A model generated the notes under the pieces. That model was given only the letters and a program-made list of their open reading frames with translations. It made no database searches and was not told where the DNA came from. A stretch of 64,000 nt of DNA from a virus: the IMG/VR virus record IMGVR_UViG_3300005825_000016; one strand, 5' to 3'. Within the stretch, counting starts at the first letter, position 1. Every line of letters starts with the position of its first letter. Both the position numbers and the translations under genes were made by a program. Shown here piece after piece: positions 1 to 64,000 of the stretch.

Positions 1-2
1 CT

Positions 3-350
3 GCTGGACGCTTTCAGGCTCTTGGTGGTGATGTCATCAACGCAAGTCAAACAGATATCTCAACACTTATGACAACTGGCGCGACTGATCGTAGTGTGCA
101 GCAGGCTGTCAGGGACTTCGATTTCCAGCAGTTTGTTGAAGAGCGAGACTGGGACTTTCGACAACTCATGGGCGTTGTCTCAGCGCTTGAGGGAACAAAA
201 GGTTCTTACTCAACAACCCAGACCAATGAAACCAAAGAAAGCAGCAGCGCCGCAAGCGTGGTTGGTTCAATAGCAACAGTCGTTGCTGCCATGTACACAG
301 GTGGCGCATCACTCGCCATACAAGGCGCAGCAGGAGCGGCAAGCAAGTGA
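3..350 (+). CDS. DNA ejection/pilot-type internal virion protein (5'-partial)
   Basis: Frame is open from nt 3, before the listed Met at 69. Ala/Gly/Gln-rich with a hydrophobic C-terminal GSIATVVAAMYTGG segment; first of three overlapping genes ending in the giant protein. Confidence 0.55.
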   Translation, partial: AGRFQALGGDVINASQTDISTLMTTGATDRSVQQAVRDFDFQQFVEERDWDFRQLMGVVSALEGTKGSYSTTQTNETKESSSAASVVGSIATVVAAMYTGGASLAIQGAAGAASK

Positions 351-1801
351 CTAATCAAGCAATGGGCGCACTGCCCGAAACAGAAGACCCACGATCACCA
401 GCACTTCCGGCACAAACGCCTGCCCTTGCTGGTGGGGCCAAAACATTCCCGGTTCCGACGACATCGGCACCGGGTTCAGCTTTGTCTGCGCCGTCTCCCG
501 GTGGTAGTGCTAAAGGCGCGAGCGCACCCCTGTCTCAAGCTGGTCAGCCAGAATCGCAAGGCGGCGCAGGCAATTCTCAAGCGAAAGACCCTGATCTTAT
601 TCGAGATCGTGGTACACCGGAAGAGTATTGGGCAGGCAACGTCAAAGAACTTGGCAGTGCCAAATCAGCTGAGTTGATGGCGCAAGCAATCGAAGGCTCT
701 GCAAGAACCGGGAAGATGGGTGAAGTCAGCGAGGAAGATTATCGCCGCTCTGGTGTCAGGACGAATGAAGCGCTCAACATTGGTACTGAAGAGCAACAGA
801 ATGAAGCTATCGAAGGATTGGTTTATAAGCCTTATGTCACTCAGACGAAAGCAGAAATAGACAAGGGCATCATTGAGCAAGAAGACGGTGTTGTTCGAGT
901 TGCACAGACAATGGCCAATGTTGAGGGAGCTGATAATGAAGATGAGCTTCGTGAGATCGTGGTCACTGCAAAACGTCGCGCTACAGGAAATGACAAGGCA
1001 AAACTCGATACTGAAGGTGAAGACAGAAACCTTTGGGGCCGCATGAAGAATTGGTGGCAGCTTGGTAAGGACGATCCCACCACGGAAGCACGCGAAGATG
1101 AGACCGTTGAGGTAACTCGTTTTATGGGTGGTATGACCCGGCAGCAGCTTGGCATGTTCGTATTCCAGTGGGGCGCACTGATGATGGCGAATGCTGACAA
1201 GGGTTTCGGTGCCGCCATGGGTAATGCAAATCTTGGTGCTATGGCTGGACATCAACAGCGTGGAGTTGATGCAGCCGCGCTGGAGACGGCCTCTAAACAG
1301 CAAGAGTTTGATAACACCATCAAGCAGCAACAGGCAGATGCTCAGACGATGACGGCAGAGGCTGCTCGTGACAGAGCGAATGTCGCTGGGGTTGGTTATC
1401 AAGGTAAGGACGCATATCTTGCTCAGCGCTTCAAAGCAGAAGGAATGACTGACTCAGAAATTAACGCCATTCTTCGTGGCGTTGAAGGCACGGAAGTGCG
1501 TGCTCAAAAACTCCAAGACAGCCTGAACAAAATGATTGAAGGTGCCGGGTTTACAGATGTTACTCAAGTAGGCGGCGCATCTGTCAAGGTTAGGCAGATG
1601 ACTGGTGCGCAGCAAAAGCAATGGATTGTCGAGCGACTTAAAAGTGCAGCTGAAGCCGCAGAGGAATACGACAAGCTGCAAAAACGAGGTGGTGCATTAC
1701 CAGACCCGACCCCAACCCCGAATACTGGTGGTGCTTTGCCAGCGGCCCCGGATGCGGTAGGTAATGCTCTCAATAGATATGGCGATCAGGCGACTCAATA
1801 A
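347..1801 (+). CDS. putative internal virion (ejection) protein
   Basis: 484 aa, low-complexity Pro/Ala N-terminus, one hydrophobic segment (LGMFVFQWGALMMA); lies between the pilot-like gene and the giant protein. Confidence 0.55.
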   Translation: MTNQAMGALPETEDPRSPALPAQTPALAGGAKTFPVPTTSAPGSALSAPSPGGSAKGASAPLSQAGQPESQGGAGNSQAKDPDLIRDRGTPEEYWAGNVKELGSAKSAELMAQAIEGSARTGKMGEVSEEDYRRSGVRTNEALNIGTEEQQNEAIEGLVYKPYVTQTKAEIDKGIIEQEDGVVRVAQTMANVEGADNEDELREIVVTAKRRATGNDKAKLDTEGEDRNLWGRMKNWWQLGKDDPTTEAREDETVEVTRFMGGMTRQQLGMFVFQWGALMMANADKGFGAAMGNANLGAMAGHQQRGVDAAALETASKQQEFDNTIKQQQADAQTMTAEAARDRANVAGVGYQGKDAYLAQRFKAEGMTDSEINAILRGVEGTEVRAQKLQDSLNKMIEGAGFTDVTQVGGASVKVRQMTGAQQKQWIVERLKSAAEAAEEYDKLQKRGGALPDPTPTPNTGGALPAAPDAVGNALNRYGDQATQ

Positions 1802-4800
1802 ATGGCAACAACAGCGGAAGAGGTGCAGCGTGCAATAGAGCGAGCACGAGCAGCGCAAGACAATGATGCTGTCAGCACGCTCGAAGGGTATCTCAAAACA
1901 TTACAGCCATCGCAACCAGCACAACCTGCTGGCGCGTTGCCCGGTAACGATGATCCTATTGGTCAGGGAGTCAGTGGCCCTGCTCTTACAAAGCCGCAGC
2001 GAGAGCGACGTATAAGTCAGCTCAGCTATGAGCATGACCAATCATTGCTTGGGTTGCCAGAGAATCATCCGCAGCGCCCCACTAAGGATGAGATCAACCA
2101 GTTTCGCAGTAAGCACGTAACGTCACAGACGCCAGATGGCCGTCCTGTTGGCGTGCGTGATATTTCCAAAGATGTTGTGCGTGATCCGAATACCGGAGAA
2201 GTTCGTTGGGCAGCGCTTTCTCCCGATCAGATAGATAGCGCTGAAGCAAAAAAGAAGGCTCGTGAAGATACGAAGAGAGCCACAGGTGGTGCATTGAAGT
2301 TTGGCACTATCAATCCAATTGGCGAATTCATTGACGCGAAAGACAAGGCCATTGAGTCTCGCAACATCACTCAGCAGATCATCTGGGAGCAGATGCCATC
2401 TGGTGAGAAGAGCCGCATCATTAATCGTGTTCGAGAAGAGCATGGCGACAAGGCTGCAATTCGCTTTGAAACTGATGCTGGTTTATTCCCATCCAATGAA
2501 TTCAAGAAGCTCATGGATGAGAACCCGGACAACAACAAGCTGCTTGACACCATGGAAGGTGATGAGTGGTGGGAAGAGCGTAAAGAAACAGTATCGAGAG
2601 TACTATCGAAGATCGGTAGCGCATGGAACTTTGGTGCCCCGATTCCTGCATTCGGAGCAGATACACCAACGGGTGCACTGACTGGTAAGGGTAAGTTCGA
2701 AGGCATTGACTACGCAGGTAAGGATGCACCTTTGTATGCCGGTGCGTCAGAGGATATTCGTGAGTGGCGAAGCGAAGCGAAGAGTGGTGGTATCGGTCTG
2801 TATGAAAACGTACTGAAGCCGTTACTTACAAGCAAGGAAGGGCTGACACCGGGTGAGCGTGTAATCAAAGCCGCTCAGACGATCAAGGAAGAGGCGTACA
2901 CAGCTGAACAGTTGAAGTCTTCTCAGAAGCCGTTTATTCCAGAAGGTAAAACGGTTACGGATATGTTTTCGTCCGACTTCTGGACAGACCCAAATACCAA
3001 GATGCCATGGAATGACTGGACTGGGTTCTACCTGACATTCATGGAGAACGCACCACAAATCGCAGCGAGCGTTGGCGTAACGCGAGTTGCTGGTGGTATT
3101 GGCGCTCGACATGCAGCTGCTGCGAATACAGGCCGTAGGCTACAGGACATTGAGGCTGCTCGGAAAAAATACGCTGGGCTTTATGGTGTTGCTGGTGGTG
3201 GATCGACCGAAGGTTTTCTGATTCACAATAATGTTGCACGTGAAGTTGGTCAGTCATTAGCCGAAGTTCCCATGGAGATATGGCGCGAAGATCAGACCTT
3301 CAATGATCTTGTTGCTGCTGGACTCAATGAGGAAGAAGCTAAGCAGCTACTAACTCAGGATGCAGCGAGCGCAGCTGGCACTACGGCGTTTGCTGTTGCT
3401 GGTTTGGCTGGTGGCGCTCCTATGGGTTACATGATAGGTCAATCAGGAGCAGGTCGTCTTGCGAGTAAAGCCACGGCTGGTCGCGTTGCAACGGCAGCTC
3501 TCGGTGAGCCACTTCAGGAAGGTACGCAGGAAGTTATCGAAGGTGAGATCAGCGACATAGCGATTGCTGGTATTGACCCAGACAATCCGATCTTCTCCCA
3601 AGAGAACCGCAGGCTGGAGCGATTTGCTGGTGGTGCGTTTGTTACCGGACCAACTGGTATTGGCGCACTCGCAACTATTGAGTACGGTAAGCCAGCTGGA
3701 TATCAGAAGGCAGATGTCGAAGCTGCCACGGCTGCAAAGACCATGATGGATGCCGTGAACGAACGGTACAAGCTGGAATTAAAACTCAGCGATCCAGAGT
3801 ATCGTACAAACACCGAGCCTATGGTCAGGCTCAAGAACATGCAAAAGCTGGAAAATCTGCAACGCACAGAAGCAGAGACCGTTCTTAAATCAGCGAAAGT
3901 CCTCAAGGGTTATCTTGCAGATAATCCATCGCAGACATCTAAGGTAGAAGCAAAGCGGCTTGCCACCATGGAGATGCAGGCGAACGCTACGTTGACTGAT
4001 ATTGCCGTTGCGCGATCACGCAGGCAGACGGTCTCTGAGATGGCAGAAGAGCAAGAGAACATCTTGATGGAACGAGCGATGATTCAGCAGCGCGTTGCTG
4101 ATGATCTCATCTCTCTTGAAGATATCAATCGACAGGTCGCAAACATCGAAGCTGTTCAAAACAACGAAGCCGTAAGTGAGGAAGCATATGAAGAGCTGGT
4201 AAAGGAAGGCTATGGTCGCTGGACGAATCAGGCGCAGGAAAAGTTTGTCATCAAGCCGAAGGGTAAGCGAGCACTGAATCTGCTGAACCAGCAAAGCCGT
4301 CATCTTTCAACAAGGATCAAGCAGGGCTACACAGGAACTGATCGACGTAATCCACTGAACCAGATGAAGCGTGATCTGGTGGATTCGGCTGGTCCGGTCG
4401 AACGTGAGCAGATGCTTTATACGGACAACCTCACTGGCGCTCAGAACCGTAGGGCATTTAAGGAGCGCAGCGCAGATGCCAAGGCAGTTGCTGCTGTAGA
4501 CGTAGATTCACTGGCATGGGTGAATGATCATATGACCCATGCGGCTGGCGACAGGCTGCTGGTGACCGTAGCAGACGCCATAGGCTCTCAGAACGGTGTA
4601 GAGGTGTTCCGGCTCGGTGGAGATGAGTTCGCGGTAACTGGAGCATCTCAGGAAGCCTTGGAGACAGCTTTACAAGCAGCAGCCAAGGTACTTCAGAGTT
4701 CCCCTATTGCTGACGCTGAACAAGAGGTTCGTCCTACCATTACATGGGGCAAGGGTGAAACTTACGAGGCTGCTGACAAAGAGGCCGGTAGCAGAAAAGC

Positions 4801-7800
4801 TGAGCGCATCCAGAGGGGTCAGGTGGCGTCTCGTAAGGATAAGCCAGCGTCATGGTCTGCTCGTGCGCAGCTTGGGCTGTTTCATTGGACTGGAGAAAAT
4901 GCTAACCAGAAGTTCTTTGTGCAACATGCCATACAAAACGGTTTACAGGTTGGAAGTGAAGCATCGTTCTCAATAAAGCAAAAGGTCAGGCGGGATGGGT
5001 CAGCGTTAGCGAATCAATCAACGATAACCATTACTGGTCGTGTTGCTGAAGTCTTTAAGAAAGAAAACGAGATTGCTATCCAGACAGCTAACGGTAGCAA
5101 ATTGTATTTTACTAGCCGTGGATGGCTGAAGAGAACTGGCAAACACAAGTTGTCAGCTACAGAAGAGCCTAGCCTTGCATATCAAGTCGAGCGCTCTTTG
5201 CAGCCAGTTGGTACTCGCCCACAGAAGAAAGCATTCAACGAATGGCTGGCGAACAATCCCGGAAAACCTATTAAGGAATACACCGGACCAAGAGTAAAGT
5301 TTGGTGGCATCAGTAATGTAGGGGATGCATCAGTAAGGATTTCATCATTTACTGACGTAGGTGAAAACAAGGGTCTATTCCAGCTCGACAAAGGTGCGGT
5401 ATTTCCACATAAGTGGTCACAGGTTTCGCATCTCGTGAAGCGTGGATCAAGTGTTGAGGTTTTGACACCTGATGGTGCAGAGTGGGGCATTGTTACTAAG
5501 GTTAAGAATGCCGGACGTGACGGCAAACGACCAAGAGTAACAGTAAACATTGATGGTCGTGTTTTCACTTTTAACCCAGACAGAAATCATCTCATTACGC
5601 ATGGAATTGATACAGCTGATTTTGTTTGGATTACTGGTTGGGAAGAATACAGCGATCCATTGTATGGCGCTTTGCCGCAAATAGTTCCTGATGTGCAGAT
5701 TGGTCATGTTGTTAATGAAGGAGAGATTATTGCCGATCTCTACAAAGAGAGCGCTGTTCAGAAGCAGCAACAGCTTGCGTGGTGGACTAATGACTACCCG
5801 GAGTGGCACCCGACAGTACCGTATGTTCCACCACTATCAAAGGTTAGTGAAGACGTTCGGCTTGAAGCGGAAGCGCTGAAAGATTATTTGACTCGTGGGT
5901 ACAGCAATCTGCCGGAAATCAACATGATCTACGATCTGGCCGAGACACCTGAAACGGTGAGAGCGCAGATCATTGCCGAGGGTGCGTCTATTCACGGTGT
6001 CCACGGATACATGAACCACATTAATCCGAAGGATGGCATCTATATATTTGTCCCGAACATTTATCGTGGAAGTAAAAACAATCTTGAGAGCGGCATCACT
6101 GAGACATTGCTGCACGAGATGATCGGCCACTATGGAGTACGTGGATTCTTCGGTAATGAAGCGAAACTTCGGGAGATGATGAACGAGCTGGTTGATGCGT
6201 TCCCGAAAGTTGCCGATGCTCGCGCCCGTCACCTAAAGTTAAATAAAGCAATCCCGAATCATAAGCAGCTTCTTGGTGAAGAGATGATTGCTTATTTGGT
6301 TGGTGAACACGCCAGCGGCAAGGTCAGTCTGAACAAAAAGCAGAAAGGCGTGATCGAAAAAATCATCAGCTGGATACGTCAGCTGCTGGTCAGGATGCGC
6401 TTCATTAAGGGTAATGAAGTTGACTTCTGGAATGACGCGAGAGTAAGAAGGCTGGTTTCTCGCTCTTACGATTTCGTTCGCAATGGCAAGGGGTTCGAGT
6501 GGACCGCGCTCACTGGTGAGGTTATTAGGTTCGATACACCGCTTCAGATGCGTGACGGAGATATATTCCAGCAAGGCGTTGTTACGGCGATTACGACAGC
6601 TACCGAAAAAATCACAACGAAACAGCAAAAGCAAAAGCACGCGAAGCAGTATGGTGGTGTTGAGAACGTGCCACAAGAAGTACCAATGTTTCCAGAGAGC
6701 GCCAGCCCAAATATCTATCGGTTATCATTGCAAACAGCGGTTAAGGCTGGATACATCTCCAAGATGGAAATGAAGTACTCTGGTCTTGACGAGAGTGGCA
6801 GCGACTATGCGCTTCTTCGTGACGCGAAGTACAATGATATCAAATCTTTAATGTTGGCAACGGAAGAAATAAATCCTCGTGATTGGTATAAAAATGTACT
6901 TCCATTTGGATTGGCAAAAGAAGTTGATGCGCTTTACGAGACGATGGATAACAGCACTATGGTTGGTCCACTTATCCCGGAAGCGAGAGCAGAGGTTTAT
7001 CGCGGTGTTATTGATCAAGAGGCATATAACAATGCGACAAATCGTATCCAAGAAATCATGGATATGCCAATTGATCAGAAGAATGCCACGATCAGCAAGA
7101 AGATTTTACTTGCTCACGCTGCAAGCAATAAAGCACTGCGTATCAACGTTATACGTCAGGGTGGACATCCTAATTTGGAATACTCAACGGTTGCTCAAAT
7201 CTTATTTGGACCTGATGTTGATTTCGATAGCCTAACGGATTTTCAGACGGAGATGATTGATGCTGAAAAACGACGCATCAAAGATCGTGGTCCGTTCATC
7301 GGCTATAACGAAGAGCAGGATCGGTGGTTGGATTGGGCAAATTCAAGACATCAATATCGCGAGTATATTCCGCAGGGAGCAAAAGCCACTAATGACTATC
7401 GTGTTGCCTTAGTGCTACAGGAAGGCTCTCACGAAATGGGGTCAGTACCATCTGCTCACTGGGGTGTTCCGCACTTAATGCACATCAGAACTGCTGTGGC
7501 AGATATTGCTTCAATAGAAGGCGCTCCCGTACTCCCACCAGCACGAAATCCAGAAATGGAAGGCAAAGCGCTTTCTATGATTGAATTGCAAGCCAACTGG
7601 TTACAGGAGCTTCGGTACGCATATACGACTCCTTCGATGAGGGAAGACAGTGCAAGGCAATATGATTTCGACAAAAAAACCACAGTATCTTTGTCGATGG
7701 GGTTTGTAACTAGACTCAGTGAAGGCTTATGGGATTCTGTTGATAAGATGCTAAAGCCTATCTACAACGCGCCAACAGGTGCCTTAAAGCAAGAGTATCT

Positions 7801-10800
7801 GGAGTTTATTGAATCAAGGTATGGTCAGCCACTGGAAGAAATGTCCGAGGCTACAAAAAGAGAGGCATACACAAGATTCAATGACCACAAGCTAACGCCG
7901 ATTATAAATAAGATTTCCGAAGCGAAGGAGATCGCAAAATCTTTTGGAGCTGTTCGTCAAACATTCATGAACGACCTTCCCGGTCTTATGGATGCTCGTG
8001 TGTTTGATAGGCTCGACACCTATGCGGTATCTGAGGTAACAGAGCGAATTAGTGACGATTTGACTAATTTGATTAGTGGACTTCACCGTATGATCGAGGC
8101 ACCAACTCATCAAGAGTTGGTGGCAACTGTGGGTGAAATAAAATCAAGAGTTACTCGTAACCTTCATCGCCTTTCCGGCAGTTCAACAATTTCACGGTTG
8201 GCTTTTGCGAAACCAAAGATCGTTGAGATGGTTGGAGCAGTACTCGAAAAACTTGAGTTTAATGACATTCTTGACGTGGCTATGGAGCCACTTGATGCAG
8301 TTGAGCGAGTTGCAATTCGCATTCCGGTAGAGGCAATTAATGAGTATCGAGATGCCTCTAAAACACGACAAGATCCTTCGCAAATTATCATGCTAAATAT
8401 CCTATCGAACAGCAGGCTTCTTGATGCTGGTATAAACCCCAATGGGATGCACCTTCAGTTCGATCAAGAAACTGATCCAAATTACTTTGAGATCACAGCA
8501 GCTGGCACAAAAGAGCATTTAACAGTATTAAGCGAGAAGCTACCGAATCTAATAAGAACCTATGTTAGCTCAACTGGTCCGGTAAGTTTTGAAAACTGGC
8601 TTAGCAGTACAGCAACTAGTAACGCACGAGAACGTAATTCTAGCGAAGTTACGTGGGATGAAGTTAAAGAAGAATTTGGATTTACCGAGGTAAACCTCGA
8701 TGATCCTAGTCATGATGAACTTAGTCTTTTGCGAGAACATAGTGTTCAAACGTATGAGCAGTTCGAGACCTATGAGTTCGATGACATTATGGTTGATACC
8801 GTGAACTCAGCTTTCGAAAACATGGACTGGAGTGAAGTTTATAACGACGATGGTGAAGGCTTATGGCCCGGATCAACAGACTTCACGGAGCGAGTGGAAT
8901 TTGATGATGATGGTGATGCTGATACAGATAATGCAAGACAGTGGCTTAGTGATGCTCGCGAATCGTATCGAAGCAATGAGATGTTTGATGATGATTCCTT
9001 GCGTGACAGCGCATATGATGAAATCCGTGAACGTTGGGACTCATCACCGGCAGCTTTAATTCTTGGTGTTATACCAGTGGAGTGGGATGAGGACGGAGAA
9101 GTAACCGACTCCGTTGCGTTTCGCATCGCAGCTCAAAACTATGATGATTATTACGATGTCTTCATTAATGATGAAGAGGTTGCTAGTGAGGTAAATCTCA
9201 ATGATGCGCAGCAAAAAGCTATTAATGAGATTAGAGATTACTACAACGATAGAGGAATAATTCTTCCTCATGAGAGTCTTTTTAGCCCTACTGAAGACAT
9301 CGTTCCAGATAATTCTAATACTGATCTTGACACTGATCGGGTACAACCAGATTGGTTAAGTATTGCGAATCGAATTATTGATTCATCTGGTGTGATCTCT
9401 CTGCCACCGGAAAGTGGCGATAAGATATTTGAGCGTATGGTTTCTTACGAGAAAGCAAAAGAAGCCAGAAGGCAAAAGGGTATTGAGGAAAGAGTAATAA
9501 CAGATACTCCGCTGAAAGACGATAGCGTCTGGAGACCCATTGCTTTGAAGTACTTGCTTTCTGATGCTGTTCGCAGAGGGTTTCCTGCAATCATTTGGAA
9601 CAATGGACTGGCAAGCTCAAAGCGTGGTGGTAACTGGGGTGTTGAAGTTGCTCGACCAGTAAATCGTATTGTTTGGACGCAGGAGACAATGACTCTTCGT
9701 GGAGAGACCCACGATATGATCGTCATTCGCACTCCAGACTTGCCAAGCCCTATTGTGGTTGATGCGAGAAGGATGATTCCTATTCTCGGTCGAGATTTAT
9801 CGACACATATCATCGGTCAAATAAACGGGAAGATTCCTCTGCAACCAGAGGTTCAGGCGAGAGGGGAAATTATTGAAGGAGAAGCAGCAGAGGTTTCATT
9901 GCGAGATCATTTTCTTCTCTCAACGTCGCCAAGTGGCATTACTTCACTGCATCGTCGCAGCGATGGTGGATTCGTAGGTCTTGCTCGTGGAGAAGATGAA
10001 GTCCAAGCTCTTATGGAATCGCATATGGAATCGCATAGACCCTATCTGACTCGTCCAGCTGGATGGACAGAGGTTGAACCTGACCTGTTAGCTGACATTA
10101 ATCCTCTTGGTAGCGAAATTAAGATGACAGGTATCGTTACCGAGCAAAGTCTTGGCACAAAGATGCGCATCATCGCTGGAGGCCGAGAGCGCGATTACCA
10201 TCATACCTACGCCCAAGCAAAACAAGCATCAGCTCGCGAGTCTTATGAAGGAGTGATGCACCGAATATGGGAAAAAGAGCTGAAGAAGTACGGTGCAACC
10301 ATTCAAGAGGCTTGGGTAAAAGGAAACATTGATGATGCATGGAATAAAGAAGGTCAACCTATTAAAAAGATAGACACGCGATCTGAGCGTATAGCGGTAA
10401 CGCATGGAAAGGTTTCCATTGAAGAACTGAGAGGTGAGACTCACGGCTATATTGCTATGAGCGAAAGAAGTGGTTTACTCACTGAGCGCATTTTTGAAAG
10501 CTATGCTCGTGCATCTGAGTGGATGGAAGAGTGGAAAGATAATAATTTTGGGGAAGAAGGTGGCGTAATTAAAGTGTATTACGTCGCGATTAATGACAAG
10601 ATCGTTGAAGAATTCTCTGGTCCTGTTGCTCCGTTTCATTATGATCCAACACAAGACCCTGTACTTAAGGAAGCCGCTGAGAAAATTGGTTATGAAGATG
10701 TTTCATTCCGTGACAGATACAACAAGTGGCGTGAAGCATGGCGGGATAAATTCAATCAAGGAATGTTTGATCGCTTCCACGGTATTAAACGAGCACTTTC

Positions 10801-13426
10801 TTACGCTCATGAAACCAACAAGGGTTACATTCAAACTCGCCTTACTACGTCTCTTGATTCAGTGATGAAGTCAGTTATGGAATACGGCCCACCAGTGTGG
10901 TCTGGTGGAATCGTTCAGTCTGACGCAAAGATTGGCGGCTTTCTCGATATTCTCCAGCCAGTTATGGCGCAAATCGACCTGTGGGGCATGTACATGGCTG
11001 GAGTCAGGGCCAAGCGGTTACTTGCAGAGGGTCGAGAAAAACTTTTTAGCGAAGAACAGATCGACGCCATGGTTGCTCTTGGCGACAAGTATCCACAGTT
11101 TGCACGTGTTGCAGCGAAGTATGCGGAATTCAACAAGAAGATTCTTGACTTTGCTGAAGAGGCTGGCGTTATCAACCCGGATACCAGATCACTGTGGGAA
11201 AACGCCGACTATGTACCATTCTATCGCGTCGAGGATGAGAGGCTGGTAGGACCATTTTCTGGTGGGGCTGGTGTTGCGAACCAGCGGTCTCCGATCAAGC
11301 GACTGAAGGGTGGTGACGCTAATATCGGCAACGTCATTCACAACATCATGGTGAATATGACGAAGCTGGTTGATACGTCGATGAAAAACCAAGCCGCCCT
11401 TACCACGGTGGATGCACTACGTGGGTCTGGCATCGTGTCGAAGCAACCTATGACATTCTCGCAGCAGGTCATTCCACTGAATCAGGTGAAGAAGCTGCTA
11501 ATAGATCGCGGCATGAATCCAGAAACCATTCCGGTCGCGGCGCTTGAAGGTTTCCAGAAAATGTTCGCGGTGCAGCCGCCGGAAGGTCCGGGCGTGATCT
11601 CAATTCTGCGTGATGGCAAGAAGGAGTTCTATTACACGGATGATGATCTGCTGTACCGGGCGATGACCAACATTAATAAGAAGCACTGGGGTTCATGGAT
11701 GAATTTATTCCGTGCACCGAAGCGACTGTTGACGACAATGATCACGTTGGACCCCGGCTTCATGGCTGCGAACTATGTGCGTGACTCTTTGTCAGCTTTC
11801 GTTCTATCTCGCGATCATTTCATTCCTGTCGCATCAGGCATCAAGGGGTTTGGTCAGGCACTGGTTAAAGATAAGGCTATGCGTACCATGTTGTCTGCTG
11901 GTGCCGCATTCGAAAGCGGATACATCAATCAGTATGATCCGAAGTCAACTGATCGTGTGATCAAAGATGCTATGAAGAAAAAGACTTTCTCTCGCACGGT
12001 TCTGAATACGCCGAAGAAATTGTTCCAAGCATGGAAAGCGATTGGTTCAGCAACAGAGAACGCGAACCGTATGGCTGTATATAACGCAGCGATAGCGGCA
12101 GGTAAATCCGAGATGCAAGCTGTGTTCGAGGCCAAGGACTTAATGGACTTTTCCATGGGTGGAGATTGGCCTGCTGTCCAGTTCCTTATTCAGACTGTGC
12201 CGTTCATGGGCGCTCGTATGCAGGGTCTGCACCGACTTGGACGTGGGTTTGCTGAAAACCCAGCAGCCTTTCTGTTGAAGGGCACCATGGTTGGCATGGC
12301 TGGCATGGCGTTGTTTCTCACCTTCCGTGATGACGAGCGCTACAAAGAACTCGAAGAGTGGGACAAGGATACATACTTCCACTGGTGGATTGGCGACAAC
12401 CATTACCGTCTGCCGAAGCCGTTTGAGGTTGGTGCGATATTCAACACGATCCCTGAGCGGATCATGGAGTACGCAGCATCGAACGAGAAGGACGCACCGA
12501 AGCTGTTCTGGTCTCGCATGGGCCACATGTTCGGAGAGACGTTCAATATGAACCCTGTGCCGCAGACTCTTCGCCCGATGACGGAATCGTATTTCAACTA
12601 CAACTTCTTCGCAGGTCGATCTATCGTCAGCCCATACGAGGCTGATCGAATGGCACCTGAGCAGTACCGTTACTCAACCAGTCCAACCATGGTTGAACTT
12701 GGTCGCGCTCTACCTGCTGAGCTTGATGTTGCGAGCAGTAAAATCAGATCGCCGCTGCATCTTGCGAACCTCTTCTACGGCTATACAGGCACGCTCGGTA
12801 AGTATTTCCTGCTGGCATCGGATGCCGTGGTCAGGGATCAAATGGACTATCCGAATCCACCGGAGTTACGTAAGAGCGATTGGCCTGTGGTGAGTCGGTT
12901 CTTCCGTGGCAGTGAGCCGCGTCGCACCAAGTATGAAGAAGAGACCTATCGCCTGATCAAAAAGGTCAGCGAGATTCAAGGCTCTCTTCGCTTCCTTGAG
13001 AAGACAGAGCAAGAGGCTCGTTTCGAAGATATTCAGACTGAATGGGAGCCGTATATTCGAGTAGCGAAAGACCTTGAAGATGTTCGCGAAGATGTTAGTG
13101 ACATCAATGCTGCGATCATGAATATCTGGATGGACCCGGAAATGGACCCGAAGCAGAAGCGCATCGAAGTTGATTCGCTGCAAAAAGATAAGAACATGCT
13201 ATTTGAGCTTGGCTATGAATTGCGTCCGGGTGGTCCATTGAACACTGACGGTGAGCCTGTCACTCAGCAGATGATTAAAGAGCTGATTGATAACTTCGGT
13301 GTTGATGACCTGAGTGCAAAAGCGCTTGAGGGTAAAGCACCAGAAACGTTTGATTTGATCAGTGGAATAAACACACTTGGAACACGAGAGCTGCAACGTC
13401 TTGCTGAATACAGGGAGCAACAGTGA
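1802..13426 (+). CDS. giant polyvalent internal virion protein: GGDEF domain, zincin-like metallopeptidase, acidic tract, C-terminal LPD38
   Basis: 3874 aa. TDNLTGAQNRR...DVDSLAWVND...AAGDRLL...RLGGDEF (aa ~873-1005); LLHEMIGHYG...GEEMIAY (aa ~1438); RLPKPFEVG...NPVPQTLRP (aa ~3536, LPD38-type). Confidence 0.85.
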   Translation: MATTAEEVQRAIERARAAQDNDAVSTLEGYLKTLQPSQPAQPAGALPGNDDPIGQGVSGPALTKPQRERRISQLSYEHDQSLLGLPENHPQRPTKDEINQFRSKHVTSQTPDGRPVGVRDISKDVVRDPNTGEVRWAALSPDQIDSAEAKKKAREDTKRATGGALKFGTINPIGEFIDAKDKAIESRNITQQIIWEQMPSGEKSRIINRVREEHGDKAAIRFETDAGLFPSNEFKKLMDENPDNNKLLDTMEGDEWWEERKETVSRVLSKIGSAWNFGAPIPAFGADTPTGALTGKGKFEGIDYAGKDAPLYAGASEDIREWRSEAKSGGIGLYENVLKPLLTSKEGLTPGERVIKAAQTIKEEAYTAEQLKSSQKPFIPEGKTVTDMFSSDFWTDPNTKMPWNDWTGFYLTFMENAPQIAASVGVTRVAGGIGARHAAAANTGRRLQDIEAARKKYAGLYGVAGGGSTEGFLIHNNVAREVGQSLAEVPMEIWREDQTFNDLVAAGLNEEEAKQLLTQDAASAAGTTAFAVAGLAGGAPMGYMIGQSGAGRLASKATAGRVATAALGEPLQEGTQEVIEGEISDIAIAGIDPDNPIFSQENRRLERFAGGAFVTGPTGIGALATIEYGKPAGYQKADVEAATAAKTMMDAVNERYKLELKLSDPEYRTNTEPMVRLKNMQKLENLQRTEAETVLKSAKVLKGYLADNPSQTSKVEAKRLATMEMQANATLTDIAVARSRRQTVSEMAEEQENILMERAMIQQRVADDLISLEDINRQVANIEAVQNNEAVSEEAYEELVKEGYGRWTNQAQEKFVIKPKGKRALNLLNQQSRHLSTRIKQGYTGTDRRNPLNQMKRDLVDSAGPVEREQMLYTDNLTGAQNRRAFKERSADAKAVAAVDVDSLAWVNDHMTHAAGDRLLVTVADAIGSQNGVEVFRLGGDEFAVTGASQEALETALQAAAKVLQSSPIADAEQEVRPTITWGKGETYEAADKEAGSRKAERIQRGQVASRKDKPASWSARAQLGLFHWTGENANQKFFVQHAIQNGLQVGSEASFSIKQKVRRDGSALANQSTITITGRVAEVFKKENEIAIQTANGSKLYFTSRGWLKRTGKHKLSATEEPSLAYQVERSLQPVGTRPQKKAFNEWLANNPGKPIKEYTGPRVKFGGISNVGDASVRISSFTDVGENKGLFQLDKGAVFPHKWSQVSHLVKRGSSVEVLTPDGAEWGIVTKVKNAGRDGKRPRVTVNIDGRVFTFNPDRNHLITHGIDTADFVWITGWEEYSDPLYGALPQIVPDVQIGHVVNEGEIIADLYKESAVQKQQQLAWWTNDYPEWHPTVPYVPPLSKVSEDVRLEAEALKDYLTRGYSNLPEINMIYDLAETPETVRAQIIAEGASIHGVHGYMNHINPKDGIYIFVPNIYRGSKNNLESGITETLLHEMIGHYGVRGFFGNEAKLREMMNELVDAFPKVADARARHLKLNKAIPNHKQLLGEEMIAYLVGEHASGKVSLNKKQKGVIEKIISWIRQLLVRMRFIKGNEVDFWNDARVRRLVSRSYDFVRNGKGFEWTALTGEVIRFDTPLQMRDGDIFQQGVVTAITTATEKITTKQQKQKHAKQYGGVENVPQEVPMFPESASPNIYRLSLQTAVKAGYISKMEMKYSGLDESGSDYALLRDAKYNDIKSLMLATEEINPRDWYKNVLPFGLAKEVDALYETMDNSTMVGPLIPEARAEVYRGVIDQEAYNNATNRIQEIMDMPIDQKNATISKKILLAHAASNKALRINVIRQGGHPNLEYSTVAQILFGPDVDFDSLTDFQTEMIDAEKRRIKDRGPFIGYNEEQDRWLDWANSRHQYREYIPQGAKATNDYRVALVLQEGSHEMGSVPSAHWGVPHLMHIRTAVADIASIEGAPVLPPARNPEMEGKALSMIELQANWLQELRYAYTTPSMREDSARQYDFDKKTTVSLSMGFVTRLSEGLWDSVDKMLKPIYNAPTGALKQEYLEFIESRYGQPLEEMSEATKREAYTRFNDHKLTPIINKISEAKEIAKSFGAVRQTFMNDLPGLMDARVFDRLDTYAVSEVTERISDDLTNLISGLHRMIEAPTHQELVATVGEIKSRVTRNLHRLSGSSTISRLAFAKPKIVEMVGAVLEKLEFNDILDVAMEPLDAVERVAIRIPVEAINEYRDASKTRQDPSQIIMLNILSNSRLLDAGINPNGMHLQFDQETDPNYFEITAAGTKEHLTVLSEKLPNLIRTYVSSTGPVSFENWLSSTATSNARERNSSEVTWDEVKEEFGFTEVNLDDPSHDELSLLREHSVQTYEQFETYEFDDIMVDTVNSAFENMDWSEVYNDDGEGLWPGSTDFTERVEFDDDGDADTDNARQWLSDARESYRSNEMFDDDSLRDSAYDEIRERWDSSPAALILGVIPVEWDEDGEVTDSVAFRIAAQNYDDYYDVFINDEEVASEVNLNDAQQKAINEIRDYYNDRGIILPHESLFSPTEDIVPDNSNTDLDTDRVQPDWLSIANRIIDSSGVISLPPESGDKIFERMVSYEKAKEARRQKGIEERVITDTPLKDDSVWRPIALKYLLSDAVRRGFPAIIWNNGLASSKRGGNWGVEVARPVNRIVWTQETMTLRGETHDMIVIRTPDLPSPIVVDARRMIPILGRDLSTHIIGQINGKIPLQPEVQARGEIIEGEAAEVSLRDHFLLSTSPSGITSLHRRSDGGFVGLARGEDEVQALMESHMESHRPYLTRPAGWTEVEPDLLADINPLGSEIKMTGIVTEQSLGTKMRIIAGGRERDYHHTYAQAKQASARESYEGVMHRIWEKELKKYGATIQEAWVKGNIDDAWNKEGQPIKKIDTRSERIAVTHGKVSIEELRGETHGYIAMSERSGLLTERIFESYARASEWMEEWKDNNFGEEGGVIKVYYVAINDKIVEEFSGPVAPFHYDPTQDPVLKEAAEKIGYEDVSFRDRYNKWREAWRDKFNQGMFDRFHGIKRALSYAHETNKGYIQTRLTTSLDSVMKSVMEYGPPVWSGGIVQSDAKIGGFLDILQPVMAQIDLWGMYMAGVRAKRLLAEGREKLFSEEQIDAMVALGDKYPQFARVAAKYAEFNKKILDFAEEAGVINPDTRSLWENADYVPFYRVEDERLVGPFSGGAGVANQRSPIKRLKGGDANIGNVIHNIMVNMTKLVDTSMKNQAALTTVDALRGSGIVSKQPMTFSQQVIPLNQVKKLLIDRGMNPETIPVAALEGFQKMFAVQPPEGPGVISILRDGKKEFYYTDDDLLYRAMTNINKKHWGSWMNLFRAPKRLLTTMITLDPGFMAANYVRDSLSAFVLSRDHFIPVASGIKGFGQALVKDKAMRTMLSAGAAFESGYINQYDPKSTDRVIKDAMKKKTFSRTVLNTPKKLFQAWKAIGSATENANRMAVYNAAIAAGKSEMQAVFEAKDLMDFSMGGDWPAVQFLIQTVPFMGARMQGLHRLGRGFAENPAAFLLKGTMVGMAGMALFLTFRDDERYKELEEWDKDTYFHWWIGDNHYRLPKPFEVGAIFNTIPERIMEYAASNEKDAPKLFWSRMGHMFGETFNMNPVPQTLRPMTESYFNYNFFAGRSIVSPYEADRMAPEQYRYSTSPTMVELGRALPAELDVASSKIRSPLHLANLFYGYTGTLGKYFLLASDAVVRDQMDYPNPPELRKSDWPVVSRFFRGSEPRRTKYEEETYRLIKKVSEIQGSLRFLEKTEQEARFEDIQTEWEPYIRVAKDLEDVREDVSDINAAIMNIWMDPEMDPKQKRIEVDSLQKDKNMLFELGYELRPGGPLNTDGEPVTQQMIKELIDNFGVDDLSAKALEGKAPETFDLISGINTLGTRELQRLAEYREQQ

Positions 13427-13878
13427 GTAATTTAATTCTTATCAGGGATAGCTATGGCGACAAAGAGACGCTTGGTAAGCTGATTGCTGGCTCTGGAGTT
13501 TTTCACACTATTGAGAGACCGTGGGTTAAGGGTCCGACTCCGGGTGGAACTTCGTTTGAGTCGTGCATTCCAGATGGCACATACGAACTTGTGCCGCATA
13601 CCAGACCAGATGGGTCAAAGGTGGTCGCCTTGGTCAATCCAGCCCTTGGAGTTTGGTATCAGAAGGAAGATCGGCCCAATACGTGGGGAAGGTATCTCGT
13701 ATTGATCCATGCCGGGAACTACGTTGAAGATATCGTTGGGTGTATAGCACCGGGTATTGCCCGAACCATCTCAAGCAATCGCCGCATGGTGACCAGCTCT
13801 CGCGCTGCAATGGATGCAATTCAAGTGCAGGGGTATAGCTCAATAACGATTAAGCCAACGGATGGAGCACACGATTGA
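13423..13878 (+). CDS. DUF5675 family protein, probable cell-wall enzyme of the lysis cassette
   Basis: TIERPW...SCIPDGTY...LIHAGN...GCI motifs; first gene of the holin/spanin cluster. Confidence 0.7.
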   Translation: MSNLILIRDSYGDKETLGKLIAGSGVFHTIERPWVKGPTPGGTSFESCIPDGTYELVPHTRPDGSKVVALVNPALGVWYQKEDRPNTWGRYLVLIHAGNYVEDIVGCIAPGIARTISSNRRMVTSSRAAMDAIQVQGYSSITIKPTDGAHD

Positions 13879-14102
13879 TGGCCTCTTCAACCCAAAAGCA
13901 CGACCTACTTTCCAGAAAATTTTTGACAACCAACTATGCCATGAGCCTTGGTGCTGGAATTACGGTCCTGTCAATGTACTCAAGTCCACCGGAAGGGTTC
14001 TTCACCGGCCTTGCCGGTCTGTATATACTGCTCGCAGCTGGTATCGCTGCATACAACTGGAGTAATCTCCGCGAGAGCCAAAATGGGAGCGCACCAAAGT
14101 GA
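13875..14102 (+). CDS. small membrane protein, holin candidate
   Basis: 75 aa, two hydrophobic segments, within the lysis cassette. Confidence 0.45.
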   Translation: MMASSTQKHDLLSRKFLTTNYAMSLGAGITVLSMYSSPPEGFFTGLAGLYILLAAGIAAYNWSNLRESQNGSAPK

Positions 14103-14350
14103 GTGAAGCTGTAATTATATTTTTTGCAGCCCAGACTGTATCGGTCATTGGGTCAGTTTTCATTGCATACATGAAGACACAAGTGACCATTGCTGAATTA
14201 AAATCGCAAAGCCTATCCATTCAGGTCATGGTTGACAGCTTAAGGCTTGACTACAAGTCTCTTAATGAGAAAGTTGATGGCATCAGTCGCCACGTTGCGC
14301 TCATAGAGGGTATGGAAATGGAAAAGGCCAAAAGGGAGCATACCGCATGA
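14099..14350 (+). CDS. single-TM coiled-coil protein, holin/antiholin candidate
   Basis: N-terminal TM followed by heptad-like coiled coil; stop/start overlaps with both neighbours. Confidence 0.45.
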   Translation: MSEAVIIFFAAQTVSVIGSVFIAYMKTQVTIAELKSQSLSIQVMVDSLRLDYKSLNEKVDGISRHVALIEGMEMEKAKREHTA

Positions 14351-14784
14351 ATCCTTACCTGATTGGTGGGACGGCAATCCTTGTCATTATCTTGAGCGTC
14401 CTGCTGAAGAACTCCTACGAGCGTACTGGTGAGCTTGAAGCGTTGCTGAAAACACAGGCCGCAGAAACCATTGAGTGCGCCGATGCAAACGACAGCAGCC
14501 TGACCGCGATTGCACAGTTGGAATCGACCATCAACAGGATGGTTGAAGATCGTCGCGTCGATGCTGAGCGTCGTGAGCAGATACTGGTTGAGCGGGAGCG
14601 GGAGCTTGCTGCCGCAATACAGCGTGCAGACTTACTTGAGGAAGAGCGAAATGATGAGATTAATCAGAACCCGGACTGCGCAGACCTTGCTTCGCTTAGT
14701 GTGGATTTCTTCTGCCCTACTACTGGTAGCATCCTGCGCGAGCGATCCAGAAGTCAGGGTGGTCACAGAGACACAAACGATTGA
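14347..14784 (+). CDS. i-spanin (Rz-like)
   Basis: N-terminal TM anchor, long coiled coil, two C-terminal Cys, overlapped by a lipoprotein ORF. Confidence 0.7.
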   Translation: MNPYLIGGTAILVIILSVLLKNSYERTGELEALLKTQAAETIECADANDSSLTAIAQLESTINRMVEDRRVDAERREQILVERERELAAAIQRADLLEEERNDEINQNPDCADLASLSVDFFCPTTGSILRERSRSQGGHRDTND

Positions 14785-14986
14785 GGTTCCGGTCGAGGTT
14801 ACCAAGCCTCTGCCGAAGACCCTGACAGACCCGATAGTTTACCCACCGGGGCTGTCAGAGAAGTTTACGGTTGATGATTTGATCGACCTGTCGTTCGCCC
14901 TGTACGACAAACTCGATCTGGCAAATACTGATCGGGCCAAGGCCGCTGAGCTTACGCAGCCACAGGCTTCTCCAGATACTCCGTAG
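14651..14986 (+). CDS. o-spanin (Rz1-like lipoprotein)
   Basis: Start moved to ATG 14651: signal peptide MMRLIR...LLLVASC with lipobox, Pro-rich mature part, overlapping the i-spanin 3' end in another frame. Confidence 0.7.
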   Translation: MMRLIRTRTAQTLLRLVWISSALLLVASCASDPEVRVVTETQTIEVPVEVTKPLPKTLTDPIVYPPGLSEKFTVDDLIDLSFALYDKLDLANTDRAKAAELTQPQASPDTP

Positions 14987-15131
14987 TAGTCGAGATGATC
15001 GAGTCACCGTGGACAGGGCACCTAATAAAGGTTGGCTGTTCCACGTGAAACGTTCGCACGCACGCGCAACCAAAAGCGATGTGAATCACCTGATCGTACA
15101 TGGGCGAAATTTTCTCAGTAACAGTGTTCAT
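14952..15131 (-). CDS. small Cys/His-containing hypothetical protein
   Basis: FGCACVRTFH...CPVHG possible Zn ribbon; last gene of the leftward block. Confidence 0.4.
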   Translation of the reverse strand: MNTVTEKISPMYDQVIHIAFGCACVRTFHVEQPTFIRCPVHGDSIISTTTEYLEKPVAA

Positions 15132-15179
15132 GTTCACACTTTATGTGAACCTTTTCACACTTGCAAGTGAAGTTAGGCC

Positions 15180-15365
15180 ATGATAGCCATCATGCTACTG
15201 ATCATTACCTACACATTCTTTGTCTCGAACCCCGCAATTGCTGCTGTGGCGCTCTATGGTGCGGCTGTAGCCGCGAAGTCATGGACGGCTGAGGATGAGG
15301 ATGCCGTCGCCATGTTTTTCTTCTACGGCGCTCTCATTGGCTGTGGGCTGGTTTGGTGGAGTTGA
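15180..15365 (+). CDS. small hydrophobic membrane protein (possible)
   Basis: 61 aa, almost entirely hydrophobic; divergent from 15131 across palindromic sites. Confidence 0.35.
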   Translation: MIAIMLLIITYTFFVSNPAIAAVALYGAAVAAKSWTAEDEDAVAMFFFYGALIGCGLVWWS

Positions 15366-15567
15366 ATAGGTCAGGCATTACCCTCTCCCGGTCCTGAGCT
15401 GCCTTGAGCTTGGCGATCAATACTTTTTGACCCTGTTCTTGCAAGAACCTATATAGCTCTTCCAGAGCGGCTTCCTGTTGCGTCAGGTCACGTCTTTCCC
15501 TGATCTGAAGAACGGCTCCCTGAATGATGTTATCGAGATGAATAAAGTCAGTCACTGTTTTCTCCAT
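15334..15567 (-). CDS. hypothetical protein
   Basis: 77 aa ORF in the tightly packed leftward operon. Confidence 0.5.
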   Translation of the reverse strand: MEKTVTDFIHLDNIIQGAVLQIRERRDLTQQEAALEELYRFLQEQGQKVLIAKLKAAQDRERVMPDLFNSTKPAHSQ

Positions 15568-15853
15568 TTTTACGAAGATTGCATCCTTCCAGTTTTTGAA
15601 CTGGGAACATAAAGTCTCTTCGTTCGCCGTCTTTGGTGAAGCGATGCAAGGTAATTACATTCGCACCCTTTGGAACTGTTGGCTTGATTGTTACGAACTC
15701 GCCCTTTACTGAACTGATAGTGCAGACCCAAACGTAATTGTCAGGGTCTGCTCTACCATGCTTGGCTAAATCAATTGTCTTGAATAGAGTTATCATAGCC
15801 CAGCAAGCAGCAAAGCCGAGTGACATTAGAATGATTGCAAGAAGTCTCAACAT
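15548..15853 (-). CDS. hypothetical membrane-anchored protein
   Basis: N-terminal TM; ATG 15853 overlaps the upstream stop. Confidence 0.5.
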   Translation of the reverse strand: MLRLLAIILMSLGFAACWAMITLFKTIDLAKHGRADPDNYVWVCTISSVKGEFVTIKPTVPKGANVITLHRFTKDGERRDFMFPVQKLEGCNLRKNGENSD

Positions 15854-16392
15854 GACACGTACAGTCTTTGGCAATTGTAGTTTGCGATTGGATTGCGGTG
15901 TGTTATCTCACCATAATCATGCTTGATATAGCTGTGCATCAGCTCAACGTCATCTGCTGCTACTTTCTTCATGCCAGAAACGAACCATGCATTTGATTCA
16001 TCAACGGCGTGCTGTTGAGCCAGCGGTAATCCCATCAGCTTCGCTTCAGCAACTTCACTGATAAACATCCCAGTGAAGAATCCTTTCAGCTTGTTGTACT
16101 TCACGTATTGATCAGCATTGCACCAGATGAAAATAGAATTGTCTTTCTCTGCCAGAACCGATGCACACGAATCGTCAATGATGTGGCCCCAACCAAACGG
16201 GAAGTTACCAATTGAAAGTAAACCGTTCGGTGTGCCATGGCCGAGCATCATTACCTGATCGTGTTCTTTGATCATGTCTTTTATTTCGTCTCGTGTTGCT
16301 CCACCAGTGACGACTGTCGCATTGAGGCCGTCATAGATGGGGCACAAGAAGTCTGTTGTTTTATCTTTTGGGTGAATCACTAATCTCTTCAT
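15847..16392 (-). CDS. putative clan CD (caspase/gingipain-like) cysteine protease
   Basis: MMLGHG ... FIWCNA His/Cys dyad pattern; ATGA overlap with the upstream gene. Confidence 0.4.
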   Translation of the reverse strand: MKRLVIHPKDKTTDFLCPIYDGLNATVVTGGATRDEIKDMIKEHDQVMMLGHGTPNGLLSIGNFPFGWGHIIDDSCASVLAEKDNSIFIWCNADQYVKYNKLKGFFTGMFISEVAEAKLMGLPLAQQHAVDESNAWFVSGMKKVAADDVELMHSYIKHDYGEITHRNPIANYNCQRLYVSC

Positions 16393-16820
16393 GATGGTGC
16401 GCTCCAATATCCATATACGCAGCGTTTGCCATCTCGATCTTCCTGAAAGGTATCGTGAACAACTCCGTCGATGACGGCGCAGTAATGTCTTGACACGCTC
16501 AATATGATCGTTCCTGTTGGCAGTTCTTCTGCTCTCATGTGAACCGTACAGCCGCTACCGATGTGCATTGTCGGTGTCCACTTCCAATTAAGGTGGTCCA
16601 TGATCTTTTTCATGGTTGATGAATAAACACCAGTGCGTGGATGAGACTTTGATTTCTTGCGCTTTCCGGTTCGCTCCTTTGCGCCAAACTGAAGTACTAG
16701 ATCATAGACTTCTTGGTATGGCATCCCTGTCGCAATGGCAATTGCACGAACAGCACAATCACCAGTGCGACCTTTGTATCCAGCGGCCTCTCGGCCACCA
16801 TCGTTAAACTTGAATTCCAT
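16389..16820 (-). CDS. putative papain-fold (C39-like) protein
   Basis: GDCAVRAIAIA ... HYCAVIDGVVHDT (Cys-His-Asp order); SD GGGAG. Confidence 0.45.
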   Translation of the reverse strand: MEFKFNDGGREAAGYKGRTGDCAVRAIAIATGMPYQEVYDLVLQFGAKERTGKRKKSKSHPRTGVYSSTMKKIMDHLNWKWTPTMHIGSGCTVHMRAEELPTGTIILSVSRHYCAVIDGVVHDTFQEDRDGKRCVYGYWSAPS

Positions 16821-16847
16821 GATGCTTCTCCCAAAGCTGAAAGAATC

Positions 16848-16886
16848 ATCATATCACACTCAGTGTGAAAAAGATAGCACTAAGTG
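16848..16886 (-). promoter_or_regulatory. extended -10 promoter with two CACTNAGTG operators
   Basis: TGn-TATGAT on the minus strand (16848-16853); operators at 16857-16865 and 16878-16886, 21 bp apart. Confidence 0.6.
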
Positions 16887-16890
16887 TTAA

Positions 16891-17316
16891 TTAAAAAGGA
16901 ATGTCATCATCGAAGTCTGGCTGATGCTGTGGTGGTGAAGATGACGGCTTTGCTTGACTTTGTGGAGCGTTACCATCACGAGGTGAGCCAAGGAACTGCA
17001 CGGTGTCGGCTCGTACCTTCGTGGTGTATCGCTCAACGCCTTCCTTGTCATTCCATTTGTCGGTCTGGAGCTTGCCTTCGACGTAGCATTGCTTACCTTT
17101 GGTCAGGTATTTGGCGCACGCTTCGGCGGCATTACCCCATACTTCAACGCGAACCCATTCGGTACGTTCCTTTGTTTCGCCTGTCTGCTTATCTTTCCAT
17201 GATTCACTTACTGCGACACTGAAGTTTGCAACCATGGCCCCTGATGGCAGGTAGCGTGTATCAGGGTCATTGCCGAGGTTACCAATGATGATTACTTTAT
17301 TGATTCCGCGTGACAT
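16891..17316 (-). CDS. ssb: single-stranded DNA-binding protein
   Basis: [18 protein letters not shown]...[10 protein letters not shown]...DFDDDIPF. Confidence 0.97.
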
Positions 17317-17588
17317 TATTTTACTCTCCGTAGGCTATCTTTTGTTCGCTCAACTGCGCATACAACTTTGTCGCAGTAGTCACATCTCATTACATCTCTC
17401 CCGCCAATAGCGGGAACGAATCGTCCTGATGGCGCGTGAAATCCACACGCGCACTTCAGCTTTCGATAGGTGATGCGAAAGCCTCTGCTGGATTTATTAA
17501 ACACACCGACGATTATCCATCCAAGTGCAAGTCCGAAAGCGATTGCGAGTGTTATTACTACTGGGTCTTTATTCATTCTGCACTCCAC
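17316..17588 (-). CDS. hypothetical membrane-anchored Zn-finger protein
   Basis: N-terminal TM, CACG...CDYC. Confidence 0.5.
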
Positions 17589-17760
17589 GTAATTTTACGA
17601 GTGGATGATCGCCAACTACCAGTAATGCAATCATCGCTAAGAAGGGGCTAATTAGAAATGCCAAAACCAACCAGCCGAAAATGCTGCGAGTACGTGAGTG
17701 CGCCATATAGCCAACAGCCCACATAAAAAACAGCCAGCAAAAGATGACATAGAATTCCAT
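17569..17760 (-). CDS. small two-TM membrane protein
   Basis: AHSRTRSIFGWLVLAFLISP pattern typical of small phage membrane proteins. Confidence 0.55.
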   Translation of the reverse strand: MEFYVIFCWLFFMWAVGYMAHSRTRSIFGWLVLAFLISPFLAMIALLVVGDHPLVKLRGVQNE

Positions 17761-17951
17761 TACTTGTGAACCTCTACGCACTTTCCAATGATGCCGTATT
17801 TGTAGTCAGTTGCTTTTGGGTTTGGCGCAGTGAAACTTTCCAATGCGATTTCGCATGACTTCATAGTTAGCCAGCCATCCCATTCAATGGGCTGAGTAAC
17901 TGCACCAGTTGAACTTATTACCCACCATACCAATACAATTTTCGTCATCAC
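17760..17951 (-). CDS. small secreted/hypothetical protein
   Basis: 63 aa, hydrophobic N-terminus, two Cys. Confidence 0.45.
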   Translation of the reverse strand: MMTKIVLVWWVISSTGAVTQPIEWDGWLTMKSCEIALESFTAPNPKATDYKYGIIGKCVEVHK

Positions 17952-18112
17952 TTTCTCCTGAATAGGTCTTTGATGTCAGTGTTCCACCATTTCTTTTTTC
18001 TTTTGCCGAGCCTGTAGTGCTCATACTCCCATGTGAGATACCACAGCCAGAAGTAGGTGCCTGCTCCGATTGCAAGCAGTCCAAGTGCTTCAGTACAAGT
18101 GATTGCACTCAT
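17948..18112 (-). CDS. small membrane-anchored protein (54 aa, not in ORF track)
   Basis: MSAITCTEALGLLAIGAGTYFWLWYLTWEY...KRKKKWW; start and stop overlap both neighbours. Confidence 0.55.
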   Translation of the reverse strand: MSAITCTEALGLLAIGAGTYFWLWYLTWEYEHYRLGKRKKKWWNTDIKDLFRRK

Positions 18113-19023
18113 GACCCTGTGTCCATGATTGCGTCTCTCATTTTCTTGTAGGTGATGCGAGCAACCTTTTGGTCTGCTTCATCGAGCACCTTTGCCATGT
18201 CAGCTGCTTTCAATAATTCTTCCATGGTGTCGCTTTGGTGCATTGCGCGTTCAACAGCAGCAAGCGTTATTTCTTCGGCTGGCTCCTGTTTAACGCCGCT
18301 CCCAAATACTTTGTGCGCTTCAACAAGATTGTCCGGCTCCTGAGCTGGCTTCGGCAGCTGATATTGAGTCACTGGTGGGGGTGTGTTTTCGTGATCAACC
18401 TGCTCTTCGACAACACCGAGGCCCTTCAACAGATCGGGATACGCATCACGTAAGCAGTATGCTCGTGCTCGCATCTGAAGCATCCGCTTTGGGTGTTTCT
18501 TCCAGTTGAACTTTGAATCAATGCCTGCCTGTACAGCGTCAGACCAAGAGTATGTTGCACTGATCGTCTGTGGATCGTCCCTGCGTTGCGTCTCGCAGGT
18601 TGCTGTTTTTCCATCCTCAGAGAGGGTTTCCTTGATCCACATGCACTTAGGAGAAGCACGCACAACTCCAATCAGTCCATCACCATACAGGCAGGGCTTT
18701 CCGTCGATCACAGCAATGGATTGGATGGCCTGAAACGGCTCCATACCAAGCTCTGATCCCATGTTAATTGCTACGAATACATCGTTCGGCCTGCCGCGAT
18801 ATGCGTCAGGTACGAGGCTTGATAGTGCTAACGTGTGCGCGACACGTTTTGCTAGTTCGTATTTGGCGAATGCTGGGTCAGAAGCAAGTGCCTGACCAGC
18901 TGCCGCCATGATAGTTTGTTCTGCTTCTTCCTCAGTGATTACGACGCTGGTGGCTTCGTTCACTTTTTCTGAGGCTGGTTTTTTGGCTGGCGCTTTCTTC
19001 TTGCTTGCTTTCTTGGTAACCAT
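18109..19023 (-). CDS. RecT-like ssDNA annealing protein
   Basis: VPDAYRGRPNDV...GSELGMEPFQAIQSIAVIDGKP...WKKHPKRML; adjacent to YqaJ exonuclease and SSB. Confidence 0.8.
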   Translation of the reverse strand: MVTKKASKKKAPAKKPASEKVNEATSVVITEEEAEQTIMAAAGQALASDPAFAKYELAKRVAHTLALSSLVPDAYRGRPNDVFVAINMGSELGMEPFQAIQSIAVIDGKPCLYGDGLIGVVRASPKCMWIKETLSEDGKTATCETQRRDDPQTISATYSWSDAVQAGIDSKFNWKKHPKRMLQMRARAYCLRDAYPDLLKGLGVVEEQVDHENTPPPVTQYQLPKPAQEPDNLVEAHKVFGSGVKQEPAEEITLAAVERAMHQSDTMEELLKAADMAKVLDEADQKVARITYKKMRDAIMDTGS

Positions 19024-19059
19024 TGTGCTTCTCCTAATAAACCCAGATATAAATAGTTT

Positions 19060-19998
19060 TCACGTCTCCAGTAAGATGGCTGTGCCAGCTTCTATGGCTC
19101 GCTCAGCATCTACTGGCAGTTTGGCTGTGTGTCGGGTAACAACGAATGAAGTCTCGGCAACTTCGAAAGCCTTCCGCGTTTGCTCTTTACGTGTGTAGGC
19201 TGACCCATCAGGTAAGACACCGACTGCGGCTTCGCCCATGAGCATAGCAATGCGGTTCTTGCAGCCGTCGATAATTCCTTGGTATAGCTTCGCTTGTTCT
19301 TGTGAGTCGTTGAGTACGTCATGATATTTCTGTGCGACCTCTGGCAGTATTACGACATTGCCGTTCGTGCCGGGATAAAGGTTTTTGATAAGGCGCGTCG
19401 TTGCTGCTGACTGCCACTGTGGTTCTGGTGCGACCTTCGACTGCACACGATCCCAGAATTCTTCTTCTGCTTGAATCAGATCATTGATGATTGACTCGAT
19501 TGGGTTGATTCGGTACTGGCGATAATCGCGGTTACCAATCAGGACAGCCAAGTCCCAGTGATCGTACCCAGTGACGGCGAGATAATGCTGGCACTGACAC
19601 ATGATGTATGCGGGGATTTCGCTTGACCCAGACTCACCCCACCCATCCGGGCGTGCGGCTGTCTTCGCTTCAAACCCAATCTTACGATCTTCACCAACTA
19701 CCTTGCGGTCAATGTTGGCAAGCATGAATGGATGCTCTTTCGAGCGAATGAGATTGTTGGACTTCTGAATTTTGTAACCAGTTTCTTCGGCGTACCGATT
19801 GGCTACTGGCTCTTCGAGAACGCTGCCCCAGTAACGAGATTCTTTGAGGAAGGTTTCATCTTCTGGTGGGGCTTCACCTATCTTGTCCAGATAGAGTTCG
19901 TAAGCCGTGGTATATGGGTTGATTCCCAATACGGTAGCCGCGTCTGAGCCACCTACACCTGATCGTCTTTCTTCGAGCTGCGCCTTCGTAAGGGACAT
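19060..19998 (-). CDS. YqaJ-like viral recombinase / lambda-exonuclease family
   Basis: RRSGVGGSDAATVLG...LANIDR...FEAKT...QCQHYLAV. Confidence 0.92.
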   Translation of the reverse strand: MSLTKAQLEERRSGVGGSDAATVLGINPYTTAYELYLDKIGEAPPEDETFLKESRYWGSVLEEPVANRYAEETGYKIQKSNNLIRSKEHPFMLANIDRKVVGEDRKIGFEAKTAARPDGWGESGSSEIPAYIMCQCQHYLAVTGYDHWDLAVLIGNRDYRQYRINPIESIINDLIQAEEEFWDRVQSKVAPEPQWQSAATTRLIKNLYPGTNGNVVILPEVAQKYHDVLNDSQEQAKLYQGIIDGCKNRIAMLMGEAAVGVLPDGSAYTRKEQTRKAFEVAETSFVVTRHTAKLPVDAERAIEAGTAILLET

Positions 19999-20038
19999 GC
20001 TGTTCTCCTGTTATGCAACACCGACACCCGGTGCAGGT

Positions 20039-20171
20039 AATACGCGATGATCGGAATCCAACCGACTAGGCCCTTATCAGGCGAAATGACTTCAGTGAGA
20101 GGTCAGTCTGCGGCTCGTAGTTCGCTAGGGGGTTCCCGGTTACTTTGCCTGCCGCACGTCAATCGCGTATT
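20039..20171 (-). ncRNA. candidate multi-helix structured RNA (leader of the recombination operon or sRNA)
   Basis: 10-bp closing stem AAUACGCGAU/AUCGCGUAUU enclosing UGCGGC/GCCGCA, GACU/AGUC and UGAC/GUCA stems plus small hairpins; starts at the predicted TSS. Confidence 0.55.
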
Positions 20172-20174
20172 TGT

Positions 20175-20211
20175 AGCTTACCACTATGTGTGAAAATGTC
20201 AACACTTAGTG
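20175..20211 (-). promoter_or_regulatory. sigma70 promoter with operator
   Basis: TTGACA-16 nt-TAAGCT with TGn; CACTTAGTG at 20203-20211 abutting the -35; degenerate copy 21 bp away. Confidence 0.75.
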
Positions 20212-20216
20212 TGCAC

Positions 20217-20244
20217 AAAAAAGGGCACCCGAAGGCACCCTTTT
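20217..20244 (-). terminator. Rho-independent terminator of the Y RNA-rsr transcript
   Basis: GGGUGCC-UUCG-GGUGCCC followed by U6, ~10 nt after the rsr stop. Confidence 0.85.
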
Positions 20245-20253
20245 CTGTAGACG

Positions 20254-21900
20254 TTATCTACTGAACTCCGCAATGATGGGGAGCACGTTTGCATCGAATC
20301 CAACCACGTCTAACATGCCGGAATCGTTGGGGTCAGCGATGCTGAACCCGCTGCTCGTCACACCAATAACCACGAGCTTAGCATTCGGGTTATGGGTCTG
20401 TCGGTATGACACTAATGCCTGAGCTGGCTTAATAGTGCCTGCCCACGTCTCGTTATCAGTGATGACGATGAACGTGTCTACCATGATGTTGTTGGCCGCA
20501 GCGTATAGCATCGGCACAGCACAGTCGGTAGAGCCGAAGTTACGGTCATACACTTTCTTCATCACGCTTTCCATCGAATCATTTGAGCCGATGTTGAGAT
20601 CAACAAATCCAGCGAGAGCGTTTTCCTGATCATGACGACCATATCCGTAGCCTCGTGGTCCTGCCGTGAAACCATGAATAAAATGAACTGGCTCAGTACG
20701 AGCGATGATCATTGCCATGGCACCAGCTGCCTCTGCTGCGCTGATATTCGAATTACTAATTGATGAACTCATCGAACCAGACACATCAACACCAATCATG
20801 AATGCCTTACCAGTCGGCTCCACATTCACGAATGCCTTCTCGAAACCCTTATCGAGTGCAGAGATTACACGCGGGTCAGTCTTCCAAGTCAGTGAGCTGC
20901 GATAGCCACCACCAGAGCTGTAATTCTTTAACGCCAAGAGATAGTGCATCGGGTGAATCTTTGAGCGCTTGATCTGCTCATCACTCACCAGTCGATCCAA
21001 TACCATCTTGGTCTCTACAGACATCGGCTTCAGCGTACCGTTCGCCGTCATCTTGCCCAGCTGTCGGATGGTTGCCATGAGTGGCATCTTCTTCAGCAGC
21101 TCGCGGTTGACAGCCTCGTTCTTCAGCCACTCAGTCGGCAGCATCTCCCATGACAGGCTGTACTGCTCAACATGCTTAGCCATGTCAGCGCCTTCGTTCC
21201 ACTCAAGCGTCTGTGCATCGCAGTAGCCCCTGTAGATGCGCGGCAGCTTGCCGGTCGCAACCTTTGCTTCCATCGTCTCAGGGCGGCAGGTCACATCGAA
21301 CATCGCACGCTTCTGCTCGACAATCGTTACCGGGTGAGATAGACGCATGATGTCGCGATGCGACCAACCATCACGCTGACGATACTTCAGCAGCTGATAG
21401 GCAAGATTGTCCGGCTTCTGGTTGTTATACCAGCGCTGGAAGGCACGCTTTGTAGCGCGGCCCCATCCACCAAATGCCTCAACGAACTTCGCAAACATGA
21501 ACAGGTGCGTACCCGTTCGTGCTACCTCTGGCATCACACCAGATGCCAGCTTGCGAGTCTGCTCATCGCCCAGCTTCAAAGCTGCGGCAAGAACAAACAA
21601 GGCAGCATCATTCTTGTGTGCGCGACCGTCCTGTGAAATCTCCACAACACGATTGACCACACGAAGACCATCAGACTTGATCAGTCCGATTACTGCGTTG
21701 GCATTGTCCTTGGTCAGGCTCGACTCGGTGACGTAGTAAGTGCCACCCTCGGAACCGAGAATAAGAAACCGATCCAGACGATCCCAGTCATCCAGCTTGT
21801 GAACGAATCCACCTGCTGAGTTCTTGACCTCATCGGTACGACCGGGGGTGCGCTCGCGCTGCGGTGAGACGCGAGTTGATACGTGACGTGAATAATCCAT
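20254..21900 (-). CDS. rsr: Ro60 RNA-binding protein (TROVE + vWA)
   Basis: VKNSAGGFV...LDRFLILGSEGGTYY...RTGTHLF...KYRQRDGWSHRD...GVDVSGSM...TDNETW...VVGFD; start at ATG 21900 with AGGAG 7 nt upstream. Confidence 0.97.
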   Translation of the reverse strand: MDYSRHVSTRVSPQRERTPGRTDEVKNSAGGFVHKLDDWDRLDRFLILGSEGGTYYVTESSLTKDNANAVIGLIKSDGLRVVNRVVEISQDGRAHKNDAALFVLAAALKLGDEQTRKLASGVMPEVARTGTHLFMFAKFVEAFGGWGRATKRAFQRWYNNQKPDNLAYQLLKYRQRDGWSHRDIMRLSHPVTIVEQKRAMFDVTCRPETMEAKVATGKLPRIYRGYCDAQTLEWNEGADMAKHVEQYSLSWEMLPTEWLKNEAVNRELLKKMPLMATIRQLGKMTANGTLKPMSVETKMVLDRLVSDEQIKRSKIHPMHYLLALKNYSSGGGYRSSLTWKTDPRVISALDKGFEKAFVNVEPTGKAFMIGVDVSGSMSSSISNSNISAAEAAGAMAMIIARTEPVHFIHGFTAGPRGYGYGRHDQENALAGFVDLNIGSNDSMESVMKKVYDRNFGSTDCAVPMLYAAANNIMVDTFIVITDNETWAGTIKPAQALVSYRQTHNPNAKLVVIGVTSSGFSIADPNDSGMLDVVGFDANVLPIIAEFSR

Positions 21901-21912
21901 CTTACTTCTCCT

Positions 21913-21937
21913 ATTCGGCTCGTCCATCACGAGCGTT
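21913..21937 (-). promoter_or_regulatory. circularly permuted Ro-binding hairpin adjacent to the rsr Shine-Dalgarno
   Basis: AAC-GCUCGU-GAUGG-ACGAGC-C-GAAU then AGGAG; same GAGC-C-G / (C/U)GCUC bulged helix as the three Y RNAs. Confidence 0.65.
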
Positions 21938-21943
21938 AAAAAA

Positions 21944-22075
21944 TGAGCATGTTATTGGCAGCGAAAGTTACGCGCTCTCCCAAGCTGAGCTACACCCACC
22001 ATTGTAGGGTGGGCGACTGGATTTGAACCAGTGACCTCGATCTCCCAAAGATGATAACGCTATCCATCCGGCTCA
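21944..22075 (-). ncRNA. yrlA: YrlA-type tRNA-like Y RNA
   Basis: Terminal Ro helix UGAGC-C-GGAU/ACAU-GCUCA; T arm ACUGG-UUCAAAU-CCAGU, loop-closed acceptor CGCCCACC/GGUGGGUG, D arm UA-GCUC-AGCUUGGGA-GAGC in permuted order; directly upstream of rsr. Confidence 0.9.
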
Positions 22076-22089
22076 AAATCAAAACTAAA

Positions 22090-22172
22090 TGCGAGCGTGT
22101 TGCGGAAGAGCGGTAGCCTTTCGGCATTTCACTGTTCAAGAGTAAGATAACGCTCTGATCCATCGGCTCGCA
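22090..22172 (-). ncRNA. Y RNA 2 (83 nt, non-tRNA module)
   Basis: UGCGAGC-C-GAU/ACAC-GCUCGCA Ro helix; AGAGCG/CGCUCU stem, UUAUC motif, GCC-GAAA-GGC hairpin. Confidence 0.8.
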
Positions 22173-22215
22173 AAACTGTCGAGACACCAATCCACTTAGT
22201 GCCTTAAAAATTTAG

Positions 22216-22280
22216 CCTGAGCATGTAAATTGCGGTGGGAACGATCATTAGAAGTGATAACCCATTGCATCCGGCTCAGG
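22216..22280 (-). ncRNA. Y RNA 1 (65 nt, minimal)
   Basis: CCUGAGC-C-GGAU/ACAU-GCUCAGG Ro helix; UGGG/CCCA stem then UUAUC; 5' end at the predicted TSS. Confidence 0.8.
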
Positions 22281-22287
22281 GATTGGC

Positions 22288-22331
22288 ATCATACGCCGGG
22301 GCTGGCTAAAGTCAACACTCAGTGGTAAAAT
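22288..22331. promoter_or_regulatory. divergent promoters sharing an operator (Y RNA-rsr leftward, HTH gene rightward)
   Basis: Minus strand TTGACT-16 nt-TATGAT (22315-22288); CACTCAGTG 22316-22324; plus strand TGn-TAAAAT 22326-22331. Confidence 0.7.
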
Positions 22332-22344
22332 TCTGCCCCTACCT

Positions 22345-22641
22345 GTGAAACCAAAAAGAAGCGAGAACGATGTGATGTCTACCCTTTTCGGCCCCAACGA
22401 GAGACCCGATGCAAACCCACCACACGAGAATGTAATCAGGAGGTTTCGAGAAGAGTTAAGGCTTGGGAGGCCGGAATTTGCTGATCTTCTTGATGTAAAA
22501 ATTGACACATTACGTGTATGGGAAACGGGGAAATCAAATCCACGCGGCCCTGTTGCGTTACGCATTGTTGAAACAGCGAATCGTAATAACTATCCACTGA
22601 CGGTCGAAGATATCTACCCGAAGAAGACGAAGAAAAAATAA
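22345..22641 (+). CDS. Cro/XRE-family HTH regulator
   Basis: RRFREELRLGRPEFADLLDVKIDTLRVWETGKSNP. Confidence 0.85.
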   Translation: MKPKRSENDVMSTLFGPNERPDANPPHENVIRRFREELRLGRPEFADLLDVKIDTLRVWETGKSNPRGPVALRIVETANRNNYPLTVEDIYPKKTKKK

Positions 22642-22654
22642 CCATAGAAACTCC

Positions 22655-22800
22655 ATGAATGTACCTTACAAAAAACAATTGTTGTTTTTGTTGTCAAACG
22701 TGCGTAATGTTGCCCATATAGAGGTAGAGGTAGAGGTAGAGGTAGATAAAACCACCTGACCAAGTACCAATAATCTCTATTAGTACCTACTAACTAAGGG
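22655..22800. other. candidate replication origin / displaced initiator-linker mini-ORF (22655-22759)
   Basis: AAAAACAA-TTG-TTGTTTTT inverted repeat, (AGAGGT)x4 tandem repeat, AT-rich tail; ORF MNVP...NVRNVAHIEVEVEVEVDKTT. Confidence 0.45.
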
Positions 22801-22806
22801 GCACCT

Positions 22807-23202
22807 ATGGGAACCAAGCTGTTCGGGAAAGTATTCCAGCAAATTTACGATTCGAGTCTTGCCACAAACTGGGAAGATATGGTGGTCTTTCAACAGATGA
22901 TTGTTTTGGCTGATGAGAGCGGTGTTGTTGATATGACCCACGATGCGATTTCGCGCCGCACCAACATGCCGCTCGCCCTAATTAAACGAGCAATCATCAA
23001 CTTGGAGAAACCAGATAAAAGTAGCCGCAGCCTTGAGCACGAAGGGAGGCGACTGGTCAGGATTGATGAGCACCGAGACTGGGGCTGGGTGCTGCCAACA
23101 TACCCAGAATACTCAAAGAGGATTACTGCTGAACAGAAGCGGCAATACAACCGTGAGCGCATGAGAGAAAAGCGTGCCGCTGATAAGGCAGACCAACAAT
23201 GA
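22807..23202 (+). CDS. phage replication initiator, N-terminal wHTH part only
   Basis: KVFQQIYDSSL...MIVLADESGVVDM...WGWVLPTYPEY...RQYNRERMREKR, then stop. Confidence 0.65.
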   Translation: MGTKLFGKVFQQIYDSSLATNWEDMVVFQQMIVLADESGVVDMTHDAISRRTNMPLALIKRAIINLEKPDKSSRSLEHEGRRLVRIDEHRDWGWVLPTYPEYSKRITAEQKRQYNRERMREKRAADKADQQ

Positions 23203-24743
23203 TCTCACTTTGGAACTGGCAGGCTGACATCCTTCAACAGGTGCGCGAGGCGATCCTTGCAGGTCACCGGAAGATTCTTGTCGTGGTTCCTACTGGTGGT
23301 GGGAAGACAGTGATCGCAGCTCAGATCGTAAAACTTGCTGCGGAGAAATTTAACCGTTCGATGTTTCTCGCCCATCGCCGCGAGCTTATCTACCAGTGTG
23401 CGAATAAGCTGATCAACTTCGGAGTGGACCACGGCATCCTCATGGCCGGTGAATATCCATACGGCGCAGCGGATTGTCAGGTCGCTTCCATTGATACGCT
23501 CCGTGCCAGATGTATCACAACGGAGAAGTTGCCGCTCCCCAATTCGGACATAGTTATCATTGATGAGGCTCACCGCTCTCTCGCACCGACCTATATCACG
23601 CTCATCAACCACTACGGTGAAAAGGTCGTCATAGGATTGACAGCGACACCCATACGAAGCGACGGCAAAGGTTTGGGTCACGTGTACGATTACATGGTGT
23701 GTGGTCCCAGTATCAGTTGGATGATCAAGCATGGTTATCTCGTGATGCCGCGAACGTTTGCGCCAACCATTCCAGACCTGACTGGCGTGCCAATAAAGAA
23801 CGGTGACTATGATCCTGTAGAACTCGAAGCGCGAATGAATAAGCGTTCATTGGTGGGCGATGTTGTTGAGCATTGGTATCGTCTTGCCCATGACAGGCCA
23901 ACTATAGTTTTTGCGAGCGGGGTTAAACATTCTGTGAACCTGCGCGATGAGTTCAGGAAGGCAGGGGTTACAGCTGCACACATAGATGGAAACACGCCGC
24001 TCGAAGAGCGCAAGCAAATCATATCCGATCTTCACGTAGGCAAGGTACAGGTTATTTGCAACTATGCGGTTCTGACTGAGGGTTTTGATGAGCCACCGCT
24101 TTCCGCTTGTGTCCTTGCTCGTGCTACGAAAAATCTCGGCCTCTATTTGCAGATGGGAGGTAGGACGCTCCGACCATCCGCAAACAAGAAAGACTCCTAC
24201 ATCATCGACCATAGCGGTAACGTTTACGAGCATGGCTTCATCCAAGATGAGCGACGTTGGGTGCTGGAAGAGGGACGTGCCCTGACAACAACAAGCGCCG
24301 AACGACAAAAAGATTTTGACGAAAAGAAGCCTATCACATGTATGGCGTGTGCCACAGTTTACACTGGACAGATTGTCTGCCCTCACTGTGGTCACACACC
24401 AGTGACCAAAGGGAAGCATGTTGAGTCTCGATCAGGTGACTTGATGGAAGTCCGATTGGAGAGCCGCAGGACAGCAAAGAAGAAGGTCTGGACATCAGAT
24501 GAGAAGCGACACTGGTACTCTATGCTGCTGGGTCATGCACAGCTGAAGGGAAAGTCAGAGGGCTGGGTGGCGCATACGTTCAAATCAAAGTTCAAGGTAT
24601 GGCCGAACTACTACAAAGACGCACCAGCATCGCCGCCGAACGGTGAGGTGCTGGCGTACATAAGACATAGGAACATAGCCTATGCGAAGAAAATGGAGAA
24701 GAAAAAAAATGAGAATGACAACCAAGCAAGCAGCGCGGGGTAA
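23199..24743 (+). CDS. SF2 DEAH helicase (RadD/YejH-like) with C-terminal Zn finger
   Basis: PTGGGKT, DEAH, GLTATP, QMGGRTLR, CMAC...CPHC. Confidence 0.92.
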   Translation: MISLWNWQADILQQVREAILAGHRKILVVVPTGGGKTVIAAQIVKLAAEKFNRSMFLAHRRELIYQCANKLINFGVDHGILMAGEYPYGAADCQVASIDTLRARCITTEKLPLPNSDIVIIDEAHRSLAPTYITLINHYGEKVVIGLTATPIRSDGKGLGHVYDYMVCGPSISWMIKHGYLVMPRTFAPTIPDLTGVPIKNGDYDPVELEARMNKRSLVGDVVEHWYRLAHDRPTIVFASGVKHSVNLRDEFRKAGVTAAHIDGNTPLEERKQIISDLHVGKVQVICNYAVLTEGFDEPPLSACVLARATKNLGLYLQMGGRTLRPSANKKDSYIIDHSGNVYEHGFIQDERRWVLEEGRALTTTSAERQKDFDEKKPITCMACATVYTGQIVCPHCGHTPVTKGKHVESRSGDLMEVRLESRRTAKKKVWTSDEKRHWYSMLLGHAQLKGKSEGWVAHTFKSKFKVWPNYYKDAPASPPNGEVLAYIRHRNIAYAKKMEKKKNENDNQASSAG

Positions 24744-25662
24744 GTGGGATGGCATCATCATCCACTTACTTGGCAAAGAAGCGGTTACGCGAAAGCATGG
24801 GCCGTGTCCTATATGTCAGGGCACAGACAGATACCGATACGACAACAAGCGGAACGATGGCGACTGGTTTTGCAATCACTGCGGAGTTGGTGACGGGTTC
24901 AGACTTCTGCAAGAAGCAATGGGCATCACTTTTGCGGAAGCGGCAAAGAAGGTGGATGAGATTGTAAACAACATCGAAGAGAAACCCTTCAAGCCAGACA
25001 TTGATATCGACAGACGCAGGCAAGCACTGAACGATACGTGGAGTGCGTCGAAGAATCCGCTTGTTGCTGCGCTTTATTTGGAAGGGCGCGGCATACCAAA
25101 AGAGATTATTGCTCAGGTAAATGATATTCGTGGCAACAAGAGCGCAGTTTATATTGGCGACGATAAATCACGCATGTTCAAGCCAGCGATGATGGCATTA
25201 ATTCGCAACGCAAAAGGTGAGCCGATATCAATTCATCGAACATACATTATGGGTTGCCTGAAAGAAAAAAAGATCATGCCGCCAATAGAGAATATCACTG
25301 GTGGTTGCGTGCGGTTGGGTGAGCCGCAAGATACATTGGTGCTGGCAGAGGGTATCGAGACGGCGCTCGCGGCATGGGCGATAACCGGGCATCCGGCGTG
25401 GGCGACGATATCTGCACACGGCATGGCCGAGTTCACCGCAATACCGAAGCATGTGAAGAAGGTTATCGTGTGCGCCGACAATGACGAATCATTCACTGGT
25501 CAGGCAGCTGCATTTACTTGCGCCAAGTACATGGCACAGAGGCTGAAGGTGGAGACCGTGGTTACCATGCCGAACATCATTGGCATGGACATGCTCGACG
25601 TGCTGCAAGACCTGAGTGATGTTGGTACATACGGAACGAAGCTGATGAGGTGGGCACCATGA
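24709..25662 (+). CDS. primase (P4-alpha-type Zn-binding domain + Toprim)
   Basis: CPICQGTDRYRY...WFCNHCG; EGIETAL; CADND; start at ATG 24709 after GGAG. Confidence 0.85.
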   Translation: MRMTTKQAARGKWDGIIIHLLGKEAVTRKHGPCPICQGTDRYRYDNKRNDGDWFCNHCGVGDGFRLLQEAMGITFAEAAKKVDEIVNNIEEKPFKPDIDIDRRRQALNDTWSASKNPLVAALYLEGRGIPKEIIAQVNDIRGNKSAVYIGDDKSRMFKPAMMALIRNAKGEPISIHRTYIMGCLKEKKIMPPIENITGGCVRLGEPQDTLVLAEGIETALAAWAITGHPAWATISAHGMAEFTAIPKHVKKVIVCADNDESFTGQAAAFTCAKYMAQRLKVETVVTMPNIIGMDMLDVLQDLSDVGTYGTKLMRWAP

Positions 25663-26345
25663 GCATCGCATGGACAGGTAAGGTAACCATGGTTCGGGCT
25701 GACTGGTCTGATGACGTGGGCAGCACCGTGACATTCAAGCTGCCCATGAACAATGACGCTCAGGACAAGCGTAATCCCTTTCACCAGTACACCAAGCGCC
25801 GGAAGGGTAGGGCTGGCACCCGGTTTATGATGGCCTGCCAGACCGATTCAGAGGCCGTCAGGCACGCGCTGTACGAAGATGAGGCGATGTTAGCGGGTTG
25901 GAATGATAGCCAGCAGAACGGGCACACGGTCAAGCTGTGGCTGTGTAACGATGGCATGGGTCACCCGTTTGAGGGCGTGGACCGTAAGCAGCAGCTATTG
26001 GTCTCCCTGATCGAGCTGGATGATGATCAAGCGCCGATTGACCAGAAGATGAGGGAGAAGGTCGAGCGGCAGGGAACGCGGCCCTCAGAGCGTCCCAGTT
26101 ACGGTGCCGTGATGTTGTGCAAGAACCCGGAGTTCCATAAGTGGATAGCACATGATGAGCGCGTGAAGCAGATCATGCGCGAGGGTGAGCATCCGGCAGA
26201 CTGGGAGAAGGTTGCGAAGGAGTGGATGTGTCGGGCGCTGGCAATGGAGTCTCGCTCTGAGTTGGATAAAAGCGAAGAGCTAAGGGTGCGTTACCACGAG
26301 ATAATTTATAAGCCATTCATGGCGACGCAGCAGCAACTATTTTAA
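25659..26345 (+). CDS. hypothetical protein
   Basis: ~228 aa, ATGA overlap with the primase stop. Confidence 0.6.
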   Translation: MSIAWTGKVTMVRADWSDDVGSTVTFKLPMNNDAQDKRNPFHQYTKRRKGRAGTRFMMACQTDSEAVRHALYEDEAMLAGWNDSQQNGHTVKLWLCNDGMGHPFEGVDRKQQLLVSLIELDDDQAPIDQKMREKVERQGTRPSERPSYGAVMLCKNPEFHKWIAHDERVKQIMREGEHPADWEKVAKEWMCRALAMESRSELDKSEELRVRYHEIIYKPFMATQQQLF

Positions 26346-26348
26346 GGG

Positions 26349-26825
26349 GTGATCGTGATGCCAAGGTACGAGACACGCGGTGATTTAGATAGGGAAGATT
26401 CCGTACTCAAAATTTTTTGTCTCAACATGAACTGCACCTACAAGAAGGTGAAAGAGCTTGATGACTATTCACCAGACGCATCGTTTTGGCGTAGCGGTGA
26501 GCGTGTTGCGATTGGTGAGGTAAAGGTTCGCACCTGCACAATGGATGACTTCACCACGTACATGATCAGCAAGGCGAAGGTCGATAGCTTGATTAACCGA
26601 TGGCATCCGCTGCCTATTTTCTTGATTGTGAAATGGAAGGACAGCGGCATTCATTGGGTTAAGCTGTCAGATGACACTACGTGTAACTGGCACGTAATGA
26701 ATGGTGGCAGAGTGGATCGAGGCGATAAGAAAGACATAGAGCCTTGCTACCACATTCCAATTGGCGAATTTATCAGGGTGAAATTTGATGGTGTCAGTGA
26801 GTCAGCACGAGAAGAATCTGCGTGA
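26349..26825 (+). CDS. PD-(D/E)XK nuclease-like protein
   Basis: YSPDASF...IGEVKVR...YMISKAK. Confidence 0.6.
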   Translation: MIVMPRYETRGDLDREDSVLKIFCLNMNCTYKKVKELDDYSPDASFWRSGERVAIGEVKVRTCTMDDFTTYMISKAKVDSLINRWHPLPIFLIVKWKDSGIHWVKLSDDTTCNWHVMNGGRVDRGDKKDIEPCYHIPIGEFIRVKFDGVSESAREESA

Positions 26826-27159
26826 GCTGCGATGCGTTGTTACGAACAACCCGCAGGTGACGCTTCATCACTGCCACGGAGCGTCCATGAAAGAGATGGG
26901 CTGGCACGTTGGCATGGGCCAGAAACAAAACCCGTTCCTTCAGATTCCACTGAAGGCTGACTATCACACTGGAGACATGGGTGTTGACAGGATCGGGGTG
27001 GAGACGTGGGAAGAAAGGTTTGGAAGACAGTGGGATTATCTGGTGGGGGTGAATGACCTTTTGCCATACAACATTTTTGCGGAGGCAGTGCGATGGGAAG
27101 AGGAAAACCGAAAGGGCCAGCTAAATACCACAACAAGAAGGTCCACTGGGGAGACATGA
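26785..27159 (+). CDS. Ref/DUF968-like HNH-type nuclease
   Basis: LRELRCVV...VTLHHCHG...QIPLKADYHTG...GVETWEERFG. Confidence 0.7.
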   Translation: MMVSVSQHEKNLRELRCVVTNNPQVTLHHCHGASMKEMGWHVGMGQKQNPFLQIPLKADYHTGDMGVDRIGVETWEERFGRQWDYLVGVNDLLPYNIFAEAVRWEEENRKGQLNTTTRRSTGET

Positions 27160-27452
27160 AGTTCGACTCCATCAGGGAGTTCGAGCGGTATCAGGAATTG
27201 GCGCTTCTTCAGAAGGCTGGGGTCATTAAAAACCTTGAGCATCAAGTAAGGATCAAACTGACATGCGGTGGTAATGCGGTTCTGTCAAAGAAGGGCAGGC
27301 AGTTCGCTTACGTGGTTGACTTCAGGTACTGGGATAATGAGCTGCGGCGGCAGCGCTTCGAAGATGTGAAGGGCTTCAATACGCCATTTGGTGATATTAA
27401 GATCGCCATGGTCGAAGCTGAATCTGGTATTGAGATAGAAATTGTGAGATAG
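27093..27452 (+). CDS. DUF1064 family putative endonuclease
   Basis: KYHNKKV...FDSIREFERYQEL...YVVDFRY...EDVKG. Confidence 0.85.
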   Translation: MGRGKPKGPAKYHNKKVHWGDMKFDSIREFERYQELALLQKAGVIKNLEHQVRIKLTCGGNAVLSKKGRQFAYVVDFRYWDNELRRQRFEDVKGFNTPFGDIKIAMVEAESGIEIEIVR

Positions 27453-27520
27453 TCGAGAGACCTGTTCATGGGTCAAACTTTGTCAGGTCCATTGTTTTTC
27501 TTCAAATGTTGGTATGAGTT

Positions 27521-27550
27521 GGGGTCACCTATCTGGTGACCCCTTTTTTT
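27521..27550 (+). terminator. Rho-independent terminator ending the replication operon
   Basis: GGGGUCACC-UAUCU-GGUGACCCC + U7. Confidence 0.85.
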
Positions 27551-27551
27551 A

Positions 27552-28097
27552 TTACCCAACGGATCGCAGCTTGGTGGCTGGTGTTGCGGCTCTCATGCAA
27601 TCTATGAATGCTTCCGTGCTGTTATCCCATCGTCCACTATCTTGTTTGCTTGCACCGTGAGCTTCAAGAGCACGCTTGACGATTTCGTACTGTTCAGCAT
27701 TGACGGTGAAATTGATTTGCCGTTTGTTTTTTAGCAGCGCTTCGATGGCGTTACCAACAGCCCGGACACCAACCTTGGTTTTGGCATTTGGCAGGTATTC
27801 AGAGACCCGTGTGAAGCTGAACTCATAGATGAGATTGAGTGCTTCTGTTTTGTTGTAGCCGAGTCGTTTGAAGTGACGGTAGGTGTGCAGGTACTTAAGT
27901 GCGGTTCCTGACGTGAAGGACATTTCTTCGGTTATCATATGTCCGAACGACTGGTAACCAAGTATCTCCCATAGTTTGCCATGTTCGATGGATGACATGA
28001 TCTGTCCCATCTCAAAGAAGGCTCCTGTCGTCTGCTCATCAAGTGAGATCAGGCGATCAAGTAGGTTCTCCGCGTATTGTCTTGGTGACATTGACAT
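27552..28097 (-). CDS. hypothetical protein
   Basis: 181 aa with SD AGGAG. Confidence 0.6.
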   Translation of the reverse strand: MSMSPRQYAENLLDRLISLDEQTTGAFFEMGQIMSSIEHGKLWEILGYQSFGHMITEEMSFTSGTALKYLHTYRHFKRLGYNKTEALNLIYEFSFTRVSEYLPNAKTKVGVRAVGNAIEALLKNKRQINFTVNAEQYEIVKRALEAHGASKQDSGRWDNSTEAFIDCMRAATPATKLRSVG

Positions 28098-28107
28098 TAT
28101 TTTCTCC

Positions 28108-28323
28108 TTACTCTGCTGGTATTGGTTTATAAAAATCTAACGCTGCTTGTATGTCAAAATTGAAATCAACGGCAAGTCTGCGAAAGGCTAGGTTGCAATC
28201 TTCGATGGTGCCTACGTTGTTCCACGCTTCGCGAGCCTCTTCGATTGTAATTGACACATCGCCTAATCCACTTTCTGATTGTTTAGTTATGTGTCCGTTC
28301 TTGGTATTGAAGTTGACGATCAT
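28108..28323 (-). CDS. hypothetical protein
   Basis: Start moved to ATG 28323 (GGAG upstream, downstream of the terminator). Confidence 0.5.
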   Translation of the reverse strand: MIVNFNTKNGHITKQSESGLGDVSITIEEAREAWNNVGTIEDCNLAFRRLAVDFNFDIQAALDFYKPIPAE

Positions 28324-28334
28324 TTTGTTTCTCC

Positions 28335-28376
28335 AAAAAAAGACCCGGACCAGCAGCACGTCTGATCCGGGTTTTT
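28335..28376 (-). terminator. terminator hairpin after the DUF932 gene
   Basis: ACCCGGA/UCCGGGU stem with U-tract on the minus strand. Confidence 0.65.
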
Positions 28377-28378
28377 AG

Positions 28379-29488
28379 TTACGCCGCTTTCGCGATGCGT
28401 TCCCACTGGCTGGTTGGGAGTTCGATGATGTTGCCGCCGACTCGCTCCAGCTCTACCTGACGCTCGTAAGACACGTCAGCACTTTGTGCATAGTGAGTGA
28501 TAGCCCACTGCATTCCGAACTGGCTCAGGTCGCCACCTTTGATCAGAGAGGCGAGAATACCTTCCTGCTCATTCTCGGTGAGGTTCGGCAGCTCCTTGAT
28601 AGCAAGGGACGGCTTTATGATCTCTGTGCCATTCATCTTAGCTTCGCACTCAGCGACCATTTTCTCGAACATGGTGCCATCGAGTCCGGCCTGTACCAAG
28701 TCAGCTACCTGCATCCAGAATGCGCGATCACTTGCAGTCTTGGTTGCATCGGTGAACAGCTCGAACAGAGCATCCTGATCAGACAGCTTCTTGCCAACGT
28801 GGTACTTGCGCATCGCGTTGCTGCCGACGATCAGCAGGTTTGAGCAATCACGCTCGTGGATACCCGGCTCTACAGCCAGAGAACCAGCACCGACTTCGGA
28901 GTTCGACAGGCAGATGCCCGGTGAGAATCTGTGAATCGGGTTGTGGCCACCGTCACCAAGGAATGTGCCAGCTTTCTTAACGGTGCGCTCAACGCCGGGA
29001 ATCTTGCCTTTGATGTACAGGCGCGTCTCGGTGATGTCGCAGGACGTTACTTCAGCGTTGAATTCCATCAGCTTCGGCAGCACGGCATTCGCGAAGTCGA
29101 AGTTATCGAGTGGACGGTACTTGTCTGACATGTAGGCACGAACCTGACCATCCAGTGTGCGAATCATGCGGTCAGCAGGCTCGCGCTCGAACAGTTGGTT
29201 TACGTTCCATGCAAGCATGTCCGGGTGATCTTCTGTGAGACGATCAACGAACTGTGCGGGGATTTTCAACTGGGTGCCGATTTGCCTGATGGCGTGCTTC
29301 TTGATGGGGAAGCTGTCTACGGTTCCGACCTTCATAGTCAGGTTGGTTGGTGAGTTGCTATCGGCTTCTACCGTCAGCTGCTTGGTGTCGGCAACGAAGT
29401 CGCGCTTAGCATTCTTCTGCCGGGTGAGTTCAGCTGCCATCTGTTCCAATGACATGCCTTTGATGGTGTTATTCGTAACTGATTTCAT
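28379..29488 (-). CDS. DUF932-like protein
   Basis: SLEQMAAELTRQKNAKRDFVADT...RAYMSDKYRPLDN...SNSEVGAGS...CSNL. Confidence 0.75.
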   Translation of the reverse strand: MKSVTNNTIKGMSLEQMAAELTRQKNAKRDFVADTKQLTVEADSNSPTNLTMKVGTVDSFPIKKHAIRQIGTQLKIPAQFVDRLTEDHPDMLAWNVNQLFEREPADRMIRTLDGQVRAYMSDKYRPLDNFDFANAVLPKLMEFNAEVTSCDITETRLYIKGKIPGVERTVKKAGTFLGDGGHNPIHRFSPGICLSNSEVGAGSLAVEPGIHERDCSNLLIVGSNAMRKYHVGKKLSDQDALFELFTDATKTASDRAFWMQVADLVQAGLDGTMFEKMVAECEAKMNGTEIIKPSLAIKELPNLTENEQEGILASLIKGGDLSQFGMQWAITHYAQSADVSYERQVELERVGGNIIELPTSQWERIAKAA

Positions 29489-29532
29489 GATCTTCTCCTA
29501 AGCAAGCGGCACAACGCCGCCATGTGTGATGC

Positions 29533-29576
29533 AGTATGGGCGAAACTGAAAGTAAAGTCAACACCTACTGGTAAAA
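29533..29576 (-). promoter_or_regulatory. sigma70 promoter with degenerate operator
   Basis: TTGACT (29561-29556)-17 nt-CATACT; CACCTACTG at 29562-29570 in the same position as the other operators. Confidence 0.6.
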
Positions 29577-29598
29577 TAATATCAGTAGGTGTTATATC

Positions 29599-30237
29599 TT
29601 ATACCTCACAGTTACTTACAGCGTCTTGCATGTTACCGACTGCGTTGCTGATATATTCTTCGATACCCTCAACCCATTCAGCGTGCGCTTCTTGATACTC
29701 GCTGCTCTCTGTTGACTCGACTTCGCCGTCACCAGAACAATTCAAGCATTCTTCTTCCGGGTCTTCCGGGTCTTCGTAACCGCGACCTTCACAGTCCGGG
29801 CACTCTTCCTTATCGAGTTCAAAGTCAGACTCATCGGGTGCGTCTTCATACTCATCAATGTTTTCGATTTCACTAATGGCATTTTCGATGGCATCGACAC
29901 GCTCCTGTAGTAATTCACCAGTTGGCGAGTACTGCAACGAGTCAGGCATGTTGTCCAAGCTGCTCTGAGTTTCGTCGCGCAGGTTTTCCAGTTCGCTTAC
30001 GATTTCGTCACGCAAGCCGATAACGGCATCGCTATCATCTGGCTGTGAGTCTTCAATCTGTTCGCACAATGATCGTACGGTGCTGTAGTAGGTTGATTGT
30101 GTTAGTTGAGATGAGCGCGGTGCTTTCTTTGAATACCGCTTGCCGCCATAACGAAACTTCCACCAGTAATATGGTTCGCCGCGTTTCGCTGCCGGGTTGT
30201 CTTTCCGGGCTTTCTTTACAAAGTGTACTCTTGGCAT
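29599..30237 (-). CDS. conserved phage protein with DnaJ-type CxxCxGxG Zn finger
   Basis: MPRVHFVKKARK...YYWWKFRYG; CPDCEGRG...CLNCSGDG. Confidence 0.65.
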   Translation of the reverse strand: MPRVHFVKKARKDNPAAKRGEPYYWWKFRYGGKRYSKKAPRSSQLTQSTYYSTVRSLCEQIEDSQPDDSDAVIGLRDEIVSELENLRDETQSSLDNMPDSLQYSPTGELLQERVDAIENAISEIENIDEYEDAPDESDFELDKEECPDCEGRGYEDPEDPEEECLNCSGDGEVESTESSEYQEAHAEWVEGIEEYISNAVGNMQDAVSNCEV

Positions 30238-30252
30238 GATGCTTCTCCTTGA

Positions 30253-30279
30253 GGGAAGGGGAGCTTGCGCTCCCCACCC
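30253..30279 (-). other. intergenic GNRA hairpin
   Basis: GGGGAGC-GCAA-GCUCCCC between two leftward genes, no U-tract. Confidence 0.5.
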
Positions 30280-30282
30280 AGC

Positions 30283-30558
30283 CTATGCGAACAGTCGCGT
30301 TTGAATTGCGGCTGCTTCTTTCAGTGTTGCCAGCTCAGCTGCCGTCAAGATCGCAGCACGGCTTTCGCCTGCGCTGGTCAGGACAGAATCACCGTCGCTG
30401 ATGGTCGTGGATCGAACGTCTGGTGCTTTTGCTATTTCAACACCAAGTTCATTTGCCAACTTAAGAACAGCGTCTTCAGCAGACAGTCCAGTTTGTGCGA
30501 GCACACCGTTGATTAAAGATTCCTTGGTGACTCCTAGCGCTTCAAGATTAAGGTTCAT
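30283..30558 (-). CDS. hypothetical protein
   Basis: 91 aa, SD AGGAG. Confidence 0.55.
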   Translation of the reverse strand: MNLNLEALGVTKESLINGVLAQTGLSAEDAVLKLANELGVEIAKAPDVRSTTISDGDSVLTSAGESRAAILTAAELATLKEAAAIQTRLFA

Positions 30559-30567
30559 TGTCTTCTC

Positions 30568-30849
30568 CTACACAGCCTTACTTAGTTGAGACAAAAATGA
30601 CTTGGCTGCTTTAGTCATCCCTGTCCGTTTTCCGAACTCCCGGTATTGCCGGGTAATTGTCTTGATGGATTTTGACTTCCCATTCTGAATCACGTCGCTC
30701 AGGTAGCGTTGTTCCGAAAGTGGAACTTTCTTCACTACCAGACCGCTGTGATCCATCATTAACATCTGGAAGTATTTCCTTCCTGTCTCTCCGATAAGCA
30801 CGGTCTTCACGCCATGATCGGTACGATAGTTTTTCAATTCGAAGTTCAT
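30568..30849 (-). CDS. hypothetical protein
   Basis: 93 aa, SD AGGA. Confidence 0.55.
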   Translation of the reverse strand: MNFELKNYRTDHGVKTVLIGETGRKYFQMLMMDHSGLVVKKVPLSEQRYLSDVIQNGKSKSIKTITRQYREFGKRTGMTKAAKSFLSQLSKAV

Positions 30850-30860
30850 AGTCGTCTTCC

Positions 30861-31100
30861 TTAGTCACGATTGATCTCGGTGACAATCCACCCGAATGAT
30901 GACCAACGACCTTCTGTTGGAAACCAAAAGTTGTTACGAGATGTGTGCGACAATTCGATTTCACGGTGTTCTATGATAGATGGATTCATGTTGTTAGAAT
31001 CATCTGGATAAACAGGAAAGCATTCATCGTAGCGGAGCATGTCGTAAGGAAATGTACCGCGCCCTGCGACAGTAAACCGTGTGTGGAAATTATTTTTCAT
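30861..31100 (-). CDS. hypothetical protein
   Basis: MKNNFHTRFTVAGRGTFPYDMLRYDECFP; start moved to ATG 31100, downstream of the promoter. Confidence 0.6.
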   Translation of the reverse strand: MKNNFHTRFTVAGRGTFPYDMLRYDECFPVYPDDSNNMNPSIIEHREIELSHTSRNNFWFPTEGRWSSFGWIVTEINRD

Positions 31101-31129
31101 GACGATCTCCATTCCTAAGTGGAAAAGCG

Positions 31130-31200
31130 AATTTAGCACATACTGTGAAAAAGTCAACACTAAGTGTGAATATAGTAAACATACCACTGAGTGATAAAGT
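31130..31200. promoter_or_regulatory. divergent promoter region with two operators
   Basis: Minus strand TTGACT (31157-31152)-16 nt-TAAATT; CACTAAGTG 31158-31166 and CACTGAGTG 31185-31193; rightward -10-like TATAGT/TAAAGT. Confidence 0.65.
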
Positions 31201-31216
31201 TCGATAAACTCTGTTT

Positions 31217-31837
31217 ATGACACCAAAAAAACGAGAGTTCGCAAGGCTTTACGCGCAGAGCAATAAGGTTGCTGAGGCAGCGCGTGGGGCTGGGTATTCT
31301 GAGATATACGCTGCGAAAAGAGCGTCTATCTTATTGAATGATCCAGAGGTGATAGCTGAAGTGAAGCGCATTCGCGAGCGCCTGAACCAGACAGCAGAAA
31401 AGAACGCTACCGATGTGGTAAATGAGTTTTCAAAAATAGCATTTTCTGATCGCGTAGATTTCTTGAAGGAAGACCCATATAACCCCGGCGAGTTCATTTA
31501 CAAATCACCTGATGAATTGACCGCTGATCAACGGGCTGTTGTTGAAAAAGTAACTTACTCGTCAGAACAAATTGCTATCACCGAAAATGGTGAGGTGCGA
31601 AAAGTCTGGGTGAAGAACTACAACTATGTGTTCTCGGATAAATCAAAAGCGCTTGAGCAGATGGGCAGGCACTTCGGGATTTTTGATGACAAGCTACGAC
31701 TCACTGGTGCTACGCAAAACGCATTCAAGAACGTATCACCAGAACAGCTACAGCAACTGAAAGAGTCATTCGTAAAGACAATGAATAGCGTAAGCCTGAT
31801 TGAGGGCACATACGAAGAGGTGAAGAATGGCAGGTAA
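31217..31837 (+). CDS. terS: terminase small subunit
   Basis: MTPKKREFARLY...AARGAGYSE..A...LLNDPEV; DKSKALEQMGRHFGIF. Confidence 0.88.
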   Translation: MTPKKREFARLYAQSNKVAEAARGAGYSEIYAAKRASILLNDPEVIAEVKRIRERLNQTAEKNATDVVNEFSKIAFSDRVDFLKEDPYNPGEFIYKSPDELTADQRAVVEKVTYSSEQIAITENGEVRKVWVKNYNYVFSDKSKALEQMGRHFGIFDDKLRLTGATQNAFKNVSPEQLQQLKESFVKTMNSVSLIEGTYEEVKNGR

Positions 31838-32078
31838 GACATGCTATCTCATGGTCAGGGATATCCCCGGCCAAGAGGATGAAGCAGGATTGGAATGGGG
31901 TGTGGATTTTGGGTTAGCTGAAGGTGAGGAATTGCCAGCTGATGTCGAAAAGCTAACTGAAGCGCAATTTACGGTCTTCCGGTTTATGCAGACTCTCAGG
32001 GGTACGTTCGAAGAGGCTGGAGGGAAAGTGATTATGGGTGATGCGCCATCTGGATTAGTGTTTCCAAAGGGTTCATAA
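31827..32078 (+). CDS. hypothetical protein
   Basis: 83 aa, overlaps the terS stop. Confidence 0.55.
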   Translation: MAGKTCYLMVRDIPGQEDEAGLEWGVDFGLAEGEELPADVEKLTEAQFTVFRFMQTLRGTFEEAGGKVIMGDAPSGLVFPKGS

Positions 32079-32114
32079 TAGTAGGGCAGGGGTGCAACTA
32101 TAGGAGAATTACGT

Positions 32115-32585
32115 GTGGCATTCCTTAAATTTTCTGAATGGCATTCAGCCGTGAAAACTGGTGTAGCTGTAATCGGCACTTTTAGCGCGATTATTGGTAT
32201 CTATGTTGGGTTTGACGCATGGGCTTCCGATAAAATCGAAGATCGCGTTTCTGAAACTGAGTTAGCAGTTATCAAGTCGCAGGCCGAGATTCAGGCTCGT
32301 AATGAAATTGATCATGACAAGATAACGCAGCGCACGCGAATCGTTGAAGCAGCAGCTGGAATTAGTGTTACTGACTTGCAGCTGCAAATTCTTGAAGAAG
32401 AAATCGCAGAGCGCGAAGAGCAGGGCTTACCACCAACAGCAAGACAGCAACTTAAAATGGATCGACTGTTGAAGGTTACTGAGACTTATACAGCGATTCA
32501 AACTGACGCAACTGAGAAGTTGACCAAGACAGCCAGCAGCACCATAACAACGACAACGACTACAACAACGGAACCAGAAGAATGA
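32115..32585 (+). CDS. membrane-anchored coiled-coil protein
   Basis: N-terminal TM, poly-Thr tail, SD AGGAG. Confidence 0.6.
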   Translation: MAFLKFSEWHSAVKTGVAVIGTFSAIIGIYVGFDAWASDKIEDRVSETELAVIKSQAEIQARNEIDHDKITQRTRIVEAAAGISVTDLQLQILEEEIAEREEQGLPPTARQQLKMDRLLKVTETYTAIQTDATEKLTKTASSTITTTTTTTTEPEE

Positions 32586-32679
32586 GAAAGGGGTTCAAGA
32601 TTTTTATTGGCGTGCTGCTTATTGCGATGTTGGTAATGATTGTTGGTCCGGTTATTCCCCAGCTGTTTATCATGAAGTA

Positions 32680-32970
32680 ATGGCTTACAAACCAAGTGAA
32701 GTTTTCTGGGCACCGAAGAGCTTTCAATCAGCGCAACGGTGTCGATGTAAATATCATTCTGATCTGCTTGGCTTTAACGTCTGGGTATCAACGGACTGGA
32801 AGCGACAAGACGAAGGACTAGGTAATGATCGGTATGAGGTCCGTGCTACAGCGACTTCAGAGTGGTGTCGCAAGGAGCATGGTGGAGCCACTGACGACAG
32901 GGTGATCACCAAGAATTCTTGGGATAATGCCGCACCACTGGTTAATTGGGATTTCTTTCCGAATATATGA
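32680..32970 (+). CDS. hypothetical protein
   Basis: 96 aa in the operon. Confidence 0.5.
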   Translation: MAYKPSEVFWAPKSFQSAQRCRCKYHSDLLGFNVWVSTDWKRQDEGLGNDRYEVRATATSEWCRKEHGGATDDRVITKNSWDNAAPLVNWDFFPNI

Positions 32971-33326
32971 GCGGCTATTCAATCAATCTTGACTACTTAT
33001 GTCGCAATAGGAACTTCTCTCCAGAGCAAGTGGTATCCTCTGATTTGGTAGTACCAAGTGGCGCTGTACCGAATTCAATGTTGTTGTGGATACGGATTGA
33101 ATTATCGAGTGGTGACCGCAGATTTTTGACCCTACCTCTGGTTGAATTTCACAAGTACGTGAGTCTGCCAGAGTCTTCTATTGGTGGGTGGACAGATGGC
33201 AGCAGAGGATCAGATAGTTCAGGACTTGACGCCCGGTATGCGAATTACAATTCAGGGGGCGGCGAAGAGATACCAGATGAGTTACAGCAGCGCACAAAAA
33301 GCGTTGCGGCGGCTGTGGATGAATGA
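32967..33326 (+). CDS. hypothetical protein
   Basis: ATGA overlap; 3' part overlaps the next gene by ~130 nt. Confidence 0.4.
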   Translation: MSGYSINLDYLCRNRNFSPEQVVSSDLVVPSGAVPNSMLLWIRIELSSGDRRFLTLPLVEFHKYVSLPESSIGGWTDGSRGSDSSGLDARYANYNSGGGEEIPDELQQRTKSVAAAVDE

Positions 33327-33393
33327 GTTCATCAGCAGAGAGAAACGAGGAAGGGGGTTGGAGTACGAAGGTAAGCAAGAGCGCTTAGTGTAA
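33196..33393 (+). CDS. small winged-HTH DNA-binding protein
   Basis: ITIQGAAKRYQMSYSSAQKALRRL...ISREKRGRG. Confidence 0.6.
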   Translation: MAAEDQIVQDLTPGMRITIQGAAKRYQMSYSSAQKALRRLWMNEFISREKRGRGLEYEGKQERLV

Positions 33394-33396
33394 TAA

Positions 33397-34215
33397 TTGG
33401 AGAAGACAATGACTATCAAGACAAGATTAGCATGGCAAGTAAGCCTCGGATTGCTCTTTGTTCTTTCGTGGGTATGCATTCCAGCATTCGCGAATGGTAA
33501 TGAGAACGGGCACGAGAATGGTAACGGTCACAAGAGAGAGCAGACCCCACCAACTCAGGTGCAGGGTCAGGGACAAGTTCAGGGTCAGGTACAGGGTCAG
33601 ATGCAGGGCCAGACTACTGATGTTGATGTAACGGCTCAGGGCGGCAATGCACAGGGTGGCGCAGCGTATGCAACAGCCACTGGTGGTGAGGCGCAGTCGA
33701 ATGCGATATCGGGCGCGAATAATGAAGGGATTGATATTGACGCCAGCGATAACAGCCGCATTGAAAATAACAGTTCGAATGTAGTATTAGTTCCAAATAA
33801 CAACACAGAGAATTGTTTGCGTGTCTGGGGTATTGCGTGGGGCGAAAGTGGTAAGTCAGGGGCACTTGGTGTGCCATGGCGTAGCAAGAAGTGCGACACC
33901 GAGGCTGCTGCTGATGACGCATTTGCAGCTGGCGAGCGTGAGCTTGGCTGGTTCTGGAAGTGCGAAAACCCAAACCTGTATAAGTCATTCAAGGAGAAAG
34001 GCGAGACCGCTGATTCCGCGAAGGCAGACTGCTTGAGCAAGATGCTTGGTGGGGTTACTGCTGTTAAAACGATAAGTACGCTTACAGAGAAGCTGGAGTT
34101 ATCTGAGGAACTGCGGGAGATCGAGCGTAACAATAACAGGGCTACGGTGGCTAAGATGCAGGAGCTGTGCGATGAGGCTAATGAGCGCACTTTAGAGGCT
34201 TGTGTGGCAAAATAA
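33397..34215 (+). CDS. secreted protein with Gln-Gly repeats
   Basis: Signal peptide (...CIPAFA), QVQGQGQVQGQVQGQMQGQ at 33556-33612, Cys pairs, C-terminal coiled coil. Confidence 0.7.
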   Translation: MEKTMTIKTRLAWQVSLGLLFVLSWVCIPAFANGNENGHENGNGHKREQTPPTQVQGQGQVQGQVQGQMQGQTTDVDVTAQGGNAQGGAAYATATGGEAQSNAISGANNEGIDIDASDNSRIENNSSNVVLVPNNNTENCLRVWGIAWGESGKSGALGVPWRSKKCDTEAAADDAFAAGERELGWFWKCENPNLYKSFKEKGETADSAKADCLSKMLGGVTAVKTISTLTEKLELSEELREIERNNNRATVAKMQELCDEANERTLEACVAK

Positions 34216-34236
34216 TCTTTCACACTGAGTGAGAAG

Positions 34237-34389
34237 ATGTTATCATCTAATGGTAAAGCAGAAGCTGAGTATCAGTGCCTGCTTTGCCATTTTTTTTGGT
34301 CGCAAAAGCCTGAAATTGTCAGGTGTAAAAGATGCGGTCATATGTATGTTCAGTGGGTGAATTATGAAGAATGGAAAGAATGTCGCTAA
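34237..34389 (+). CDS. 50-aa Zn-ribbon protein (not in ORF track)
   Basis: YQCLLCHFFW...RCKRCGHMY; follows operator 34223-34231; stop overlaps the tRNA 5' end. Confidence 0.55.
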   Translation: MLSSNGKAEAEYQCLLCHFFWSQKPEIVRCKRCGHMYVQWVNYEEWKECR

Positions 34390-34456
34390 GGCCGATCATG
34401 GGATGGCAAGGGCTTTCAATCCCCGGAGCCGGGTTCGAGTCCCGGTAGCGACTCCA
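34382..34456 (+). tRNA. atypical tRNA, Glu(UUC)-like with a defective anticodon stem
   Basis: GUCGCUA/UAGCGAC acceptor, GCCG/UGGC D stem, CCGGG-UUCGAGU-CCCGG T arm, U73 and encoded CCA; anticodon region AAGGG-CUUUCAA-UCCCC pairs poorly; A at position 8. Confidence 0.7.
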
Positions 34457-34693
34457 GAATTAGAAAGTTGGGTTGGATATCGTGCGTGGGCAAAACAAAT
34501 GAAAGGTTCACGCAAGTACTGAAGTGGAGCGCCTTAGATGTTTAGCTCCGAGAAACGAATAGAACATCCGAAAGGGTGAGAGGCCCATCACTACACATAC
34601 GAAAGGGTAAGAAGATGAATTGAATGTAGAGCACCACCAAGCTCGCTATCTACTAAAAACAAAAGAATTAGTACTAAATTAGGAGATAGCAAA

Positions 34694-35059
34694 ATGAGCA
34701 TTGAATTGAAAATAAAAGTAAAAAATCTGGCTGACGAAGCCAGAACCATTCGTAAGGAGGAAGTCAAGCTCCATGGTGTGGACAAGTGGAATCTTCAGCA
34801 CCACCGGAAAACGGTCGTGCGTAATGCGGCAAGACGGACGCAGTTGGCGTACCAGATTTGTCGAGGAAGAGACTGGGAGTCATGTGCAAGTCACGATGGA
34901 TTCACAAGGCGCTCGGACTTCAGTGAAGTCAGTCGGATGGTTAAGAAATACGGATCGGCAGAGGCCGTAAATTCTCTGCCAAAAATTGAGTCAGCAATGA
35001 TGCTGGCTCTGTCTGGAGACCACGAAAATGCAGAAGACGCATGTAGTAATGCTGCTTGA
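34694..35059 (+). CDS. hypothetical protein
   Basis: 121 aa, SD AGGAG. Confidence 0.65.
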   Translation: MSIELKIKVKNLADEARTIRKEEVKLHGVDKWNLQHHRKTVVRNAARRTQLAYQICRGRDWESCASHDGFTRRSDFSEVSRMVKKYGSAEAVNSLPKIESAMMLALSGDHENAEDACSNAA

Positions 35060-35735
35060 TGAAAGCGGCTCAATGGGATGCCACCGTCAATCGGTGGTTG
35101 ATTCTTTCAACAGCTATGTCAATGAACTGAAGAACGGCACACCGCGATGTTTTTTGTCGCTGTTTAAGTTCGATCATAGGCACGGTATTGAGACGGTAAG
35201 GAAGGTATTCGAGAACCGCAAGGTGAAGGAATGCTATCCGCTCACATTGGAGCAATACGCTCCTTATGGCGGTACGCCGCTATTTGACGCTGTTGGGCAG
35301 TTAATCAAGCACACCAAGGAGAGGTTACCGAAAGAAGCCAAGGTTCTCTTCATCGTTCACACTGATGGGCAGGAAAATGCCAGCCGTCAGTACAATCAGG
35401 AAAGCATAAAGACACTGATTGCGAAGATGGAGAAGAAGCGGGGCTGGACGTTCGTATATCTCGGAGAGGGTGCACAGGCATGGAATGCAGGGTACGACTT
35501 CGGCATACAAAACGTGGCTAATTTTTCATCGAACCTGAGAGGTGCTTCGATGAGTAAGTTGGCCATGGCTACCACGAGCTACGCCTGTAGCGAAGTTGGT
35601 GGTGAGTATGGCGCAACACAGTCGTTCTACCATGATGCCCACCTAACCCCAGATGATATTGATGAGAGTGAGGCACCACGTGTGTCTTCAGCGGTTGATA
35701 CATCTGGTCAGGGCACAGAGGCTGGTAACAGCTAA
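35028..35735 (+). CDS. stand-alone vWA domain protein
   Basis: LLDESGSM (MIDAS DxSxS), GGTPLFDAVG, HTDGQENAS. Confidence 0.9.
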   Translation: MQKTHVVMLLDESGSMGCHRQSVVDSFNSYVNELKNGTPRCFLSLFKFDHRHGIETVRKVFENRKVKECYPLTLEQYAPYGGTPLFDAVGQLIKHTKERLPKEAKVLFIVHTDGQENASRQYNQESIKTLIAKMEKKRGWTFVYLGEGAQAWNAGYDFGIQNVANFSSNLRGASMSKLAMATTSYACSEVGGEYGATQSFYHDAHLTPDDIDESEAPRVSSAVDTSGQGTEAGNS

Positions 35736-35923
35736 TGTGCTACGCAACGGGCAGCACTCCATGCAGTGAAGAATGTGATGAAGCGGGGTGCTGCCTGTTG
35801 TCTTCTGAAAGCAAGAAGGTTCGTTATGCAGAAGAGCCAGACGAAAACGGCAGGATAGCTGTTTATTTTAATATCGAAGAACAATGGGAGCACAAGGGAT
35901 GGCTGATGCCAACAATAACGTAA
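35735..35923 (+). CDS. small Cys-rich hypothetical protein
   Basis: 62 aa, TAATG overlap. Confidence 0.4.
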   Translation: MCYATGSTPCSEECDEAGCCLLSSESKKVRYAEEPDENGRIAVYFNIEEQWEHKGWLMPTIT

Positions 35924-36360
35924 GCAAGTCTCACAAGTATCGAAAGCTGCCAGTGGTGATTGATGCAATGCAATTGCCGCCAGCTGAAGAAGATGCCAGC
36001 GAAGAGCTGAAGGCATTCTTGCACGAGATGAAAGAGAACTGGGAATCAGAGTATGGTGGGTACGTTGTTATCCATACTCTGGAAGGTGACATGGTTGCCA
36101 AGCCCGGAGACTGGATTATCAGGGGTGTGAATGGTGAGTATTACCCATGCGCCAATGATGTTTTTCAAAAGACCTACGTGGTGGCATGGGAGACAACCAT
36201 GACCCAAGAGCGTTTGGATGAAATTATTAAGAACCCAGAGGCTGATCTGACCATGGAAGAACATGGTAATGGCTGGCACTTTTGTTATGACTGGGATGGC
36301 TTGTTGGTGAACCGATACGACACCGAAGGCGAAGGGCAAGCGTGTACCTGCTATGACTAA
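35884..36360 (+). CDS. conserved phage protein (KYRKLP...GDWII...YPC type)
   Basis: KYRKLPVVIDAMQ...TLEGDMVAKPGDWIIRGVNGEYYPC. Confidence 0.7.
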   Translation: MGAQGMADANNNVSKSHKYRKLPVVIDAMQLPPAEEDASEELKAFLHEMKENWESEYGGYVVIHTLEGDMVAKPGDWIIRGVNGEYYPCANDVFQKTYVVAWETTMTQERLDEIIKNPEADLTMEEHGNGWHFCYDWDGLLVNRYDTEGEGQACTCYD

Positions 36361-36610
36361 CGTTACTGAGTTACCAGTAGGTGAGTTTGATGCGGTCAGG
36401 ACGTTACGCAATGCGCTGGCACTTGCTGAGAAGGGTGAGTTCAAACACGTGATTATTCTCACAGCAAGTGATTCAGATGAAATTATGGATGAACAGATCA
36501 TGGAGCCGCACTGGTCTCGTATGTCACGTAAGGACGTACTGTGGATGACGCGCTGGTTCAATAGCTATGTAAATTACCGTTACTTTGGAGCTTGGCATGA
36601 TGACGACTGA
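36353..36610 (+). CDS. hypothetical protein
   Basis: 85 aa in the overlapping gene chain. Confidence 0.55.
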   Translation: MTNVTELPVGEFDAVRTLRNALALAEKGEFKHVIILTASDSDEIMDEQIMEPHWSRMSRKDVLWMTRWFNSYVNYRYFGAWHDDD

Positions 36611-36809
36611 ATCGAGCACATGGCAGGAGAGGGTACAGGACGAATTAACCGAGTTGACTGGGCGACTGGTCAGGTTGCGTCAGTTCATAGCAACACCGGA
36701 GTTCAGGAAGCTGTCAGTAAGGCAGTGTCATATAATGATTGATCAGTCTCACGCCATGATGCAGTACGCCGATTCGCTATCTGCACGGCTTGCAGAGAAT
36801 GGGTCATGA
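36585..36809 (+). CDS. small coiled-coil phage protein
   Basis: WQERVQDELTELTGRLVRLRQFI...QSHAMMQYADSLSAR pattern. Confidence 0.6.
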   Translation: MELGMMTTESSTWQERVQDELTELTGRLVRLRQFIATPEFRKLSVRQCHIMIDQSHAMMQYADSLSARLAENGS

Positions 36810-37285
36810 AATTAATTCTCTTAATTCTTGGAATTATCTTATGGATACCTCTGGCTCTGCTGCGTTTTGCGCTGATGATCCCTGCTGCGGTGCTGGTGTT
36901 CTTCTCATTACTCGCTGATGGCGCGTACCGCACGCCACCTATGTGGCGACCGATCATCGGTAATGTTGAGGATATTCCTGCGAAGGCGAAGAAAAACCGC
37001 TGGACGAAGTGGGTGGAAATGTCGTGGCGCAACCCACTCACAGGGTTCGACAGCTGGCTGAAGCAGCCAATACCAGAAGTACACCCAAACCCGGATAAGT
37101 TGGTGCGCGGGCCGAAGCCAAGCATGTTCAAAGCTACGAGGTTTATGCAGCATGGGATTTTCTGGGAGTACTGGTCCCTGAGTGCGATGAAGAACGGCAA
37201 GTTCTGGGAGTTTCGCATTGGCTGGAAATTCGTTGACGGCAACGAAGACTTCGTACCGACGTTCCAGCTTGGACCAAAGAAATGA
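36806..37285 (+). CDS. membrane-anchored hypothetical protein
   Basis: Hydrophobic N-terminus, WRNP motif, Trp-rich. Confidence 0.6.
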   Translation: MKLILLILGIILWIPLALLRFALMIPAAVLVFFSLLADGAYRTPPMWRPIIGNVEDIPAKAKKNRWTKWVEMSWRNPLTGFDSWLKQPIPEVHPNPDKLVRGPKPSMFKATRFMQHGIFWEYWSLSAMKNGKFWEFRIGWKFVDGNEDFVPTFQLGPKK

Positions 37286-37304
37286 CCACGGAAGGGGAAG
37301 GGAA

Positions 37305-37601
37305 GTGAGTGACCAAAACAGACTTAGGGATATTGCGGTTAAGTATGCACACCTTATGTGGGTGACGGATTACAGCTATTTACTTAAGCAAGCCGACGAA
37401 ATCGAGCGCCTACAAGCAAGGGTAGATGAGTTGGAGAAAGGCTACGTCCAACTACAGAAATTCGTTGACGCGCAGGCAGAAGATGTCGCCCTATGGGGTC
37501 ATGCTCAATACATCTCAGAGGCGTACATTCAGCGAGGATTGCGCGGCTGTCATGCGTTCATTGAGCAGACTATTGAGGCACTGGAAGGAGAGGAGAAGTG
37601 A
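37305..37601 (+). CDS. hypothetical coiled-coil protein
   Basis: GTG start after GGAAG; ADEIERLQARVDELEK...ALEG. Confidence 0.5.
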   Translation: MSDQNRLRDIAVKYAHLMWVTDYSYLLKQADEIERLQARVDELEKGYVQLQKFVDAQAEDVALWGHAQYISEAYIQRGLRGCHAFIEQTIEALEGEEK

Positions 37602-38139
37602 GTGACCTGATTATTGCTCGACTGGAACAAGCGGTGGCCAGTTGCGAATTTATGGAACTACCGAACAATGCTCAGACATGCCGCGATGCCATAGTAGAAA
37701 TCGAGCGCCTGAACGACGCCAATGATGCCCTGATAGAGATTGGGCACAGGCAAGCCGAAAGGATGGAGAGACTATACGCAAGGGTAGATGAGTTGACAAC
37801 ATGGACTTCAGTTAAGGATCGGATGCCGGAGCCGGGGGAAAGGGTGCTGATTTATGGCACACGGTCTTATCAACCAAAAGGATTCAGGCGGGTCACGCTG
37901 ATCAATAGTTACGGTGCATGGAGCGATGAGCGTTATCCAGAAGGACACAATGAGGTCACGCACTGGATACCATTGCCTCCTGACCCAATCAAGGCACTGG
38001 AAGGAGATGGGAATGGATCTTGATGATGCGCTTAAACAGCTATATGACTGGTTGAGGAAAAGGAAATGAGAACCCAAAGAGAGACAGACCTAGAGGATGA
38101 GGTTAAACGCCTGCAAGCAAGGGTAGATGCGTTGGAGAA
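37398..38139 (+). repeat. dispersed 14-30 bp direct repeats across small genes
   Basis: GCAAGGGTAGATG(A/C)GTTG at ~37416, 37778 and 38117; GAAATCGAGCGCCT x2; GGCACTGGAAGGAGA x2. Confidence 0.8.
37598..38023 (+). CDS. DUF551-containing protein
   Basis: WTSVKDRMPE...VLIYG...VTHWIPLPPDP. Confidence 0.8.
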   Translation: MSDLIIARLEQAVASCEFMELPNNAQTCRDAIVEIERLNDANDALIEIGHRQAERMERLYARVDELTTWTSVKDRMPEPGERVLIYGTRSYQPKGFRRVTLINSYGAWSDERYPEGHNEVTHWIPLPPDPIKALEGDGNGS

Positions 38140-38238
38140 GCTCATCGTAAAGATGTGTGTGCCGTAGCCAAGGAGATAACACAGGGTGATAAGAAAGTAA
38201 CACTTTGTGGGTGTTAGGTAGGTGATTCAGAAAAATAC

Positions 38239-38502
38239 ATGATTGCATTAGATGCTCAACGCAGTACGATTGATCATGCAGGGGTGCACATGATGGGAGG
38301 CTCCCCTTTGAGCAACGGGATAGATGAGAAAACAGGTGTGATAAACGTCTTCAAGTTGTGCCCTGAACCGGGCGACAGCATCATGATCGTAAATTGCGGC
38401 ACGCATTTCGAGCTGCGCCATCAGCACTGGGAGCCAGTCACGCTCAGCCTTACCGAGGAAGAACTGGAAGGGTTACGACAGGGGATAATCACTTGGAATT
38501 AA
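38239..38502 (+). CDS. hypothetical protein
   Basis: 87 aa. Confidence 0.45.
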   Translation: MIALDAQRSTIDHAGVHMMGGSPLSNGIDEKTGVINVFKLCPEPGDSIMIVNCGTHFELRHQHWEPVTLSLTEEELEGLRQGIITWN

Positions 38503-38506
38503 AATC

Positions 38507-38644
38507 ATGACTGAACAAGCAAACGATACACCGTGGGCAGTGCAGCAGCGGGAGAAGATGGCGCGGCTCAAAGAGAAGCAGGGCAACCCCGGCACTACTG
38601 GTCAGGCCACAAAGAAGAAGGTCAAGAAGAAGGTGGATAAATAA
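38507..38644 (+). CDS. small basic protein (45 aa, not in ORF track)
   Basis: MTEQAN...KKKVKKKVDK. Confidence 0.45.
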   Translation: MTEQANDTPWAVQQREKMARLKEKQGNPGTTGQATKKKVKKKVDK

Positions 38645-38751
38645 CCATTCACTGGTATAAACTTCACACAATCTGATGTCCCTGCCACAGGTGGCGACTC
38701 AATGGTGGATCAGGGGCTGCTACGTGCAGCCCTATCTGTATTGGGAGCAGC

Positions 38752-39354
38752 ATGGCTTATTCGGGACAACGCAGGATCGCATTTGAGACGGGCTTCAATG
38801 ACGCCTTGTTTGGGCGACCGCGAGATAACCCCTATAATGTCGCCGTAGTCGCAAGCTCATACCAAGCATATGAAGAGGGCTATGAGTCTGGTCTCATTTC
38901 AGATACACCACCACGAGGCCCCAGAGGGGAGCAGGGCGAAGCTGGTCCGGCAGGGGCTACAGGTGCACCCGGAACCAACGGTCTTAACGGAGCGGATGGT
39001 ACAAGCGTTTTCACAGGCAATGGGGCACCGGGGGCTGGTCTTGGCAATGACGGTGATGTCTACATCGACGCAGACAATGGTGACATCTATCAGAAGGTCA
39101 CTGGCTCATGGAGTCTGCAAGGGAGTCCGGGGAGCATGGCCCTAACCACACGAAGCGACACGATTGATCCAACTGTATTTCCAGAGGTCACCTATCGCGG
39201 TGACGCATTACCCGGCACAGCAACATCAGCAGCAGCATGGCGCGTGCAGCGAATGACTCTGCAAAGTGATGGCGATATAGCTATCGTGTTTGCTGATGGT
39301 AACGATAACTTCGATAACATTTGGGACAACAGGCTTAGCCTGTCCTACTCATAG
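38752..39354 (+). CDS. collagen-repeat virion-associated protein
   Basis: G-X-Y run GPRGEQGEAGPAGATGAPGTNGLNGADG (38917-39000); C-terminal AAAWRVQR...WDNRLSLSYS module. Confidence 0.75.
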   Translation: MAYSGQRRIAFETGFNDALFGRPRDNPYNVAVVASSYQAYEEGYESGLISDTPPRGPRGEQGEAGPAGATGAPGTNGLNGADGTSVFTGNGAPGAGLGNDGDVYIDADNGDIYQKVTGSWSLQGSPGSMALTTRSDTIDPTVFPEVTYRGDALPGTATSAAAWRVQRMTLQSDGDIAIVFADGNDNFDNIWDNRLSLSYS

Positions 39355-39363
39355 GAGCAAGAG

Positions 39364-39612
39364 ATGTCACGTAACAAGATGCGTAAAAGCCCAGACTCAC
39401 CAAAGAAGGTACAGAAACGAGGTGCTGGTGAAGTGCAGAGGTCTCAGTCTGGTGGGGCAGTAAAGGGGTCAATTCCAAATAAGGGCGGCTCGAATGAGGC
39501 TGATTTTGAAGCAGGTATAGGGAAGACTGTGGCCATGAAAGAGAAGAAGGCCAAGGGTAACGATAAGGTCGCAAACATGCGAGCAATGCAGCAAGCGAAA
39601 AGGGGAAAGTGA
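39364..39612 (+). CDS. small basic low-complexity protein
   Basis: Lys/Gly-rich, 82 aa, SD AGGAG. Confidence 0.55.
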   Translation: MSRNKMRKSPDSPKKVQKRGAGEVQRSQSGGAVKGSIPNKGGSNEADFEAGIGKTVAMKEKKAKGNDKVANMRAMQQAKRGK

Positions 39613-39950
39613 TGGGGCGCAGCAACAAAGAAGCACGACCGGGCCAAGCTGTTGACGGTGGTGGCATGGTCAATCCAAGCATGATGGGTGCAGGCATTGG
39701 CATCAGGCCGACAGGACCAACAGCAGGCAGCGGGATGGAGCGTGCTATGGCTAGGCCGATGGGTGGTGGGGCACAGACCCCAGCTCCATTGCAGGCACCA
39801 GAGTCAACAGAAGACACCAGTGGCGCAATGGGTCAGTTTGGTGAGTCCATAGGTGCGGTGATGAAGGAGCGCGGTATACGCAAGCAGGCAGCGAGTAAAC
39901 CAAAGAGCGTGGCGAATAAATCCAAAATCAAATTGCGTGGACCAATCTAA
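39609..39950 (+). CDS. small Met/Gly-rich low-complexity protein
   Basis: 113 aa, overlapping starts/stops. Confidence 0.55.
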   Translation: MMGRSNKEARPGQAVDGGGMVNPSMMGAGIGIRPTGPTAGSGMERAMARPMGGGAQTPAPLQAPESTEDTSGAMGQFGESIGAVMKERGIRKQAASKPKSVANKSKIKLRGPI

Positions 39951-40363
39951 TGACAGGGAAGGTGACAGTCATTGCTCGCTGGGAGACAGGCCAGATGTCG
40001 CCACTCAAGGAGTGGAACATGTGGCGGCAGGTGAAGGGATCATTCAATGTTGATCGTTTTGTCTTTGTGCCTACGCAGAAGTTTATGACTGGTTACACCT
40101 TCGACCAGTACGACACGATGGAAGAGGCATTAGCATCGGCAGATGGTAAGCGCGTATTCCTTGAGCCGACTGGGTACAATTCTGTGTATGACATTCCGCA
40201 GGGCGATATTGTGTTGGTACTGGGCAACACAGACAGTGACAACTTGATGCACGCGCAGGTGAATGAGACGTATGCGATCAAGACACCAGCCGGTCCAACC
40301 ATGGCGCACCTGTATGGCACTAACGCAGCTTCCATTGCTCTGGCGATCAGGTATGGGCAATGA
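39950..40363 (+). CDS. minimal SPOUT (TrmL/SpoU-like) fold protein
   Basis: IVLVLGN...YAIKTP...HLYGTNAASIALA resembles the SPOUT knot C-terminal motifs. Confidence 0.45.
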   Translation: MTGKVTVIARWETGQMSPLKEWNMWRQVKGSFNVDRFVFVPTQKFMTGYTFDQYDTMEEALASADGKRVFLEPTGYNSVYDIPQGDIVLVLGNTDSDNLMHAQVNETYAIKTPAGPTMAHLYGTNAASIALAIRYGQ

Positions 40364-42402
40364 CGACTGACAATCGAACAACGTTGAATGCTTGTGATGC
40401 CAATACCAGTTGGACTGGTGATGATGGTACGCCTACAGCGGTTACCGAGGCTGGCTTGTATTATGAGAATGGCACGTCACTCAGTTTCCAGCACTCGAAC
40501 GCCGATGAACACACGTACACGACAGCGGTAACTGGTTCGCCAGTTGATCTATCTGATGCAACAGTGTTCCTGATTGTGAAGGTGAATCAGCAGAACACGC
40601 AGGCCAATGGTGGGATGAAGTATGTGCTGGGCGATGGCACAGATCGCATCGGTATTGAGACGAATGGTGCTGACAACCCCGGTGTGCAGCTCTCGAATCT
40701 GTTCTATGGGATGTCACTGGATGTCACTAACCGTACGGCCTTCACACAGCACGTGTTTGCCGGGGTTGCTGCCAACCTGACGGTTACTGCGATCACAGTC
40801 GCTGGATATGGATCATTGCACCTTGCTAAGGCGCAGGGTGCGGTTGATAACGTCTATCTTGATCGACTGTCATGGATTGCTAATGATTCGCCTGCTATTA
40901 CGATCAATGGTGGCACATCCGGCACGCCAGAGACATGGAGCGATGTGGCCGGGGATGACTCGACCAATGGCTGGGGGGTGTGTGGCAATCCGGTCGCCAG
41001 TCAGTTCCAAATCAATTGCCCATTCGCGATAGGCACGACAGCGGCGGCTGATTCGTATTTCACGATGTCAAACGTGCAGCTTTATCTGCTTGGTCAGACA
41101 TATGCCGCAACGCACTTCTTCTGGGAGTTGTTGGCAAACGCAGGGCAGACGCATCAGTTGGTGATTGATGGTTCACAGGTCATCTCAGTGGCTGGTGCGA
41201 CAGGCGTACCGTGTGACCTGAATTGGAACAATAGTAATTTTGACAACATTCAAGTGGATGGATCGTTGTTTGTTGGTATTGGCAACCTGACGTTGCCAGT
41301 AGACAGTGCGACCAGATGGATTCGAACAACGACATTTGATAGCCCAACACGCATTACGCCAAACACTTTCGAGATGACTGACTGTGTGCTGGCGGCTGGC
41401 AGTAACACGAATGCCAATGGCATGGTATTGCTTGATACAGCTGGTGATAGTGACAACATGTCAGGCATCAGTTTTATATCTGACGGCACAGGTCATGCTA
41501 TTGAGATCAGCGCGGCTGGCACGTATGACTTTAACAACATCACATTTACCAGTTACGGAGCAGACGGCACGACAGATGCGGCTGTGTATATATCGGTAAA
41601 CGCCGCTGTCACGATCAACGTTTTGGGTGGTGGAGATACGCCCACAGTCAGGAATTCAGGCACCGCACCAACGATTAACAACTCAGTGACAGTCACTGTG
41701 GATGGCGTTGCCGAGGGTACTGCTTGTAAGGTGGTTGCTAACGAGACGGCTGGCACTGTGACCGTTGGTGATACACTTGGAGAAGGACTGGCTGACAGTA
41801 CTGGAGCATTCTCCTTTTCGCTCAACTATGAGGGCGCATTTGGTGCTGGCCTTGATGTTATTGCGCGAGCGCGTAATCAAGGCTTGGCGAATGCAGCTAT
41901 AGCTGATGACAATGGTGTGTTCACCGATCAAACAGGACAATCGAACTCAGCCACAGCTGCTGATATGAATTTATTGCCAGCCACGCCAGTTGTGAATCAG
42001 GACAGTTATATCTTTGGTCACCATGAGCAGTTCAGTGGGCTGAAGATCAACGTCTCGACAGCTGGCACTGGTGGGTTTACGATTACATGGCAATACTGGA
42101 ATGGCGCGTGGACCAATCTATCAGGGGTAACTGATGACACGAGCAGCTTTTCAGTATCAGGTACGAACTACGTAACATGGACGTTACCGGGAGACTGGGC
42201 AACGACCACAATTAATTCACAGGGACCGTTCTATTTTGTGCGAGCGCGTTACACCGCAGGAACTGTTACCGTGACCCCACTAGGTAGGAGCGTCACGCTT
42301 GATGTGACTCGATACTTACCATTTCAGCAAAATCGCACAATCACCGCAGCAGGTCTTACCGTCACTGTTCCACAGGCCGTAGATCGGATAGCACAATTCT
42401 AA
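40360..42402 (+). CDS. beta-rich virion structural/fibre protein
   Basis: 680 aa, Thr/Gly/Asn-rich, beta-helix-like middle. Confidence 0.6.
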   Translation: MTTDNRTTLNACDANTSWTGDDGTPTAVTEAGLYYENGTSLSFQHSNADEHTYTTAVTGSPVDLSDATVFLIVKVNQQNTQANGGMKYVLGDGTDRIGIETNGADNPGVQLSNLFYGMSLDVTNRTAFTQHVFAGVAANLTVTAITVAGYGSLHLAKAQGAVDNVYLDRLSWIANDSPAITINGGTSGTPETWSDVAGDDSTNGWGVCGNPVASQFQINCPFAIGTTAAADSYFTMSNVQLYLLGQTYAATHFFWELLANAGQTHQLVIDGSQVISVAGATGVPCDLNWNNSNFDNIQVDGSLFVGIGNLTLPVDSATRWIRTTTFDSPTRITPNTFEMTDCVLAAGSNTNANGMVLLDTAGDSDNMSGISFISDGTGHAIEISAAGTYDFNNITFTSYGADGTTDAAVYISVNAAVTINVLGGGDTPTVRNSGTAPTINNSVTVTVDGVAEGTACKVVANETAGTVTVGDTLGEGLADSTGAFSFSLNYEGAFGAGLDVIARARNQGLANAAIADDNGVFTDQTGQSNSATAADMNLLPATPVVNQDSYIFGHHEQFSGLKINVSTAGTGGFTITWQYWNGAWTNLSGVTDDTSSFSVSGTNYVTWTLPGDWATTTINSQGPFYFVRARYTAGTVTVTPLGRSVTLDVTRYLPFQQNRTITAAGLTVTVPQAVDRIAQF

Positions 42403-42424
42403 TGAACCTAATAGGAGCAGCAAC

Positions 42425-44944
42425 ATGACAACCATCTCAATTCTAGGAGGGGATTTTGAAATCCTTTTCGATGACGAGACGGTCGGTGGTAATGCAGTAG
42501 CTGGTATGCGGATGATTCGCCGCGCAACTGGCGCGACCGCGACTGTCTATACGACATTACAGCTTTACTCAGCTATCGCTGATGAGGCTGATGCGTTTCA
42601 GGCCATGGGGTTCAGAAACCCGATGTTACCTGTTACGCCAAACGCCTTTACGCTTGAAAATTACTACTTCATGCCACGCAGCTCCACGGAATGGCTGAAG
42701 GAAGGAACGATCACGGCTGACTGGGCGCTGTCTGCTTCGCCAGATTCGAACGGTAACGGTGTGATCCAAGTGGCCTATAGTGGTGGCACCAACTTTGTGG
42801 CTGGTGATATTGGACGACAAGTCATTCAGGCAGGCACCGGAGATAGCGGCACACTGCTGGATTTCGAAGTAGGTATTGATGGCACGCTGTATGCGTGGAT
42901 CAGGCCGGATGATTCGACGCCAGTTACAGGTGACATCTTTGATGGTACTGGCGCACTTAGCGTTACGGCAGACAGTGGTACTGGTGCATCAACCACCAGT
43001 GTCGCAGGTGTTTCGGGGCAAACTCGATATACTGCTATTCAGGCTATTGGTAGCGTGCCAGCATTCTCGGAAGTTTATGTGTATCAGAATCGCACTAAGC
43101 TGACAGACAGTACTGGTGGGTTCCAATGGTGGACGACTGACCCTGATGTGTCGCTGGGAATTATCTCGATTCTGGTCAGGACGCAGGCATCTGGTACGCT
43201 GATTGCTGATGCTGACCTTGAGGTATTCGCACGTAGGTACACATCACTGTATGACAACTTCCGATTGAACGTCGCAGGTGGTGGTTTTTCAGCACTGCCG
43301 TTGGCATCAGCCCCGGACATTAACAATACAACCGGGTATCGCAGATTTACTGGTTCGGCAGGTTCAGGAACATTTCTTGCTGATGAATTAGTCATTGAAG
43401 CAACGAGTGGAGCGCAAGCTGTACTTACCGCAGTTGGCGGTACGGTTGGTGCTCCGATACTGGAGTACTACCTTGTTGGTGATCTGGTTGATATTTTCAG
43501 CTCTGGCGCACAGACGGTCACTGGTCAGTCATCTGGCGCAACCTGCACATCCGCAGCACCAGTTGCAAATACCGACGGACCAACTGATGTCGCAGCAGGT
43601 GAAGGTGGCACAGTTACCATTACGCTTGGTAGCACGACAGCTGATCATGACGGTAACGGCACAGCAGAGCCTTACTCAATCATAGTTGATGCGCAGGGTG
43701 ACGTATCTGTTGCCAAGGTATATGAGCGCATCAAGTATGTGACTCGGCGTGGCGCAACACAGACTGAGTTGTTTGGTGCTGGTGTCAACATACCGGGTGA
43801 ATCGTATCGCGGTCTTGAAGCGTTGATTTACTATGACACTCCATCAGGAACGTTCAATGAAGGCGATGACATTACTGGTCAGGGCGGCTATACGGCCAGA
43901 CTGATTGGTAATCGCTCATCGGTGGCTGGTGAGGATGTAGTGCAGACCTATATCACAGTTACTGACCAGCAGACGTCACTTGATGCCGTGGTTAATAACG
44001 ATACGCTGACGGATGAATCATCCGATACCGTAGTTGCTGACACCGCAGGAGCAGGTGGCGCAATCCTTTCGATCAGCTCACCAAAGGCATCGCCGTTCGG
44101 TACGTTTACGGGAACCACGATCTTCGGTGCGCGTGGTGTGCTTTACAGCAATATCGACGTAAACCCGCAGGCATACATCCTTACTGATGATCTTGGCACG
44201 CTCAGAACACCGCCGAATACGGTTACGATTCTGATCGACAATACTGCAACCGGAGATCGTGTGCTGGTAGCGCGTGATACTGGTGTTGCTGGCATTATTG
44301 ACAAGGATCAGTTTGGCGGCATGACAGTGACCAGCGCTTCTGCCACGTCGATTACGGTGGCTGGTACGGTGGACTCAGAAGTCCCACCAGTAGGTTGGGT
44401 GCGAGTTGTTGAGAACACGCTTCAGCAGGAGCATCGCTATGCGTACTCGTCTCGAACAACGGGTGCCAGTGGTGTCTTCACGCTGACTGCCATCACACCA
44501 TCGACGGCAACGGGAGGCACAAGTTCAACCGCGCTGGTTGACTCTGGCGCTTCGTTTGTCGCGCAAGGTGTACAGGTTGGCATGTTGATTCAGGACACAA
44601 CCAATACTGGCACCTACGAAGTTGTTTCTGTTACCAACGCAACGACGCTTGTGATCACTCATCTGTATGGTGCAGACCTGTTTGCTTCTGGCGATACTTA
44701 CAACATCAACGAGACGATTCAGGCATACGGAGTAACGGATGATCTCTACGACCTGATTATCGACGCACAAGCAAGCTCTACCAGCTACAGCAATACATTG
44801 GTTAAGACGCCTGCTGCCAACTTCGGTACGGTCGTGAATGTCAGGCAGGGTAAAATAATCCTGCCATTCACCCAGAATGCAACAGTGGGTGACAGTGGGG
44901 TAACGGTAACGGTAGTCAGACAGCCTGACACCATCGCAGTGTAA
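42425..44944 (+). CDS. large beta-rich virion structural protein
   Basis: 839 aa, Thr/Gly/Asp-rich, SD AGGAG. Confidence 0.6.
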   Translation: MTTISILGGDFEILFDDETVGGNAVAGMRMIRRATGATATVYTTLQLYSAIADEADAFQAMGFRNPMLPVTPNAFTLENYYFMPRSSTEWLKEGTITADWALSASPDSNGNGVIQVAYSGGTNFVAGDIGRQVIQAGTGDSGTLLDFEVGIDGTLYAWIRPDDSTPVTGDIFDGTGALSVTADSGTGASTTSVAGVSGQTRYTAIQAIGSVPAFSEVYVYQNRTKLTDSTGGFQWWTTDPDVSLGIISILVRTQASGTLIADADLEVFARRYTSLYDNFRLNVAGGGFSALPLASAPDINNTTGYRRFTGSAGSGTFLADELVIEATSGAQAVLTAVGGTVGAPILEYYLVGDLVDIFSSGAQTVTGQSSGATCTSAAPVANTDGPTDVAAGEGGTVTITLGSTTADHDGNGTAEPYSIIVDAQGDVSVAKVYERIKYVTRRGATQTELFGAGVNIPGESYRGLEALIYYDTPSGTFNEGDDITGQGGYTARLIGNRSSVAGEDVVQTYITVTDQQTSLDAVVNNDTLTDESSDTVVADTAGAGGAILSISSPKASPFGTFTGTTIFGARGVLYSNIDVNPQAYILTDDLGTLRTPPNTVTILIDNTATGDRVLVARDTGVAGIIDKDQFGGMTVTSASATSITVAGTVDSEVPPVGWVRVVENTLQQEHRYAYSSRTTGASGVFTLTAITPSTATGGTSSTALVDSGASFVAQGVQVGMLIQDTTNTGTYEVVSVTNATTLVITHLYGADLFASGDTYNINETIQAYGVTDDLYDLIIDAQASSTSYSNTLVKTPAANFGTVVNVRQGKIILPFTQNATVGDSGVTVTVVRQPDTIAV

Positions 44945-44954
44945 GGGAGCAGAA

Positions 44955-45527
44955 GTGAAAGATAACATCGGTGAGACAGGGGTTAAGTCGGTACGCATCA
45001 ACACTAAGCGCATCGAAGAATTGCCACTTGGTCAGGGTAATCAGGCGAAGGAGCAGATTGCTGATGCTATCGAAACTGAGCGTCTTAATGCGGTAGCCGA
45101 GGTCCGGGCAAGGTATCCATCCCATCGGGTGGATTACCTTGTTGGCCGGATCAATGAGTGCGAAGAGAACAAGAATAGGATTAAGCGATTGCGCACGTCG
45201 CAGCTGGAGATGGTGACGGATTATCAACGTCACCTATCCAATTGCAGGATCAGAGATAAGTTGCTGGAAGCTCTGGAAGAAAACAAGGAGCGCATCAGTG
45301 ATGAGATGTATAAGGAAGAGCGTAAGCGTGTGATGCGTGATTGGGGCTACTACCAGATAGATGGTCTTGAAGCACAGATCGTTCAATGCAATGAAGCAAT
45401 AGAGCGATGCGAGGCCATCCTCGAACAGGAGAATGCTTCGATTAATGAGCATACGCACATCATTACGTTGTGTAAGCAAAGGGACAAAGAACTGGCGAAA
45501 CTTGGGGAGAGCCATAAGGGTTCATGA
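44955..45527 (+). CDS. coiled-coil protein (possible fibre chaperone)
   Basis: 190 aa, charged helical, between structural genes. Confidence 0.45.
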   Translation: MKDNIGETGVKSVRINTKRIEELPLGQGNQAKEQIADAIETERLNAVAEVRARYPSHRVDYLVGRINECEENKNRIKRLRTSQLEMVTDYQRHLSNCRIRDKLLEALEENKERISDEMYKEERKRVMRDWGYYQIDGLEAQIVQCNEAIERCEAILEQENASINEHTHIITLCKQRDKELAKLGESHKGS

Positions 45528-46333
45528 CCACGCGAAATGACATCGCTATCGACTACACGTTATCACCACGTATAGCTCGACTTGCTGCGCCAGAAACGAA
45601 CCTGAGTCTTCAGGATTACGTGGACACACTGCGCGTGCTCGAAAGTCAGTTCAGGGCGATGTCGTATGATTACCTGATTAATGCATCAGGTAAGGAAGAC
45701 CTTGGTGATGGAGTATTGGTTGGCATCACGGTTCAAGAGCAGAACCTGAAGCTGGCATTCGAAGCGAGGCGCACGCCAGCTATTGATGAGGGAGCAGTTA
45801 CGACTGGCTCTGGTGCACCGAATGCCGTGAATAGGTATCAGTTTGTGGATACTGGTGCTAATTTTGTGACAGCAGGCGTGGACGCAGGCTCATTGGTGCT
45901 GAACTGGACTGACCGATCCATGGCTGATGTGGTCAGGGTTATTGATGCCAATACGCTGGAGATAGAAGCATTAGTTAATGGCACAGATAATCAGATGCAG
46001 GTAGCTGATGTGTATTCAGTCTTTAACATCGTTCAGGTGCGTGTATCAGCAGGTAACCTGACAGCTATTGACGACATGGACGCAGCCTTGAATGCAGTTT
46101 TGCCAACGGCATTTACACAAGTGGTGGTAGCACAAGCATCGCAATCTACCATCGTTAACTTGGCAAGCATTGAGACACAGCTGGACACCATCGAAGCCCA
46201 AACCACTGGGGCAGCGATAGGGTCTGGTGTTTGGGACGCGCTTATCAGCGCACACAGCGTTACAGGGTCATTTGGAGAGTTCGTCGTGCGCCGTTTATTG
46301 ACGGTGGCGAAGTTCTTTGCGTTACGAACATGA
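45524..46333 (+). CDS. virion structural protein sharing a module with 42425-44944
   Basis: FVDTGANFVTAGVDAGSLVLN vs LVDSGASFVAQGVQVGMLIQD. Confidence 0.55.
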   Translation: MTTRNDIAIDYTLSPRIARLAAPETNLSLQDYVDTLRVLESQFRAMSYDYLINASGKEDLGDGVLVGITVQEQNLKLAFEARRTPAIDEGAVTTGSGAPNAVNRYQFVDTGANFVTAGVDAGSLVLNWTDRSMADVVRVIDANTLEIEALVNGTDNQMQVADVYSVFNIVQVRVSAGNLTAIDDMDAALNAVLPTAFTQVVVAQASQSTIVNLASIETQLDTIEAQTTGAAIGSGVWDALISAHSVTGSFGEFVVRRLLTVAKFFALRT

Positions 46334-47991
46334 TAGCCAGTCAAGTCAACTTCGATTCATATCAGGCGCAGGGTTATTGGACCCAGATGCAGGCCATGGA
46401 GATGCGCAACGACTTACGCAAGTTTGTTGCCGAAGCATGGCACGTAGTGGAGCCGGGAAAGGAATTTAAGAGCGGCTGGCATATTGATGCCATTTGCGAT
46501 CACCTGACCTACGTATCGCTTGGTGATATTGATGACCTGTGTATCAATATCCCACCAAGACATTCAAAATCAACAGTAGTTGCTGTGATGTGGCCAGCAT
46601 GGGAGTGGATATGGCAACCGTCAACACAATGGCTGTTTGCAACGTATGCGAGCAGCCTGACACTCAGGGACAGCGTGAAGTGCCGCCGCTTAATACAATC
46701 GCCTTGGTATCAGGAGCATTTCGGGGAGAGCTTCATGTTGTCGAGCGACCTGAACCAGAAGGGACGCTTCGATAATAATTATTATGGATACCGACTCGCA
46801 ACGTCAGTCGGTGGAACGGCAACAGGTGAGGGTGGTGATCGTATTGTTGTGGACGATGCGCACAACATGAAAGAAATTAACTCTGACACGATTCGTGGTG
46901 GAGTTATTGACTGGTGGCGAGACACCATGTCAACACGCGGCAACGATATGAAAAAACTCGGACGTGTGATTATCGCGCAGCGCGGTCACCACCAAGACCT
47001 TCCCGGTCATGTGTTATCTACTGGTGGGTGGGTGCACCTGAATCTTCCCGGTTATTTTGATCCAAAGAATCGTTGTGTAACACGAGCGAAGAAGGATTCG
47101 AATCGTATTGTTCCAGTACGTGATGATGGCATCTTTACCTTTGGTGATCACATCGAGCCGCTGGAGAAGAATCAAGTCATTTTTCGCGATCCACGTAAGC
47201 GTAAGAATGATCTGCTTCAAGAAGATCGCTTCGGTCATGAAGAGATGGCAAAGCTCTCGATGGAGCTGACAGAGCGTGGCTTTGAAGCACAGATTCAGCA
47301 GAACCCTTCCGCGAAGGGTGGCAACATTCTCAAAGAGCATCACTGGCGTGAGTGGAAAGATATTGAGTTACCACCAATTTCAATGATCGTGCAGTCTTAT
47401 GACACGGCCTTTGAGGAAGAGGAAGAGAATGATTATTCGGCCCGTACCACGTGGGGCGTATTCGAGCATGAAGAATATCTTGACCCGAAACTGCCGTGGA
47501 CTGCGAAGTTCAAAGGTCAAAAGCGACTCAGTATGATTATGCTGGAGCGCATGAATAAGCGTATGGAATTTCCTGAGCTGCGTGAGAATGCGATTGAGGC
47601 AGCACAGCTATGGAAGCCGGATAAGGTGCTGGTGGAAAAGAAGGCATCAGGTCACTCTCTGGCACAAGAGTTGCGTCGCGCCGGATTACCGGTGGCTCGC
47701 ATCAAGGTGACTGATTCCAAGTTTGTTCGAGCACATGCTGCGTCACTGGTTCTTGAGCGCGGTTGTGTTTGGTATGTGAAGCGTAAGTGGGCTGAAGAAG
47801 TGATCAAACAGTGCGGTGCTTTCCCAGCAGATGATCATGACGATATGGTAGATACGGTCACGATGGCTTTGCTGTGGCTTCGCAAGAAGTGGAGCGCAGA
47901 CTTCCTTGATGACGACGATGACAACGACAACCTGATGAACCATGTGAACAAGCCAGTTCGCACTTACGGTGGCGTCAGAGGGGCAACATAA
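46330..47991 (+). CDS. terL: terminase large subunit
   Basis: INIPPRHSKS, IVVDDAH, QSYDTAF, VEKKASG, HDDMVD; ATG 46330 overlaps the upstream stop. Confidence 0.95.
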   Translation: MIASQVNFDSYQAQGYWTQMQAMEMRNDLRKFVAEAWHVVEPGKEFKSGWHIDAICDHLTYVSLGDIDDLCINIPPRHSKSTVVAVMWPAWEWIWQPSTQWLFATYASSLTLRDSVKCRRLIQSPWYQEHFGESFMLSSDLNQKGRFDNNYYGYRLATSVGGTATGEGGDRIVVDDAHNMKEINSDTIRGGVIDWWRDTMSTRGNDMKKLGRVIIAQRGHHQDLPGHVLSTGGWVHLNLPGYFDPKNRCVTRAKKDSNRIVPVRDDGIFTFGDHIEPLEKNQVIFRDPRKRKNDLLQEDRFGHEEMAKLSMELTERGFEAQIQQNPSAKGGNILKEHHWREWKDIELPPISMIVQSYDTAFEEEEENDYSARTTWGVFEHEEYLDPKLPWTAKFKGQKRLSMIMLERMNKRMEFPELRENAIEAAQLWKPDKVLVEKKASGHSLAQELRRAGLPVARIKVTDSKFVRAHAASLVLERGCVWYVKRKWAEEVIKQCGAFPADDHDDMVDTVTMALLWLRKKWSADFLDDDDDNDNLMNHVNKPVRTYGGVRGAT

Positions 47992-50417
47992 TGGCAAGAC
48001 GATCAGACGATATAGATTACGGACGCAGCCCTGAGATGCCAGCTCTTGAAGACGAGGGCTTTGAAGGCATGGTGGGAGATGCTTCCGTGGTTCGCAGGGG
48101 TAATAGCGCAACGGTTGATTTTAATCCCGGCATGAGTCGCACATCACAGGATGACAGCGATGAACACGCTGGCAACATCATGCATGACCTGAGCGAGCAG
48201 GAACTCGCTGATCTTGCGAATAAGGTCTGTGATTGGGTTGAGGTTGATCTCCAGTCACGCAAGGATTGGGAGCGGCGCATGGATCAGGCGATGGAGCTGC
48301 TTGGGCTAAATAACATGCCCTTGGATGAGCTGCCGTTTGATGGCGCATCTGCTGTTACTTATCCATTGATCGGTGAAGCCGTGGTGCAGTTCCAGTCACG
48401 CGCTATCGAAGAGGTGTTTCCGTCCGAAGGTCCAGTGAAGGTGAAGATGGTAGGTGAGGTGACACGCGAGAAAGAAGAGCAGGCAGAGCGCGTCAAGAAC
48501 CACATGAACTATCAGATTCTGGATCAGGATCGCAGTTACTTCTGGCAGGTAGATCAGATGCTGTTCTATTTGCCATTGGCTGGTTCGGCATTCAAGAAGA
48601 CATATTGGGATTCCATCAGTGAGATGGTGGTTAGCCGGTATATCCAGTCACCTGATTTTATCGTGCCATACATCGCTACCGATCTTGCCAGTGCGCCGCG
48701 TTATACGCATCGCATGTTCAAGAATAAGACAGAAATGCAGAAGCTGTTTGAATCAGACTTCTGGGAAGAGATCGACCTACCGTCTTCAACGCCATACAGT
48801 AGCGATCAGCTGGATGACAGGGAGCATGTGAATCGTGATCAGGCTGATTCTCGCAGTCCAGAAATGCATACCGATGATGATGTGTACACCATATTCGAAT
48901 GCCACTGTGACATGTCATTTGATAGAGAGATAGAACGTTACGGTCGGAAAGCACCATTGCCGTATGTAGTGACGGTCGAGAAGTCTACTCGCAAGGTCAT
49001 GTCGATTCGGCGTAACTGGAAGGAAGATGATTCTCGGATGCAGAAGCGCATCTGGTTTACGCATTACAAGTATCTGCCGGGGCTTGGTTTCTATGGCTTT
49101 GGTTTGCTGCACATGATTGGCAGTGTTGCTGAAGCTACGTCAGGTACGATCCGTGCATTACTTGATAGTGCGTCCTTTGCCAATATGCAGGGCGGTTTCG
49201 TTTCGAATGATGCGAAGATTAAACCGGGAGACAACCACATCTCTCCGGGCGTTTACAAAGAAGTGAATATGTCTGCTGAAGAGCTGTCGCGTGCATTTTA
49301 TACGCCACCCTTCAAAGACCCATCTCCAGCGCTTGCCAAATTATTTGAAGTACTACTCGATTCGGGTAAGTCATTCTCATCTTCAACAGAGGTGATGACT
49401 GGAGACGCAAAGAACACTGGTCCGGTGGGTACTACCATCGCTCTCATAGAACAAGGCTCCAAGCCTTTCTCGGCCATCCATCGTCGCCTGCATATGGCGG
49501 CGGCTGAAGAGTTCAAGCTACGCGCTGAACTTAACTATGAATTCCTGCCGGACCAGTATCCATACAAAGTCGAAGACGCAGAGTCAGTTGTGTTGCGTGA
49601 TGACTATGATGGACGTGTTGACGTTATTCCCATCAGTGACCCGAACATCTTCTCATCGACGCAGAGGATTGCACAGGGTCAGGCGCTGGTGGAATTGGCC
49701 GATTCACATCCACATATTTACAACCAGATGGAGTGCCATGAGCGATTCCTGAAGGCTATTCGTATTCCTGATTATGAGTCGGTGTTACAGAAGAATGAGC
49801 CGCAGCGACTTGATCCTATTACAGAAAACATGCAGATGATGCAGGGTCAGGGTGGTAAGGCATGGCTTGATCAGGATCACGATGCTCATTTGCGAGTGCA
49901 TGTGAACTTCATTAATGGCTTGCTTCCAGAGGCATTGGAGATGATTGGTCCAATCATGCAGGCGCACATGGCTGAGCATTATGCCTTCAAGTACTTCAAT
50001 GAGATGAATCGTATGATGGGTGGTGAACTGCCGGAGCCGGGTCAGTTTGGTCCTGACCAGCCGATGCCACCAGAATATGAGCAGCAGATTGCTCAGATGG
50101 CAGCACAGTTGCCGCAGATTCAAATTATGGACCCATCGCTTGCGATTGATCCAGTAGAAGAAAGCCACGAAGCAGAAGAGCGCAGAAAGGATGATGCGCA
50201 CGCTCGTGAACAAGCTCGTAAGGATGATGCGATGGTGGCTGATATAGAGCGCGGTGAGTTGGCCGCGATGAGTAAAGAACAGCGTGATGACTTCATGGCG
50301 CAGCGCAAGGAGCAGCGTGAGCAAAAAGCAAATGAAGCGAAGATCGAACGTGAGAATAGGCTGGCAGCAGCAAAAGCTGCGAATGCGAAAAAGGCACGAC
50401 CGAGTGGCACAAATTAA
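47991..50417 (+). CDS. portal protein (P22-like)
   Basis: PFDGASAVTYPLIGEAVVQFQSRA...GPVKVK...LPLAGSAFKK; follows terL. Confidence 0.92.
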   Translation: MARRSDDIDYGRSPEMPALEDEGFEGMVGDASVVRRGNSATVDFNPGMSRTSQDDSDEHAGNIMHDLSEQELADLANKVCDWVEVDLQSRKDWERRMDQAMELLGLNNMPLDELPFDGASAVTYPLIGEAVVQFQSRAIEEVFPSEGPVKVKMVGEVTREKEEQAERVKNHMNYQILDQDRSYFWQVDQMLFYLPLAGSAFKKTYWDSISEMVVSRYIQSPDFIVPYIATDLASAPRYTHRMFKNKTEMQKLFESDFWEEIDLPSSTPYSSDQLDDREHVNRDQADSRSPEMHTDDDVYTIFECHCDMSFDREIERYGRKAPLPYVVTVEKSTRKVMSIRRNWKEDDSRMQKRIWFTHYKYLPGLGFYGFGLLHMIGSVAEATSGTIRALLDSASFANMQGGFVSNDAKIKPGDNHISPGVYKEVNMSAEELSRAFYTPPFKDPSPALAKLFEVLLDSGKSFSSSTEVMTGDAKNTGPVGTTIALIEQGSKPFSAIHRRLHMAAAEEFKLRAELNYEFLPDQYPYKVEDAESVVLRDDYDGRVDVIPISDPNIFSSTQRIAQGQALVELADSHPHIYNQMECHERFLKAIRIPDYESVLQKNEPQRLDPITENMQMMQGQGGKAWLDQDHDAHLRVHVNFINGLLPEALEMIGPIMQAHMAEHYAFKYFNEMNRMMGGELPEPGQFGPDQPMPPEYEQQIAQMAAQLPQIQIMDPSLAIDPVEESHEAEERRKDDAHAREQARKDDAMVADIERGELAAMSKEQRDDFMAQRKEQREQKANEAKIERENRLAAAKAANAKKARPSGTN

Positions 50418-50592
50418 ACCGAAACAAGTGCGTGCAGCACGCGAGTTCCTGCGTAAGCGGGGTATTCGTGGTGTCTCCCCTCGACAATTTGCCCGTTCCT
50501 CTGAGGAAACTGGCATGACCTATCAAACACTGCTCGAAAATCTGGCAGGTGTAGCAAAAAGGAAACTTAAAAATGCAACAAATATCACTTAG
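50404..50592 (+). CDS. small basic hypothetical protein
   Basis: GTG 50404, in frame with the listed ORF. Confidence 0.45.
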   Translation: MAQIKPKQVRAAREFLRKRGIRGVSPRQFARSSEETGMTYQTLLENLAGVAKRKLKNATNIT

Positions 50593-50812
50593 GCAATTCG
50601 TAAAAGACATGCAGACCGGGTTAAACCAGATGGCTGTTTCAGCATCAGCCCAACTTGGTAAGGGGCAGTGTGCCAATTTCGAGGAATACAAATCGAAGGT
50701 TGGCTTTATCAAGGGTCTGGAGGCAGCAGCACAGATGGCTGATCAGATGGTTCGCGCTTATGAGGATGCTGCACGCGAGGGCAAGGATGATCTGCCAGAG
50801 ATGACGCCATGA
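50573..50812 (+). CDS. conserved small head-region protein
   Basis: CANFEEYKSKVGFIKGLEAA pattern typical of genes between portal and GroES. Confidence 0.65.
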   Translation: MQQISLRQFVKDMQTGLNQMAVSASAQLGKGQCANFEEYKSKVGFIKGLEAAAQMADQMVRAYEDAAREGKDDLPEMTP

Positions 50813-51204
50813 GCGAAGTCGGCTTCTTAAAGCCAGAGCGCAACATTGAAGCGGAGCTGCCAGTACAGCCAATTGGCTGGCGCATATTGGTTCGTCCATT
50901 CGAGGCACCGAAGACTTCAGCTGGTGGCATTCAGCTACCTGATGAAGCATTGGAGTCTGAAGCGCACCTGACGTATGTCGGGCAAATCGTTGCTATGGGT
51001 GATCAGTGTTACAAAGCTGTCACGCGATCAGGCATTGAGCTGGCTAACATTAATCCGAAGCCAAAGATTGGTGATTGGATTATGTATGGCACTTATGGTG
51101 GGCAGAAGATTGTCACCAAGGCTGGCGCGAAATATCTCATGATGAATGATGACTGCATCATGGGAATCGTAAAAGACCCGGCCAGCTTCCGGGCATATTT
51201 GTAA
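50809..51204 (+). CDS. groES: co-chaperonin GroES-like
   Basis: QPIGWRILVRP...KTSAGGIQLP...GQIVAMG...KIGDWIMYGTYGG...MMNDD. Confidence 0.9.
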   Translation: MSEVGFLKPERNIEAELPVQPIGWRILVRPFEAPKTSAGGIQLPDEALESEAHLTYVGQIVAMGDQCYKAVTRSGIELANINPKPKIGDWIMYGTYGGQKIVTKAGAKYLMMNDDCIMGIVKDPASFRAYL

Positions 51205-51216
51205 CAGGGGTGTATT

Positions 51217-52296
51217 ATGGGTAAGAATGCAGAGGACAACATCGTCTTTGAAGACCTACACGGTGTAAACGAAGACGAACCGATAACGATAGACTTGGAC
51301 GCTGACACGAAAGGCGACGGCATCACGCGCACTCCCGCTGAACAAGCGGCAGACGATGATGACGGAGACGACGACAGCTTTCAGTTTGACGAACTACGAT
51401 CCGCAGACGCAAAGGATGACGATGAGTCAGACGATGCAGCCGATTCGAAGGGAGACAAAAAGAAAGCTGCAAGTAGTGACAGTGAGGATGACGATTACTC
51501 GAAGAAGGTTAAGGCTCGCATAGAACGTGAGCGCCGCGCCAAAAAGAAGGAGAGTGAACGCGCTGAGTACTGGGAAAGTCAGGCGCGTAAACTTGCGAAG
51601 GATTCGTATGAGCGCGATAAGAAATCTTTGGAGAGGGAAGTCGAACAGGCGAGTTCAGATTACAAACAAGTGCAGGCCGACCTCGAAGCAGCCATCGAAG
51701 CCGGTAACACCAAGGATCAGGTGCGACTTACGTCGCGGCTGTCTGATCTGAAAGCTGACAAGGTTTTAGCTGAATCTCGCCTTGATTCTTTATCACCTGA
51801 TGGTATTGTACAGCCATATGATGATAAGATTTCCCCAGAAGGTGGGAAGTCCAAAGTTAGCCTTGCTGACAAATGGATGGAAGACCGGGGAGATTGGTAC
51901 GGCGCGAAAGGCTTTGAACGTCAAACGCGCCTTGCCAATCGCTTAGATAAAGAAGTATTTGCAGATGGCTACCGTCCTGATTCGCCTGACTATTTTGAAG
52001 AACTGGACAGACGATTAAGGGAGAAAGAGCCAAACCTGTATGATGACTTGGGTGCTGCCGATGACACTGACAAGTACGACAAAGAGGATAAGCCTGACAA
52101 ACGTCGAGGTAAACCTGTTGTCGCACCAGTTGGTGGTAATGAATCACGTCGCCAGCGCACAAGTACCAGCAAAGTCGAGCTTACGGAGGACGATTTCGCA
52201 ACTATGAGGCAGTTCAATCTGGATACGAATGATCCAGAGGTTCTGAAAGAATTTGCCAGAAATAAACGCGAAGCCGAACAAGGAGCACGACGATGA
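51217..52296 (+). CDS. scaffolding protein
   Basis: Acidic N-terminus, YSKKVKARI coiled coil, DYFEELDRRL, position before MCP. Confidence 0.75.
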   Translation: MGKNAEDNIVFEDLHGVNEDEPITIDLDADTKGDGITRTPAEQAADDDDGDDDSFQFDELRSADAKDDDESDDAADSKGDKKKAASSDSEDDDYSKKVKARIERERRAKKKESERAEYWESQARKLAKDSYERDKKSLEREVEQASSDYKQVQADLEAAIEAGNTKDQVRLTSRLSDLKADKVLAESRLDSLSPDGIVQPYDDKISPEGGKSKVSLADKWMEDRGDWYGAKGFERQTRLANRLDKEVFADGYRPDSPDYFEELDRRLREKEPNLYDDLGAADDTDKYDKEDKPDKRRGKPVVAPVGGNESRRQRTSTSKVELTEDDFATMRQFNLDTNDPEVLKEFARNKREAEQGARR

Positions 52297-52847
52297 TTGC
52301 TAAGAAATCAGGAAAGAAAGTAGCACCGAAACCCGCTGTTACTACCCATGGCACTGACCATGGACACGAGTCTCGTGTGGACGAGATGTCGGAGTACGAT
52401 GCCACCCACCAACAGGAAGCGACTCAGTGGATTCGTCCATCGAGTCTTGATGCTCCTGACCCACGCGAAGGTATGGAACAGCGTTGGGTTAGGAAATCTC
52501 TGCGAGGTGCGGATGATCCCAAGAACTTGAACAGAAGTTGGCGTGAAGGATGGAGACCACGTGCTCCAGACACGTTGCCAGAAGAGTGGCGCATTTACGC
52601 AAATTTCGCTGACAAGTCTGAAGGGATGATTGTGGTGGATGATCTCATCTTGATGGAGATCGACTCTCGTGTCCTGAAGCAGCGCAAACGCGCCATCGAA
52701 TCGGCAACCGCCAATCAGATGCGCAGTGTTGAACATGACCTTGAGTCAACCCAGATAGCTGGTCATCCGATTGTGAGGGAACATAAAACGTCGGTGTCTT
52801 ATCCAGCACACAGGGTTCAGCCCGTTGGAGTGGCCGACGATGACTGA
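52293..52847 (+). CDS. conserved head-region protein
   Basis: WIRPSSLDAPDPREGMEQRWVR...REGWRP...DLILME. Confidence 0.7.
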   Translation: MIAKKSGKKVAPKPAVTTHGTDHGHESRVDEMSEYDATHQQEATQWIRPSSLDAPDPREGMEQRWVRKSLRGADDPKNLNRSWREGWRPRAPDTLPEEWRIYANFADKSEGMIVVDDLILMEIDSRVLKQRKRAIESATANQMRSVEHDLESTQIAGHPIVREHKTSVSYPAHRVQPVGVADDD

Positions 52848-52858
52848 GGTAATGTTCA

Positions 52859-53434
52859 ATGGCAAATCTCGACGCACCTAACGGGTTCACTCCCGTACGC
52901 CACCAAAACGGTGGTGTTGTGCGATATGACGATAGCTTCACAATCCCATCTGGAACCGCAGTTAACATCTTTGCTGGCGACATGGTTCGCCTTACTGGTA
53001 CAGGACGCGACATCGACGTTGCGGCTGCTACCGAAGTACTGTTAGGCGTATTTGCAGGTTGCCAATACGTTGCAGCAAACGGAGATGTTGTCTGGGCCAA
53101 CAGGTGGGTGGATGGAACTGTAACGGCTGGTACGCAGGACGCAGTTGCGTTCGTATATACCGACCCGAACATCGTTTATCGCGCACAATGCCTTACCATC
53201 GCAGAAGCTGATGTTGGCTTGGCTGCTGATATTGTCGCGGGAGCAGGTAATGCTGCCACCGGCATATCCGGCTTCGAAGTTAGCAGCACGTTCGCCGCGA
53301 CTGGTCAGGTACTCATTCTCGGTCTTGCAAAAGAACCGAGCGGCATTTACCCCTCTGAGTATGGTGCTAACGCCAAAGTTGAAGTTCTTATCAACGAAGG
53401 CGAGCTGGTTTCCGGCACCTACCCAACAGCTTAA
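52859..53434 (+). CDS. capsid decoration/cement-like protein
   Basis: MANLDAPNGFTPV...GVFAGCQY...YTDPNIVY; immediately before MCP. Confidence 0.7.
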   Translation: MANLDAPNGFTPVRHQNGGVVRYDDSFTIPSGTAVNIFAGDMVRLTGTGRDIDVAAATEVLLGVFAGCQYVAANGDVVWANRWVDGTVTAGTQDAVAFVYTDPNIVYRAQCLTIAEADVGLAADIVAGAGNAATGISGFEVSSTFAATGQVLILGLAKEPSGIYPSEYGANAKVEVLINEGELVSGTYPTA

Positions 53435-53451
53435 TAAAGGAGCGTAAATAA

Positions 53452-54366
53452 ATGGCTATCATGAATCGCGCTCGCTTTAGAAAGCAGCTGCAAGAGGGTC
53501 TCAACACAGTATTCGGTTTGGAATACAAGCGTTATGAGCAGGAGTGGCGTCCTATCTTCGCTGTTGAGAATTCAACAAAAGCATACGAGGAAGATGTATT
53601 GCTCGCAGGTCTGGCAGGTGCTCCTGTTAAGGCCGAAGGTGCTCCGGTCGCTTATGATCAGGGTGGTGAAGCATTCGTCAGCCGCTACGTCCATGAGACA
53701 ATCGCTCTCGCTTTCTCCCTTACGGAAGAAGCCGAGGAAGATAATCTCTACGGATCAATCGGTTCCAAGTACTCGAAGGCTCTGGCACGTTCGATGCAGC
53801 ACACCAAGGAAGTTAAAGGTGCGGCAGTTCTGAACAACGGCTTCAATGCTGCCTTTCCGGGCGGCGACGGAGTTGCTCTGTTCTCGACGGCGCATCCGCT
53901 CTTCGGCGGCGGCACGCAATCGAACACGTTCACGACACAGGCTGACCTGTCTGAAACCTCTCTCGAAGAGGCGATGATCGCAATCAGCAAGTTTGTGGAT
54001 GAGCGCAGCATTCCAATTGCTGTGCGAGCACAGAAGCTGATCGTTCCACCTGATCTGATGTTCGTTGCTGAAAGGCTCCTGATGTCTCCGTATCGCCCCG
54101 GCACTGCGGATAATGACATCAATGCCATGAAGAAAATGGGCATGATCCCCGGCGGTTGCTACAAGAACCACCGACTTACTGACCCGAATGGTTGGTATTT
54201 GATCACTGATCAGCAGGACGGTTTGAAACACATGGTCAGAAAGAACATTCAACGTGGACTCGAAGGCGACTTCGAAACCGGCAACATGCGCTACAAGGCG
54301 CGTGAACGGTACTCGTTCGGATGGTCGGACTACCGTGGTGCCTTCGCAAGTTCTGGAAGCACGTAA
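53452..54366 (+). CDS. major capsid protein (Mu gpT-like, HK97 fold)
   Basis: KQLQEGLNTVFG...RYVHETIALAFSLTEEA.EDNLY...DFETGNMRYKARERYSFGWSD. Confidence 0.95.
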   Translation: MAIMNRARFRKQLQEGLNTVFGLEYKRYEQEWRPIFAVENSTKAYEEDVLLAGLAGAPVKAEGAPVAYDQGGEAFVSRYVHETIALAFSLTEEAEEDNLYGSIGSKYSKALARSMQHTKEVKGAAVLNNGFNAAFPGGDGVALFSTAHPLFGGGTQSNTFTTQADLSETSLEEAMIAISKFVDERSIPIAVRAQKLIVPPDLMFVAERLLMSPYRPGTADNDINAMKKMGMIPGGCYKNHRLTDPNGWYLITDQQDGLKHMVRKNIQRGLEGDFETGNMRYKARERYSFGWSDYRGAFASSGST

Positions 54367-54373
54367 GCGGTCT

Positions 54374-54474
54374 GAGCGACACTGGGGTTATACGGTGGCA
54401 AGCGCAGGTAATGCTGCGCGACCTAAGTAGCCCCGGTGTCAGCTCTCTAACTTTACCCTGAAGACTCGCAAGAG
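54374..54474 (+). ncRNA. candidate structured RNA with 11-nt tetraloop receptor and GNRA loops
   Basis: 13-bp GACACUGGGGUUA/UAGCCCCGGUGUC stem, UACGG/CCUAAG internal loop, GCGCAG/CUGCGC hairpin with GUAA, CUC-GCAA-GAG hairpin. Confidence 0.6.
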
Positions 54475-54489
54475 ACTGGAGACAGACAG

Positions 54490-54930
54490 ATGGGAACTCG
54501 ATCAACAGTAAAGGGATACTGGCGGCAAGCTGGTAACTCGATAAGCAACAACGCAACTCCGGGTGTAGTTCCACACTATGTTCCGGTTACCTTCGACGGC
54601 GCGGCAGCAAACACCACGGCAACTGGCGTGTATCTTCCGAAAGGCGCTATCGTTATTGGCGCGATGATTATCAGTGATCACACTGGTGGCACATCGCCTG
54701 CATTTGATGTTGGTATCACTGGCACAGCCGATGGCTACATCGACGGCTCAGTCAGTACGACCACAGCGCAGCTTGGCTTCTCAGGTCTCGGCTCTCTCGC
54801 TACTGGTGTAGCGTTGACGGCAGACACTGAAATCACTGCTGGCGATGATGGTACTGGCACAGCCGGTTCCGGCAACATCACCGTTCTCATCGAGGTGGTT
54901 ATGCAGGATGACGGCAAGCAGAACAACTAA
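54490..54930 (+). CDS. virion structural protein
   Basis: LPKGAIV...FDVG...YID jelly-roll-like pattern after MCP. Confidence 0.65.
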   Translation: MGTRSTVKGYWRQAGNSISNNATPGVVPHYVPVTFDGAAANTTATGVYLPKGAIVIGAMIISDHTGGTSPAFDVGITGTADGYIDGSVSTTTAQLGFSGLGSLATGVALTADTEITAGDDGTGTAGSGNITVLIEVVMQDDGKQNN

Positions 54931-54942
54931 GGAGGGTGAGTC

Positions 54943-55302
54943 ATGGGACATACCCGCGTTAGACCCATAGTTGGACAAACAGCCGCCGGAGTTGGCGCGA
55001 CTTATATTGTCGTCTGTAGCATGGATGAGCTGAACATTCAGGTCATTGCGAACGGTACAGTTACGTTCACGGTGGACTGGACGAACCAGAACATTCTGTA
55101 TGACGCAGCTAGTCAGGCTGGACGCAATGTAGTAACTGGTGAAACCGCTCGATATGTTGCACCTGCAAGTGCGACATGGGTGAATTTGCTTGGCAGTGGT
55201 TCAGCAAATGCCGTTGCGCAATTTGACTATGCAGTGTTTGCTGTTCGCATTAATATCACAGCAGGTACTGGATCGGTCAGTTACCACATAGCACAAGGAT
55301 AA
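54943..55302 (+). CDS. virion structural protein
   Basis: 119 aa beta-rich, VRINITAGTGSV. Confidence 0.6.
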   Translation: MGHTRVRPIVGQTAAGVGATYIVVCSMDELNIQVIANGTVTFTVDWTNQNILYDAASQAGRNVVTGETARYVAPASATWVNLLGSGSANAVAQFDYAVFAVRINITAGTGSVSYHIAQG

Positions 55303-55306
55303 GACC

Positions 55307-56035
55307 ATGACGACATCAGGTGATTATTTATTTAATCCTGATCTCGCTGAAATGGTCGATGAAGCGCTGGAGCGTTGTCGCATAGACCCTGCCTTGGTTA
55401 CAGTGAGGCACATTCTTGCGGCCAGACGCTCCATGCGTTTTATGCTTGCTGACTGGGCGACGAAGGAATACCACGATTTCCGTATCGAACGGCAGTCGTT
55501 CATGCTTGTGCAATCACAAGCGGAGTATATTGCGGGTACTGATTTCGACCTTGGTCTGACAGGAATTACTGTCATTGACATCATCGGTGCAGTGCTGAGA
55601 CGTAATGGTGTTGATACACCTGTTCAGCTGATGCCGCGCTCTGAGCTTTTGACTATTCCAGAGAAGACAACCGAGGGACGCCCTGACAGGATGTTCATCG
55701 ACAAGCAGCGTGATGGCATTACGCTGACCTTCTGGCCCGTACCAGAGAACTCAACTGATGAGCTGTTCTTCGACGCAGTGTTGAAGTTTCAGGACTCGAA
55801 TACTGCTGCCGATACCGCAGACATCCCTTGGTATATGTATGACGCTTTTGCCTACGGTCTAGCTTTCAGAATGGCAGAGAAGTTCGCTCCACCTGATCTT
55901 GAGGCGGCGCTGTATCAAAAAGCGGAGAATGCATTCAAGACTGGCAGCAACGCCGCACGTGAGCGCGGTGATGTCAGGTTCGTACCGACATCCAATTCGG
56001 CGCGGCGCAGAGGGAGATCGAGTAGTTACCGATGA
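55307..56035 (+). CDS. head-tail adaptor-like protein
   Basis: MTTSG..FN.D..E..EALERC...ARRSM..ML.DW; GRP...LTFWPVP; YGLAFRMA. Confidence 0.7.
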   Translation: MTTSGDYLFNPDLAEMVDEALERCRIDPALVTVRHILAARRSMRFMLADWATKEYHDFRIERQSFMLVQSQAEYIAGTDFDLGLTGITVIDIIGAVLRRNGVDTPVQLMPRSELLTIPEKTTEGRPDRMFIDKQRDGITLTFWPVPENSTDELFFDAVLKFQDSNTAADTADIPWYMYDAFAYGLAFRMAEKFAPPDLEAALYQKAENAFKTGSNAARERGDVRFVPTSNSARRRGRSSSYR

Positions 56036-56538
56036 GTAAGCGTCAATACGCAAGAGGGCGAAATGCTGTCGCAGAATGCCAGCGTTCAGGCCAGAAGATG
56101 ATGTACCGCGATCTTGTTCAAGACGGTCATATCCCCGGTTTGCTTGTGCATCCTGATTGGTGGGAACCAAAGCACCCACAGGAGATACCAGTAGATGTCA
56201 CTGATCCTATTGCGTTGTATCGTCCTGCACCGGAAATTTCGATTGAAGCCGACTATGCTAATCCAGAACAACCAACGCCAGCTCCGGTAGCGCCAGCAAC
56301 AGCTGCCGCTGGTACGCTTGAAACTACCATGATTGGCAATGAGACGCATATGGTTCCGGTTGATGCTCTGGTTTATACCATTGGTGACTGGCTATTTATC
56401 GAGCTTGATGGTGGTGGCGCATGGCATATATCGCGTCTCGCTACTGATGTTACATCACCAACCTTTCGCGTTGAGTTCACGACTCCATTCGTGGGCACAG
56501 CTACGGCTGGCAATAACTTCTACATAGAGGCTGGCTGA
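56032..56538 (+). CDS. virion-associated protein
   Basis: YARGRNAVAECQRSG...WEPKHPQ N-terminus plus C-terminal extension. Confidence 0.6.
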   Translation: MSKRQYARGRNAVAECQRSGQKMMYRDLVQDGHIPGLLVHPDWWEPKHPQEIPVDVTDPIALYRPAPEISIEADYANPEQPTPAPVAPATAAAGTLETTMIGNETHMVPVDALVYTIGDWLFIELDGGGAWHISRLATDVTSPTFRVEFTTPFVGTATAGNNFYIEAG

Positions 56539-57197
56539 TGAGCAACAAGACATACACAGAGCTAACTACCAATCTGCAAGAATGGCTTGAAGATGATGAC
56601 GCAGAGTTCGTTGGTTCGATTGATGAGGTAATCAATCTTGGCGAGATGCGACTATGGCGCGATCTCGATTTGTCGATCTTCACATCCGAAGATACGACCG
56701 TTACTGCTATTGGTGTTGCTACAGCGGTTAAGCCAATCACTGACACCGAGTTAGTAACATGGCAATCTATTTATTACGATTCTGGAACCGAACGTACATG
56801 GCTCCAACTTCGTTCAACTGATTTCGTCAGGGATCATCAAGTGATAGGGGCAACCTCTACACCTAAATACTACGCTGAGTCGAATGAGACGGATTGGCTT
56901 CTTTCACCGATCCCTGACGCAATTTATACATTAAACGCACGTGGTGTAACTCGTCCAACGAGACTATCGGTAGGTAATCCAACAACGTGGTTGTCACTGC
57001 ATCAGGATGACATGCTCTTTAAGGCGTGTCTGGCTGAAGCAGAAGGCTTCCTCAAAGCGGATGACCGGGCACCGATGTGGGCTGAACAATATGCAGCGGC
57101 ACTGCCGCTTGCAAAGCGGGAGACCTACGAGTTACTTAATCAGAGATACAACTTAACACCTCTGGAAGTGCCAGCGGTGCCAACCAACCAGAGGTAA
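56538..57197 (+). CDS. head-tail connector/adaptor protein
   Basis: TYTELTTNLQEWLE...PKYYA...LSPIPDA.Y...TTWLS...DML..A.L.EA..FLK. Confidence 0.75.
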   Translation: MSNKTYTELTTNLQEWLEDDDAEFVGSIDEVINLGEMRLWRDLDLSIFTSEDTTVTAIGVATAVKPITDTELVTWQSIYYDSGTERTWLQLRSTDFVRDHQVIGATSTPKYYAESNETDWLLSPIPDAIYTLNARGVTRPTRLSVGNPTTWLSLHQDDMLFKACLAEAEGFLKADDRAPMWAEQYAAALPLAKRETYELLNQRYNLTPLEVPAVPTNQR

Positions 57198-57200
57198 GCC

Positions 57201-58067
57201 ATGTCTACGACATCACCATTCATCAAGATGACGCTTCAGGCGCTCGATGAGAACCCGGACACATGGGGATCAGTTCTCAATGTCAGCGCACTTGAACTGC
57301 TCGAAGATGCGATTGCAGGCACTGCATCGCCGGACGTAACTGTCGGCAACGTCGCTTTGAATGAAGACGCAGGGGCAGACAACGATCCGCATTATCGCAT
57401 GATGATAATCAACATCATCGGCTCTCCGGGTGCGGCTCGTCAGGTAACCTGTCCACCTACTTCAAAGCCTTACCTTGTCGTGAATTCAACGACTGGTGGG
57501 CAGACCATTACCTTCAAGACAACTGCCGGTACAGGCGTTGTCGTTCCGGTTGGTAATGCTTATTGGCTGTACTGTGATGGTACAAACATTGAGCCAGCCA
57601 GCGTATCGAATGCAGGCACGGCTGACCTTGCTACCGATTCTCTTGACTCTCAGTTGCTTGATGGTATTGCTTCTACAGCATTTGGGCAGCTCGCAGTGGC
57701 TGGTATTTGGACCAAAGGACAGGTTGTACAGGCAGTCACCAAAACAGTGAACGGTGCCGGTCCTTACACAATTGATATCAACGCTACAAACTCAAATGCG
57801 TTTTATCACTTGACTACTCAGAATTTCACGCTTACTGCGCCAACTGGTGCGACAGTCGGGCAGCGGTTCAGTTTCATTGTTGAACAGGGTGCTGGCGCTC
57901 CACATGCGATTTCATTCGCAGCGAGTACATTTCAGTTTGCTGGTGGCGTAGCCCCTTCCTTATCGACAACCCTCGGTGATGTTGATTACTTGGGATTTGA
58001 GTACACAACAACATCAGCTGGCAATAGATGGATTGGCTCTATCATCAAAGCCTTGGGCGATGTGTAA
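57201..58067 (+). CDS. tail fibre/baseplate-associated protein
   Basis: ENPDTWG..LN...LEDAIAG N-terminus; C-terminal LSTT...DYLGF module. Confidence 0.7.
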   Translation: MSTTSPFIKMTLQALDENPDTWGSVLNVSALELLEDAIAGTASPDVTVGNVALNEDAGADNDPHYRMMIINIIGSPGAARQVTCPPTSKPYLVVNSTTGGQTITFKTTAGTGVVVPVGNAYWLYCDGTNIEPASVSNAGTADLATDSLDSQLLDGIASTAFGQLAVAGIWTKGQVVQAVTKTVNGAGPYTIDINATNSNAFYHLTTQNFTLTAPTGATVGQRFSFIVEQGAGAPHAISFAASTFQFAGGVAPSLSTTLGDVDYLGFEYTTTSAGNRWIGSIIKALGDV

Positions 58068-59278
58068 TGGCTTGGACATTTCCAGTATCGCTTATAGCTG
58101 GTGGCGCATCCGTAATACGGACGTTCACTACTAACGCACTGATTGGTGATTTGTGGACACTTCTTGGTTCTCCATCTGGGCCACAAGACGTAAGCATAAC
58201 TGTTGACGGTTGTGATATTGGCAACGTCATCATCAGTGCGAGCTGGACGGCTGGATCGACGTTTCAATTCACCTGCATCAACGGTGGCCGAATACTTGGC
58301 CTTGGTGGTAATGGCGGTGCAGGTGGTAATGACACAGGACCAAACGGTTCGCTTGGGTTTGCCGGGACAGTTGGTGGTCCTGCAATTTCATCTGCTGGTT
58401 TTCTTGTTAGTGTTGATATTGATAATGGTTACTTACTTGGCGGTGGCGGCGGTGGCGGTGGCGGCTCGTATGAAAACCTTGGTGCAACTGGTAATCCCGG
58501 TAACGGTGGTGGAGGTGGCGCAGGTTATTCAGCAACAACTGGTGGTGCTGCTGGAGCACCATCTGGTGTGCCATTAGGTATTGCTGGAAATGCTGGTGGG
58601 CCTTCTGGTGGCGGTACAGGTGGTTTTTCAGTACTCGATCCAGACTCACCTACTAACGGTGGTGATGGTGGTGAATGGGGAGCTGGCGGCAAGACAGGTA
58701 GCGCCAGTGACATGATGCAAAGCTCAGCACCATACTATCACGGTGGACAAGGTGGTCGAGGTGGCAGCGCTTTTTATCCAACTGTAGGTGGCACTATTGC
58801 CTTTAATGGCGCGAAGTCTGAAGCAACGTTGCGCACTGAAGAACGGTTACTTGGCGAAACAGCAAGCCTTATCAACTTCGTAGCATTCTTGAATACAGAT
58901 GTTTCTGAGATTGGCATATCCACGCATGGCTATTATTTTGATACCGATGGCAGGCTTTATCGAGTTAACTCTGTTAGTGGCAACGTTGCTCTTTCAGGAT
59001 ATTGGTATGGTGCTGCTCCTGTTACTGACATTGGACTTGGATATCAAGTCAGAGTTAGGAATACCACAGGCTCAGACGATACCGCTGGCACATGGACTAC
59101 AGCAGCAGCAGCGGCTGGAACGTGGGTTACAATTAACTCTGCACGACAATGGAGCATCACAAGTTCTGCTGGTATTGAAACCGCAGGTTCGCTATTTGAG
59201 ATCAGGAGGCTCGACGCACCCACTGGTGACATCGCTCACAGTGGATACATGGCAGTCACGGATGAGAATGGCGTATGA
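58067..59278 (+). CDS. glycine-rich tail protein
   Basis: GGGGGGGG and G-N-G-G repeats; ATG 58067 overlaps the upstream stop. Confidence 0.7.
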   Translation: MAWTFPVSLIAGGASVIRTFTTNALIGDLWTLLGSPSGPQDVSITVDGCDIGNVIISASWTAGSTFQFTCINGGRILGLGGNGGAGGNDTGPNGSLGFAGTVGGPAISSAGFLVSVDIDNGYLLGGGGGGGGGSYENLGATGNPGNGGGGGAGYSATTGGAAGAPSGVPLGIAGNAGGPSGGGTGGFSVLDPDSPTNGGDGGEWGAGGKTGSASDMMQSSAPYYHGGQGGRGGSAFYPTVGGTIAFNGAKSEATLRTEERLLGETASLINFVAFLNTDVSEIGISTHGYYFDTDGRLYRVNSVSGNVALSGYWYGAAPVTDIGLGYQVRVRNTTGSDDTAGTWTTAAAAAGTWVTINSARQWSITSSAGIETAGSLFEIRRLDAPTGDIAHSGYMAVTDENGV

Positions 59279-62200
59279 CGACAAAGCAGATATTTCAGCT
59301 TCCGATTGGTCCGGGTCTTTATACGGAACAGTCGCAACGCGGCGCTATTGGTCAGTGGTACAAGGCCGACAAGGTGCGCTTCAGGAAAGGTCTGGCTGAA
59401 AAGATTGGCGGCTGGGTCAGGTTGGAGCCAGCCTTCATTGGCACTTGTCGTCGCCTGAAAGACTGGTCATCTTTGGATAATAAGCGTTGGGCGGCTGTTG
59501 CCACGGACACCAAATTGTATCTGTGGCAGGATGGCACCCTGTTCGATATAACGCCTGTACGTCGCTCTGTGACGCTTACGGCTCCATTTGAGACATTTAC
59601 TGGGGAATCTCGCGTTCACGTCACTGACGCCAACCACGGTGCTCAGCTGGGCGATTACGTGCGGTTTTCCAATACCATTGTGGGTGGCGCGAGCGGTATC
59701 ACCGTTTCTGGCGAATACCAGATACTGGAGATCATCGACACCAATACCTATCGGATCACTGATAACGAGACAGCTGCAACTGGTGGAGCTGGCGAAGGTG
59801 GAACGAATGTCCTTGCTGAGTACGATATCTCAGCCGGGGCTTCTAGCGTCACTACGGCCACTGGGTATGGCACAGGACCATATGGCAGGGAAGGGTACGG
59901 TAATGCCAGAACCGGATCGACTCTGCAAATCGGTATCCGAACATGGTCTTTAGACACATGGGGCGAAGACCTTCTTGCCTGTCCACGCGGTGGAGCTATT
60001 TATTGGTGGGATCGTTCTTTGGGTACAGGGCAAAGAGCTGTTGCCATTGGTGGTGATGCACCGCCATTTAACGAGTACATGTTGGTTTCACAGCGGGATC
60101 GACATGTGCTTGCTTTGGGTGCTTACGATTATTTCAATAACGCTTTCGATCCATTGTTGATTCGCTGGGGTTCGACAGAAGACCTAAATGATTGGGTGCC
60201 AACCAACACAAATACAGCTGGCGAACTTCGTCTTTACTCTGGATCACGAATTGTATCGGGAGTTCGTTCACGTCTTGAGACAGTAATTTTCACTGACGTA
60301 TCAGTGCATACGTTGCCATTTGTTGGTGGCAATACTGTGTTTGGTTTGAACATCGTTGGCGAGAACGTCTCCATCATGGGGCCAAACTGTGCAGTGCCAG
60401 TTGATCATCGTGTCATCTTCATGGCTGAAGCAGACTTTTATATTTACGATGGTATTGTCAAGGTCATTCCTTGCGATGTGCGCAACTTCGTATATGACAA
60501 CCTGAATACTGTGCAACGCGAAAAAATTTATGGTGGTCTGAACCGTGAGTTCAATGAGGTTTGGTGGTTCTATCCAAGCTACGATCCAGAGGCATGGGTG
60601 CAGGATGACTTTTCGTTAGCTACACCGCCGGGATACGAAACTGCAAATAGCTCGAATGGCGTAGCAAACCTATTTAATGATGTATTGTTTCAAGCTGACT
60701 TCGAGGGTGCGAATGGAGCAACTACTTACACTGAAGAGTCTCAATTTACTGAGAGCGGCACGTTTGGTGGTAACGCTCAGCTGAGCACAACCAGTCCATT
60801 ATTCGATACATCATCTGCTGATTTCGATGCAGCGGCTGGCACAGTAATTAGTTTTCCGGTTGGAGTAACAGCAAAGACTGCATGGAATGGCACTGGTAAA
60901 TACATGACTGCTGAGGTTGCGTTTCGTACTGATACTCTGCCTGTTAGTTCGCTTGATGATCGTGGCATTCTTTTGATGGGTGATGATGACTTTCAGTTGC
61001 TTCGCATTCAGCTTGAGGATAGCGCTAGTACTCTTTACTTTAGGGTTGGGTTTGCCAACTCTGGTGGTCTCTCTGGACCGGTTTCAGTAACGACAGGCGT
61101 TGATTACTTTCTTGCTGTTGAAGCTGATTACACTGGTGGCCCCGGTAATGGAGTGGAGCGTGTGTGGTTTGGTACGGTTGGTGGTGGTACAGCTACTTTG
61201 ATTGACACCAATACCGGACTGACAGCAAAGAACCCAGCATCCAACACAACAGATACAATTTTTGTTGGGCAGGGAAGTGTAGCAACGAATATATGGGATG
61301 GTGTAATTGATCATGCACGCATCACTGTATCTGACACTGCTCGATATGGAGCAGCAGCTACGATCACGATACCGACTACATATGCGACCAGTTATGTTCC
61401 AGCTGGTCCTGCTGATGTTGGATATTCTTACGTATTTAATTCAACTGGTTTTACTGAGGCCATCGCGACAGCTGATAACAACTATGAGCATGATTACTTT
61501 TTGATCAATGATGAGCCAATTCTTACACCAGAACAAAGTGAGTATGCAATCGAGCTGGATGTAAACCCCGCTATTGGTGCTGGTACTGGAAGAGCTGGTA
61601 TGTGCTTCTTAAGAACAGATTTGGTTGGCACGAGTGAAACAGATGCTGATGATTGCCAGCAATTGATGTTTGAGTTGAATTACGATGATAATCGTGTAGA
61701 AGTTTGGAAGAAGACCGCAGCTGGCGTGGCTGCTCCTGCTAATCAGGGTGCTAATACAGTTGACTTCACGACTCTTACTGGTAGCCCAATGGCACTGGGA
61801 GCCAAGTATATTCTTACGGCGCAGTTCGATACTCCGACACTGACGTTATATGTTGATGGTGTACAGGCATTTCAGTTCAATCTGGATGTTACTGAGTTAA
61901 CAGAGTTTGCTACTGGTACAGCAGGGTTACATCAGGCACCGGGAACACAGAATGACCTGTATAGATTTTACAACTTCTCAATCGGCCCGGTTGGTGTGCT
62001 AACCGCTACCGATTTTGATATATCACCCATAGAGGTGAACAGATATGTGGCATTAAACTATGAAGAAGGTACGTGGACCACTGGTCGTTTGGCGAGAACT
62101 GCATGGGCCGACAGATCACCTTTGCTGGAAAAAGCATATGCAGCTGGTATTGATGGCTACATGTATAAACATGAAACAGGTACAGATGATAACGGCGCAG

Positions 62201-62517
62201 CGATGGAGGCTTTTATCGAATCATTCGACATGGAGATACCACAAGCAGGTGAAGAGCTAATGCACATTGATCAATTGATTCCAGATTTTCTTACGCTAGA
62301 AGGATCAGTTGATGTTTATCTTACAGGTTTGAAGTACCCGCAAGATTCAAATCGAATTACAAAGGGACCGTACACAGTATCAAACGGCACTCGCAAGCTA
62401 AGCACTCGTATGAGGGCGAGGCAGGTTGCTTTACGTATTGAGTCAAATGCTACCGGTGACAAATGGAGAATGGGTAATTGGAGAGGGAGAGCCGGACCAC
62501 ACGGTAAACGCGGATGA
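59275..62517 (+). CDS. tail nozzle / DNA stabilization protein with inserted lectin-like domains
   Basis: DKVRFRKG..EKIGGW, WSLDTWGEDL, SQRDRH, EVWWFYPS...RYV..NY...W, C-terminal RARQVALRIES...WRMG. Confidence 0.8.
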   Translation: MTTKQIFQLPIGPGLYTEQSQRGAIGQWYKADKVRFRKGLAEKIGGWVRLEPAFIGTCRRLKDWSSLDNKRWAAVATDTKLYLWQDGTLFDITPVRRSVTLTAPFETFTGESRVHVTDANHGAQLGDYVRFSNTIVGGASGITVSGEYQILEIIDTNTYRITDNETAATGGAGEGGTNVLAEYDISAGASSVTTATGYGTGPYGREGYGNARTGSTLQIGIRTWSLDTWGEDLLACPRGGAIYWWDRSLGTGQRAVAIGGDAPPFNEYMLVSQRDRHVLALGAYDYFNNAFDPLLIRWGSTEDLNDWVPTNTNTAGELRLYSGSRIVSGVRSRLETVIFTDVSVHTLPFVGGNTVFGLNIVGENVSIMGPNCAVPVDHRVIFMAEADFYIYDGIVKVIPCDVRNFVYDNLNTVQREKIYGGLNREFNEVWWFYPSYDPEAWVQDDFSLATPPGYETANSSNGVANLFNDVLFQADFEGANGATTYTEESQFTESGTFGGNAQLSTTSPLFDTSSADFDAAAGTVISFPVGVTAKTAWNGTGKYMTAEVAFRTDTLPVSSLDDRGILLMGDDDFQLLRIQLEDSASTLYFRVGFANSGGLSGPVSVTTGVDYFLAVEADYTGGPGNGVERVWFGTVGGGTATLIDTNTGLTAKNPASNTTDTIFVGQGSVATNIWDGVIDHARITVSDTARYGAAATITIPTTYATSYVPAGPADVGYSYVFNSTGFTEAIATADNNYEHDYFLINDEPILTPEQSEYAIELDVNPAIGAGTGRAGMCFLRTDLVGTSETDADDCQQLMFELNYDDNRVEVWKKTAAGVAAPANQGANTVDFTTLTGSPMALGAKYILTAQFDTPTLTLYVDGVQAFQFNLDVTELTEFATGTAGLHQAPGTQNDLYRFYNFSIGPVGVLTATDFDISPIEVNRYVALNYEEGTWTTGRLARTAWADRSPLLEKAYAAGIDGYMYKHETGTDDNGAAMEAFIESFDMEIPQAGEELMHIDQLIPDFLTLEGSVDVYLTGLKYPQDSNRITKGPYTVSNGTRKLSTRMRARQVALRIESNATGDKWRMGNWRGRAGPHGKRG

Positions 62518-64000
62518 CTACCAAGGTTGTATTTCCATCGTTCTCGCAAAATGACTACAGCCCGTATGATATGCGGCAGCTGGTTTCTGCGCTTGAGATT
62601 CGATTTCAGTCTCTGGAGATTGATAACACATCGCTCTATGGGAATGTGGGAAATGAACTTGATGGACTCTATTCACCGATAGGCCACACACACAGCGAAT
62701 CAGAAATCACTGATCTTCAGGCGTATTTGCTGAACATAAACAGTGAGAGCATTTTCAATCTTTCGGATGTAACTGGAACGCCAGCTAATGGTGACATTCT
62801 TGTTTGGAATGGTGGTCTTGGCACATTTCAAACTATAGCGCAATCCAGCGCTACAATATCACTGAATGACCTTGATGACGTAACCGCACCAGCACCATCT
62901 GATGGTGAGGTGCTTACGTGGAATTCATTAACAATGCAGTGGGAGCCTTCATCAGCAGCTTCCTCGCCAACGTCATTCTTTGACCTGACCGATACAAATC
63001 TTTCTGGTCAGGCCATTTATGACATGGTGTTCAATGCTACAGGTACTGAATGGCAACATACCAATGGCTTGCTGCAATGGAACCCGATAAATGAGTACTT
63101 ACAGTTAGCAAATAATTTTTCAATAAACTGGGTGAATTCTTTATCAGTATCTGTTGAGCTAATAAACTTTACTGCCACTGATGAACTCGTTATTGGTGAT
63201 GCCGCTTACGCGACTCAAATCGACGGCCTAACAACGACGATCACATCACCTTCTACTGATGTTGACGGCACGCTCAATGTGCAGGGCATCGCAGACTTCG
63301 ACGCTGACGTTGAGCTGAACACTGGTGCTGACCTGACTCTCTGGGATGCAACGAACACCAACTCTGTTGCATTCAGTCACGTCAGCAATAACTTCCGTAT
63401 TGATTTTACGAATATAAATGATGTCATATTCGAGGCCAATACAGGCGTTGATTACATATTTAGCAGTGATGCTTCCGCAGCGCGACTCATAATCGGACCA
63501 GCCACTGCTGGCGCTGCTACTACTGCTGACGGCGCTCTGCAAATTAACACGATCAACGCTGGTCTTATCTATGGTTCCACGCTGGGTGGATCGTCTAACG
63601 CTCTAACCTTTCAGCCATCATTGTATGGGGTAGCGACCGATGGACACTCCACATACGCCGTGTCTGGATACGATAATGTCTGGTTTCAGGCTCTCACAAA
63701 CGGCGTTCAGATTCGGGACGGCGCGTACCTGCGAATCAGTGACGCGCTGGACACTGATTGGGCGAACTTCAGCCACGATGGTACTGACTTCAATGTCACC
63801 TACGAGAACACAGCGACTGCATCATGGACTCTTGGCACCACGGTCAATGGGCCTGCGTTCTTATTCACTGATAACCATCAGATGGCAGTCAGTGATTCCT
63901 CTGCTGGCATACAGCTTGTAGCGAATATCTCTGGCACTAATCAGGGTCGCACGTACAACGCGCTTGATATGACGGTGAACAACACACTGGCAAACTATTC
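62514..64000 (+). CDS. tail fibre protein (3'-partial; absent from the ORF track because it has no stop)
   Basis: ATG overlaps the nozzle stop; GHTHSESEITDL and LNDLDDV...DGEVLTWN repeats; read as open to the window end. Confidence 0.75.
   Translation, partial: MTTKVVFPSFSQNDYSPYDMRQLVSALEIRFQSLEIDNTSLYGNVGNELDGLYSPIGHTHSESEITDLQAYLLNINSESIFNLSDVTGTPANGDILVWNGGLGTFQTIAQSSATISLNDLDDVTAPAPSDGEVLTWNSLTMQWEPSSAASSPTSFFDLTDTNLSGQAIYDMVFNATGTEWQHTNGLLQWNPINEYLQLANNFSINWVNSLSVSVELINFTATDELVIGDAAYATQIDGLTTTITSPSTDVDGTLNVQGIADFDADVELNTGADLTLWDATNTNSVAFSHVSNNFRIDFTNINDVIFEANTGVDYIFSSDASAARLIIGPATAGAATTADGALQINTINAGLIYGSTLGGSSNALTFQPSLYGVATDGHSTYAVSGYDNVWFQALTNGVQIRDGAYLRISDALDTDWANFSHDGTDFNVTYENTATASWTLGTTVNGPAFLFTDNHQMAVSDSSAGIQLVANISGTNQGRTYNALDMTVNNTLANY

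Follow-up and report, generated by a model that had tools for sequence, protein, structure and literature searches.

Genomic context of the giant gene

The window analyzed here, a 64,000-nucleotide stretch of DNA from an uncultured estuarine or marine phage (IMG/VR record IMGVR_UViG_3300005825_000016), codes for a terminase, a portal, a major head protein, RecE/RecT-like recombination proteins and a helicase. A giant gene shares its strand with the virion genes of the window. The features of this gene and of its upstream neighbor are as follows.

3..350, + strand: 3' part of the upstream gene, DNA-ejection-protein-like (phrog_4287, E 7.5e-8)
1802..13426, + strand: giant polyvalent protein gene (P0001), a single unbroken ORF of 3,874 aa
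2918..4333, + strand: N-terminal region (aa 373-844), weakly similar to DarB-like antirestriction giants (phrog_10089, E 1.9e-7)
4340..4417, + strand: clade-specific N-terminal helices ahead of the GGDEF core (aa 847-872), with a conserved [ED]-R-R ... R pattern
4418..4816, + strand: GGDEF domain core (aa 873-1005), from Pfam, NCBIfam and PDB sequence and fold matches
4499..4528, + strand: DVDSLAWVND (aa 900-909), where D900 corresponds to PleD D327 (metal) and N908 to N335 (guanine)
4616..4630, + strand: GGDEF signature (aa 939-943), within RLGGDEF (aa 937-943, nt 4610-4630) and preceded by R937
4772..4807, + strand: C-terminal helix with A991-D992, K999 and R1002, equivalents of the phosphate-binding Lys/Arg (PleD K442, R446)
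4817..4861, + strand: clade-specific tail past the core (aa 1006-1020), consensus G-x-R-A-x-R-G-x-x-P
4919..5416, + strand: orphan variable insert right behind the GGDEF module (aa 1040-1205), from the full-length alignment
6113..6130, + strand: candidate metallopeptidase site, HEMIGH block, consensus HE-x-[IV]-G-H (HExxxH)
12263..12319, + strand: sole strongly hydrophobic segment (aa 3488-3506; Kyte-Doolittle, 19-residue window, score 1.69)
12332..12892, + strand: LPD38 domain (aa 3511-3697; PF18857, E 2.5e-36, 126 bits)

The first-pass annotation had described a polyvalent LPD38 giant in an ejection-type slot, and both the PF18857 match and the ejection-like gene upstream bear this out: the giant is a multidomain polyvalent protein of the phage type that contains LPD38. 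In relatives, the giant gene is the last of an operon that holds tail-fibre-like genes. Its C-terminal 975 aa match giants of Aeromonas, Vibrio, Escherichia and other phages, and a GGDEF domain is missing from the GenBank phages in which a related C-terminal region with LPD38 occurs; likewise, no giant protein in deposited phage genomes matched the GGDEF domain of the window. A survey of homologous LPD38 giants, which the first-pass annotation had called for, yielded about 40 orthologous and sister giants with GGDEF, and 31 of the 51 listed proteins carry both domains (lengths of 3,159-4,262 aa; their contigs reach about 75 kb).

Elsewhere in the protein, the Pfam scan of aa 373-844 returned no family. 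The His, Glu, Gly and His of the HEMIGH block are invariant in 29 of 29 aligned proteins. Searches of Pfam, NCBIfam and PHROG matched no peptidase family to this block, so that it is at most a candidate for the processing metallopeptidase of polyvalent proteins.

Identity and fold of the GGDEF domain

The motif YTDNLTGAQNRRAF begins at aa 873 of the giant protein, in frame. The motifs from which a GGDEF domain had been called in the giant ORF all lie in frame, and PF00990, TIGR00254 and the AF2/Foldseek analysis agree on this identity. The suggested comparison with PF00990 gave 44 bits (E 2.6e-11) for the domain piece, against a cut-off of 23.8, and 36.9 bits for the whole protein, in which the Pfam scan detected a single GGDEF copy. 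TIGR00254 (NCBIfam) scored 45.7 bits against a cut-off of 37.4, and, among diguanylate cyclases of known structure, phmmer matched SadC and TpbB with E ~1e-8, or 1.9e-23 using a profile of the clade described below. These scores exclude a chance match by far. The AF2 model of the domain is well defined (pLDDT 91, pTM 0.80), and all 50 listed Foldseek matches in the PDB are GGDEF diguanylate cyclases, with E-values down to 2.4e-9. That aa 873-1005 form a genuine GGDEF fold is therefore virtually certain. A Cas10 or mCpol palm was considered and rejected, as the Pfam scan contained no such family and the 50 listed fold matches no Cas10.

The core is flanked on both sides by clade-specific elements. 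Ahead of it, 150-159 of 192 clade sequences retain each of R848, R849 and R857, and the AF2 model predicts two helices (aa 851-862 and 865-873) with high confidence; no long coiled-coil stalk precedes the domain in the model, which counts against the pairing proposed below. Past the core, the tail of the window protein reads GQVASRKDKP, with V in place of R1008. The insert that follows the module (aa 1040-1205) is missing in 19 of 29 aligned proteins, while the inserts of nine others are mostly unrelated (two pairs are related); it had no Pfam, homologue or Atlas match.

Conservation and a compact phage clade

When 28 orthologues are compared, no section of the first 3,000 residues is as well conserved as the GGDEF stretch, whose identity to the window protein is 0.62-0.75 compared to a gene mean of 0.41; a hypervariable slot flanks it. 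The domain is under purifying selection.

The clade to which it belongs comprises 576 cluster representatives at E<=1e-10, mostly giants. Among the best 150 matches, 112 proteins are of at least 1,000 aa, and a further 20, at no more than 320 aa, stand alone in the manner of the Yuavirus proteins; polyvalent-protein families are the partner domains of GGDEF in related proteins. D900, D902, N908, G940, D941, E942, K999 and R1002 are each found in 172-190 of 192 clade sequences (G940, D941 and E942 in 187-190, K999 in 182, R1002 in 172). Clade members score 37-80 bits with Pfam, compared to 176-265 for canonical tandem GGDEFs, and the compact clade stands sharply apart from cellular cyclases. 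Tandem pairs of clade-type GGDEFs were seen in at least nine relatives, five of them giants and four of them shorter proteins, as expected if selection maintains a two-domain condensation.

Active-site residues and the missing lysine

To assign the active site, the residue register was set by the spacing of N908 and D917, and residues were placed by motif register and the secondary structure of the model, with roles taken from PMC7288161 and PMC12943098. The signature lies exactly where the first-pass annotation had put it (4616-4630, aa 939-943), and the residues that it had read as intact are all present: the metal-binding D900 and D941/E942 and the guanine-binding N908 and D917 (the latter in HAAGD, aa 913-917, equivalent to PleD D344). 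The phosphate-binding K999 and R1002 are intact as well. PleD D327, N335 and D344 are reported to be essential. The segment ADKEAGSRK spans aa 991-999, so that the D-to-K spacing is +7, the same as in the canonical AD..LY.AK, and the AF2 model shows a helix at aa 988-1005 directly behind a strand at 980-985. The reading that the RxxD inhibitory site is absent also holds, since the motif register against PleD puts QNGV (aa 930-933) at the equivalent positions; within the clade, RxxD occurs with the canonical spacing in just 3 of 181 members.

The one catalytic residue that is lost is the Lys of the "FK" motif, a transition-state stabilizer equivalent to PleD K332 (PMC7288161, PMC12943098), which is replaced by A905 (nt 4514-4516). 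The loss itself, which had been raised as a caveat, is real, but it weighs less than feared because position 905 varies repeatedly in a clade that is otherwise invariant. Of 192 clade sequences, 147 have K at position 905, 28 have A and 11 have G; this position differs even between close orthologues and is the sole catalytic one with repeated variation.

The substitution is nonetheless an argument for a weakened or dead GGDEF domain that yields no significant product and is kept for GTP-Mg binding, scaffolding or poisoning of host cyclases. Degenerate GGDEF domains are common in bacteria as receptors and scaffolds, which lends this explanation some weight. Furthermore, the clade-conserved R1008 and Y936 have also been lost in the sub-lineage of the window, and the corresponding slot of a few sister giants holds clearly dead versions (SGNEF or GGKEF), indicating that it tolerates non-catalytic copies. 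Against this, the 22 A905 orthologues show no variation in the metal- and substrate-binding residues or in the DEF catalytic pair, and the Lys has been swapped independently in many branches of the clade that retain all else (45 of 192 sequences lack it), a pattern that suggests a non-essential side chain more than decay. In addition, the corresponding PleD loop contacts the phosphates via main-chain amides. We therefore lean towards an active cyclase despite A905 and regard a non-catalytic domain as rather unlikely, while noting that a literature search turned up no enzyme assay for members of the clade.

An active domain might also be a cyclase or nucleotidyltransferase with a product other than c-di-GMP (3',3'-cGAMP, c-di-AMP or a linear pppGpG-type molecule) that would jam or decoy nucleotide-signalled immunity. 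The divergence of the clade, its low Pfam scores and its own N-terminal Arg helix and basic tail are compatible with altered chemistry, as are the N, S or T found at the guanine-reading Asp in a minority of members, and the Panoptes paper reportedly describes decoy cyclic nucleotides in phage-host conflict. In the window protein, by contrast, N908 and D917 are both kept. A Hypr-type (cGAMP-producing) GGDEF was accordingly rejected, as its Asp-to-Ser change is absent. No PADLOC model matched in the window, which thus shows no link to a defence model, and every one of the 50 fold matches listed from the PDB is a diguanylate cyclase, rather than Cas10 or mCpol. We consider such a product improbable.

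Probable delivery and proposed mechanism

Three indications lead us to infer that the giant protein is delivered: its LPD38 tail, its place after ejection-type genes and the detection by proteomics of the LPD38-bearing gp47 of phage phi24B in virions. On these grounds the protein is likely to be virion-borne and to enter the cell.

Since delivery is reached by inference, an active cyclase might instead remain uninjected, either with a late or assembly role in the producing cell or with the giant acting as an envelope conduit that holds the GGDEF domain away from cytoplasmic GTP. The phi24B authors have proposed a trans-periplasmic conduit for their LPD38 giant, and the single hydrophobic segment of the window protein adjoins LPD38. 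Yet a domain that needs GTP, and hence the cytoplasm, is strongly selected within a virion-module gene, and the genes of stand-alone clade members adjoin antirestriction and DNA-binding genes, upstream of terminase genes. In Yuavirus, the 156-aa stand-alone clade gene adjoins an antirestriction gene, which we count towards early action. The logic of polyvalent proteins set out in Iyer et al. 2017 (PMC5512222) also argues against this scenario, which we judge to be distinctly unlikely.

We tentatively propose that aa ~847-1020 constitute a compact GGDEF nucleotide cyclase module, one effector domain of an LPD38 polyvalent protein that would be packed in the capsid and then ejected together with the DNA. 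In the cytoplasm, the module would hold GTP-Mg through D900, D941/E942, N908, D917, K999 and R1002, and by pairing with a second copy could convert two GTP into c-di-GMP. As the module has neither an RxxD I-site nor a sensor domain, only GTP and the amount of enzyme would cap its output, and host c-di-GMP would rise in the first minutes, ahead of phage gene expression. Taken as a whole, this chain, from an uninhibited cyclase module in an injected giant to elevated host c-di-GMP, is possible and falls somewhat short of an even chance. Against this chain, the window showed neither a receptor nor a phosphodiesterase for c-di-GMP (PilZ, EAL, HD-GYP), and no c-di-GMP riboswitch. As to its role, we can only conjecture that the host c-di-GMP rise serves superinfection exclusion, pilus or flagellum shutdown, or interference with immunity; a precedent for phage benefit is that high c-di-GMP induces PlzR and thereby blocks type IV pili and pilus-dependent phages.

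A broader and more doubtful extension is that the entire clade is a viral "instant second-messenger" weapon, in which a pre-made cyclase injected with the genome would, ahead of any phage transcription, swamp the cell with c-di-GMP or a similar dinucleotide. Pili and flagella might then be shut down and competitors excluded, or nucleotide-based defences blinded, and the sub-lineage without the Lys could represent tuned or altered chemistry. The clade is without sensor and I-site, and its habitat is almost only phage polyvalent giants and tiny phage proteins.

Were the domain both active and delivered, the virus particle would carry a ready-made synthase of a bacterial second messenger, giving the phage control of host motility, pili and matrix production within seconds after entry, and the recurrence of c-di-GMP enzymes on mobile elements would be explained. 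At ~170 residues, the domain is small enough for direct expression and assay, and the stand-alone Yuavirus homologues, in culturable Pseudomonas phages, put a genetic test within reach at once.

Comparison with known systems

The domain shares with PleD, WspR, SadC, YfiN/TpbB and DgcZ the fold, the metal, guanine and phosphate residues and the GG(D/E)EF loop. It differs from these canonical cyclases in being ~20-30 residues shorter, with a truncated helix between NRRAF and the first strand and a deletion ahead of the last helix. It also has Ala for the FK Lys, lacks an RxxD site, sensor, receiver or long stalk, and adds a conserved N-terminal Arg-rich helix and a C-terminal tail.

Phage phi24B gp47 and the Bcep22-like JC1 gp69 resemble the window protein in giant size and C-terminal LPD38. 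Together with P1 DarB, the prime example of a giant antirestriction protein that is packaged, they form a group devoid of GGDEF, whose cargo consists of LPD1, LPD5, MuF-C peptidase, methylase or helicase, and lytic transglycosylase.

A further group are the short stand-alone GGDEFs of Yuavirus and Vojvodinavirus siphophages (YuA gp44, MP1412, AN14_48 and those of the Bordetella phages LK3, FP1 and CN1). These proteins belong to the same clade as the window domain, with 41% identity across the whole domain and DxDSLKW, GDEF and AD...K..R...G.RA.RG..P in common, and like the window domain they have neither sensor nor I-site; they differ in being free proteins of 130-160 aa, outside a virion giant, and in keeping the Lys. 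The sole phenotype reported for stand-alone proteins, the hyperbiofilm of LK3 lysogens, is correlative (PMC8471281).

The design itself was predicted from sequences in 2017, when Iyer, Burroughs, Anand, de Souza and Aravind (PMC5512222) described GGDEF domains in polyvalent proteins, such as Acetonema longum WP_004096050.1, and proposed that they interfere with host nucleotide signalling or act against rival elements, the two purposes that the first-pass annotation also suggested; we found no experimental test of this prediction in the literature. Their example and the window protein are alike in placing GGDEF within a giant multidomain phage protein with predicted delivery on invasion. There, GGDEF is joined to SNF2, methyltransferase, peptidase and ART domains, whereas here it is joined to a DarB-like N-terminal region, an HExxxH block and an LPD38 C-terminal module. 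Furthermore, GGDEF was then considered "not very widespread" among polyvalent proteins, in contrast with the 576 cluster representatives found here. The clade is thus far larger than first reported, and occurs both fused to probably injected giants and as small stand-alone phage genes.

The giant polyvalent protein contains a GGDEF domain

The giant polyvalent gene harbors a real GGDEF domain at aa 873-1005.

1802-13426, plus strand: giant polyvalent gene, a single open reading frame of 3,874 residues

The motifs from which the first-pass annotation had recognized this domain are all in frame where it placed them, and the GGDEF signature lies at exactly 4616-4630. A HMMER comparison with PF00990 (curated cut-off 23.8) matched aa 873-986, scoring 36.9 bits when the entire protein was used and 44 bits with the excised piece (E 2.6e-11). 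The NCBIfam GGDEF domain model TIGR00254 also matched, at 45.7 bits (cut-off 37.4). In sequence searches the excised piece directly matches the solved diguanylate cyclases SadC, TpbB/YfiN, WspR, DgcZ and PleD, and a profile of its relatives matches these same cyclases with E-values down to 1.9e-23. A confident AlphaFold2 model computed from 75 relatives (pLDDT 91, pTM 0.80) was compared to the PDB using Foldseek, and all 50 of the 50 matches listed are GGDEF diguanylate cyclases.

These profile and fold scores rule out a chance occurrence of the motifs. A Cas10/mCpol-type cyclase is rejected on the Pfam scan, in which no such family appears, and on the 50 listed fold matches, all of them diguanylate cyclases, and a Hypr-type cyclase on the retention of the guanine-reading Asp (D917). 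The G+C content of the segment encoding the domain (4380-4830), 55.7%, exceeds that of the gene overall (47.9%) and of the window (49.5%), which could reflect either its Ala/Gly/Asp-rich composition or a separate acquisition.

Active-site residues and the lost lysine

We set the domain in register with PleD by anchoring on the invariant guanine-pocket Asn and Asp, using the residue roles reported for PleD in two reviews (PMC7288161, PMC12943098).

Active-site residues of the window domain, their PleD equivalents and roles
D900, PleD D327: metal
V901, PleD I328: backbone metal ligand
A905, PleD K332: transition-state stabilizer, lost in the window protein
N908, PleD N335: guanine
D917, PleD D344: guanine
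R937, PleD R366: two residues ahead of the motif
G939-G-D-E-F943, PleD G368-G-E-E-F372: signature loop

The residue inventory and all the motifs quoted in the first-pass annotation are accurate: metal, guanine and signature residues are intact, and the lost Lys is the sole canonical catalytic side chain that is missing. Its statement that an RxxD inhibitory site is absent also holds, since the positions equivalent to the PleD I-site (R359-x-x-D362) read QNGV. The last helix, spanning aa 988-1005 in the model, contains A991-D992, K999 at the canonical D+7 position and R1002 one turn further on, and the latter two residues are the putative equivalents of PleD K442 and R446. HMMER aligns this helix to SadC in a register shifted by one turn-set; we favor the register inferred from the AD-to-K spacing and the secondary structure of the model.

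In a domain alignment of 192 relatives, 168-190 sequences keep the residues for metal, guanine and phosphate and those of the signature, and position 905 is occupied by Lys in 147, Ala in 28, Gly in 11 and other residues in 6. The 42 sequences closest to the window domain, whose remaining active site is identical, have Ala (22), Lys (16), Gly (2) or Glu (2) at this position, and the Lys is also replaced in many distant branches of the clade that retain all other residues. Because the replacement has recurred with the rest of the active site kept, and because the reported phosphate contacts of the Lys loop in PleD run through main-chain amides (PMC7288161), we read the side chain at 905 as dispensable for the clade, rather than its loss as a sign of decay.

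Alternatively, the window domain may be attenuated or lack a catalytic role. The sub-lineage to which it belongs is also devoid of the clade-conserved R1008 and Y936, and three sister giants (P0031, P0032 and P0056) present a plainly dead domain, with SGNEF or GGKEF, in the same slot, both of which make such a role possible for the window protein. The domains of these three giants have Glu at the Lys position and Tyr in place of a conserved His. We also considered whether another residue makes up for the missing Lys. Co-variation with 905 is seen at positions 936 and 1008 (Fisher p 1e-9), mostly in one lineage, but this association is phylogenetically confounded and is not taken as evidence of compensation. 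On balance, the predicted cyclase is probably active.

A clade of compact phage GGDEF domains

A survey of LPD38 homologs for GGDEF domains, as proposed in the first-pass annotation, revealed at least 31 proteins carrying both (3,159-4,262 residues; word-index search of giant-sized proteins only), encoded on contigs of up to ~75 kb. The same search found GGDEF domains in giants whose partner domains belong to other families of polyvalent proteins. When 1.84 billion cluster representatives were searched exhaustively with HMMER, 576 matched at E<=1e-10. The best 150 of these 576 comprise 80 proteins of at least 2,000 residues, 32 of 1,000-1,999 residues and 20 stand-alone proteins of at most 320 residues.

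Members of this clade share an Arg-rich helix that is conserved ahead of the core, a first helix of reduced length, the motifs DxDSLKW and [RH]-x-[GS]-GDEF, and a basic tail (G-x-R-A-x-R-G-x-x-P). The I-site is present in just 3 of 181 members, and their Pfam scores are low compared to those of canonical tandem GGDEF domains. At least nine relatives, five giants and four shorter proteins (P0046, P0057, P0058, P0062, P0064, P0065, P0069, P0093 and P0097), present tandem clade-type copies 200-290 residues apart in one polypeptide. Such pairs would be expected if two-domain condensation is under selection, and they may constitute a built-in dimer.

Across 50,697 deposited phage records, nearly all GGDEF matches come from siphophages of the genera Yuavirus and Vojvodinavirus, where the domain forms a short stand-alone protein. 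Apart from these, uncultured fecal contigs gave weak or partial matches, and there are a few annotated cellular-type cyclases; in no cultured phage does a match lie inside a giant protein. The Yuavirus stand-alone proteins share 41% identity with the window domain over the full length of that domain, and their genes adjoin antirestriction and DNA-binding genes.

Conservation of the domain and the adjoining insert slot

A full-length alignment of the window giant with 28 orthologs shows that the GGDEF stretch has 0.62-0.75 identity to the window protein, compared to 0.41 for the whole gene, and that comparable conservation is found only in the C-terminal LPD38 region. Directly after the GGDEF domain lies a hypervariable slot, which measures 9-19 residues in 19 of the 29 proteins and in the other 10 holds mostly unrelated inserts of ~120-260 residues. 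The window protein carries an orphan insert in this slot.

4919-5416, plus strand: orphan insert of 166 residues (aa 1040-1205)

The region spanning the insert (aa 1030-1262) matches no Pfam family and has no Atlas match, and no homolog of the insert, within giants or as a free protein, was found in 5.8 billion proteins. A single-sequence AF2 model of the insert (pLDDT 41) was unusable.

Genome context and probable delivery of the giant protein

The window is most of one phage genome, encoding SSB, helicase and primase genes together with the following features.

18109-19998: RecE-like exonuclease and RecT-like annealing protein
20254-22315, minus strand: 558-aa ORF matching phrog_850, annotated as RNA-binding protein (E 1e-80); no Y RNA family reported here by Rfam at gathering thresholds
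31217-31837: gene with a Terminase_2 (small terminase) domain
34382-34453: tRNA, the sole Rfam match in the window at gathering thresholds
46231-47991: large terminase
47991-50417: portal
53452-54366: major head protein

The small terminase gene precedes that of the large terminase by ~14 kb, with many small ORFs in between. The closest terminases belong to Roseobacter phages (45% identity), and megablast of the giant gene against the 50,697 phage records returned no DNA-level match. Related DNA was detected in estuary metatranscriptomes and marine metagenomes; 23-47% of the words sampled from 3800-5400 were found in nine estuary metatranscriptome runs, indicating that natural RNA libraries contain a closely related gene, possibly as carried-over DNA.

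Several lines of evidence suggest that the giant protein is delivered into the host. Its C-terminal LPD38 part is common to giants of several phages (Aeromonas, Vibrio, Escherichia and others), a number of which bear annotations as virion or DarB-like proteins, its N-terminal part is weakly similar to DarB-like giants, and the gene immediately upstream resembles a DNA ejection protein. In two orthologous contigs, from which we read the operon context, the operon opens with tail-fiber-like genes and two further large ORFs and has the giant gene last, with recombination genes thereafter on the opposite strand. The LPD38-bearing giant gp47 of phi24B was detected in virions by proteomics, and its authors propose packaging and ejection.

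The protein has two further features.

6113-6130: HEMIGH block (aa 1438-1443)
12263-12319: sole strongly hydrophobic segment of the protein (aa 3488-3506), directly before LPD38

The first, with consensus HE-x-[IV]-G-H (HExxxH) followed by Y-G-[VI]-R-G, occurs in all 29 aligned proteins and matches no Pfam, NCBIfam or PHROG model; it may be the processing peptidase considered typical of polyvalent proteins (Iyer et al. 2017, PMC5512222). The second hints that the C-terminal module touches a membrane.

Possible purpose and precedents

The first-pass annotation had proposed that the domain shifts host c-di-GMP or disturbs nucleotide-signaled immunity. The window contains no c-di-GMP riboswitch (Rfam, gathering thresholds), the 30 further ORFs scanned with Pfam encode no PilZ, EAL or HD-GYP domains, and no part of the giant matches PADLOC defense models. 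Nothing among these features (receptor, phosphodiesterase, riboswitch or defense-model match) points to either purpose.

Neither enzymatic nor genetic tests of a phage GGDEF domain turned up in the literature. A 2023 review lists the short GGDEF protein of YuA among the few phage-borne c-di-GMP elements, and lysogens of Bordetella phage LK3 form more biofilm, a correlation only (PMC8471281). A benefit to phages from raised c-di-GMP has precedent: the host cyclase YfiN is reported to be activated by peptides of phage origin, and high c-di-GMP induces PlzR, blocking type IV pili and pilus-dependent phages.

Taken together, these data define a real and well-conserved GGDEF module, with neither a sensor domain nor an I-site, in a polyvalent protein that is probably ejected. 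Iyer et al. (2017, PMC5512222) described GGDEF domains in polyvalent proteins, with a prophage example, and proposed that the cyclase interferes with host nucleotide signaling or acts against rival elements. This design was thus already predicted in 2017, and the window protein is a further example of it.

What the first reader, a model, noticed from the sequence alone, without database searches (positions are those of the whole stretch)
20254..22315. Phage Ro60 operon with three tandem Y RNAs from one promoter
Seen, on the minus strand: promoter, then 65-nt, 83-nt and 132-nt RNAs, then rsr, then a terminator. Each RNA closes with the GAGC-C(bulge)-G / (C/U)GCUC helix and has a second stem followed by the same UUAUC motif. 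Established: bacterial Ro60 binds this bulged helix, YrlA mimics tRNA, Y RNA tethers Rsr to PNPase, and rsr often neighbours rtcB. Unusual here: three paralogous Y RNAs with different distal modules, no rtcB in the window, and placement in the early recombination block under the phage operator. Inference: a modular RNP in which one Ro60 is retargeted by swappable RNAs, for example as decoys or adaptors against tRNA-cleaving defences or host RNA decay.
Basis: partly seen in the sequence, partly recalled or inferred. Interest (0 to 1): 0.87.

Follow-up and report, generated by a model that had tools for sequence, protein, structure and literature searches.

The report
Phage Ro60 operon with three Y RNAs
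An uncultured ~70-kb estuarine phage carries a gene for the RNA-binding ring protein Ro60 preceded by three different small "Y RNAs" that share one docking stem; this is a real example of a known partnership, and only some details are new.

Summary
On the minus strand lie a sigma-70-type promoter, three structured RNAs (65, 83 and 132 nt), a conserved leader hairpin, rsr (Ro60, 548 aa) and an intrinsic terminator.

Covariance models built only from other loci find each RNA:
- RNA1: 62.5 bits, E 2e-16
- RNA2: 78.2 bits, E 1e-17
- RNA3: 110.4 bits, E 8e-26

All three folds show compensatory changes in homologues (95-100% of cells paired; slid controls at most 61%). RNA3 is a divergent YrlA-type tRNA mimic that scores below Rfam's cut-off.

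The arrangement is not unusual. Every relative I fetched has 2-7 such units upstream of rsr, and this window has one of the smallest sets. Published work already describes two Y-like RNAs upstream of a phage Ro60 (Thermus phage phiLo) and co-transcribed YrlA/YrlB in mycobacteria. This scan has also noted phage Y RNA arrays on many other genomes.

The points that look new are:
- the docking module with its UUAUC motif, spaced as in the nematode stem-bulge (Y-type) RNA consensus;
- anticodon-loop-like hairpins right after UUAUC, with a different "anticodon" in each RNA;
- a circularly permuted Ro-site hairpin next to the rsr ribosome-binding site.

Binding to Ro60, processing into separate RNAs and any anti-defence role remain inferred.

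The parts
22316..22324 (.). 9-bp palindrome CACTGAGTG abutting the -35; candidate operator
   Evidence: CACTNAGTG occurs 8 times in the window against 1.4 expected. Three copies are directly followed by TTGAC. The same palindrome plus promoter is conserved in L046 and L004. That the divergent HTH protein binds it is inferred.
22288..22315 (-). Sigma-70-type promoter TTGACT-16-TATGAT
   Evidence: 10 of 12 consensus matches, and the only such site on the minus strand upstream of the RNAs. The closing stem of RNA1 begins 8 nt after the -10, as in L004 and L046.
22216..22280 (-). RNA1, 65-nt short stem-bulge Y-type RNA with apical hairpin AUCA-CUUCUAA-UGAU
   Evidence: Model R1, built without window sequence, scores 62.5 bits, E 1.7e-16. 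The short-unit alignment is 97.5% paired with 13 of 18 pairs compensatory. There is a weak hit to the nematode sbRNA family RF01656 (23.1 bits, E 0.12).
22193..22201 (.). Second copy of the palindrome (CACTTAGTG) in the RNA1-RNA2 spacer, with no promoter hexamers
   Evidence: Its function is unknown. Relatives carry extra units or an internal promoter at this position.
22090..22172 (-). RNA2, 83-nt Y-type RNA with a three-way junction (hairpin UUACU-CUUGAAC-AGUGA and GCC-GAAA-GGC)
   Evidence: Model R3, built without window sequence, scores 78.2 bits, E 9.5e-18. The alignment A3 is 100% paired with 9 of 17 pairs compensatory.
21944..22075 (-). RNA3, 132-nt YrlA-like tRNA mimic (T arm, closed 8-bp acceptor-like stem, D arm) on the same docking stem
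   Evidence: Model R2, built without window sequence, scores 110.4 bits, E 7.6e-26. Rfam YrlA scores 29.8 bits, E 1e-3, below its gathering score of 69. Alignment A4 is 97.7% paired with 17 of 26 pairs compensatory, and all 8 acceptor-like pairs are compensatory.
21916..21934 (-). Leader hairpin GCUCG-UGAUGGA-CGAGC followed by C and G: the docking helix with its strands in reverse order, 3 nt before the SD
   Evidence: The 19 nt are identical in 10 loci, and L051 differs only by a loop one base shorter. L049 has GCCCGC/GCGGGC and L052 has GCUCACG/CGUGGGC, each still followed by CG. The hairpin is absent in L050 and L054.
21908..21912 (-). Shine-Dalgarno AGGAG
   Evidence: Read directly. It lies 8 nt before the ATG at 21900.
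20254..21900 (-). rsr, Ro60 orthologue, 548 aa
   Evidence: PF05731 TROVE at 1.3e-35 and PF25045 vWA_Ro60 at 7.4e-58. It aligns full-length to Xenopus Ro60 1yvp (372 bits), human Ro60 (366) and D. radiodurans Rsr 2nvo (324).
20217..20240 (-). Intrinsic terminator: 7-bp stem, UUCG loop, U6
   Evidence: Read directly, and the same stem-loop is aligned (Atu_C8 block). The scan did not list it. The next promoter, with its palindrome, follows at 20211-20170.

Best explanation
This is a self-contained phage transcription unit for a Ro60 ribonucleoprotein system.

One promoter, carrying a phage-specific palindrome, starts transcription a few bases before RNA1. The primary transcript carries three Y-type RNAs, a leader hairpin and the rsr mRNA, and it ends at an intrinsic terminator.

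The RNAs are probably released by host endonucleases at the AU-rich spacers (UUUAGNUUU-like). Each then docks on Ro60 through the shared module: a GRRC/GYYC helix, a bulged C, a G-Y pair, a small internal loop, an upper stem, and UUAUC. The result is three RNPs that differ only in the distal module:
- RNA1: a short hairpin.
- RNA2: a three-way junction.
- RNA3: a tRNA-like body.

By analogy with D. radiodurans, Salmonella and Thermus phage phiLo, the distal modules recruit or sequester host factors, PNPase first among them and tRNA-binding enzymes for RNA3. This would redirect host RNA decay or defence during early infection.

The leader hairpin presents the same helix next to the ribosome-binding site and probably lets free Ro60 repress its own translation.

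Shown here: gene identity, RNA structures, their conservation and the synteny. Inferred: processing, Ro60 binding, partners and biological role.
For: - Ro60 identity.
- Three RNAs found by models trained on other loci. R2 also finds RNA1 (32.2 bits) and RNA2 (33.3 bits) through the shared module alone.
- Covariation for all three folds.
- Same order in 20 or more related loci (HTH gene, gap with 2-7 units, rsr, YqaJ, RecT). R1 gives 59 hits at E<0.01 over 45 sources, the window included; in the loci where rsr was located they mostly cluster upstream of it on its strand (L017's lie downstream), while a few fall in motif-search loci where no rsr was found (L016, L018, L026, L027, L029).
- A motif search with the RNA module alone recovered 8 loci with Ro60 genes only 38-46% identical.
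- Leader hairpin conserved and co-varying.
- Estuary metatranscriptome contigs identical to the window cover rsr and the RNA1-RNA2 region (22074-22316), with none over the divergent HTH gene.
- Literature: Y RNAs sit upstream of rsr on the same strand, YrlA and YrlB are processed from one precursor, and each studied species has at least two Y RNAs (PMC4201824). phiLo Ro60 binds two upstream Yrl RNAs and forms a complex with host PNPase in vitro (PMC12135203). A Ro60-like phage protein counters the Ppl defence system (PMC11482910).
Against: - There is no direct evidence of processing, RNA ends or Ro60 binding. The RNA-library evidence consists of assembled contigs only. One contig runs 35 nt upstream of the predicted start, so DNA carry-over cannot be excluded.
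- RNA3 fails Rfam's YrlA gathering score (29.8 against 69), and the protein fails NCBIfam's Rsr equivalog cut-off (452.8 against 900).
- The published bacterial motif GNCGAAN0-1G is matched only with one change.
- The host is unknown, so no partner (PNPase, tRNA enzymes, defence systems) can be checked.
- The leader hairpin is missing in two relatives.
Confidence: 0.75

Rival explanations
1. The three structures are not released as free RNAs. They stay as a long structured 5' leader of the rsr mRNA and act in cis, as multiple Ro60 binding sites for autoregulation or as stabilisers of the mRNA.
For: There is a single promoter and no terminator between the RNAs and rsr. The leader hairpin shows that a Ro-type helix is used in cis next to the SD. 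In L050, L033 and L053 a complete unit abuts the SD. One RNA-library contig spans RNA1 to RNA2.
Against: In M. smegmatis, YrlA and YrlB in the same arrangement are cut from one precursor and bound by Rsr (PMC4201824). The spacers are conserved AU-rich single-stranded tracts. Some relatives give units their own internal promoter and terminator. A full tRNA-like body with a conserved T loop and D loop has no obvious role in a leader.
Confidence: 0.12
2. The RNAs work mainly as tRNA-part decoys (anticodon-arm, T-arm or whole-tRNA mimics) against host anticodon nucleases or tRNA-directed defences. In this reading Ro60 only stabilises or chaperones them.
For: Of 104 array units, 32 carry a 7-nt loop with the anticodon-loop signature Y32-U33-NNN-R37 directly after UUAUC, against 2.4 +/- 1.6 in shuffles. 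A further 12 carry a T-loop-like UUCGAAU. The loops differ between units and between orthologues while the stems co-vary. The window has CUUCUAA, CUUGAAC and UUUGGGA. A phage Ro60-like protein counters a defence system (PMC11482910).
Against: Counts include orthologous units, so they are not independent, although 20 distinct loops remain. U-turn loops are a common structural motif. In RNA3 the hairpin occupies the variable-arm position known from class-II-like YrlA RNAs (bioRxiv 10.1101/312249). No anticodon nuclease or host is known here.
Confidence: 0.1
3. The structures are chance similarities or decayed tRNA genes with no function.
For: ARAGORN and Rfam at gathering thresholds call nothing here.
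Against: E-values of 1e-16 to 1e-25 from independent models. Compensatory changes in every helix. Conserved position in 20 or more loci.
Confidence: 0.02

Closest known systems
Thermus phage phiLo Ro60 with Yrl1 and Yrl2 (NAR 2025, PMC12135203)
   Same: A phage-encoded Ro60 with several Y-like RNAs directly upstream on the same strand. Each is a stem-bulge-stem RNA. Those RNAs bind the phage Ro60 and bridge to host PNPase in vitro.
   Different: There are three RNAs here, and up to seven in relatives. One is a full tRNA mimic. The docking motif is GAGCCGG...UUAUC rather than CGAA. The operon has its own operator-like promoter, a terminator and a leader hairpin. Nothing here has been tested biochemically.
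Mycobacterium smegmatis YrlA/YrlB and mycobacteriophage YrlA (Chen et al. 2014, PMC4201824; Rfam RF02553)
   Same: Y RNAs lie upstream of rsr and are transcribed together. One is a tRNA mimic with a T arm, a D arm and a closed acceptor-like stem of 7-8 bp. The other is a shorter hairpin type.
   Different: RNA3 scores only 29.8 bits against a gathering score of 69. The Rfam consensus has no UUAUC at the junction. A third RNA type with a three-way junction is present.
Salmonella Typhimurium rsr-yrlBA-rtcBA operon
   Same: Ro60 with two Y RNAs, and YrlA as a tRNA mimic complexed with PNPase.
   Different: There is no rtcB, rtcA or rtcR here or in complete relatives. The promoter is sigma-70-type rather than sigma-54-type.
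Nematode stem-bulge RNAs and vertebrate Y RNAs (Rfam RF01656, RF00019; Kowalski and Krude 2015, PMC4726728)
   Same: A closing helix with a bulged C, an upper stem, and UUAUC 17 nt after the start of the GGUCCG-type motif. The offset is the same in the RF01656 consensus and in RNA1 and RNA3. Short units score 23-34 bits against RF01656, whose cut-off is 38. The phage Ro60 scores higher against Xenopus and human Ro60 than against D. radiodurans Rsr.
   Different: No unit reaches a gathering score, and RF00019 gives no hit at E<=10. The RNAs come from a bacterial-type promoter and a polycistronic transcript rather than from Pol III genes. Shared ancestry and shared constraint from a conserved Ro60 surface cannot be told apart here.

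Membership tests
Ro60 / Rsr protein | TROVE (HEAT-repeat ring) domain followed by the Ro60-type vWA domain, over the full length | tested here: met
   PF05731 at 1.3e-35 and PF25045 at 7.4e-58. End-to-end alignment to 1yvp, 9nen and 2nvo.
Ro60 / Rsr protein | NCBIfam NF041674 Rsr equivalog cut-off (900 bits) | tested here: not met
   452.8 bits. It is a Ro60 orthologue outside the curated bacterial Rsr equivalog.
YrlA (Rfam RF02553) | Score at or above the gathering threshold of 69 bits | tested here: not met
   29.8 bits, E 9.6e-4 for RNA3. Its orthologues score 27.9-40.5 bits, plus a partial match of 22.8 bits in L032.
YrlA (Rfam RF02553) | tRNA-like module: T arm with a UUCRAAU loop, closed acceptor-like stem, D arm with an AGCUCAG...GAGC signature | tested here: met
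   T arm 100% paired. Acceptor-like stem with 8 of 8 pairs compensatory. D arm 96-100% paired.
YrlA (Rfam RF02553) | Encoded within 4 kb of rsr on the same strand (criterion of Chen et al. 2014) | tested here: met
   RNA3 ends 43 nt upstream of the rsr ATG.
YrlA (Rfam RF02553) | 5' motif GNCGAAN0-1G | tested here: inconclusive
   The window has GCCGGAUG (RNA1, RNA3) and GCCGAUGG (RNA2), each one change from the motif (motif from PMC4201824).
Y RNA in the functional sense | Bound by Ro60 through the bulged helix and dependent on Ro60 for stability | not testable with these tools
   Only the conserved, co-varying helix with a bulged C is shown.
Metazoan Y RNA / nematode sbRNA (RF00019, RF01656) | Gathering score of the Rfam model | tested here: not met
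   RF01656 scores 23.1 bits for RNA1 and 33.7 bits for a unit in L002, against a cut-off of 38. RF00019 gives no hit at E<=10.
Metazoan Y RNA / nematode sbRNA (RF00019, RF01656) | Bulged-C lower stem, upper stem, UUAUC opening the loop | tested here: met
   U, U, A and C of UUAUC are invariant in 13 short units, with UUAUC at offset 17-19.

The most novel reading that the evidence does not exclude
The array may be a panel of tRNA-part mimics displayed on one Ro60 platform. Each Y RNA would present a different anticodon-arm-like hairpin: in this window the loops are UCU-, UGA- and UGG-type. RNA3 adds a whole tRNA body.

The phage would use the panel to decoy or capture host anticodon nucleases or other tRNA-directed factors. 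A permuted Ro site in the rsr leader would keep protein and RNA levels in balance.

The shared UUAUC module, spaced as in nematode stem-bulge (Y-type) RNAs, would then point to common descent of bacterial or phage Y RNAs and metazoan Y RNAs, with phages as carriers of the Ro60-Y RNA cassette.
Probability: 0.2. Interest if true: 0.8.

Novelty: new variant of a known kind. Interest (0 to 1): 0.5.

Why it matters
Ro60 and its Y RNAs are a conserved but poorly understood RNA-surveillance system, and Ro60 is a major human autoantigen. What they do in phages is almost unknown.

This locus belongs to a widespread family of ~70-kb uncultured phages. About 40 Ro60 clusters are at least 58% identical, many on contigs of 66-75 kb. 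In all of them the Y RNAs form small arrays with one constant docking module and interchangeable heads.

That gives a clean natural series for asking:
- what the heads recruit;
- whether the UUAUC element shared with animal Y RNAs is a Ro60 contact;
- whether Ro60 controls its own synthesis through an RNA mimic.

It does not change the known picture of Ro60 biology.

Tried and rejected
- **Standard detectors find nothing here.** Rfam at gathering thresholds and ARAGORN called nothing in the region, so standard annotation misses all three RNAs.
- **Energy alone is weak evidence.** Single-sequence folding z-scores are -2.0, -2.05 and -0.5, and the MFE fold of RNA3 is wrong. The case rests on comparison with other loci.
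- **No cultured relative.** The phage collection has no close relative at DNA level.
- **No whole genome.** None is held for the window, so 'no rtcB' rests on Pfam and PHROG scans of the larger ORFs and on two near-complete relatives.
- **The short-unit model underperforms on the long RNAs.** R1 scores RNA2 and RNA3 at only E 0.7 and 0.26 because of their large inserts. Type-specific models were needed.
- **One alignment artefact.** MAFFT misplaced UUAUC for two rows of the RNA3 alignment A4. I left the upper stem out of that count and tested it on A6, where it is 82% paired.
- **Expression is not settled.** RNA-library data are contigs only and cannot show ends, strand or processing. One contig reaches into the promoter, so I count this as presence, not proof of transcription.
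- **Chance hits.** I treated the following as chance: a fourth match of the 5' module at 57424 (-), and weak R1 hits at 62485-62547 and 55951-56007.
- **Unavailable reviews.** Three review articles (PMC10870794, PMC6047535, PMC6542706) are not held, so my statement that longer arrays and the UUAUC module are unpublished rests on full-text searches only.
Full report
**What is there**

Read on the minus strand, the region holds a complete transcription unit.
- A promoter, TTGACT-16-TATGAT, at 22315-22288. The palindrome CACTGAGTG abuts its -35.
- Three structured RNAs: RNA1 (22280-22216), RNA2 (22172-22090) and RNA3 (22075-21944).
- A short U-rich spacer.
- A hairpin at 21934-21916, directly before an AGGAG ribosome-binding site.
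- A 548-aa ORF from the ATG at 21900 to the stop at 20254.
- A GC-rich hairpin with a UUCG loop and six U (20240-20217).

The ORF is a Ro60 orthologue. It carries the TROVE and Ro60-type vWA domains. It aligns end to end with Xenopus Ro60 (372 bits), human Ro60 (366) and D. radiodurans Rsr (324). It falls below NCBIfam's curated Rsr equivalog cut-off.

**Genomic setting**

The window is most of a novel phage genome. It encodes small and large terminase subunits, a portal, a major head protein and a 3874-aa giant protein. No close relative exists among cultured phages.

The rsr unit lies between a divergent HTH gene followed by helicase and primase, and a separately promoted YqaJ exonuclease-RecT-SSB block. 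No RtcB was found in the window ORFs I scanned, nor in two related genomes rated 100% and 96% complete.

**Are the RNAs real?**

Standard tools say little. Rfam at gathering thresholds and ARAGORN report nothing here. Single-sequence folding is unimpressive. With relaxed thresholds, RNA3 matches YrlA at 29.8 bits (E 1e-3, cut-off 69). RNA1 matches the nematode stem-bulge RNA family RF01656 at 23.1 bits.

The decisive evidence is comparative. A search with the Ro60 protein found relatives 60-79% identical in viral, metagenome and MAG contigs. The same locus order holds throughout: HTH gene, an unannotated gap, rsr, YqaJ, RecT. A DNA pattern taken only from the RNA module (GAGCCGGAUG-N6-GUUAUC) found 28 viral contigs, and 8 of them carry a Ro60 gene only 38-46% identical in the fetched stretch.

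Every one of these gaps contains a head-to-tail series of 2-7 units of the same build. Three covariance models, each built without any window sequence, recover the window RNAs:

| Model | Trained on | Window RNA | Bits | E-value |
|---|---|---|---|---|
| R1 | short units | RNA1 | 62.5 | 1.7e-16 |
| R3 | RNA2-type units | RNA2 | 78.2 | 9.5e-18 |
| R2 | tRNA-like units | RNA3 | 110.4 | 7.6e-26 |

R2 also picks up RNA2 (33.3 bits) and RNA1 (32.2 bits) through the shared module alone. Over 45 sources (the window and 44 loci), R1 gives 59 hits at E<0.01.

**Covariation**

- Short-unit alignment: 97.5% of cells paired, and 13 of 18 pairs show changes on both sides. Versions with the 3' partner slid by 1-3 columns reach at most 44%.
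- RNA2-type alignment: 100% paired, 9 of 17 pairs compensatory.
- RNA3-type alignments: 97.7% and 95.3% paired. All eight pairs of the closed acceptor-like stem are compensatory, and the T arm is 100% paired.

One caveat applies. My unit parser required the four-base core of the closing helix to be complementary, so that core is selected by construction. The upper stems, the tRNA-like arms and the outer extension of the closing stem were not selected.

**Anatomy of the shared module**

All three RNAs open with GRRC, a bulged C, then a G that pairs with C or U on the 3' strand (…ACA-Y-GYYC). A small internal loop follows, then a 2-3-bp middle stem, a 4-6-bp upper stem, and an almost invariant UUAUC.

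GRRC/GYYC itself co-varies between units: GAGC/GCUC, GGAC/GUCC, GGGC/GCCC and GAAC/GUUC.

UUAUC starts 17-19 nt after the first G of the motif. The consensus that Rfam prints for nematode stem-bulge RNAs has the same 17-nt offset. One unit in L002 reaches 33.7 bits against that family, whose cut-off is 38.

The literature describes UUAUC as conserved in vertebrate Y RNAs and nematode sbRNAs. It describes bacterial Y RNAs as divergent and not homologous to the vertebrate clades (PMC4726728). The two bacterial and phage Y RNA papers I could read do not contain the motif. The vertebrate Y_RNA model gave no hit, so I treat the resemblance as suggestive only.

**Distal modules**

- RNA1 ends in a 4-bp hairpin with the loop CUUCUAA.
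- RNA2 has a three-way junction, with a 5-bp hairpin (loop CUUGAAC) and GCC-GAAA-GGC.
- RNA3 carries a T arm, an 8-bp acceptor-like stem closed by a loop, U-A, a D arm, and a small hairpin AUC-UUUGGGA-GAU at the position of a long variable arm.

Across 104 array units, 83 have a hairpin with a 7-nt loop right after UUAUC (shuffles: 37.5). Of these, 32 show the anticodon-loop signature pyrimidine-U-NNN-purine (shuffles: 2.4 +/- 1.6, maximum 7), with 20 different loops. A further 12 have a T-loop-like UUCGAAU.

Orthologous RNA2-type units keep C-U…A-A while the three middle bases and the stem change. Published work states that YrlA lacks an anticodon loop and that many YrlAs have long variable loops (bioRxiv 10.1101/312249). 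The anticodon-arm reading is therefore my hypothesis, not an established feature. The counts include related loci and are not independent events.

**Leader hairpin**

The 19 nt GCUCGUGAUGGACGAGCCG are identical in the window and nine relatives, and L051 differs only by a loop one base shorter, although flanking bases vary.

The hairpin is the docking helix with its strands in reverse order, closed by a loop, and it ends 3 nt before the SD. At greater distance it changes to GCCCGC/GCGGGC (L049) and GCUCACG/CGUGGGC (L052). In both cases it is still followed by C-G and matches the GGGC-type helices of the Y units in those loci.

It is absent in L054. In L050 it is replaced by a complete unit next to the SD. 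Autoregulation of rsr translation by free Ro60 is the simplest reading.

**Expression**

Estuary metatranscriptome assemblies hold pieces identical to the window over rsr, RNA3 and a 243-nt contig spanning RNA1-RNA2 (22074-22316). None of four runs covers the divergent HTH gene.

These are contigs, without ends or strand. One reaches 35 nt upstream of the predicted start. I therefore take this as presence in RNA libraries only.

**How it most likely works, and comparison with what is known**

See the best explanation for the mechanism. The arrangement matches published systems:
- Y RNAs upstream of rsr on the same strand, YrlA and YrlB cut from one precursor, and at least two Y RNAs per studied species (PMC4201824).
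- Thermus phage phiLo, whose Ro60 binds two upstream Yrl RNAs and joins host PNPase in vitro (PMC12135203).
- A Ro60-like phage protein that counters the Ppl defence system (PMC11482910).

Notes from this scan report phage Y RNA arrays of up to ten units on many other genomes. I did not test those.

Against that background, the window is a small, tidy member of a known kind. The points that look new relative to the papers I could search are the UUAUC-containing module shared with animal-type Y RNAs, the anticodon-loop-like heads, the permuted leader site, and the conservation of the whole unit in a widespread ~70-kb phage family.

**Verdict**

The claim that the arrangement is unusual is not supported, and function remains inferred. 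Interest is moderate.

Noticed in passing
L002:3480-3680, L005:3400-3660, L046:3230-3520, L001:3760-3960, L004:3560-3700: Relatives carry an internal promoter (TTGACT-17-TACAAT) inside the array. It is followed by a unit whose docking helix is circularly permuted (…ACAUGCUCG-loop-CGAGCCG…UUAUC…). In L002, L005 and L046 the unit ends at its own intrinsic terminator (CCCCGG…CCGGGG-U6). This suggests a separately transcribed, permuted Y-type RNA. The window lacks it.
   Followed up: partly
window 16857-16886, 20203-20211, 22193-22201, 22316-22324, 31158-31193, 34223-34231: The palindrome CACTNAGTG occurs 8 times against 1.4 expected. Most copies sit at intergenic, promoter-like places, and three are fused to TTGAC. 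It is probably the operator or promoter element of a phage regulator, perhaps the HTH protein at 22345-22641 (+).
   Followed up: partly
window 1802-13426 (+): A 3874-aa ORF. Its C-terminal 540 aa match PHROG families of unknown function (phrog_18222, 6e-89), and it has a weak DarB-like antirestriction match near residues 373-844. It is likely a giant virion or ejected protein.
   Followed up: no
None of my three Y RNA models hits it at E<=1, so it is not a unit of this family.
   Followed up: partly
window 21944-22000 (-), RNA3 acceptor-like stem: The closed acceptor-like stem is 8 bp. A G paired to the discriminator-position C precedes the 7-bp stem, which resembles the G-1:C73 pair of tRNA-His (own knowledge). 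The loop CUACAAU is conserved in close relatives. M. smegmatis YrlA, with a 7-bp stem, is cut by RNase P (PMC4201824), so RNA3 may be cut as well.
   Followed up: no
L046 (MAG contig JAQYVZ010000060.1, 7.2 kb): A related rsr/Y RNA locus sits on a short contig binned into a Desulfuromonadales MAG. That MAG also has an RtcB on another contig (L047). Binning of a phage fragment is weak host evidence.
   Followed up: no
L022:2535-2608 (+): A bona fide tRNA (59.8 bits) lies just upstream of the Y RNA array of a distant relative, on the opposite strand.
   Followed up: no
L041:2293-2901 (+): A soil-type locus with Ro60 only 41% identical has three R1 hits upstream of rsr, although the simple UUAUC pattern misses them. 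The module family therefore extends beyond the motif I used.
   Followed up: no

What the first reader, a model, noticed from the sequence alone, without database searches (positions are those of the whole stretch)
21908..21937. Circularly permuted Ro-binding site abutting the rsr Shine-Dalgarno: candidate autoregulatory switch
Seen: AAC-GCUCGU-[GAUGG]-ACGAGC-C-GAAU-AGGAG-7 nt-AUG. This is the Y RNA Ro helix (6 bp, bulged C, then G-C) with its two strands in reverse order, closed by a 5-nt loop, ending one base before the SD. Inference: free Ro60 binds its own leader and blocks ribosome loading, while the co-transcribed Y RNAs titrate it, matching protein to RNA. I know of no description of this for rsr but could not search.
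Basis: partly seen in the sequence, partly recalled or inferred. Interest (0 to 1): 0.85.

Follow-up and report, generated by a model that had tools for sequence, protein, structure and literature searches.

The report
Y-RNA-like hairpin before phage rsr
Just upstream of the ribosome-binding site of a phage gene for the Ro60-type RNA-binding protein Rsr sits a small conserved hairpin that copies, in reversed strand order, the part of the neighbouring Y RNAs that Rsr is thought to grip, so Rsr probably limits its own synthesis; binding and regulation have not been tested.

Summary
On the minus strand, C21935 / GCUCGU / GAUGG / ACGAGC / bulged C21917 / G21916 lies 3 nt before AGGAG and 15 nt before the rsr AUG (21900).

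- **Mimicry:** the hairpin reproduces the closing helix of the three upstream Y RNAs (GAGC, bulged C, G paired to U/C, CGAA) with the strands swapped.
- **Conservation:** it is present in 22 of 24 contigs of the window's Rsr clade. There are 11 distinct versions; 4 of 6 pairs show compensatory changes and 99% of cells pair.
- **Other lineages:** it also occurs in a 43%-identical clade, once as a tandem pair. All nine cultured Streptomyces phages sampled have it (Karp, Gilson, Faust, Bmoc, Coruscant and others), there without an adjacent Y RNA.
- **Absences:** twelve other phage rsr loci lack it.
- **Structure:** G·U pairs place it in the sense RNA. The SD is not sequestered.

Best reading (about 50%): free Rsr binds this mini-site and sterically blocks ribosome loading, and Y RNAs compete. 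Binding and repression are inferred. The site lacks the Y RNAs' second stem.

I found no paper describing this. Earlier agents of this scan noted similar rsr-leader hairpins on other DNA; those notes are unchecked.

The parts
21916..21935 (-). Permuted Ro-site hairpin. C21935 pairs with G21916 across bulged C21917. The 5' strand GCUCGU is 21934-21929, the loop GAUGG is 21928-21924, and the 3' strand ACGAGC is 21923-21918. The CGAA motif is 21917-21914.
   Evidence: Sequence. Fold of -9.4 kcal/mol with 0 of 200 shuffles as good. 19 nt invariant in 9 relatives. Covariation.
21908..21912 (-). Shine-Dalgarno AGGAG, 3 nt after the paired G and 7 nt before the AUG.
   Evidence: A purine-rich SD sits at the same place in relatives. 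It is not sequestered by RNA structure.
20254..21900 (-). rsr (Ro60 orthologue, 548 aa), with AUG at 21900-21898 and stop at 20256-20254.
   Evidence: Pfam TROVE plus vWA_Ro60. PDB relatives 1YVP and 2NVO. The N-terminus is conserved from this AUG.
21944..22075 (-). Y RNA 3, YrlA-like with a tRNA-like module. It closes UGAGC-C-G (22075-22069) with GCUCA (21948-21944) and is followed by U6 (21943-21938).
   Evidence: Rfam YrlA 29.8 bits, E = 3e-4, below the gathering score. Stem parsing.
22091..22171 (-). Y RNA 2. It closes GCGAGC-C-G (22171-22164) with C-GCUCGC (22097-22091).
22216..22280 (-). Y RNA 1. It closes CCUGAGC-C-G (22280-22272) with U-GCUCAGG (22223-22216).
22288..22315 (-). Sigma-70-type promoter TTGACT-16-TATGAT (10 of 12 matches). 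It is the only good promoter on this strand upstream of rsr and would start transcription at about the first base of Y RNA 1.
   Evidence: The same promoter context is seen in L004.
20217..20244 (-). Intrinsic-terminator-like hairpin (GGGUGCC-UUCG-GGUGCCC followed by a U run) just after the rsr stop codon. It marks the end of the Y-Y-Y-rsr unit.
   Evidence: Read from the sequence. The pattern scan did not list it.

Best explanation
The hairpin is a cis-acting mini copy of the Rsr-binding module of the phage's own Y RNAs, placed in the rsr translation-initiation region. It works as an autogenous translational operator by molecular mimicry. What is shown: rsr lies behind three Y RNA genes with one recognisable promoter. 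The leader holds a stable 6-bp hairpin whose 3' strand, bulged C and following G (CGAA) reproduce the 5' strand of the Y-RNA closing helix, and whose 5' strand reproduces the Y-RNA 3' strand. This hairpin-plus-bulge, and not its loop or exact sequence, is conserved with compensatory changes at a fixed short distance from the SD and AUG in several deep phage lineages. What is inferred: (1) Rsr that is not occupied by Y RNA binds the hairpin with the same surface it uses for Y RNAs. (2) A 60-kDa ring bound at -16 to -35 overlaps the 30S landing zone and blocks initiation; the SD itself stays single-stranded, so the block is steric. (3) The full Y RNAs, which have a second stem and are probably the better ligands, out-compete the leader, so Rsr is made only in proportion to unoccupied Y RNA.
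For: Sequence and fold. Identity with the Y stems at every pair: pair across the bulge U.G or C-G, then G-C, C-G/U.G/U-A, U-A/C-G/U.G, C-G. This holds in about 85 Y modules and in 11 distinct leader hairpins. Many leaders also keep the ACAY context of the Y 3' strand. The CGAA motif is present, and a minimal stem-bulge-stem RNA carrying it binds a Thermus phage Ro60 with KD of about 17 nM (PMC12135203). Chen et al. 2014 place the Rsr contact on this 5'-strand motif (PMC4201824). Conservation: 19 nt are invariant in 9 relatives whose flanks vary, and the hairpin is present in 22 of 24 contigs of the clade. RNAalifold finds only this helix, with 4 of 6 pairs compensatory. 99.1% of cells pair, 0 of 500 shuffles reach this, and slid controls give 24-51%. 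Independent lineages: the L041 clade has it in 4 of 4 contigs, including a compensatory inserted pair and a tandem double hairpin. Streptomyces Loccivirinae have it in 7 of 7 and Boydwoodruffvirinae in 2 of 2. The stem flavour tracks the lineage's own Y RNA: Karp's Y RNA closes AUGGGU-C-G and its leader has UGGGC-C-G. In the Streptomyces phages no Y RNA is adjacent, and in Bmoc and Coruscant the hairpin overlaps the stop codon of an upstream protein gene. The element therefore travels with the rsr RBS and not with Y-RNA ends. G-to-AUG spacing is 12-20 nt in the clade and 7-18 nt in the Streptomyces phages. The tree shows three supported clades carrying it, with nested losses. Chance expectation is about 8e-4 per locus.
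Against: No binding or expression data exist. The leader has only the terminal stem, the bulged C and one more pair. It lacks the Y RNAs' upper stem (GAUGG/CCAAU), so it lacks a true opposite-strand bulge, and removing that bulge abolishes vertebrate Ro60 binding (PMC4726728). Two members of the clade have lost the hairpin cleanly (L043, L045), and 12 other phage rsr loci never show it, so it is dispensable. Within the clade the leader hairpin does not co-vary finely with the adjacent Y RNA stem: for example, L022 and L029 have GGAC-type Y3 but a GAGC-type leader. Closing the helix on its terminal side with a loop is untested for Ro60 binding. Much of the clade-level invariance may reflect shared descent.
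Confidence: 0.5

Rival explanations
1. Rsr does bind the hairpin, but the result is not translational repression. Possible outcomes are cis-loading of newly made Rsr, protection of the mRNA, or recruitment of PNPase (RYPER-like) to degrade the rsr mRNA.
For: All the mimicry and conservation evidence applies equally. Ro60/Y RNA complexes are known to engage PNPase (PMC4201824, PMC12135203). The SD is left unpaired.
Against: The tight spacing to the SD and AUG (7-20 nt) in all lineages is what a ribosome-occlusion site needs and is not needed for a decay tag. In Bmoc and Coruscant the G lies only 7-9 nt from the AUG.
Confidence: 0.17
2. A generic structural hairpin not recognised by Rsr, such as a 5'-end stabiliser of processed rsr mRNA, a processing signal for the last Y RNA, or a site for another protein.
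For: In the window it follows the U-run of Y RNA 3 directly. Stable 5' hairpins are common mRNA stabilisers (general knowledge). The loop sequence is free to vary.
Against: This does not explain why the invariant parts are exactly the Ro-site signature: G-C next to a bulged C, then G paired to U/C, and GRNC. It also does not explain why the stem flavour follows each lineage's Y RNAs. In the Streptomyces phages there is no adjacent Y RNA, and in Bmoc and Coruscant the hairpin sits inside an operon over the upstream gene's stop codon, so it is neither a 5' end nor a Y-processing site. A 6-bp stem is too short for RNase III (general knowledge).
Confidence: 0.2
3. A non-functional evolutionary remnant of a junction between two tandem Y RNAs. 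The 3' strand of one, a spacer and the 5' strand of the next form the same shape automatically.
For: Such junction hairpins exist between tandem Y RNAs in relatives, for example GUUCGUG-9 nt-UGUGAGC-C-G in L002 and GUUCGCA-7 nt-UGUGGAC-C-G in L008. This is a plausible origin for the leader hairpin.
Against: The hairpin is retained with compensatory changes across Rsr divergence down to about 40% identity and is invariant where flanks drift. It has a fixed position relative to the SD. It is present where no Y RNAs are nearby.
Confidence: 0.04
4. A DNA-level palindromic operator for a transcription factor, or coding sequence of an N-terminally extended Rsr starting at GUG 21930.
For: GCTCGT-N5-ACGAGC is a perfect inverted repeat in the window. 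GUG 21930 is in frame with rsr here. Several database gene calls use that start and give products of 559-562 aa.
Against: G.U pairs in L021, L026, L036, L046 and Bmoc would be A.C mismatches on the other strand or in a DNA operator. The bulged C and following G make the element asymmetric. The palindrome occurs only once in the window. The GUG-to-AUG distance is 28-32 nt in relatives, so the frame is not conserved, and the loop carrying the GUG is replaced in L026, L027, L047 and L048.
Confidence: 0.03

Closest known systems
Ro60/Rsr-binding module of Y RNAs: bacterial and phage YrlA/YrlB, D. radiodurans Yrn1/Yrn2, Thermus phage phiLo Yrl1/Yrl2, vertebrate Y RNA lower stem
   Same: A helix whose purine-rich strand reads G-R-N-C, a single bulged C, then G paired to U/C and CGAA (compare vertebrate GGUCCGA). 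It is encoded next to rsr. Its pair-by-pair composition matches the locus's own Y RNAs (PMC4201824; PMC12135203; PMC4726728).
   Different: The strand order is reversed, and the helix is closed by a 3-8 nt loop on the side that is the open 5'/3' terminus in Y RNAs. There is no second (upper) stem, so no true opposite-strand bulge, and no effector or tRNA-like module. It is part of an mRNA leader and not a stable small RNA.
Autogenous translational operators that mimic the regulator's main RNA ligand: E. coli thrS operator (tRNA-Thr anticodon-arm mimic), ribosomal-protein operators (L1, S8, S15, L20), phage T4 gp32, gp43 and RegA sites, and the MS2 coat-protein operator hairpin (from established knowledge, not tested here)
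   Same: A small structured copy of the protein's cognate RNA site lies in or next to the RBS of the protein's own mRNA. The abundant primary ligand (here Y RNAs) would titrate the protein, so synthesis tracks unoccupied ligand.
   Different: Nothing of this kind has been reported for Ro60/Rsr in the papers I could search. Binding and repression are not demonstrated. The SD and AUG are not inside the structure.
Promoter-proximal 'permuted Y' elements in relatives of this phage (for example L002:2519-2580, L005, L009, L013/L022, L024, L043)
   Same: The same reversed strand order with a loop-closed GCUCG/CGAGC-C-G hairpin.
   Different: These keep a full second stem (GGUUGUUC/GAAUAGACC) across a 7-nt/4-nt internal loop and the GUUAUC motif, so they form a complete stem-bulge-stem. 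They are separate transcripts that start at their own promoter and, in L002, L005 and L009, end at a terminator. The window itself has none.

Membership tests
Ro60/Rsr-binding site of Y RNAs | Conserved helix with the 5'-strand motif (vertebrate GGUC; G-R-N-C here) next to the bulge | tested here: met
   The leader 3' strand ends GAGC, and relatives have GGGC, GGAC or GAAC. Pair composition matches about 85 Y modules of the same loci at all positions.
Ro60/Rsr-binding site of Y RNAs | Single bulged cytidine | tested here: met
   C21917 is unpaired between the G-C closing pair and the G:C/U pair. It is invariant in all 11 distinct hairpins of the clade and in the L041 and Streptomyces lineages.
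Ro60/Rsr-binding site of Y RNAs | CGAA-type motif after the helix (Chen 2014 GNCGAAN0-1G; phiLo Yrl CGAA) | tested here: met
   The window reads C-G-A-A (21917-21914). CGAA is also present in L001, L022, L024, L048, all of the L041 clade and all Loccivirinae. Other relatives have CGCA, CGAC, CGAU or CGGU, and their Y RNAs likewise vary as CG[GA][AU].
Ro60/Rsr-binding site of Y RNAs | Second stem with a bulge or internal loop on the opposite strand (stem-bulge-stem); removing it abolishes vertebrate Ro60 binding | tested here: not met
   RNAalifold finds no helix beyond the hairpin. Pairing of the 5' flank with the region between hairpin and AUG is not above shuffles in 0 of 24 leaders. Only the L041 lineage can form UCCUU/AAGGA.
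Ro60/Rsr-binding site of Y RNAs | Helix formed by the 5' and 3' ends of a small stable RNA | tested here: not met
   The strand order is reversed, the helix is closed by a loop, and it is embedded in the rsr leader.
Ro60/Rsr-binding site of Y RNAs | Bound by Ro60/Rsr | not testable with these tools
   No protein-RNA binding prediction or experiment was available.
Autogenous translational operator by molecular mimicry | Lies in the translation-initiation region of the regulator's own mRNA | tested here: met
   The G of the site lies 12-20 nt (7-18 nt in Streptomyces phages) before the rsr AUG and 0-6 nt before the SD.
Autogenous translational operator by molecular mimicry | Resembles the regulator's primary RNA ligand | tested here: met
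   The resemblance is partial: lower stem, bulge and one further pair only.
Autogenous translational operator by molecular mimicry | The regulator binds it and lowers translation, and the primary ligand relieves this | not testable with these tools
   RNA-library contigs cover the whole phage evenly and cannot show transcription or regulation.

The most novel reading that the evidence does not exclude
Phage Ro60 proteins set their own level through a circularly permuted mini Y RNA built into the rsr ribosome-binding region. Free Rsr represses its own translation and Y RNAs relieve the repression, which keeps protein and RNA partner in balance. This circuit is conserved or re-invented in at least three deep phage lineages, including cultured Streptomyces phages, and, if the earlier notes of this scan hold, in some bacteria. 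It would be the first cis-regulatory (mRNA) target described for any Ro60 family protein.
Probability: 0.45. Interest if true: 0.75.

Novelty: new variant of a known kind. Interest (0 to 1): 0.62.

Why it matters
Ro60 and its Y RNAs are conserved from bacteria and phages to humans, where Ro60 is a major autoantigen. It is known that Y RNAs depend on Ro60 for stability, but I could find nothing on how Ro60 synthesis is matched to Y RNA. A conserved Ro-site mimic at the rsr ribosome-binding site gives a concrete feedback model that is cheap to test. It also defines a minimal natural candidate ligand (6 bp, a bulged C and one more pair, closed on the 'wrong' side) that would sharpen what Ro60 actually recognises. 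It shows that an mRNA may be a specific Ro60 target. Because the element is present in cultured SEA-PHAGES Streptomyces phages (Karp, Gilson, Faust, Bmoc, Coruscant), experiments do not depend on the uncultured estuarine phage of this window. As a practical point, the in-frame GUG inside the hairpin loop misleads gene callers into N-terminally extended Rsr models.

Tried and rejected
1. SD sequestration or a second stem. RNAalifold found no helix beyond the hairpin. A partition-function test of pairing between the 5' flank and the SD region gave a native median of 4.1 against 5.3 for shuffles, with 0 of 24 leaders significant. Rejected as a general feature; only the L041 lineage can form UCCUU/AAGGA.
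2. [quoted passage not shown] This is possible in some loci (window, L026) but mismatched in L022 and L029. Rejected.
3. DNA operator. The motif is unique in the window, and G.U pairs argue for RNA. Rejected.
4. Start at GUG 21930. The frame is not conserved. Rejected.
5. Expression evidence. Four estuary metatranscriptome runs hold the locus at 100% identity, and contigs bridge Y RNA 3, the hairpin and rsr. However, the whole 20 kb is covered evenly at depth 2-5, so RNA cannot be told from DNA carry-over. Uninformative.
6. It has no complementary partner strand, and CGAGCCG occurs 9 times in the window against 6.4 expected. Treated as chance.
7. Bacterial chromosomal rsr leaders. No genome is held for the window. 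The only handle, a MAG carrying L009, was the single Rsr carrier among 401 genomes of its phylum. No bacterial sample was obtained.
8. Near-identical cultured phage. None is on record.
9. Rfam at gathering thresholds finds nothing at the locus. YrlA hits Y RNA 3 only below threshold.
10. Green et al. 1998 (PMC1369656) is not held. The binding determinants were taken from a review instead.

Full report
**Observation.** The gene at 20254-21900 on the minus strand is a bona fide Ro60/Rsr orthologue. It matches Pfam TROVE and vWA_Ro60. It scores E = 3e-110 to X. laevis Ro60 (1YVP) and 2e-95 to D. radiodurans Rsr (2NVO). The 26-nt piece folds into the 6-bp hairpin at -9.4 kcal/mol, with z = -3.75 and 0 of 200 shuffles as stable. 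C21935 can pair with G21916 across the unpaired C21917.

**Surroundings.** On the same strand upstream lie a sigma-70-type promoter (22315-22288, the only good one) and three Y-RNA-like genes. Y1 spans 22280-22216, Y2 spans 22171-22091, and Y3 spans 22075-21944. Y3 carries a tRNA-like module that hits Rfam YrlA below threshold. Each Y RNA is closed by (N)GAGC, a bulged C and G on its 5' strand, paired with (U/C)GCUC(N) on its 3' strand. The leader hairpin holds the same two strands in reverse order, joined by a 5-nt loop. It also carries CGAA, the motif used to find and define the Ro60 site in a Thermus phage (PMC12135203) and part of the motif that Chen et al. 2014 proposed for Rsr recognition (PMC4201824).

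**More than chance.** The 19-mer is unique in the window. I defined a strict motif: stem of at least 5 bp, loop of 3-9 nt, 3' strand ending GRNC, then C, then G paired to the base before the stem. It has two other hits in 128 kb of window counting both strands, and both lie inside long ORFs. Random sequence gives about 4e-5 hits per nt per strand. That is about 8e-4 for a 20-nt positional window.

**Conservation in the window's clade.**
- Protein-based searches of viral, metagenome, genome and assembly collections gave 24 distinct contigs of the window's Rsr clade with the leader present, at 58-80% identity.
- 22 of the 24 have the hairpin.
- In nine relatives at about 75% identity, the 19 nt GCUCGUGAUGGACGAGCCG are invariant while both flanks vary.
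- More distant members carry different but still complementary stems. These are GCUCGC/GCGAGC (L027, L048), GUCCGC/GUGGGC (L026), GCUCUC/GAGGGC (L021), GCCUGC/GCGGGC (L036), GCUCACG/CGUGGGC (L046) and GCCCGC/GCGGGC (L047). Their loops are 3-8 nt of unrelated sequence.
- The invariant features are the G-C pair next to the bulge, the bulged C and the following G. That G pairs with U or C in 10 of the 11 distinct versions.
- RNAalifold, run without guidance on -65 to +9, returns only this helix, with compensatory double changes at 4 of 6 pairs.
- 99.1% of cells pair, 0 of 500 column shuffles reach the observed values, and slid controls give 24-51%.
- G.U pairs in several members would be A.C on the other strand. 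The structure is therefore an RNA on the rsr sense strand and not a DNA operator.
- The G-to-AUG distance is 12-20 nt, mostly 15-17.
- L043 and L045 lack the hairpin. L043 looks like a clean deletion that leaves ...UUAA-CCG-UAACAGGGG.

**Comparison with the true Y stems.** I parsed about 85 Y modules from the same loci. Counting pairs from the bulge, the Y stems and the leader hairpins use the same sets:
- Across the bulge: U.G or C-G.
- Pair 1: G-C.
- Pair 2: C-G, U.G or U-A.
- Pair 3: U-A, C-G or U.G.
- Pair 4: C-G or U.G.
- Further pairs: variable.

The Y 3' strand is preceded by (U/C)AACA(U/C), and many leaders keep ACAU, AACAC or CAACAU there. What the leader lacks is the Y RNAs' upper stem (GAUGG with CCAAU).

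**Independent lineages.** The Rsr tree puts the hairpin in three supported clades, with nested losses, and needs at least four gains or losses.
- *L041 clade.* L041, on a 194-kb viral contig with Rsr 43% identical, has UU-GUCCGA-GGGA-UCGGAC-C-G-AAAAGGAAG before its AUG. Within its own clade, L051 keeps this. L052 has GUUCCGA/UCGGAAC, a compensatory inserted pair, and its Y RNA is also of GAAC type. L053 has two tandem hairpins, each preceded by AACUU as in that clade's Y 3' strand; the second is followed directly by AAAGGAG.
- *Streptomyces Loccivirinae.* Karp, Patelgo, Moab, Gilson, Forrest, Kenrey and Faust all have AAUAU-GCCCA-(AUU/AAA/GAA)-UGGGC-C-G-AAAGGA. Karp's own YrlA-like RNA closes AUGGGU-C-G with AACAACAU-AUCCAU, so the leader copies that lineage's stem flavour.
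- *Streptomyces Boydwoodruffvirinae.* Bmoc and Coruscant have (U/C)-GCCUU-AGAA-AGGGC-C-G only 7-9 nt before the AUG. The hairpin overlaps the stop codon of the upstream protein gene.
- *Sinorhizobium jumbo phage Phosso.* It has a weak 4-bp version.
- *Loci without it.* Twelve other loci lack it: Cashline, GMA2, Mareelih, Sparky, Bxz1, FuzzBuster, Pumpernickel, Magritte, L028, L039, L040 and L049. Several of these have a normal Y RNA abutting the SD instead.

**Mechanism.** Three points are shown: a conserved sense-strand hairpin, its point-by-point likeness to the Y-RNA closing helix, and its fixed place just 5' of the rsr SD. From these I infer that Rsr binds it as it binds Y RNAs. Bound at about -16 to -35, it would occlude the 30S landing zone. 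The Y RNAs would compete for Rsr, so that Rsr is made in step with unoccupied Y RNA.

The SD itself is not sequestered. RNAalifold finds nothing there, and a partition-function test against shuffled 5' flanks is negative in 24 of 24 leaders. Any block would therefore be steric. I put this model at about 0.5. I put Rsr binding with some other outcome at about 0.17, and a hairpin not recognised by Rsr at about 0.2.

The Streptomyces arrangement weakens three rivals. There the hairpin sits at the RBS without an adjacent Y RNA, and in Bmoc and Coruscant it lies inside an operon. This argues against a Y-RNA processing signal, a 5'-end stabiliser and a dead junction remnant. Junctions between tandem Y RNAs do form the same shape and are a likely evolutionary origin of the leader hairpin.

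**Against the model.**
- The site is partial. Vertebrate Ro60 needs both the bulged C and an opposite-strand bulge between two stems (PMC4726728), and the leader has no second stem.
- Two clade members have lost the hairpin.
- Fine-scale co-variation with the neighbouring Y RNA is absent.
- No transcription or binding data could be obtained. RNA-library contigs bridge Y3, the hairpin and rsr, but the whole phage is evenly covered at low depth.

**Known or new.** Full-text searches for Rsr/Ro60 autoregulation, own mRNA, Shine-Dalgarno and phage Ro60 found nothing describing this. The 2025 phage Ro60 paper does not mention it. In mechanism it resembles the classical autogenous operators that mimic the regulator's main RNA ligand, such as thrS, ribosomal-protein operators, T4 gp32, gp43 and RegA sites, and the MS2 coat operator; this comparison is from established knowledge. 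As an RNA it is a circularly permuted, truncated variant of the Y-RNA Ro site.

Earlier agents of this scan reported similar Ro-site-like hairpins at rsr starts in other genomes, namely cyanobacteria, Bacillus and other phages. I did not test those cases. They are not independent evidence, but they agree in kind.

Noticed in passing
L002:2519-2580; also L005:2507-2570, L001 around 2330-2350, L009, L013/L022, L024 around 940-960, L043 around 620-645, L049 around 1040-1055, L039 around 815-860: Relatives carry a larger 'permuted Y RNA'. In L002 it sits directly after a TTGACT-N17-TACAAT promoter. It has a loop-closed GCUCG/CGAGC-C-G hairpin, a 7-nt/4-nt internal loop (GCAACAU / CGAA or CGAG), a second stem (GGUUGUUC/GAAUAGACC) and the GUUAUC motif. 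In L002, L005 and L009 a terminator follows. This is a complete stem-bulge-stem Ro-type module in reversed topology. The window itself has none.
   Followed up: partly
L002:2740-2775; L008:2575-2605: Junctions between neighbouring tandem Y RNAs (3' strand, U-rich spacer of 7-9 nt, next 5' strand) fold into the same permuted bulged hairpin. This is a plausible evolutionary source of the leader element.
   Followed up: partly
600-1000 nt upstream of rsr in L001, L002, L004, L005, L008, L046, L047, L048: Relatives carry four to six or more tandem Y-RNA modules before rsr, against three in the window. Stem types (GAGC, GGAC, GGGC, GAAC) are mixed within one locus.
   Followed up: partly
L053:685-733: Two tandem permuted hairpins lie before the rsr SD (GUCCGA-CUUG-UCGGAC-C-G, then AACUU-GUCCAG-GCAA-CUGGAC-C-G-AAAGGAG). 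This may be a doubled operator.
   Followed up: no
L039 versus L040, last 120 nt before rsr: Two close relatives differ at the same position. L040 has a full, normally oriented Y RNA abutting the SD. L039 has only a mini hairpin, AUGGGC-CAAUUA-GCCCAU, as if the inside of the Y RNA had been deleted.
   Followed up: no
window 20691-20703 (minus strand), inside rsr: The codons for the conserved A-R-T-E-P form GCUCG-UAC-UGAGC-C. In several relatives (L008, L021, L026, L043) this is followed by G, which matches the strict Ro-site hairpin definition inside the coding sequence. This is probably a by-product of conserved codons.
   Followed up: partly
It has no complementary partner strand nearby, and the heptamer count in the window is at chance level (9 against 6.4 expected).
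   Followed up: partly
window 21928-21930; database proteins P0003, P0004, P0012, P0013: Public gene calls of 559-562 aa start Rsr at the GUG in the hairpin loop or at similar upstream codons. Comparative spacing shows these N-terminal extensions are artefacts.
   Followed up: yes
L009 (Desulfuromonadales MAG contig JAQYVZ010000060.1): This 7-kb MAG contig carries the phage-type Y-RNA/rsr locus. It was the only Rsr carrier among 401 genomes sampled from its phylum. It is probably a phage or prophage fragment binned with the MAG, and at best a weak host hint.
   Followed up: partly
window 12001-32000: Four estuary metatranscriptome libraries hold this phage at 100% identity, evenly across 20 kb at depth 2-5. 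This places the phage in estuarine samples but does not show transcription.
   Followed up: yes
L060:580-640 (Karp) and the same place in Patelgo, Moab, Gilson, Forrest, Kenrey and Faust: A second conserved hairpin, AGCCGG-loop-CCGGCA with a variable loop, lies about 25 nt upstream of the Ro-site hairpin in the Streptomyces phage rsr leaders. Its function is unknown; it may be a terminator or attenuator of the upstream gene.
   Followed up: no
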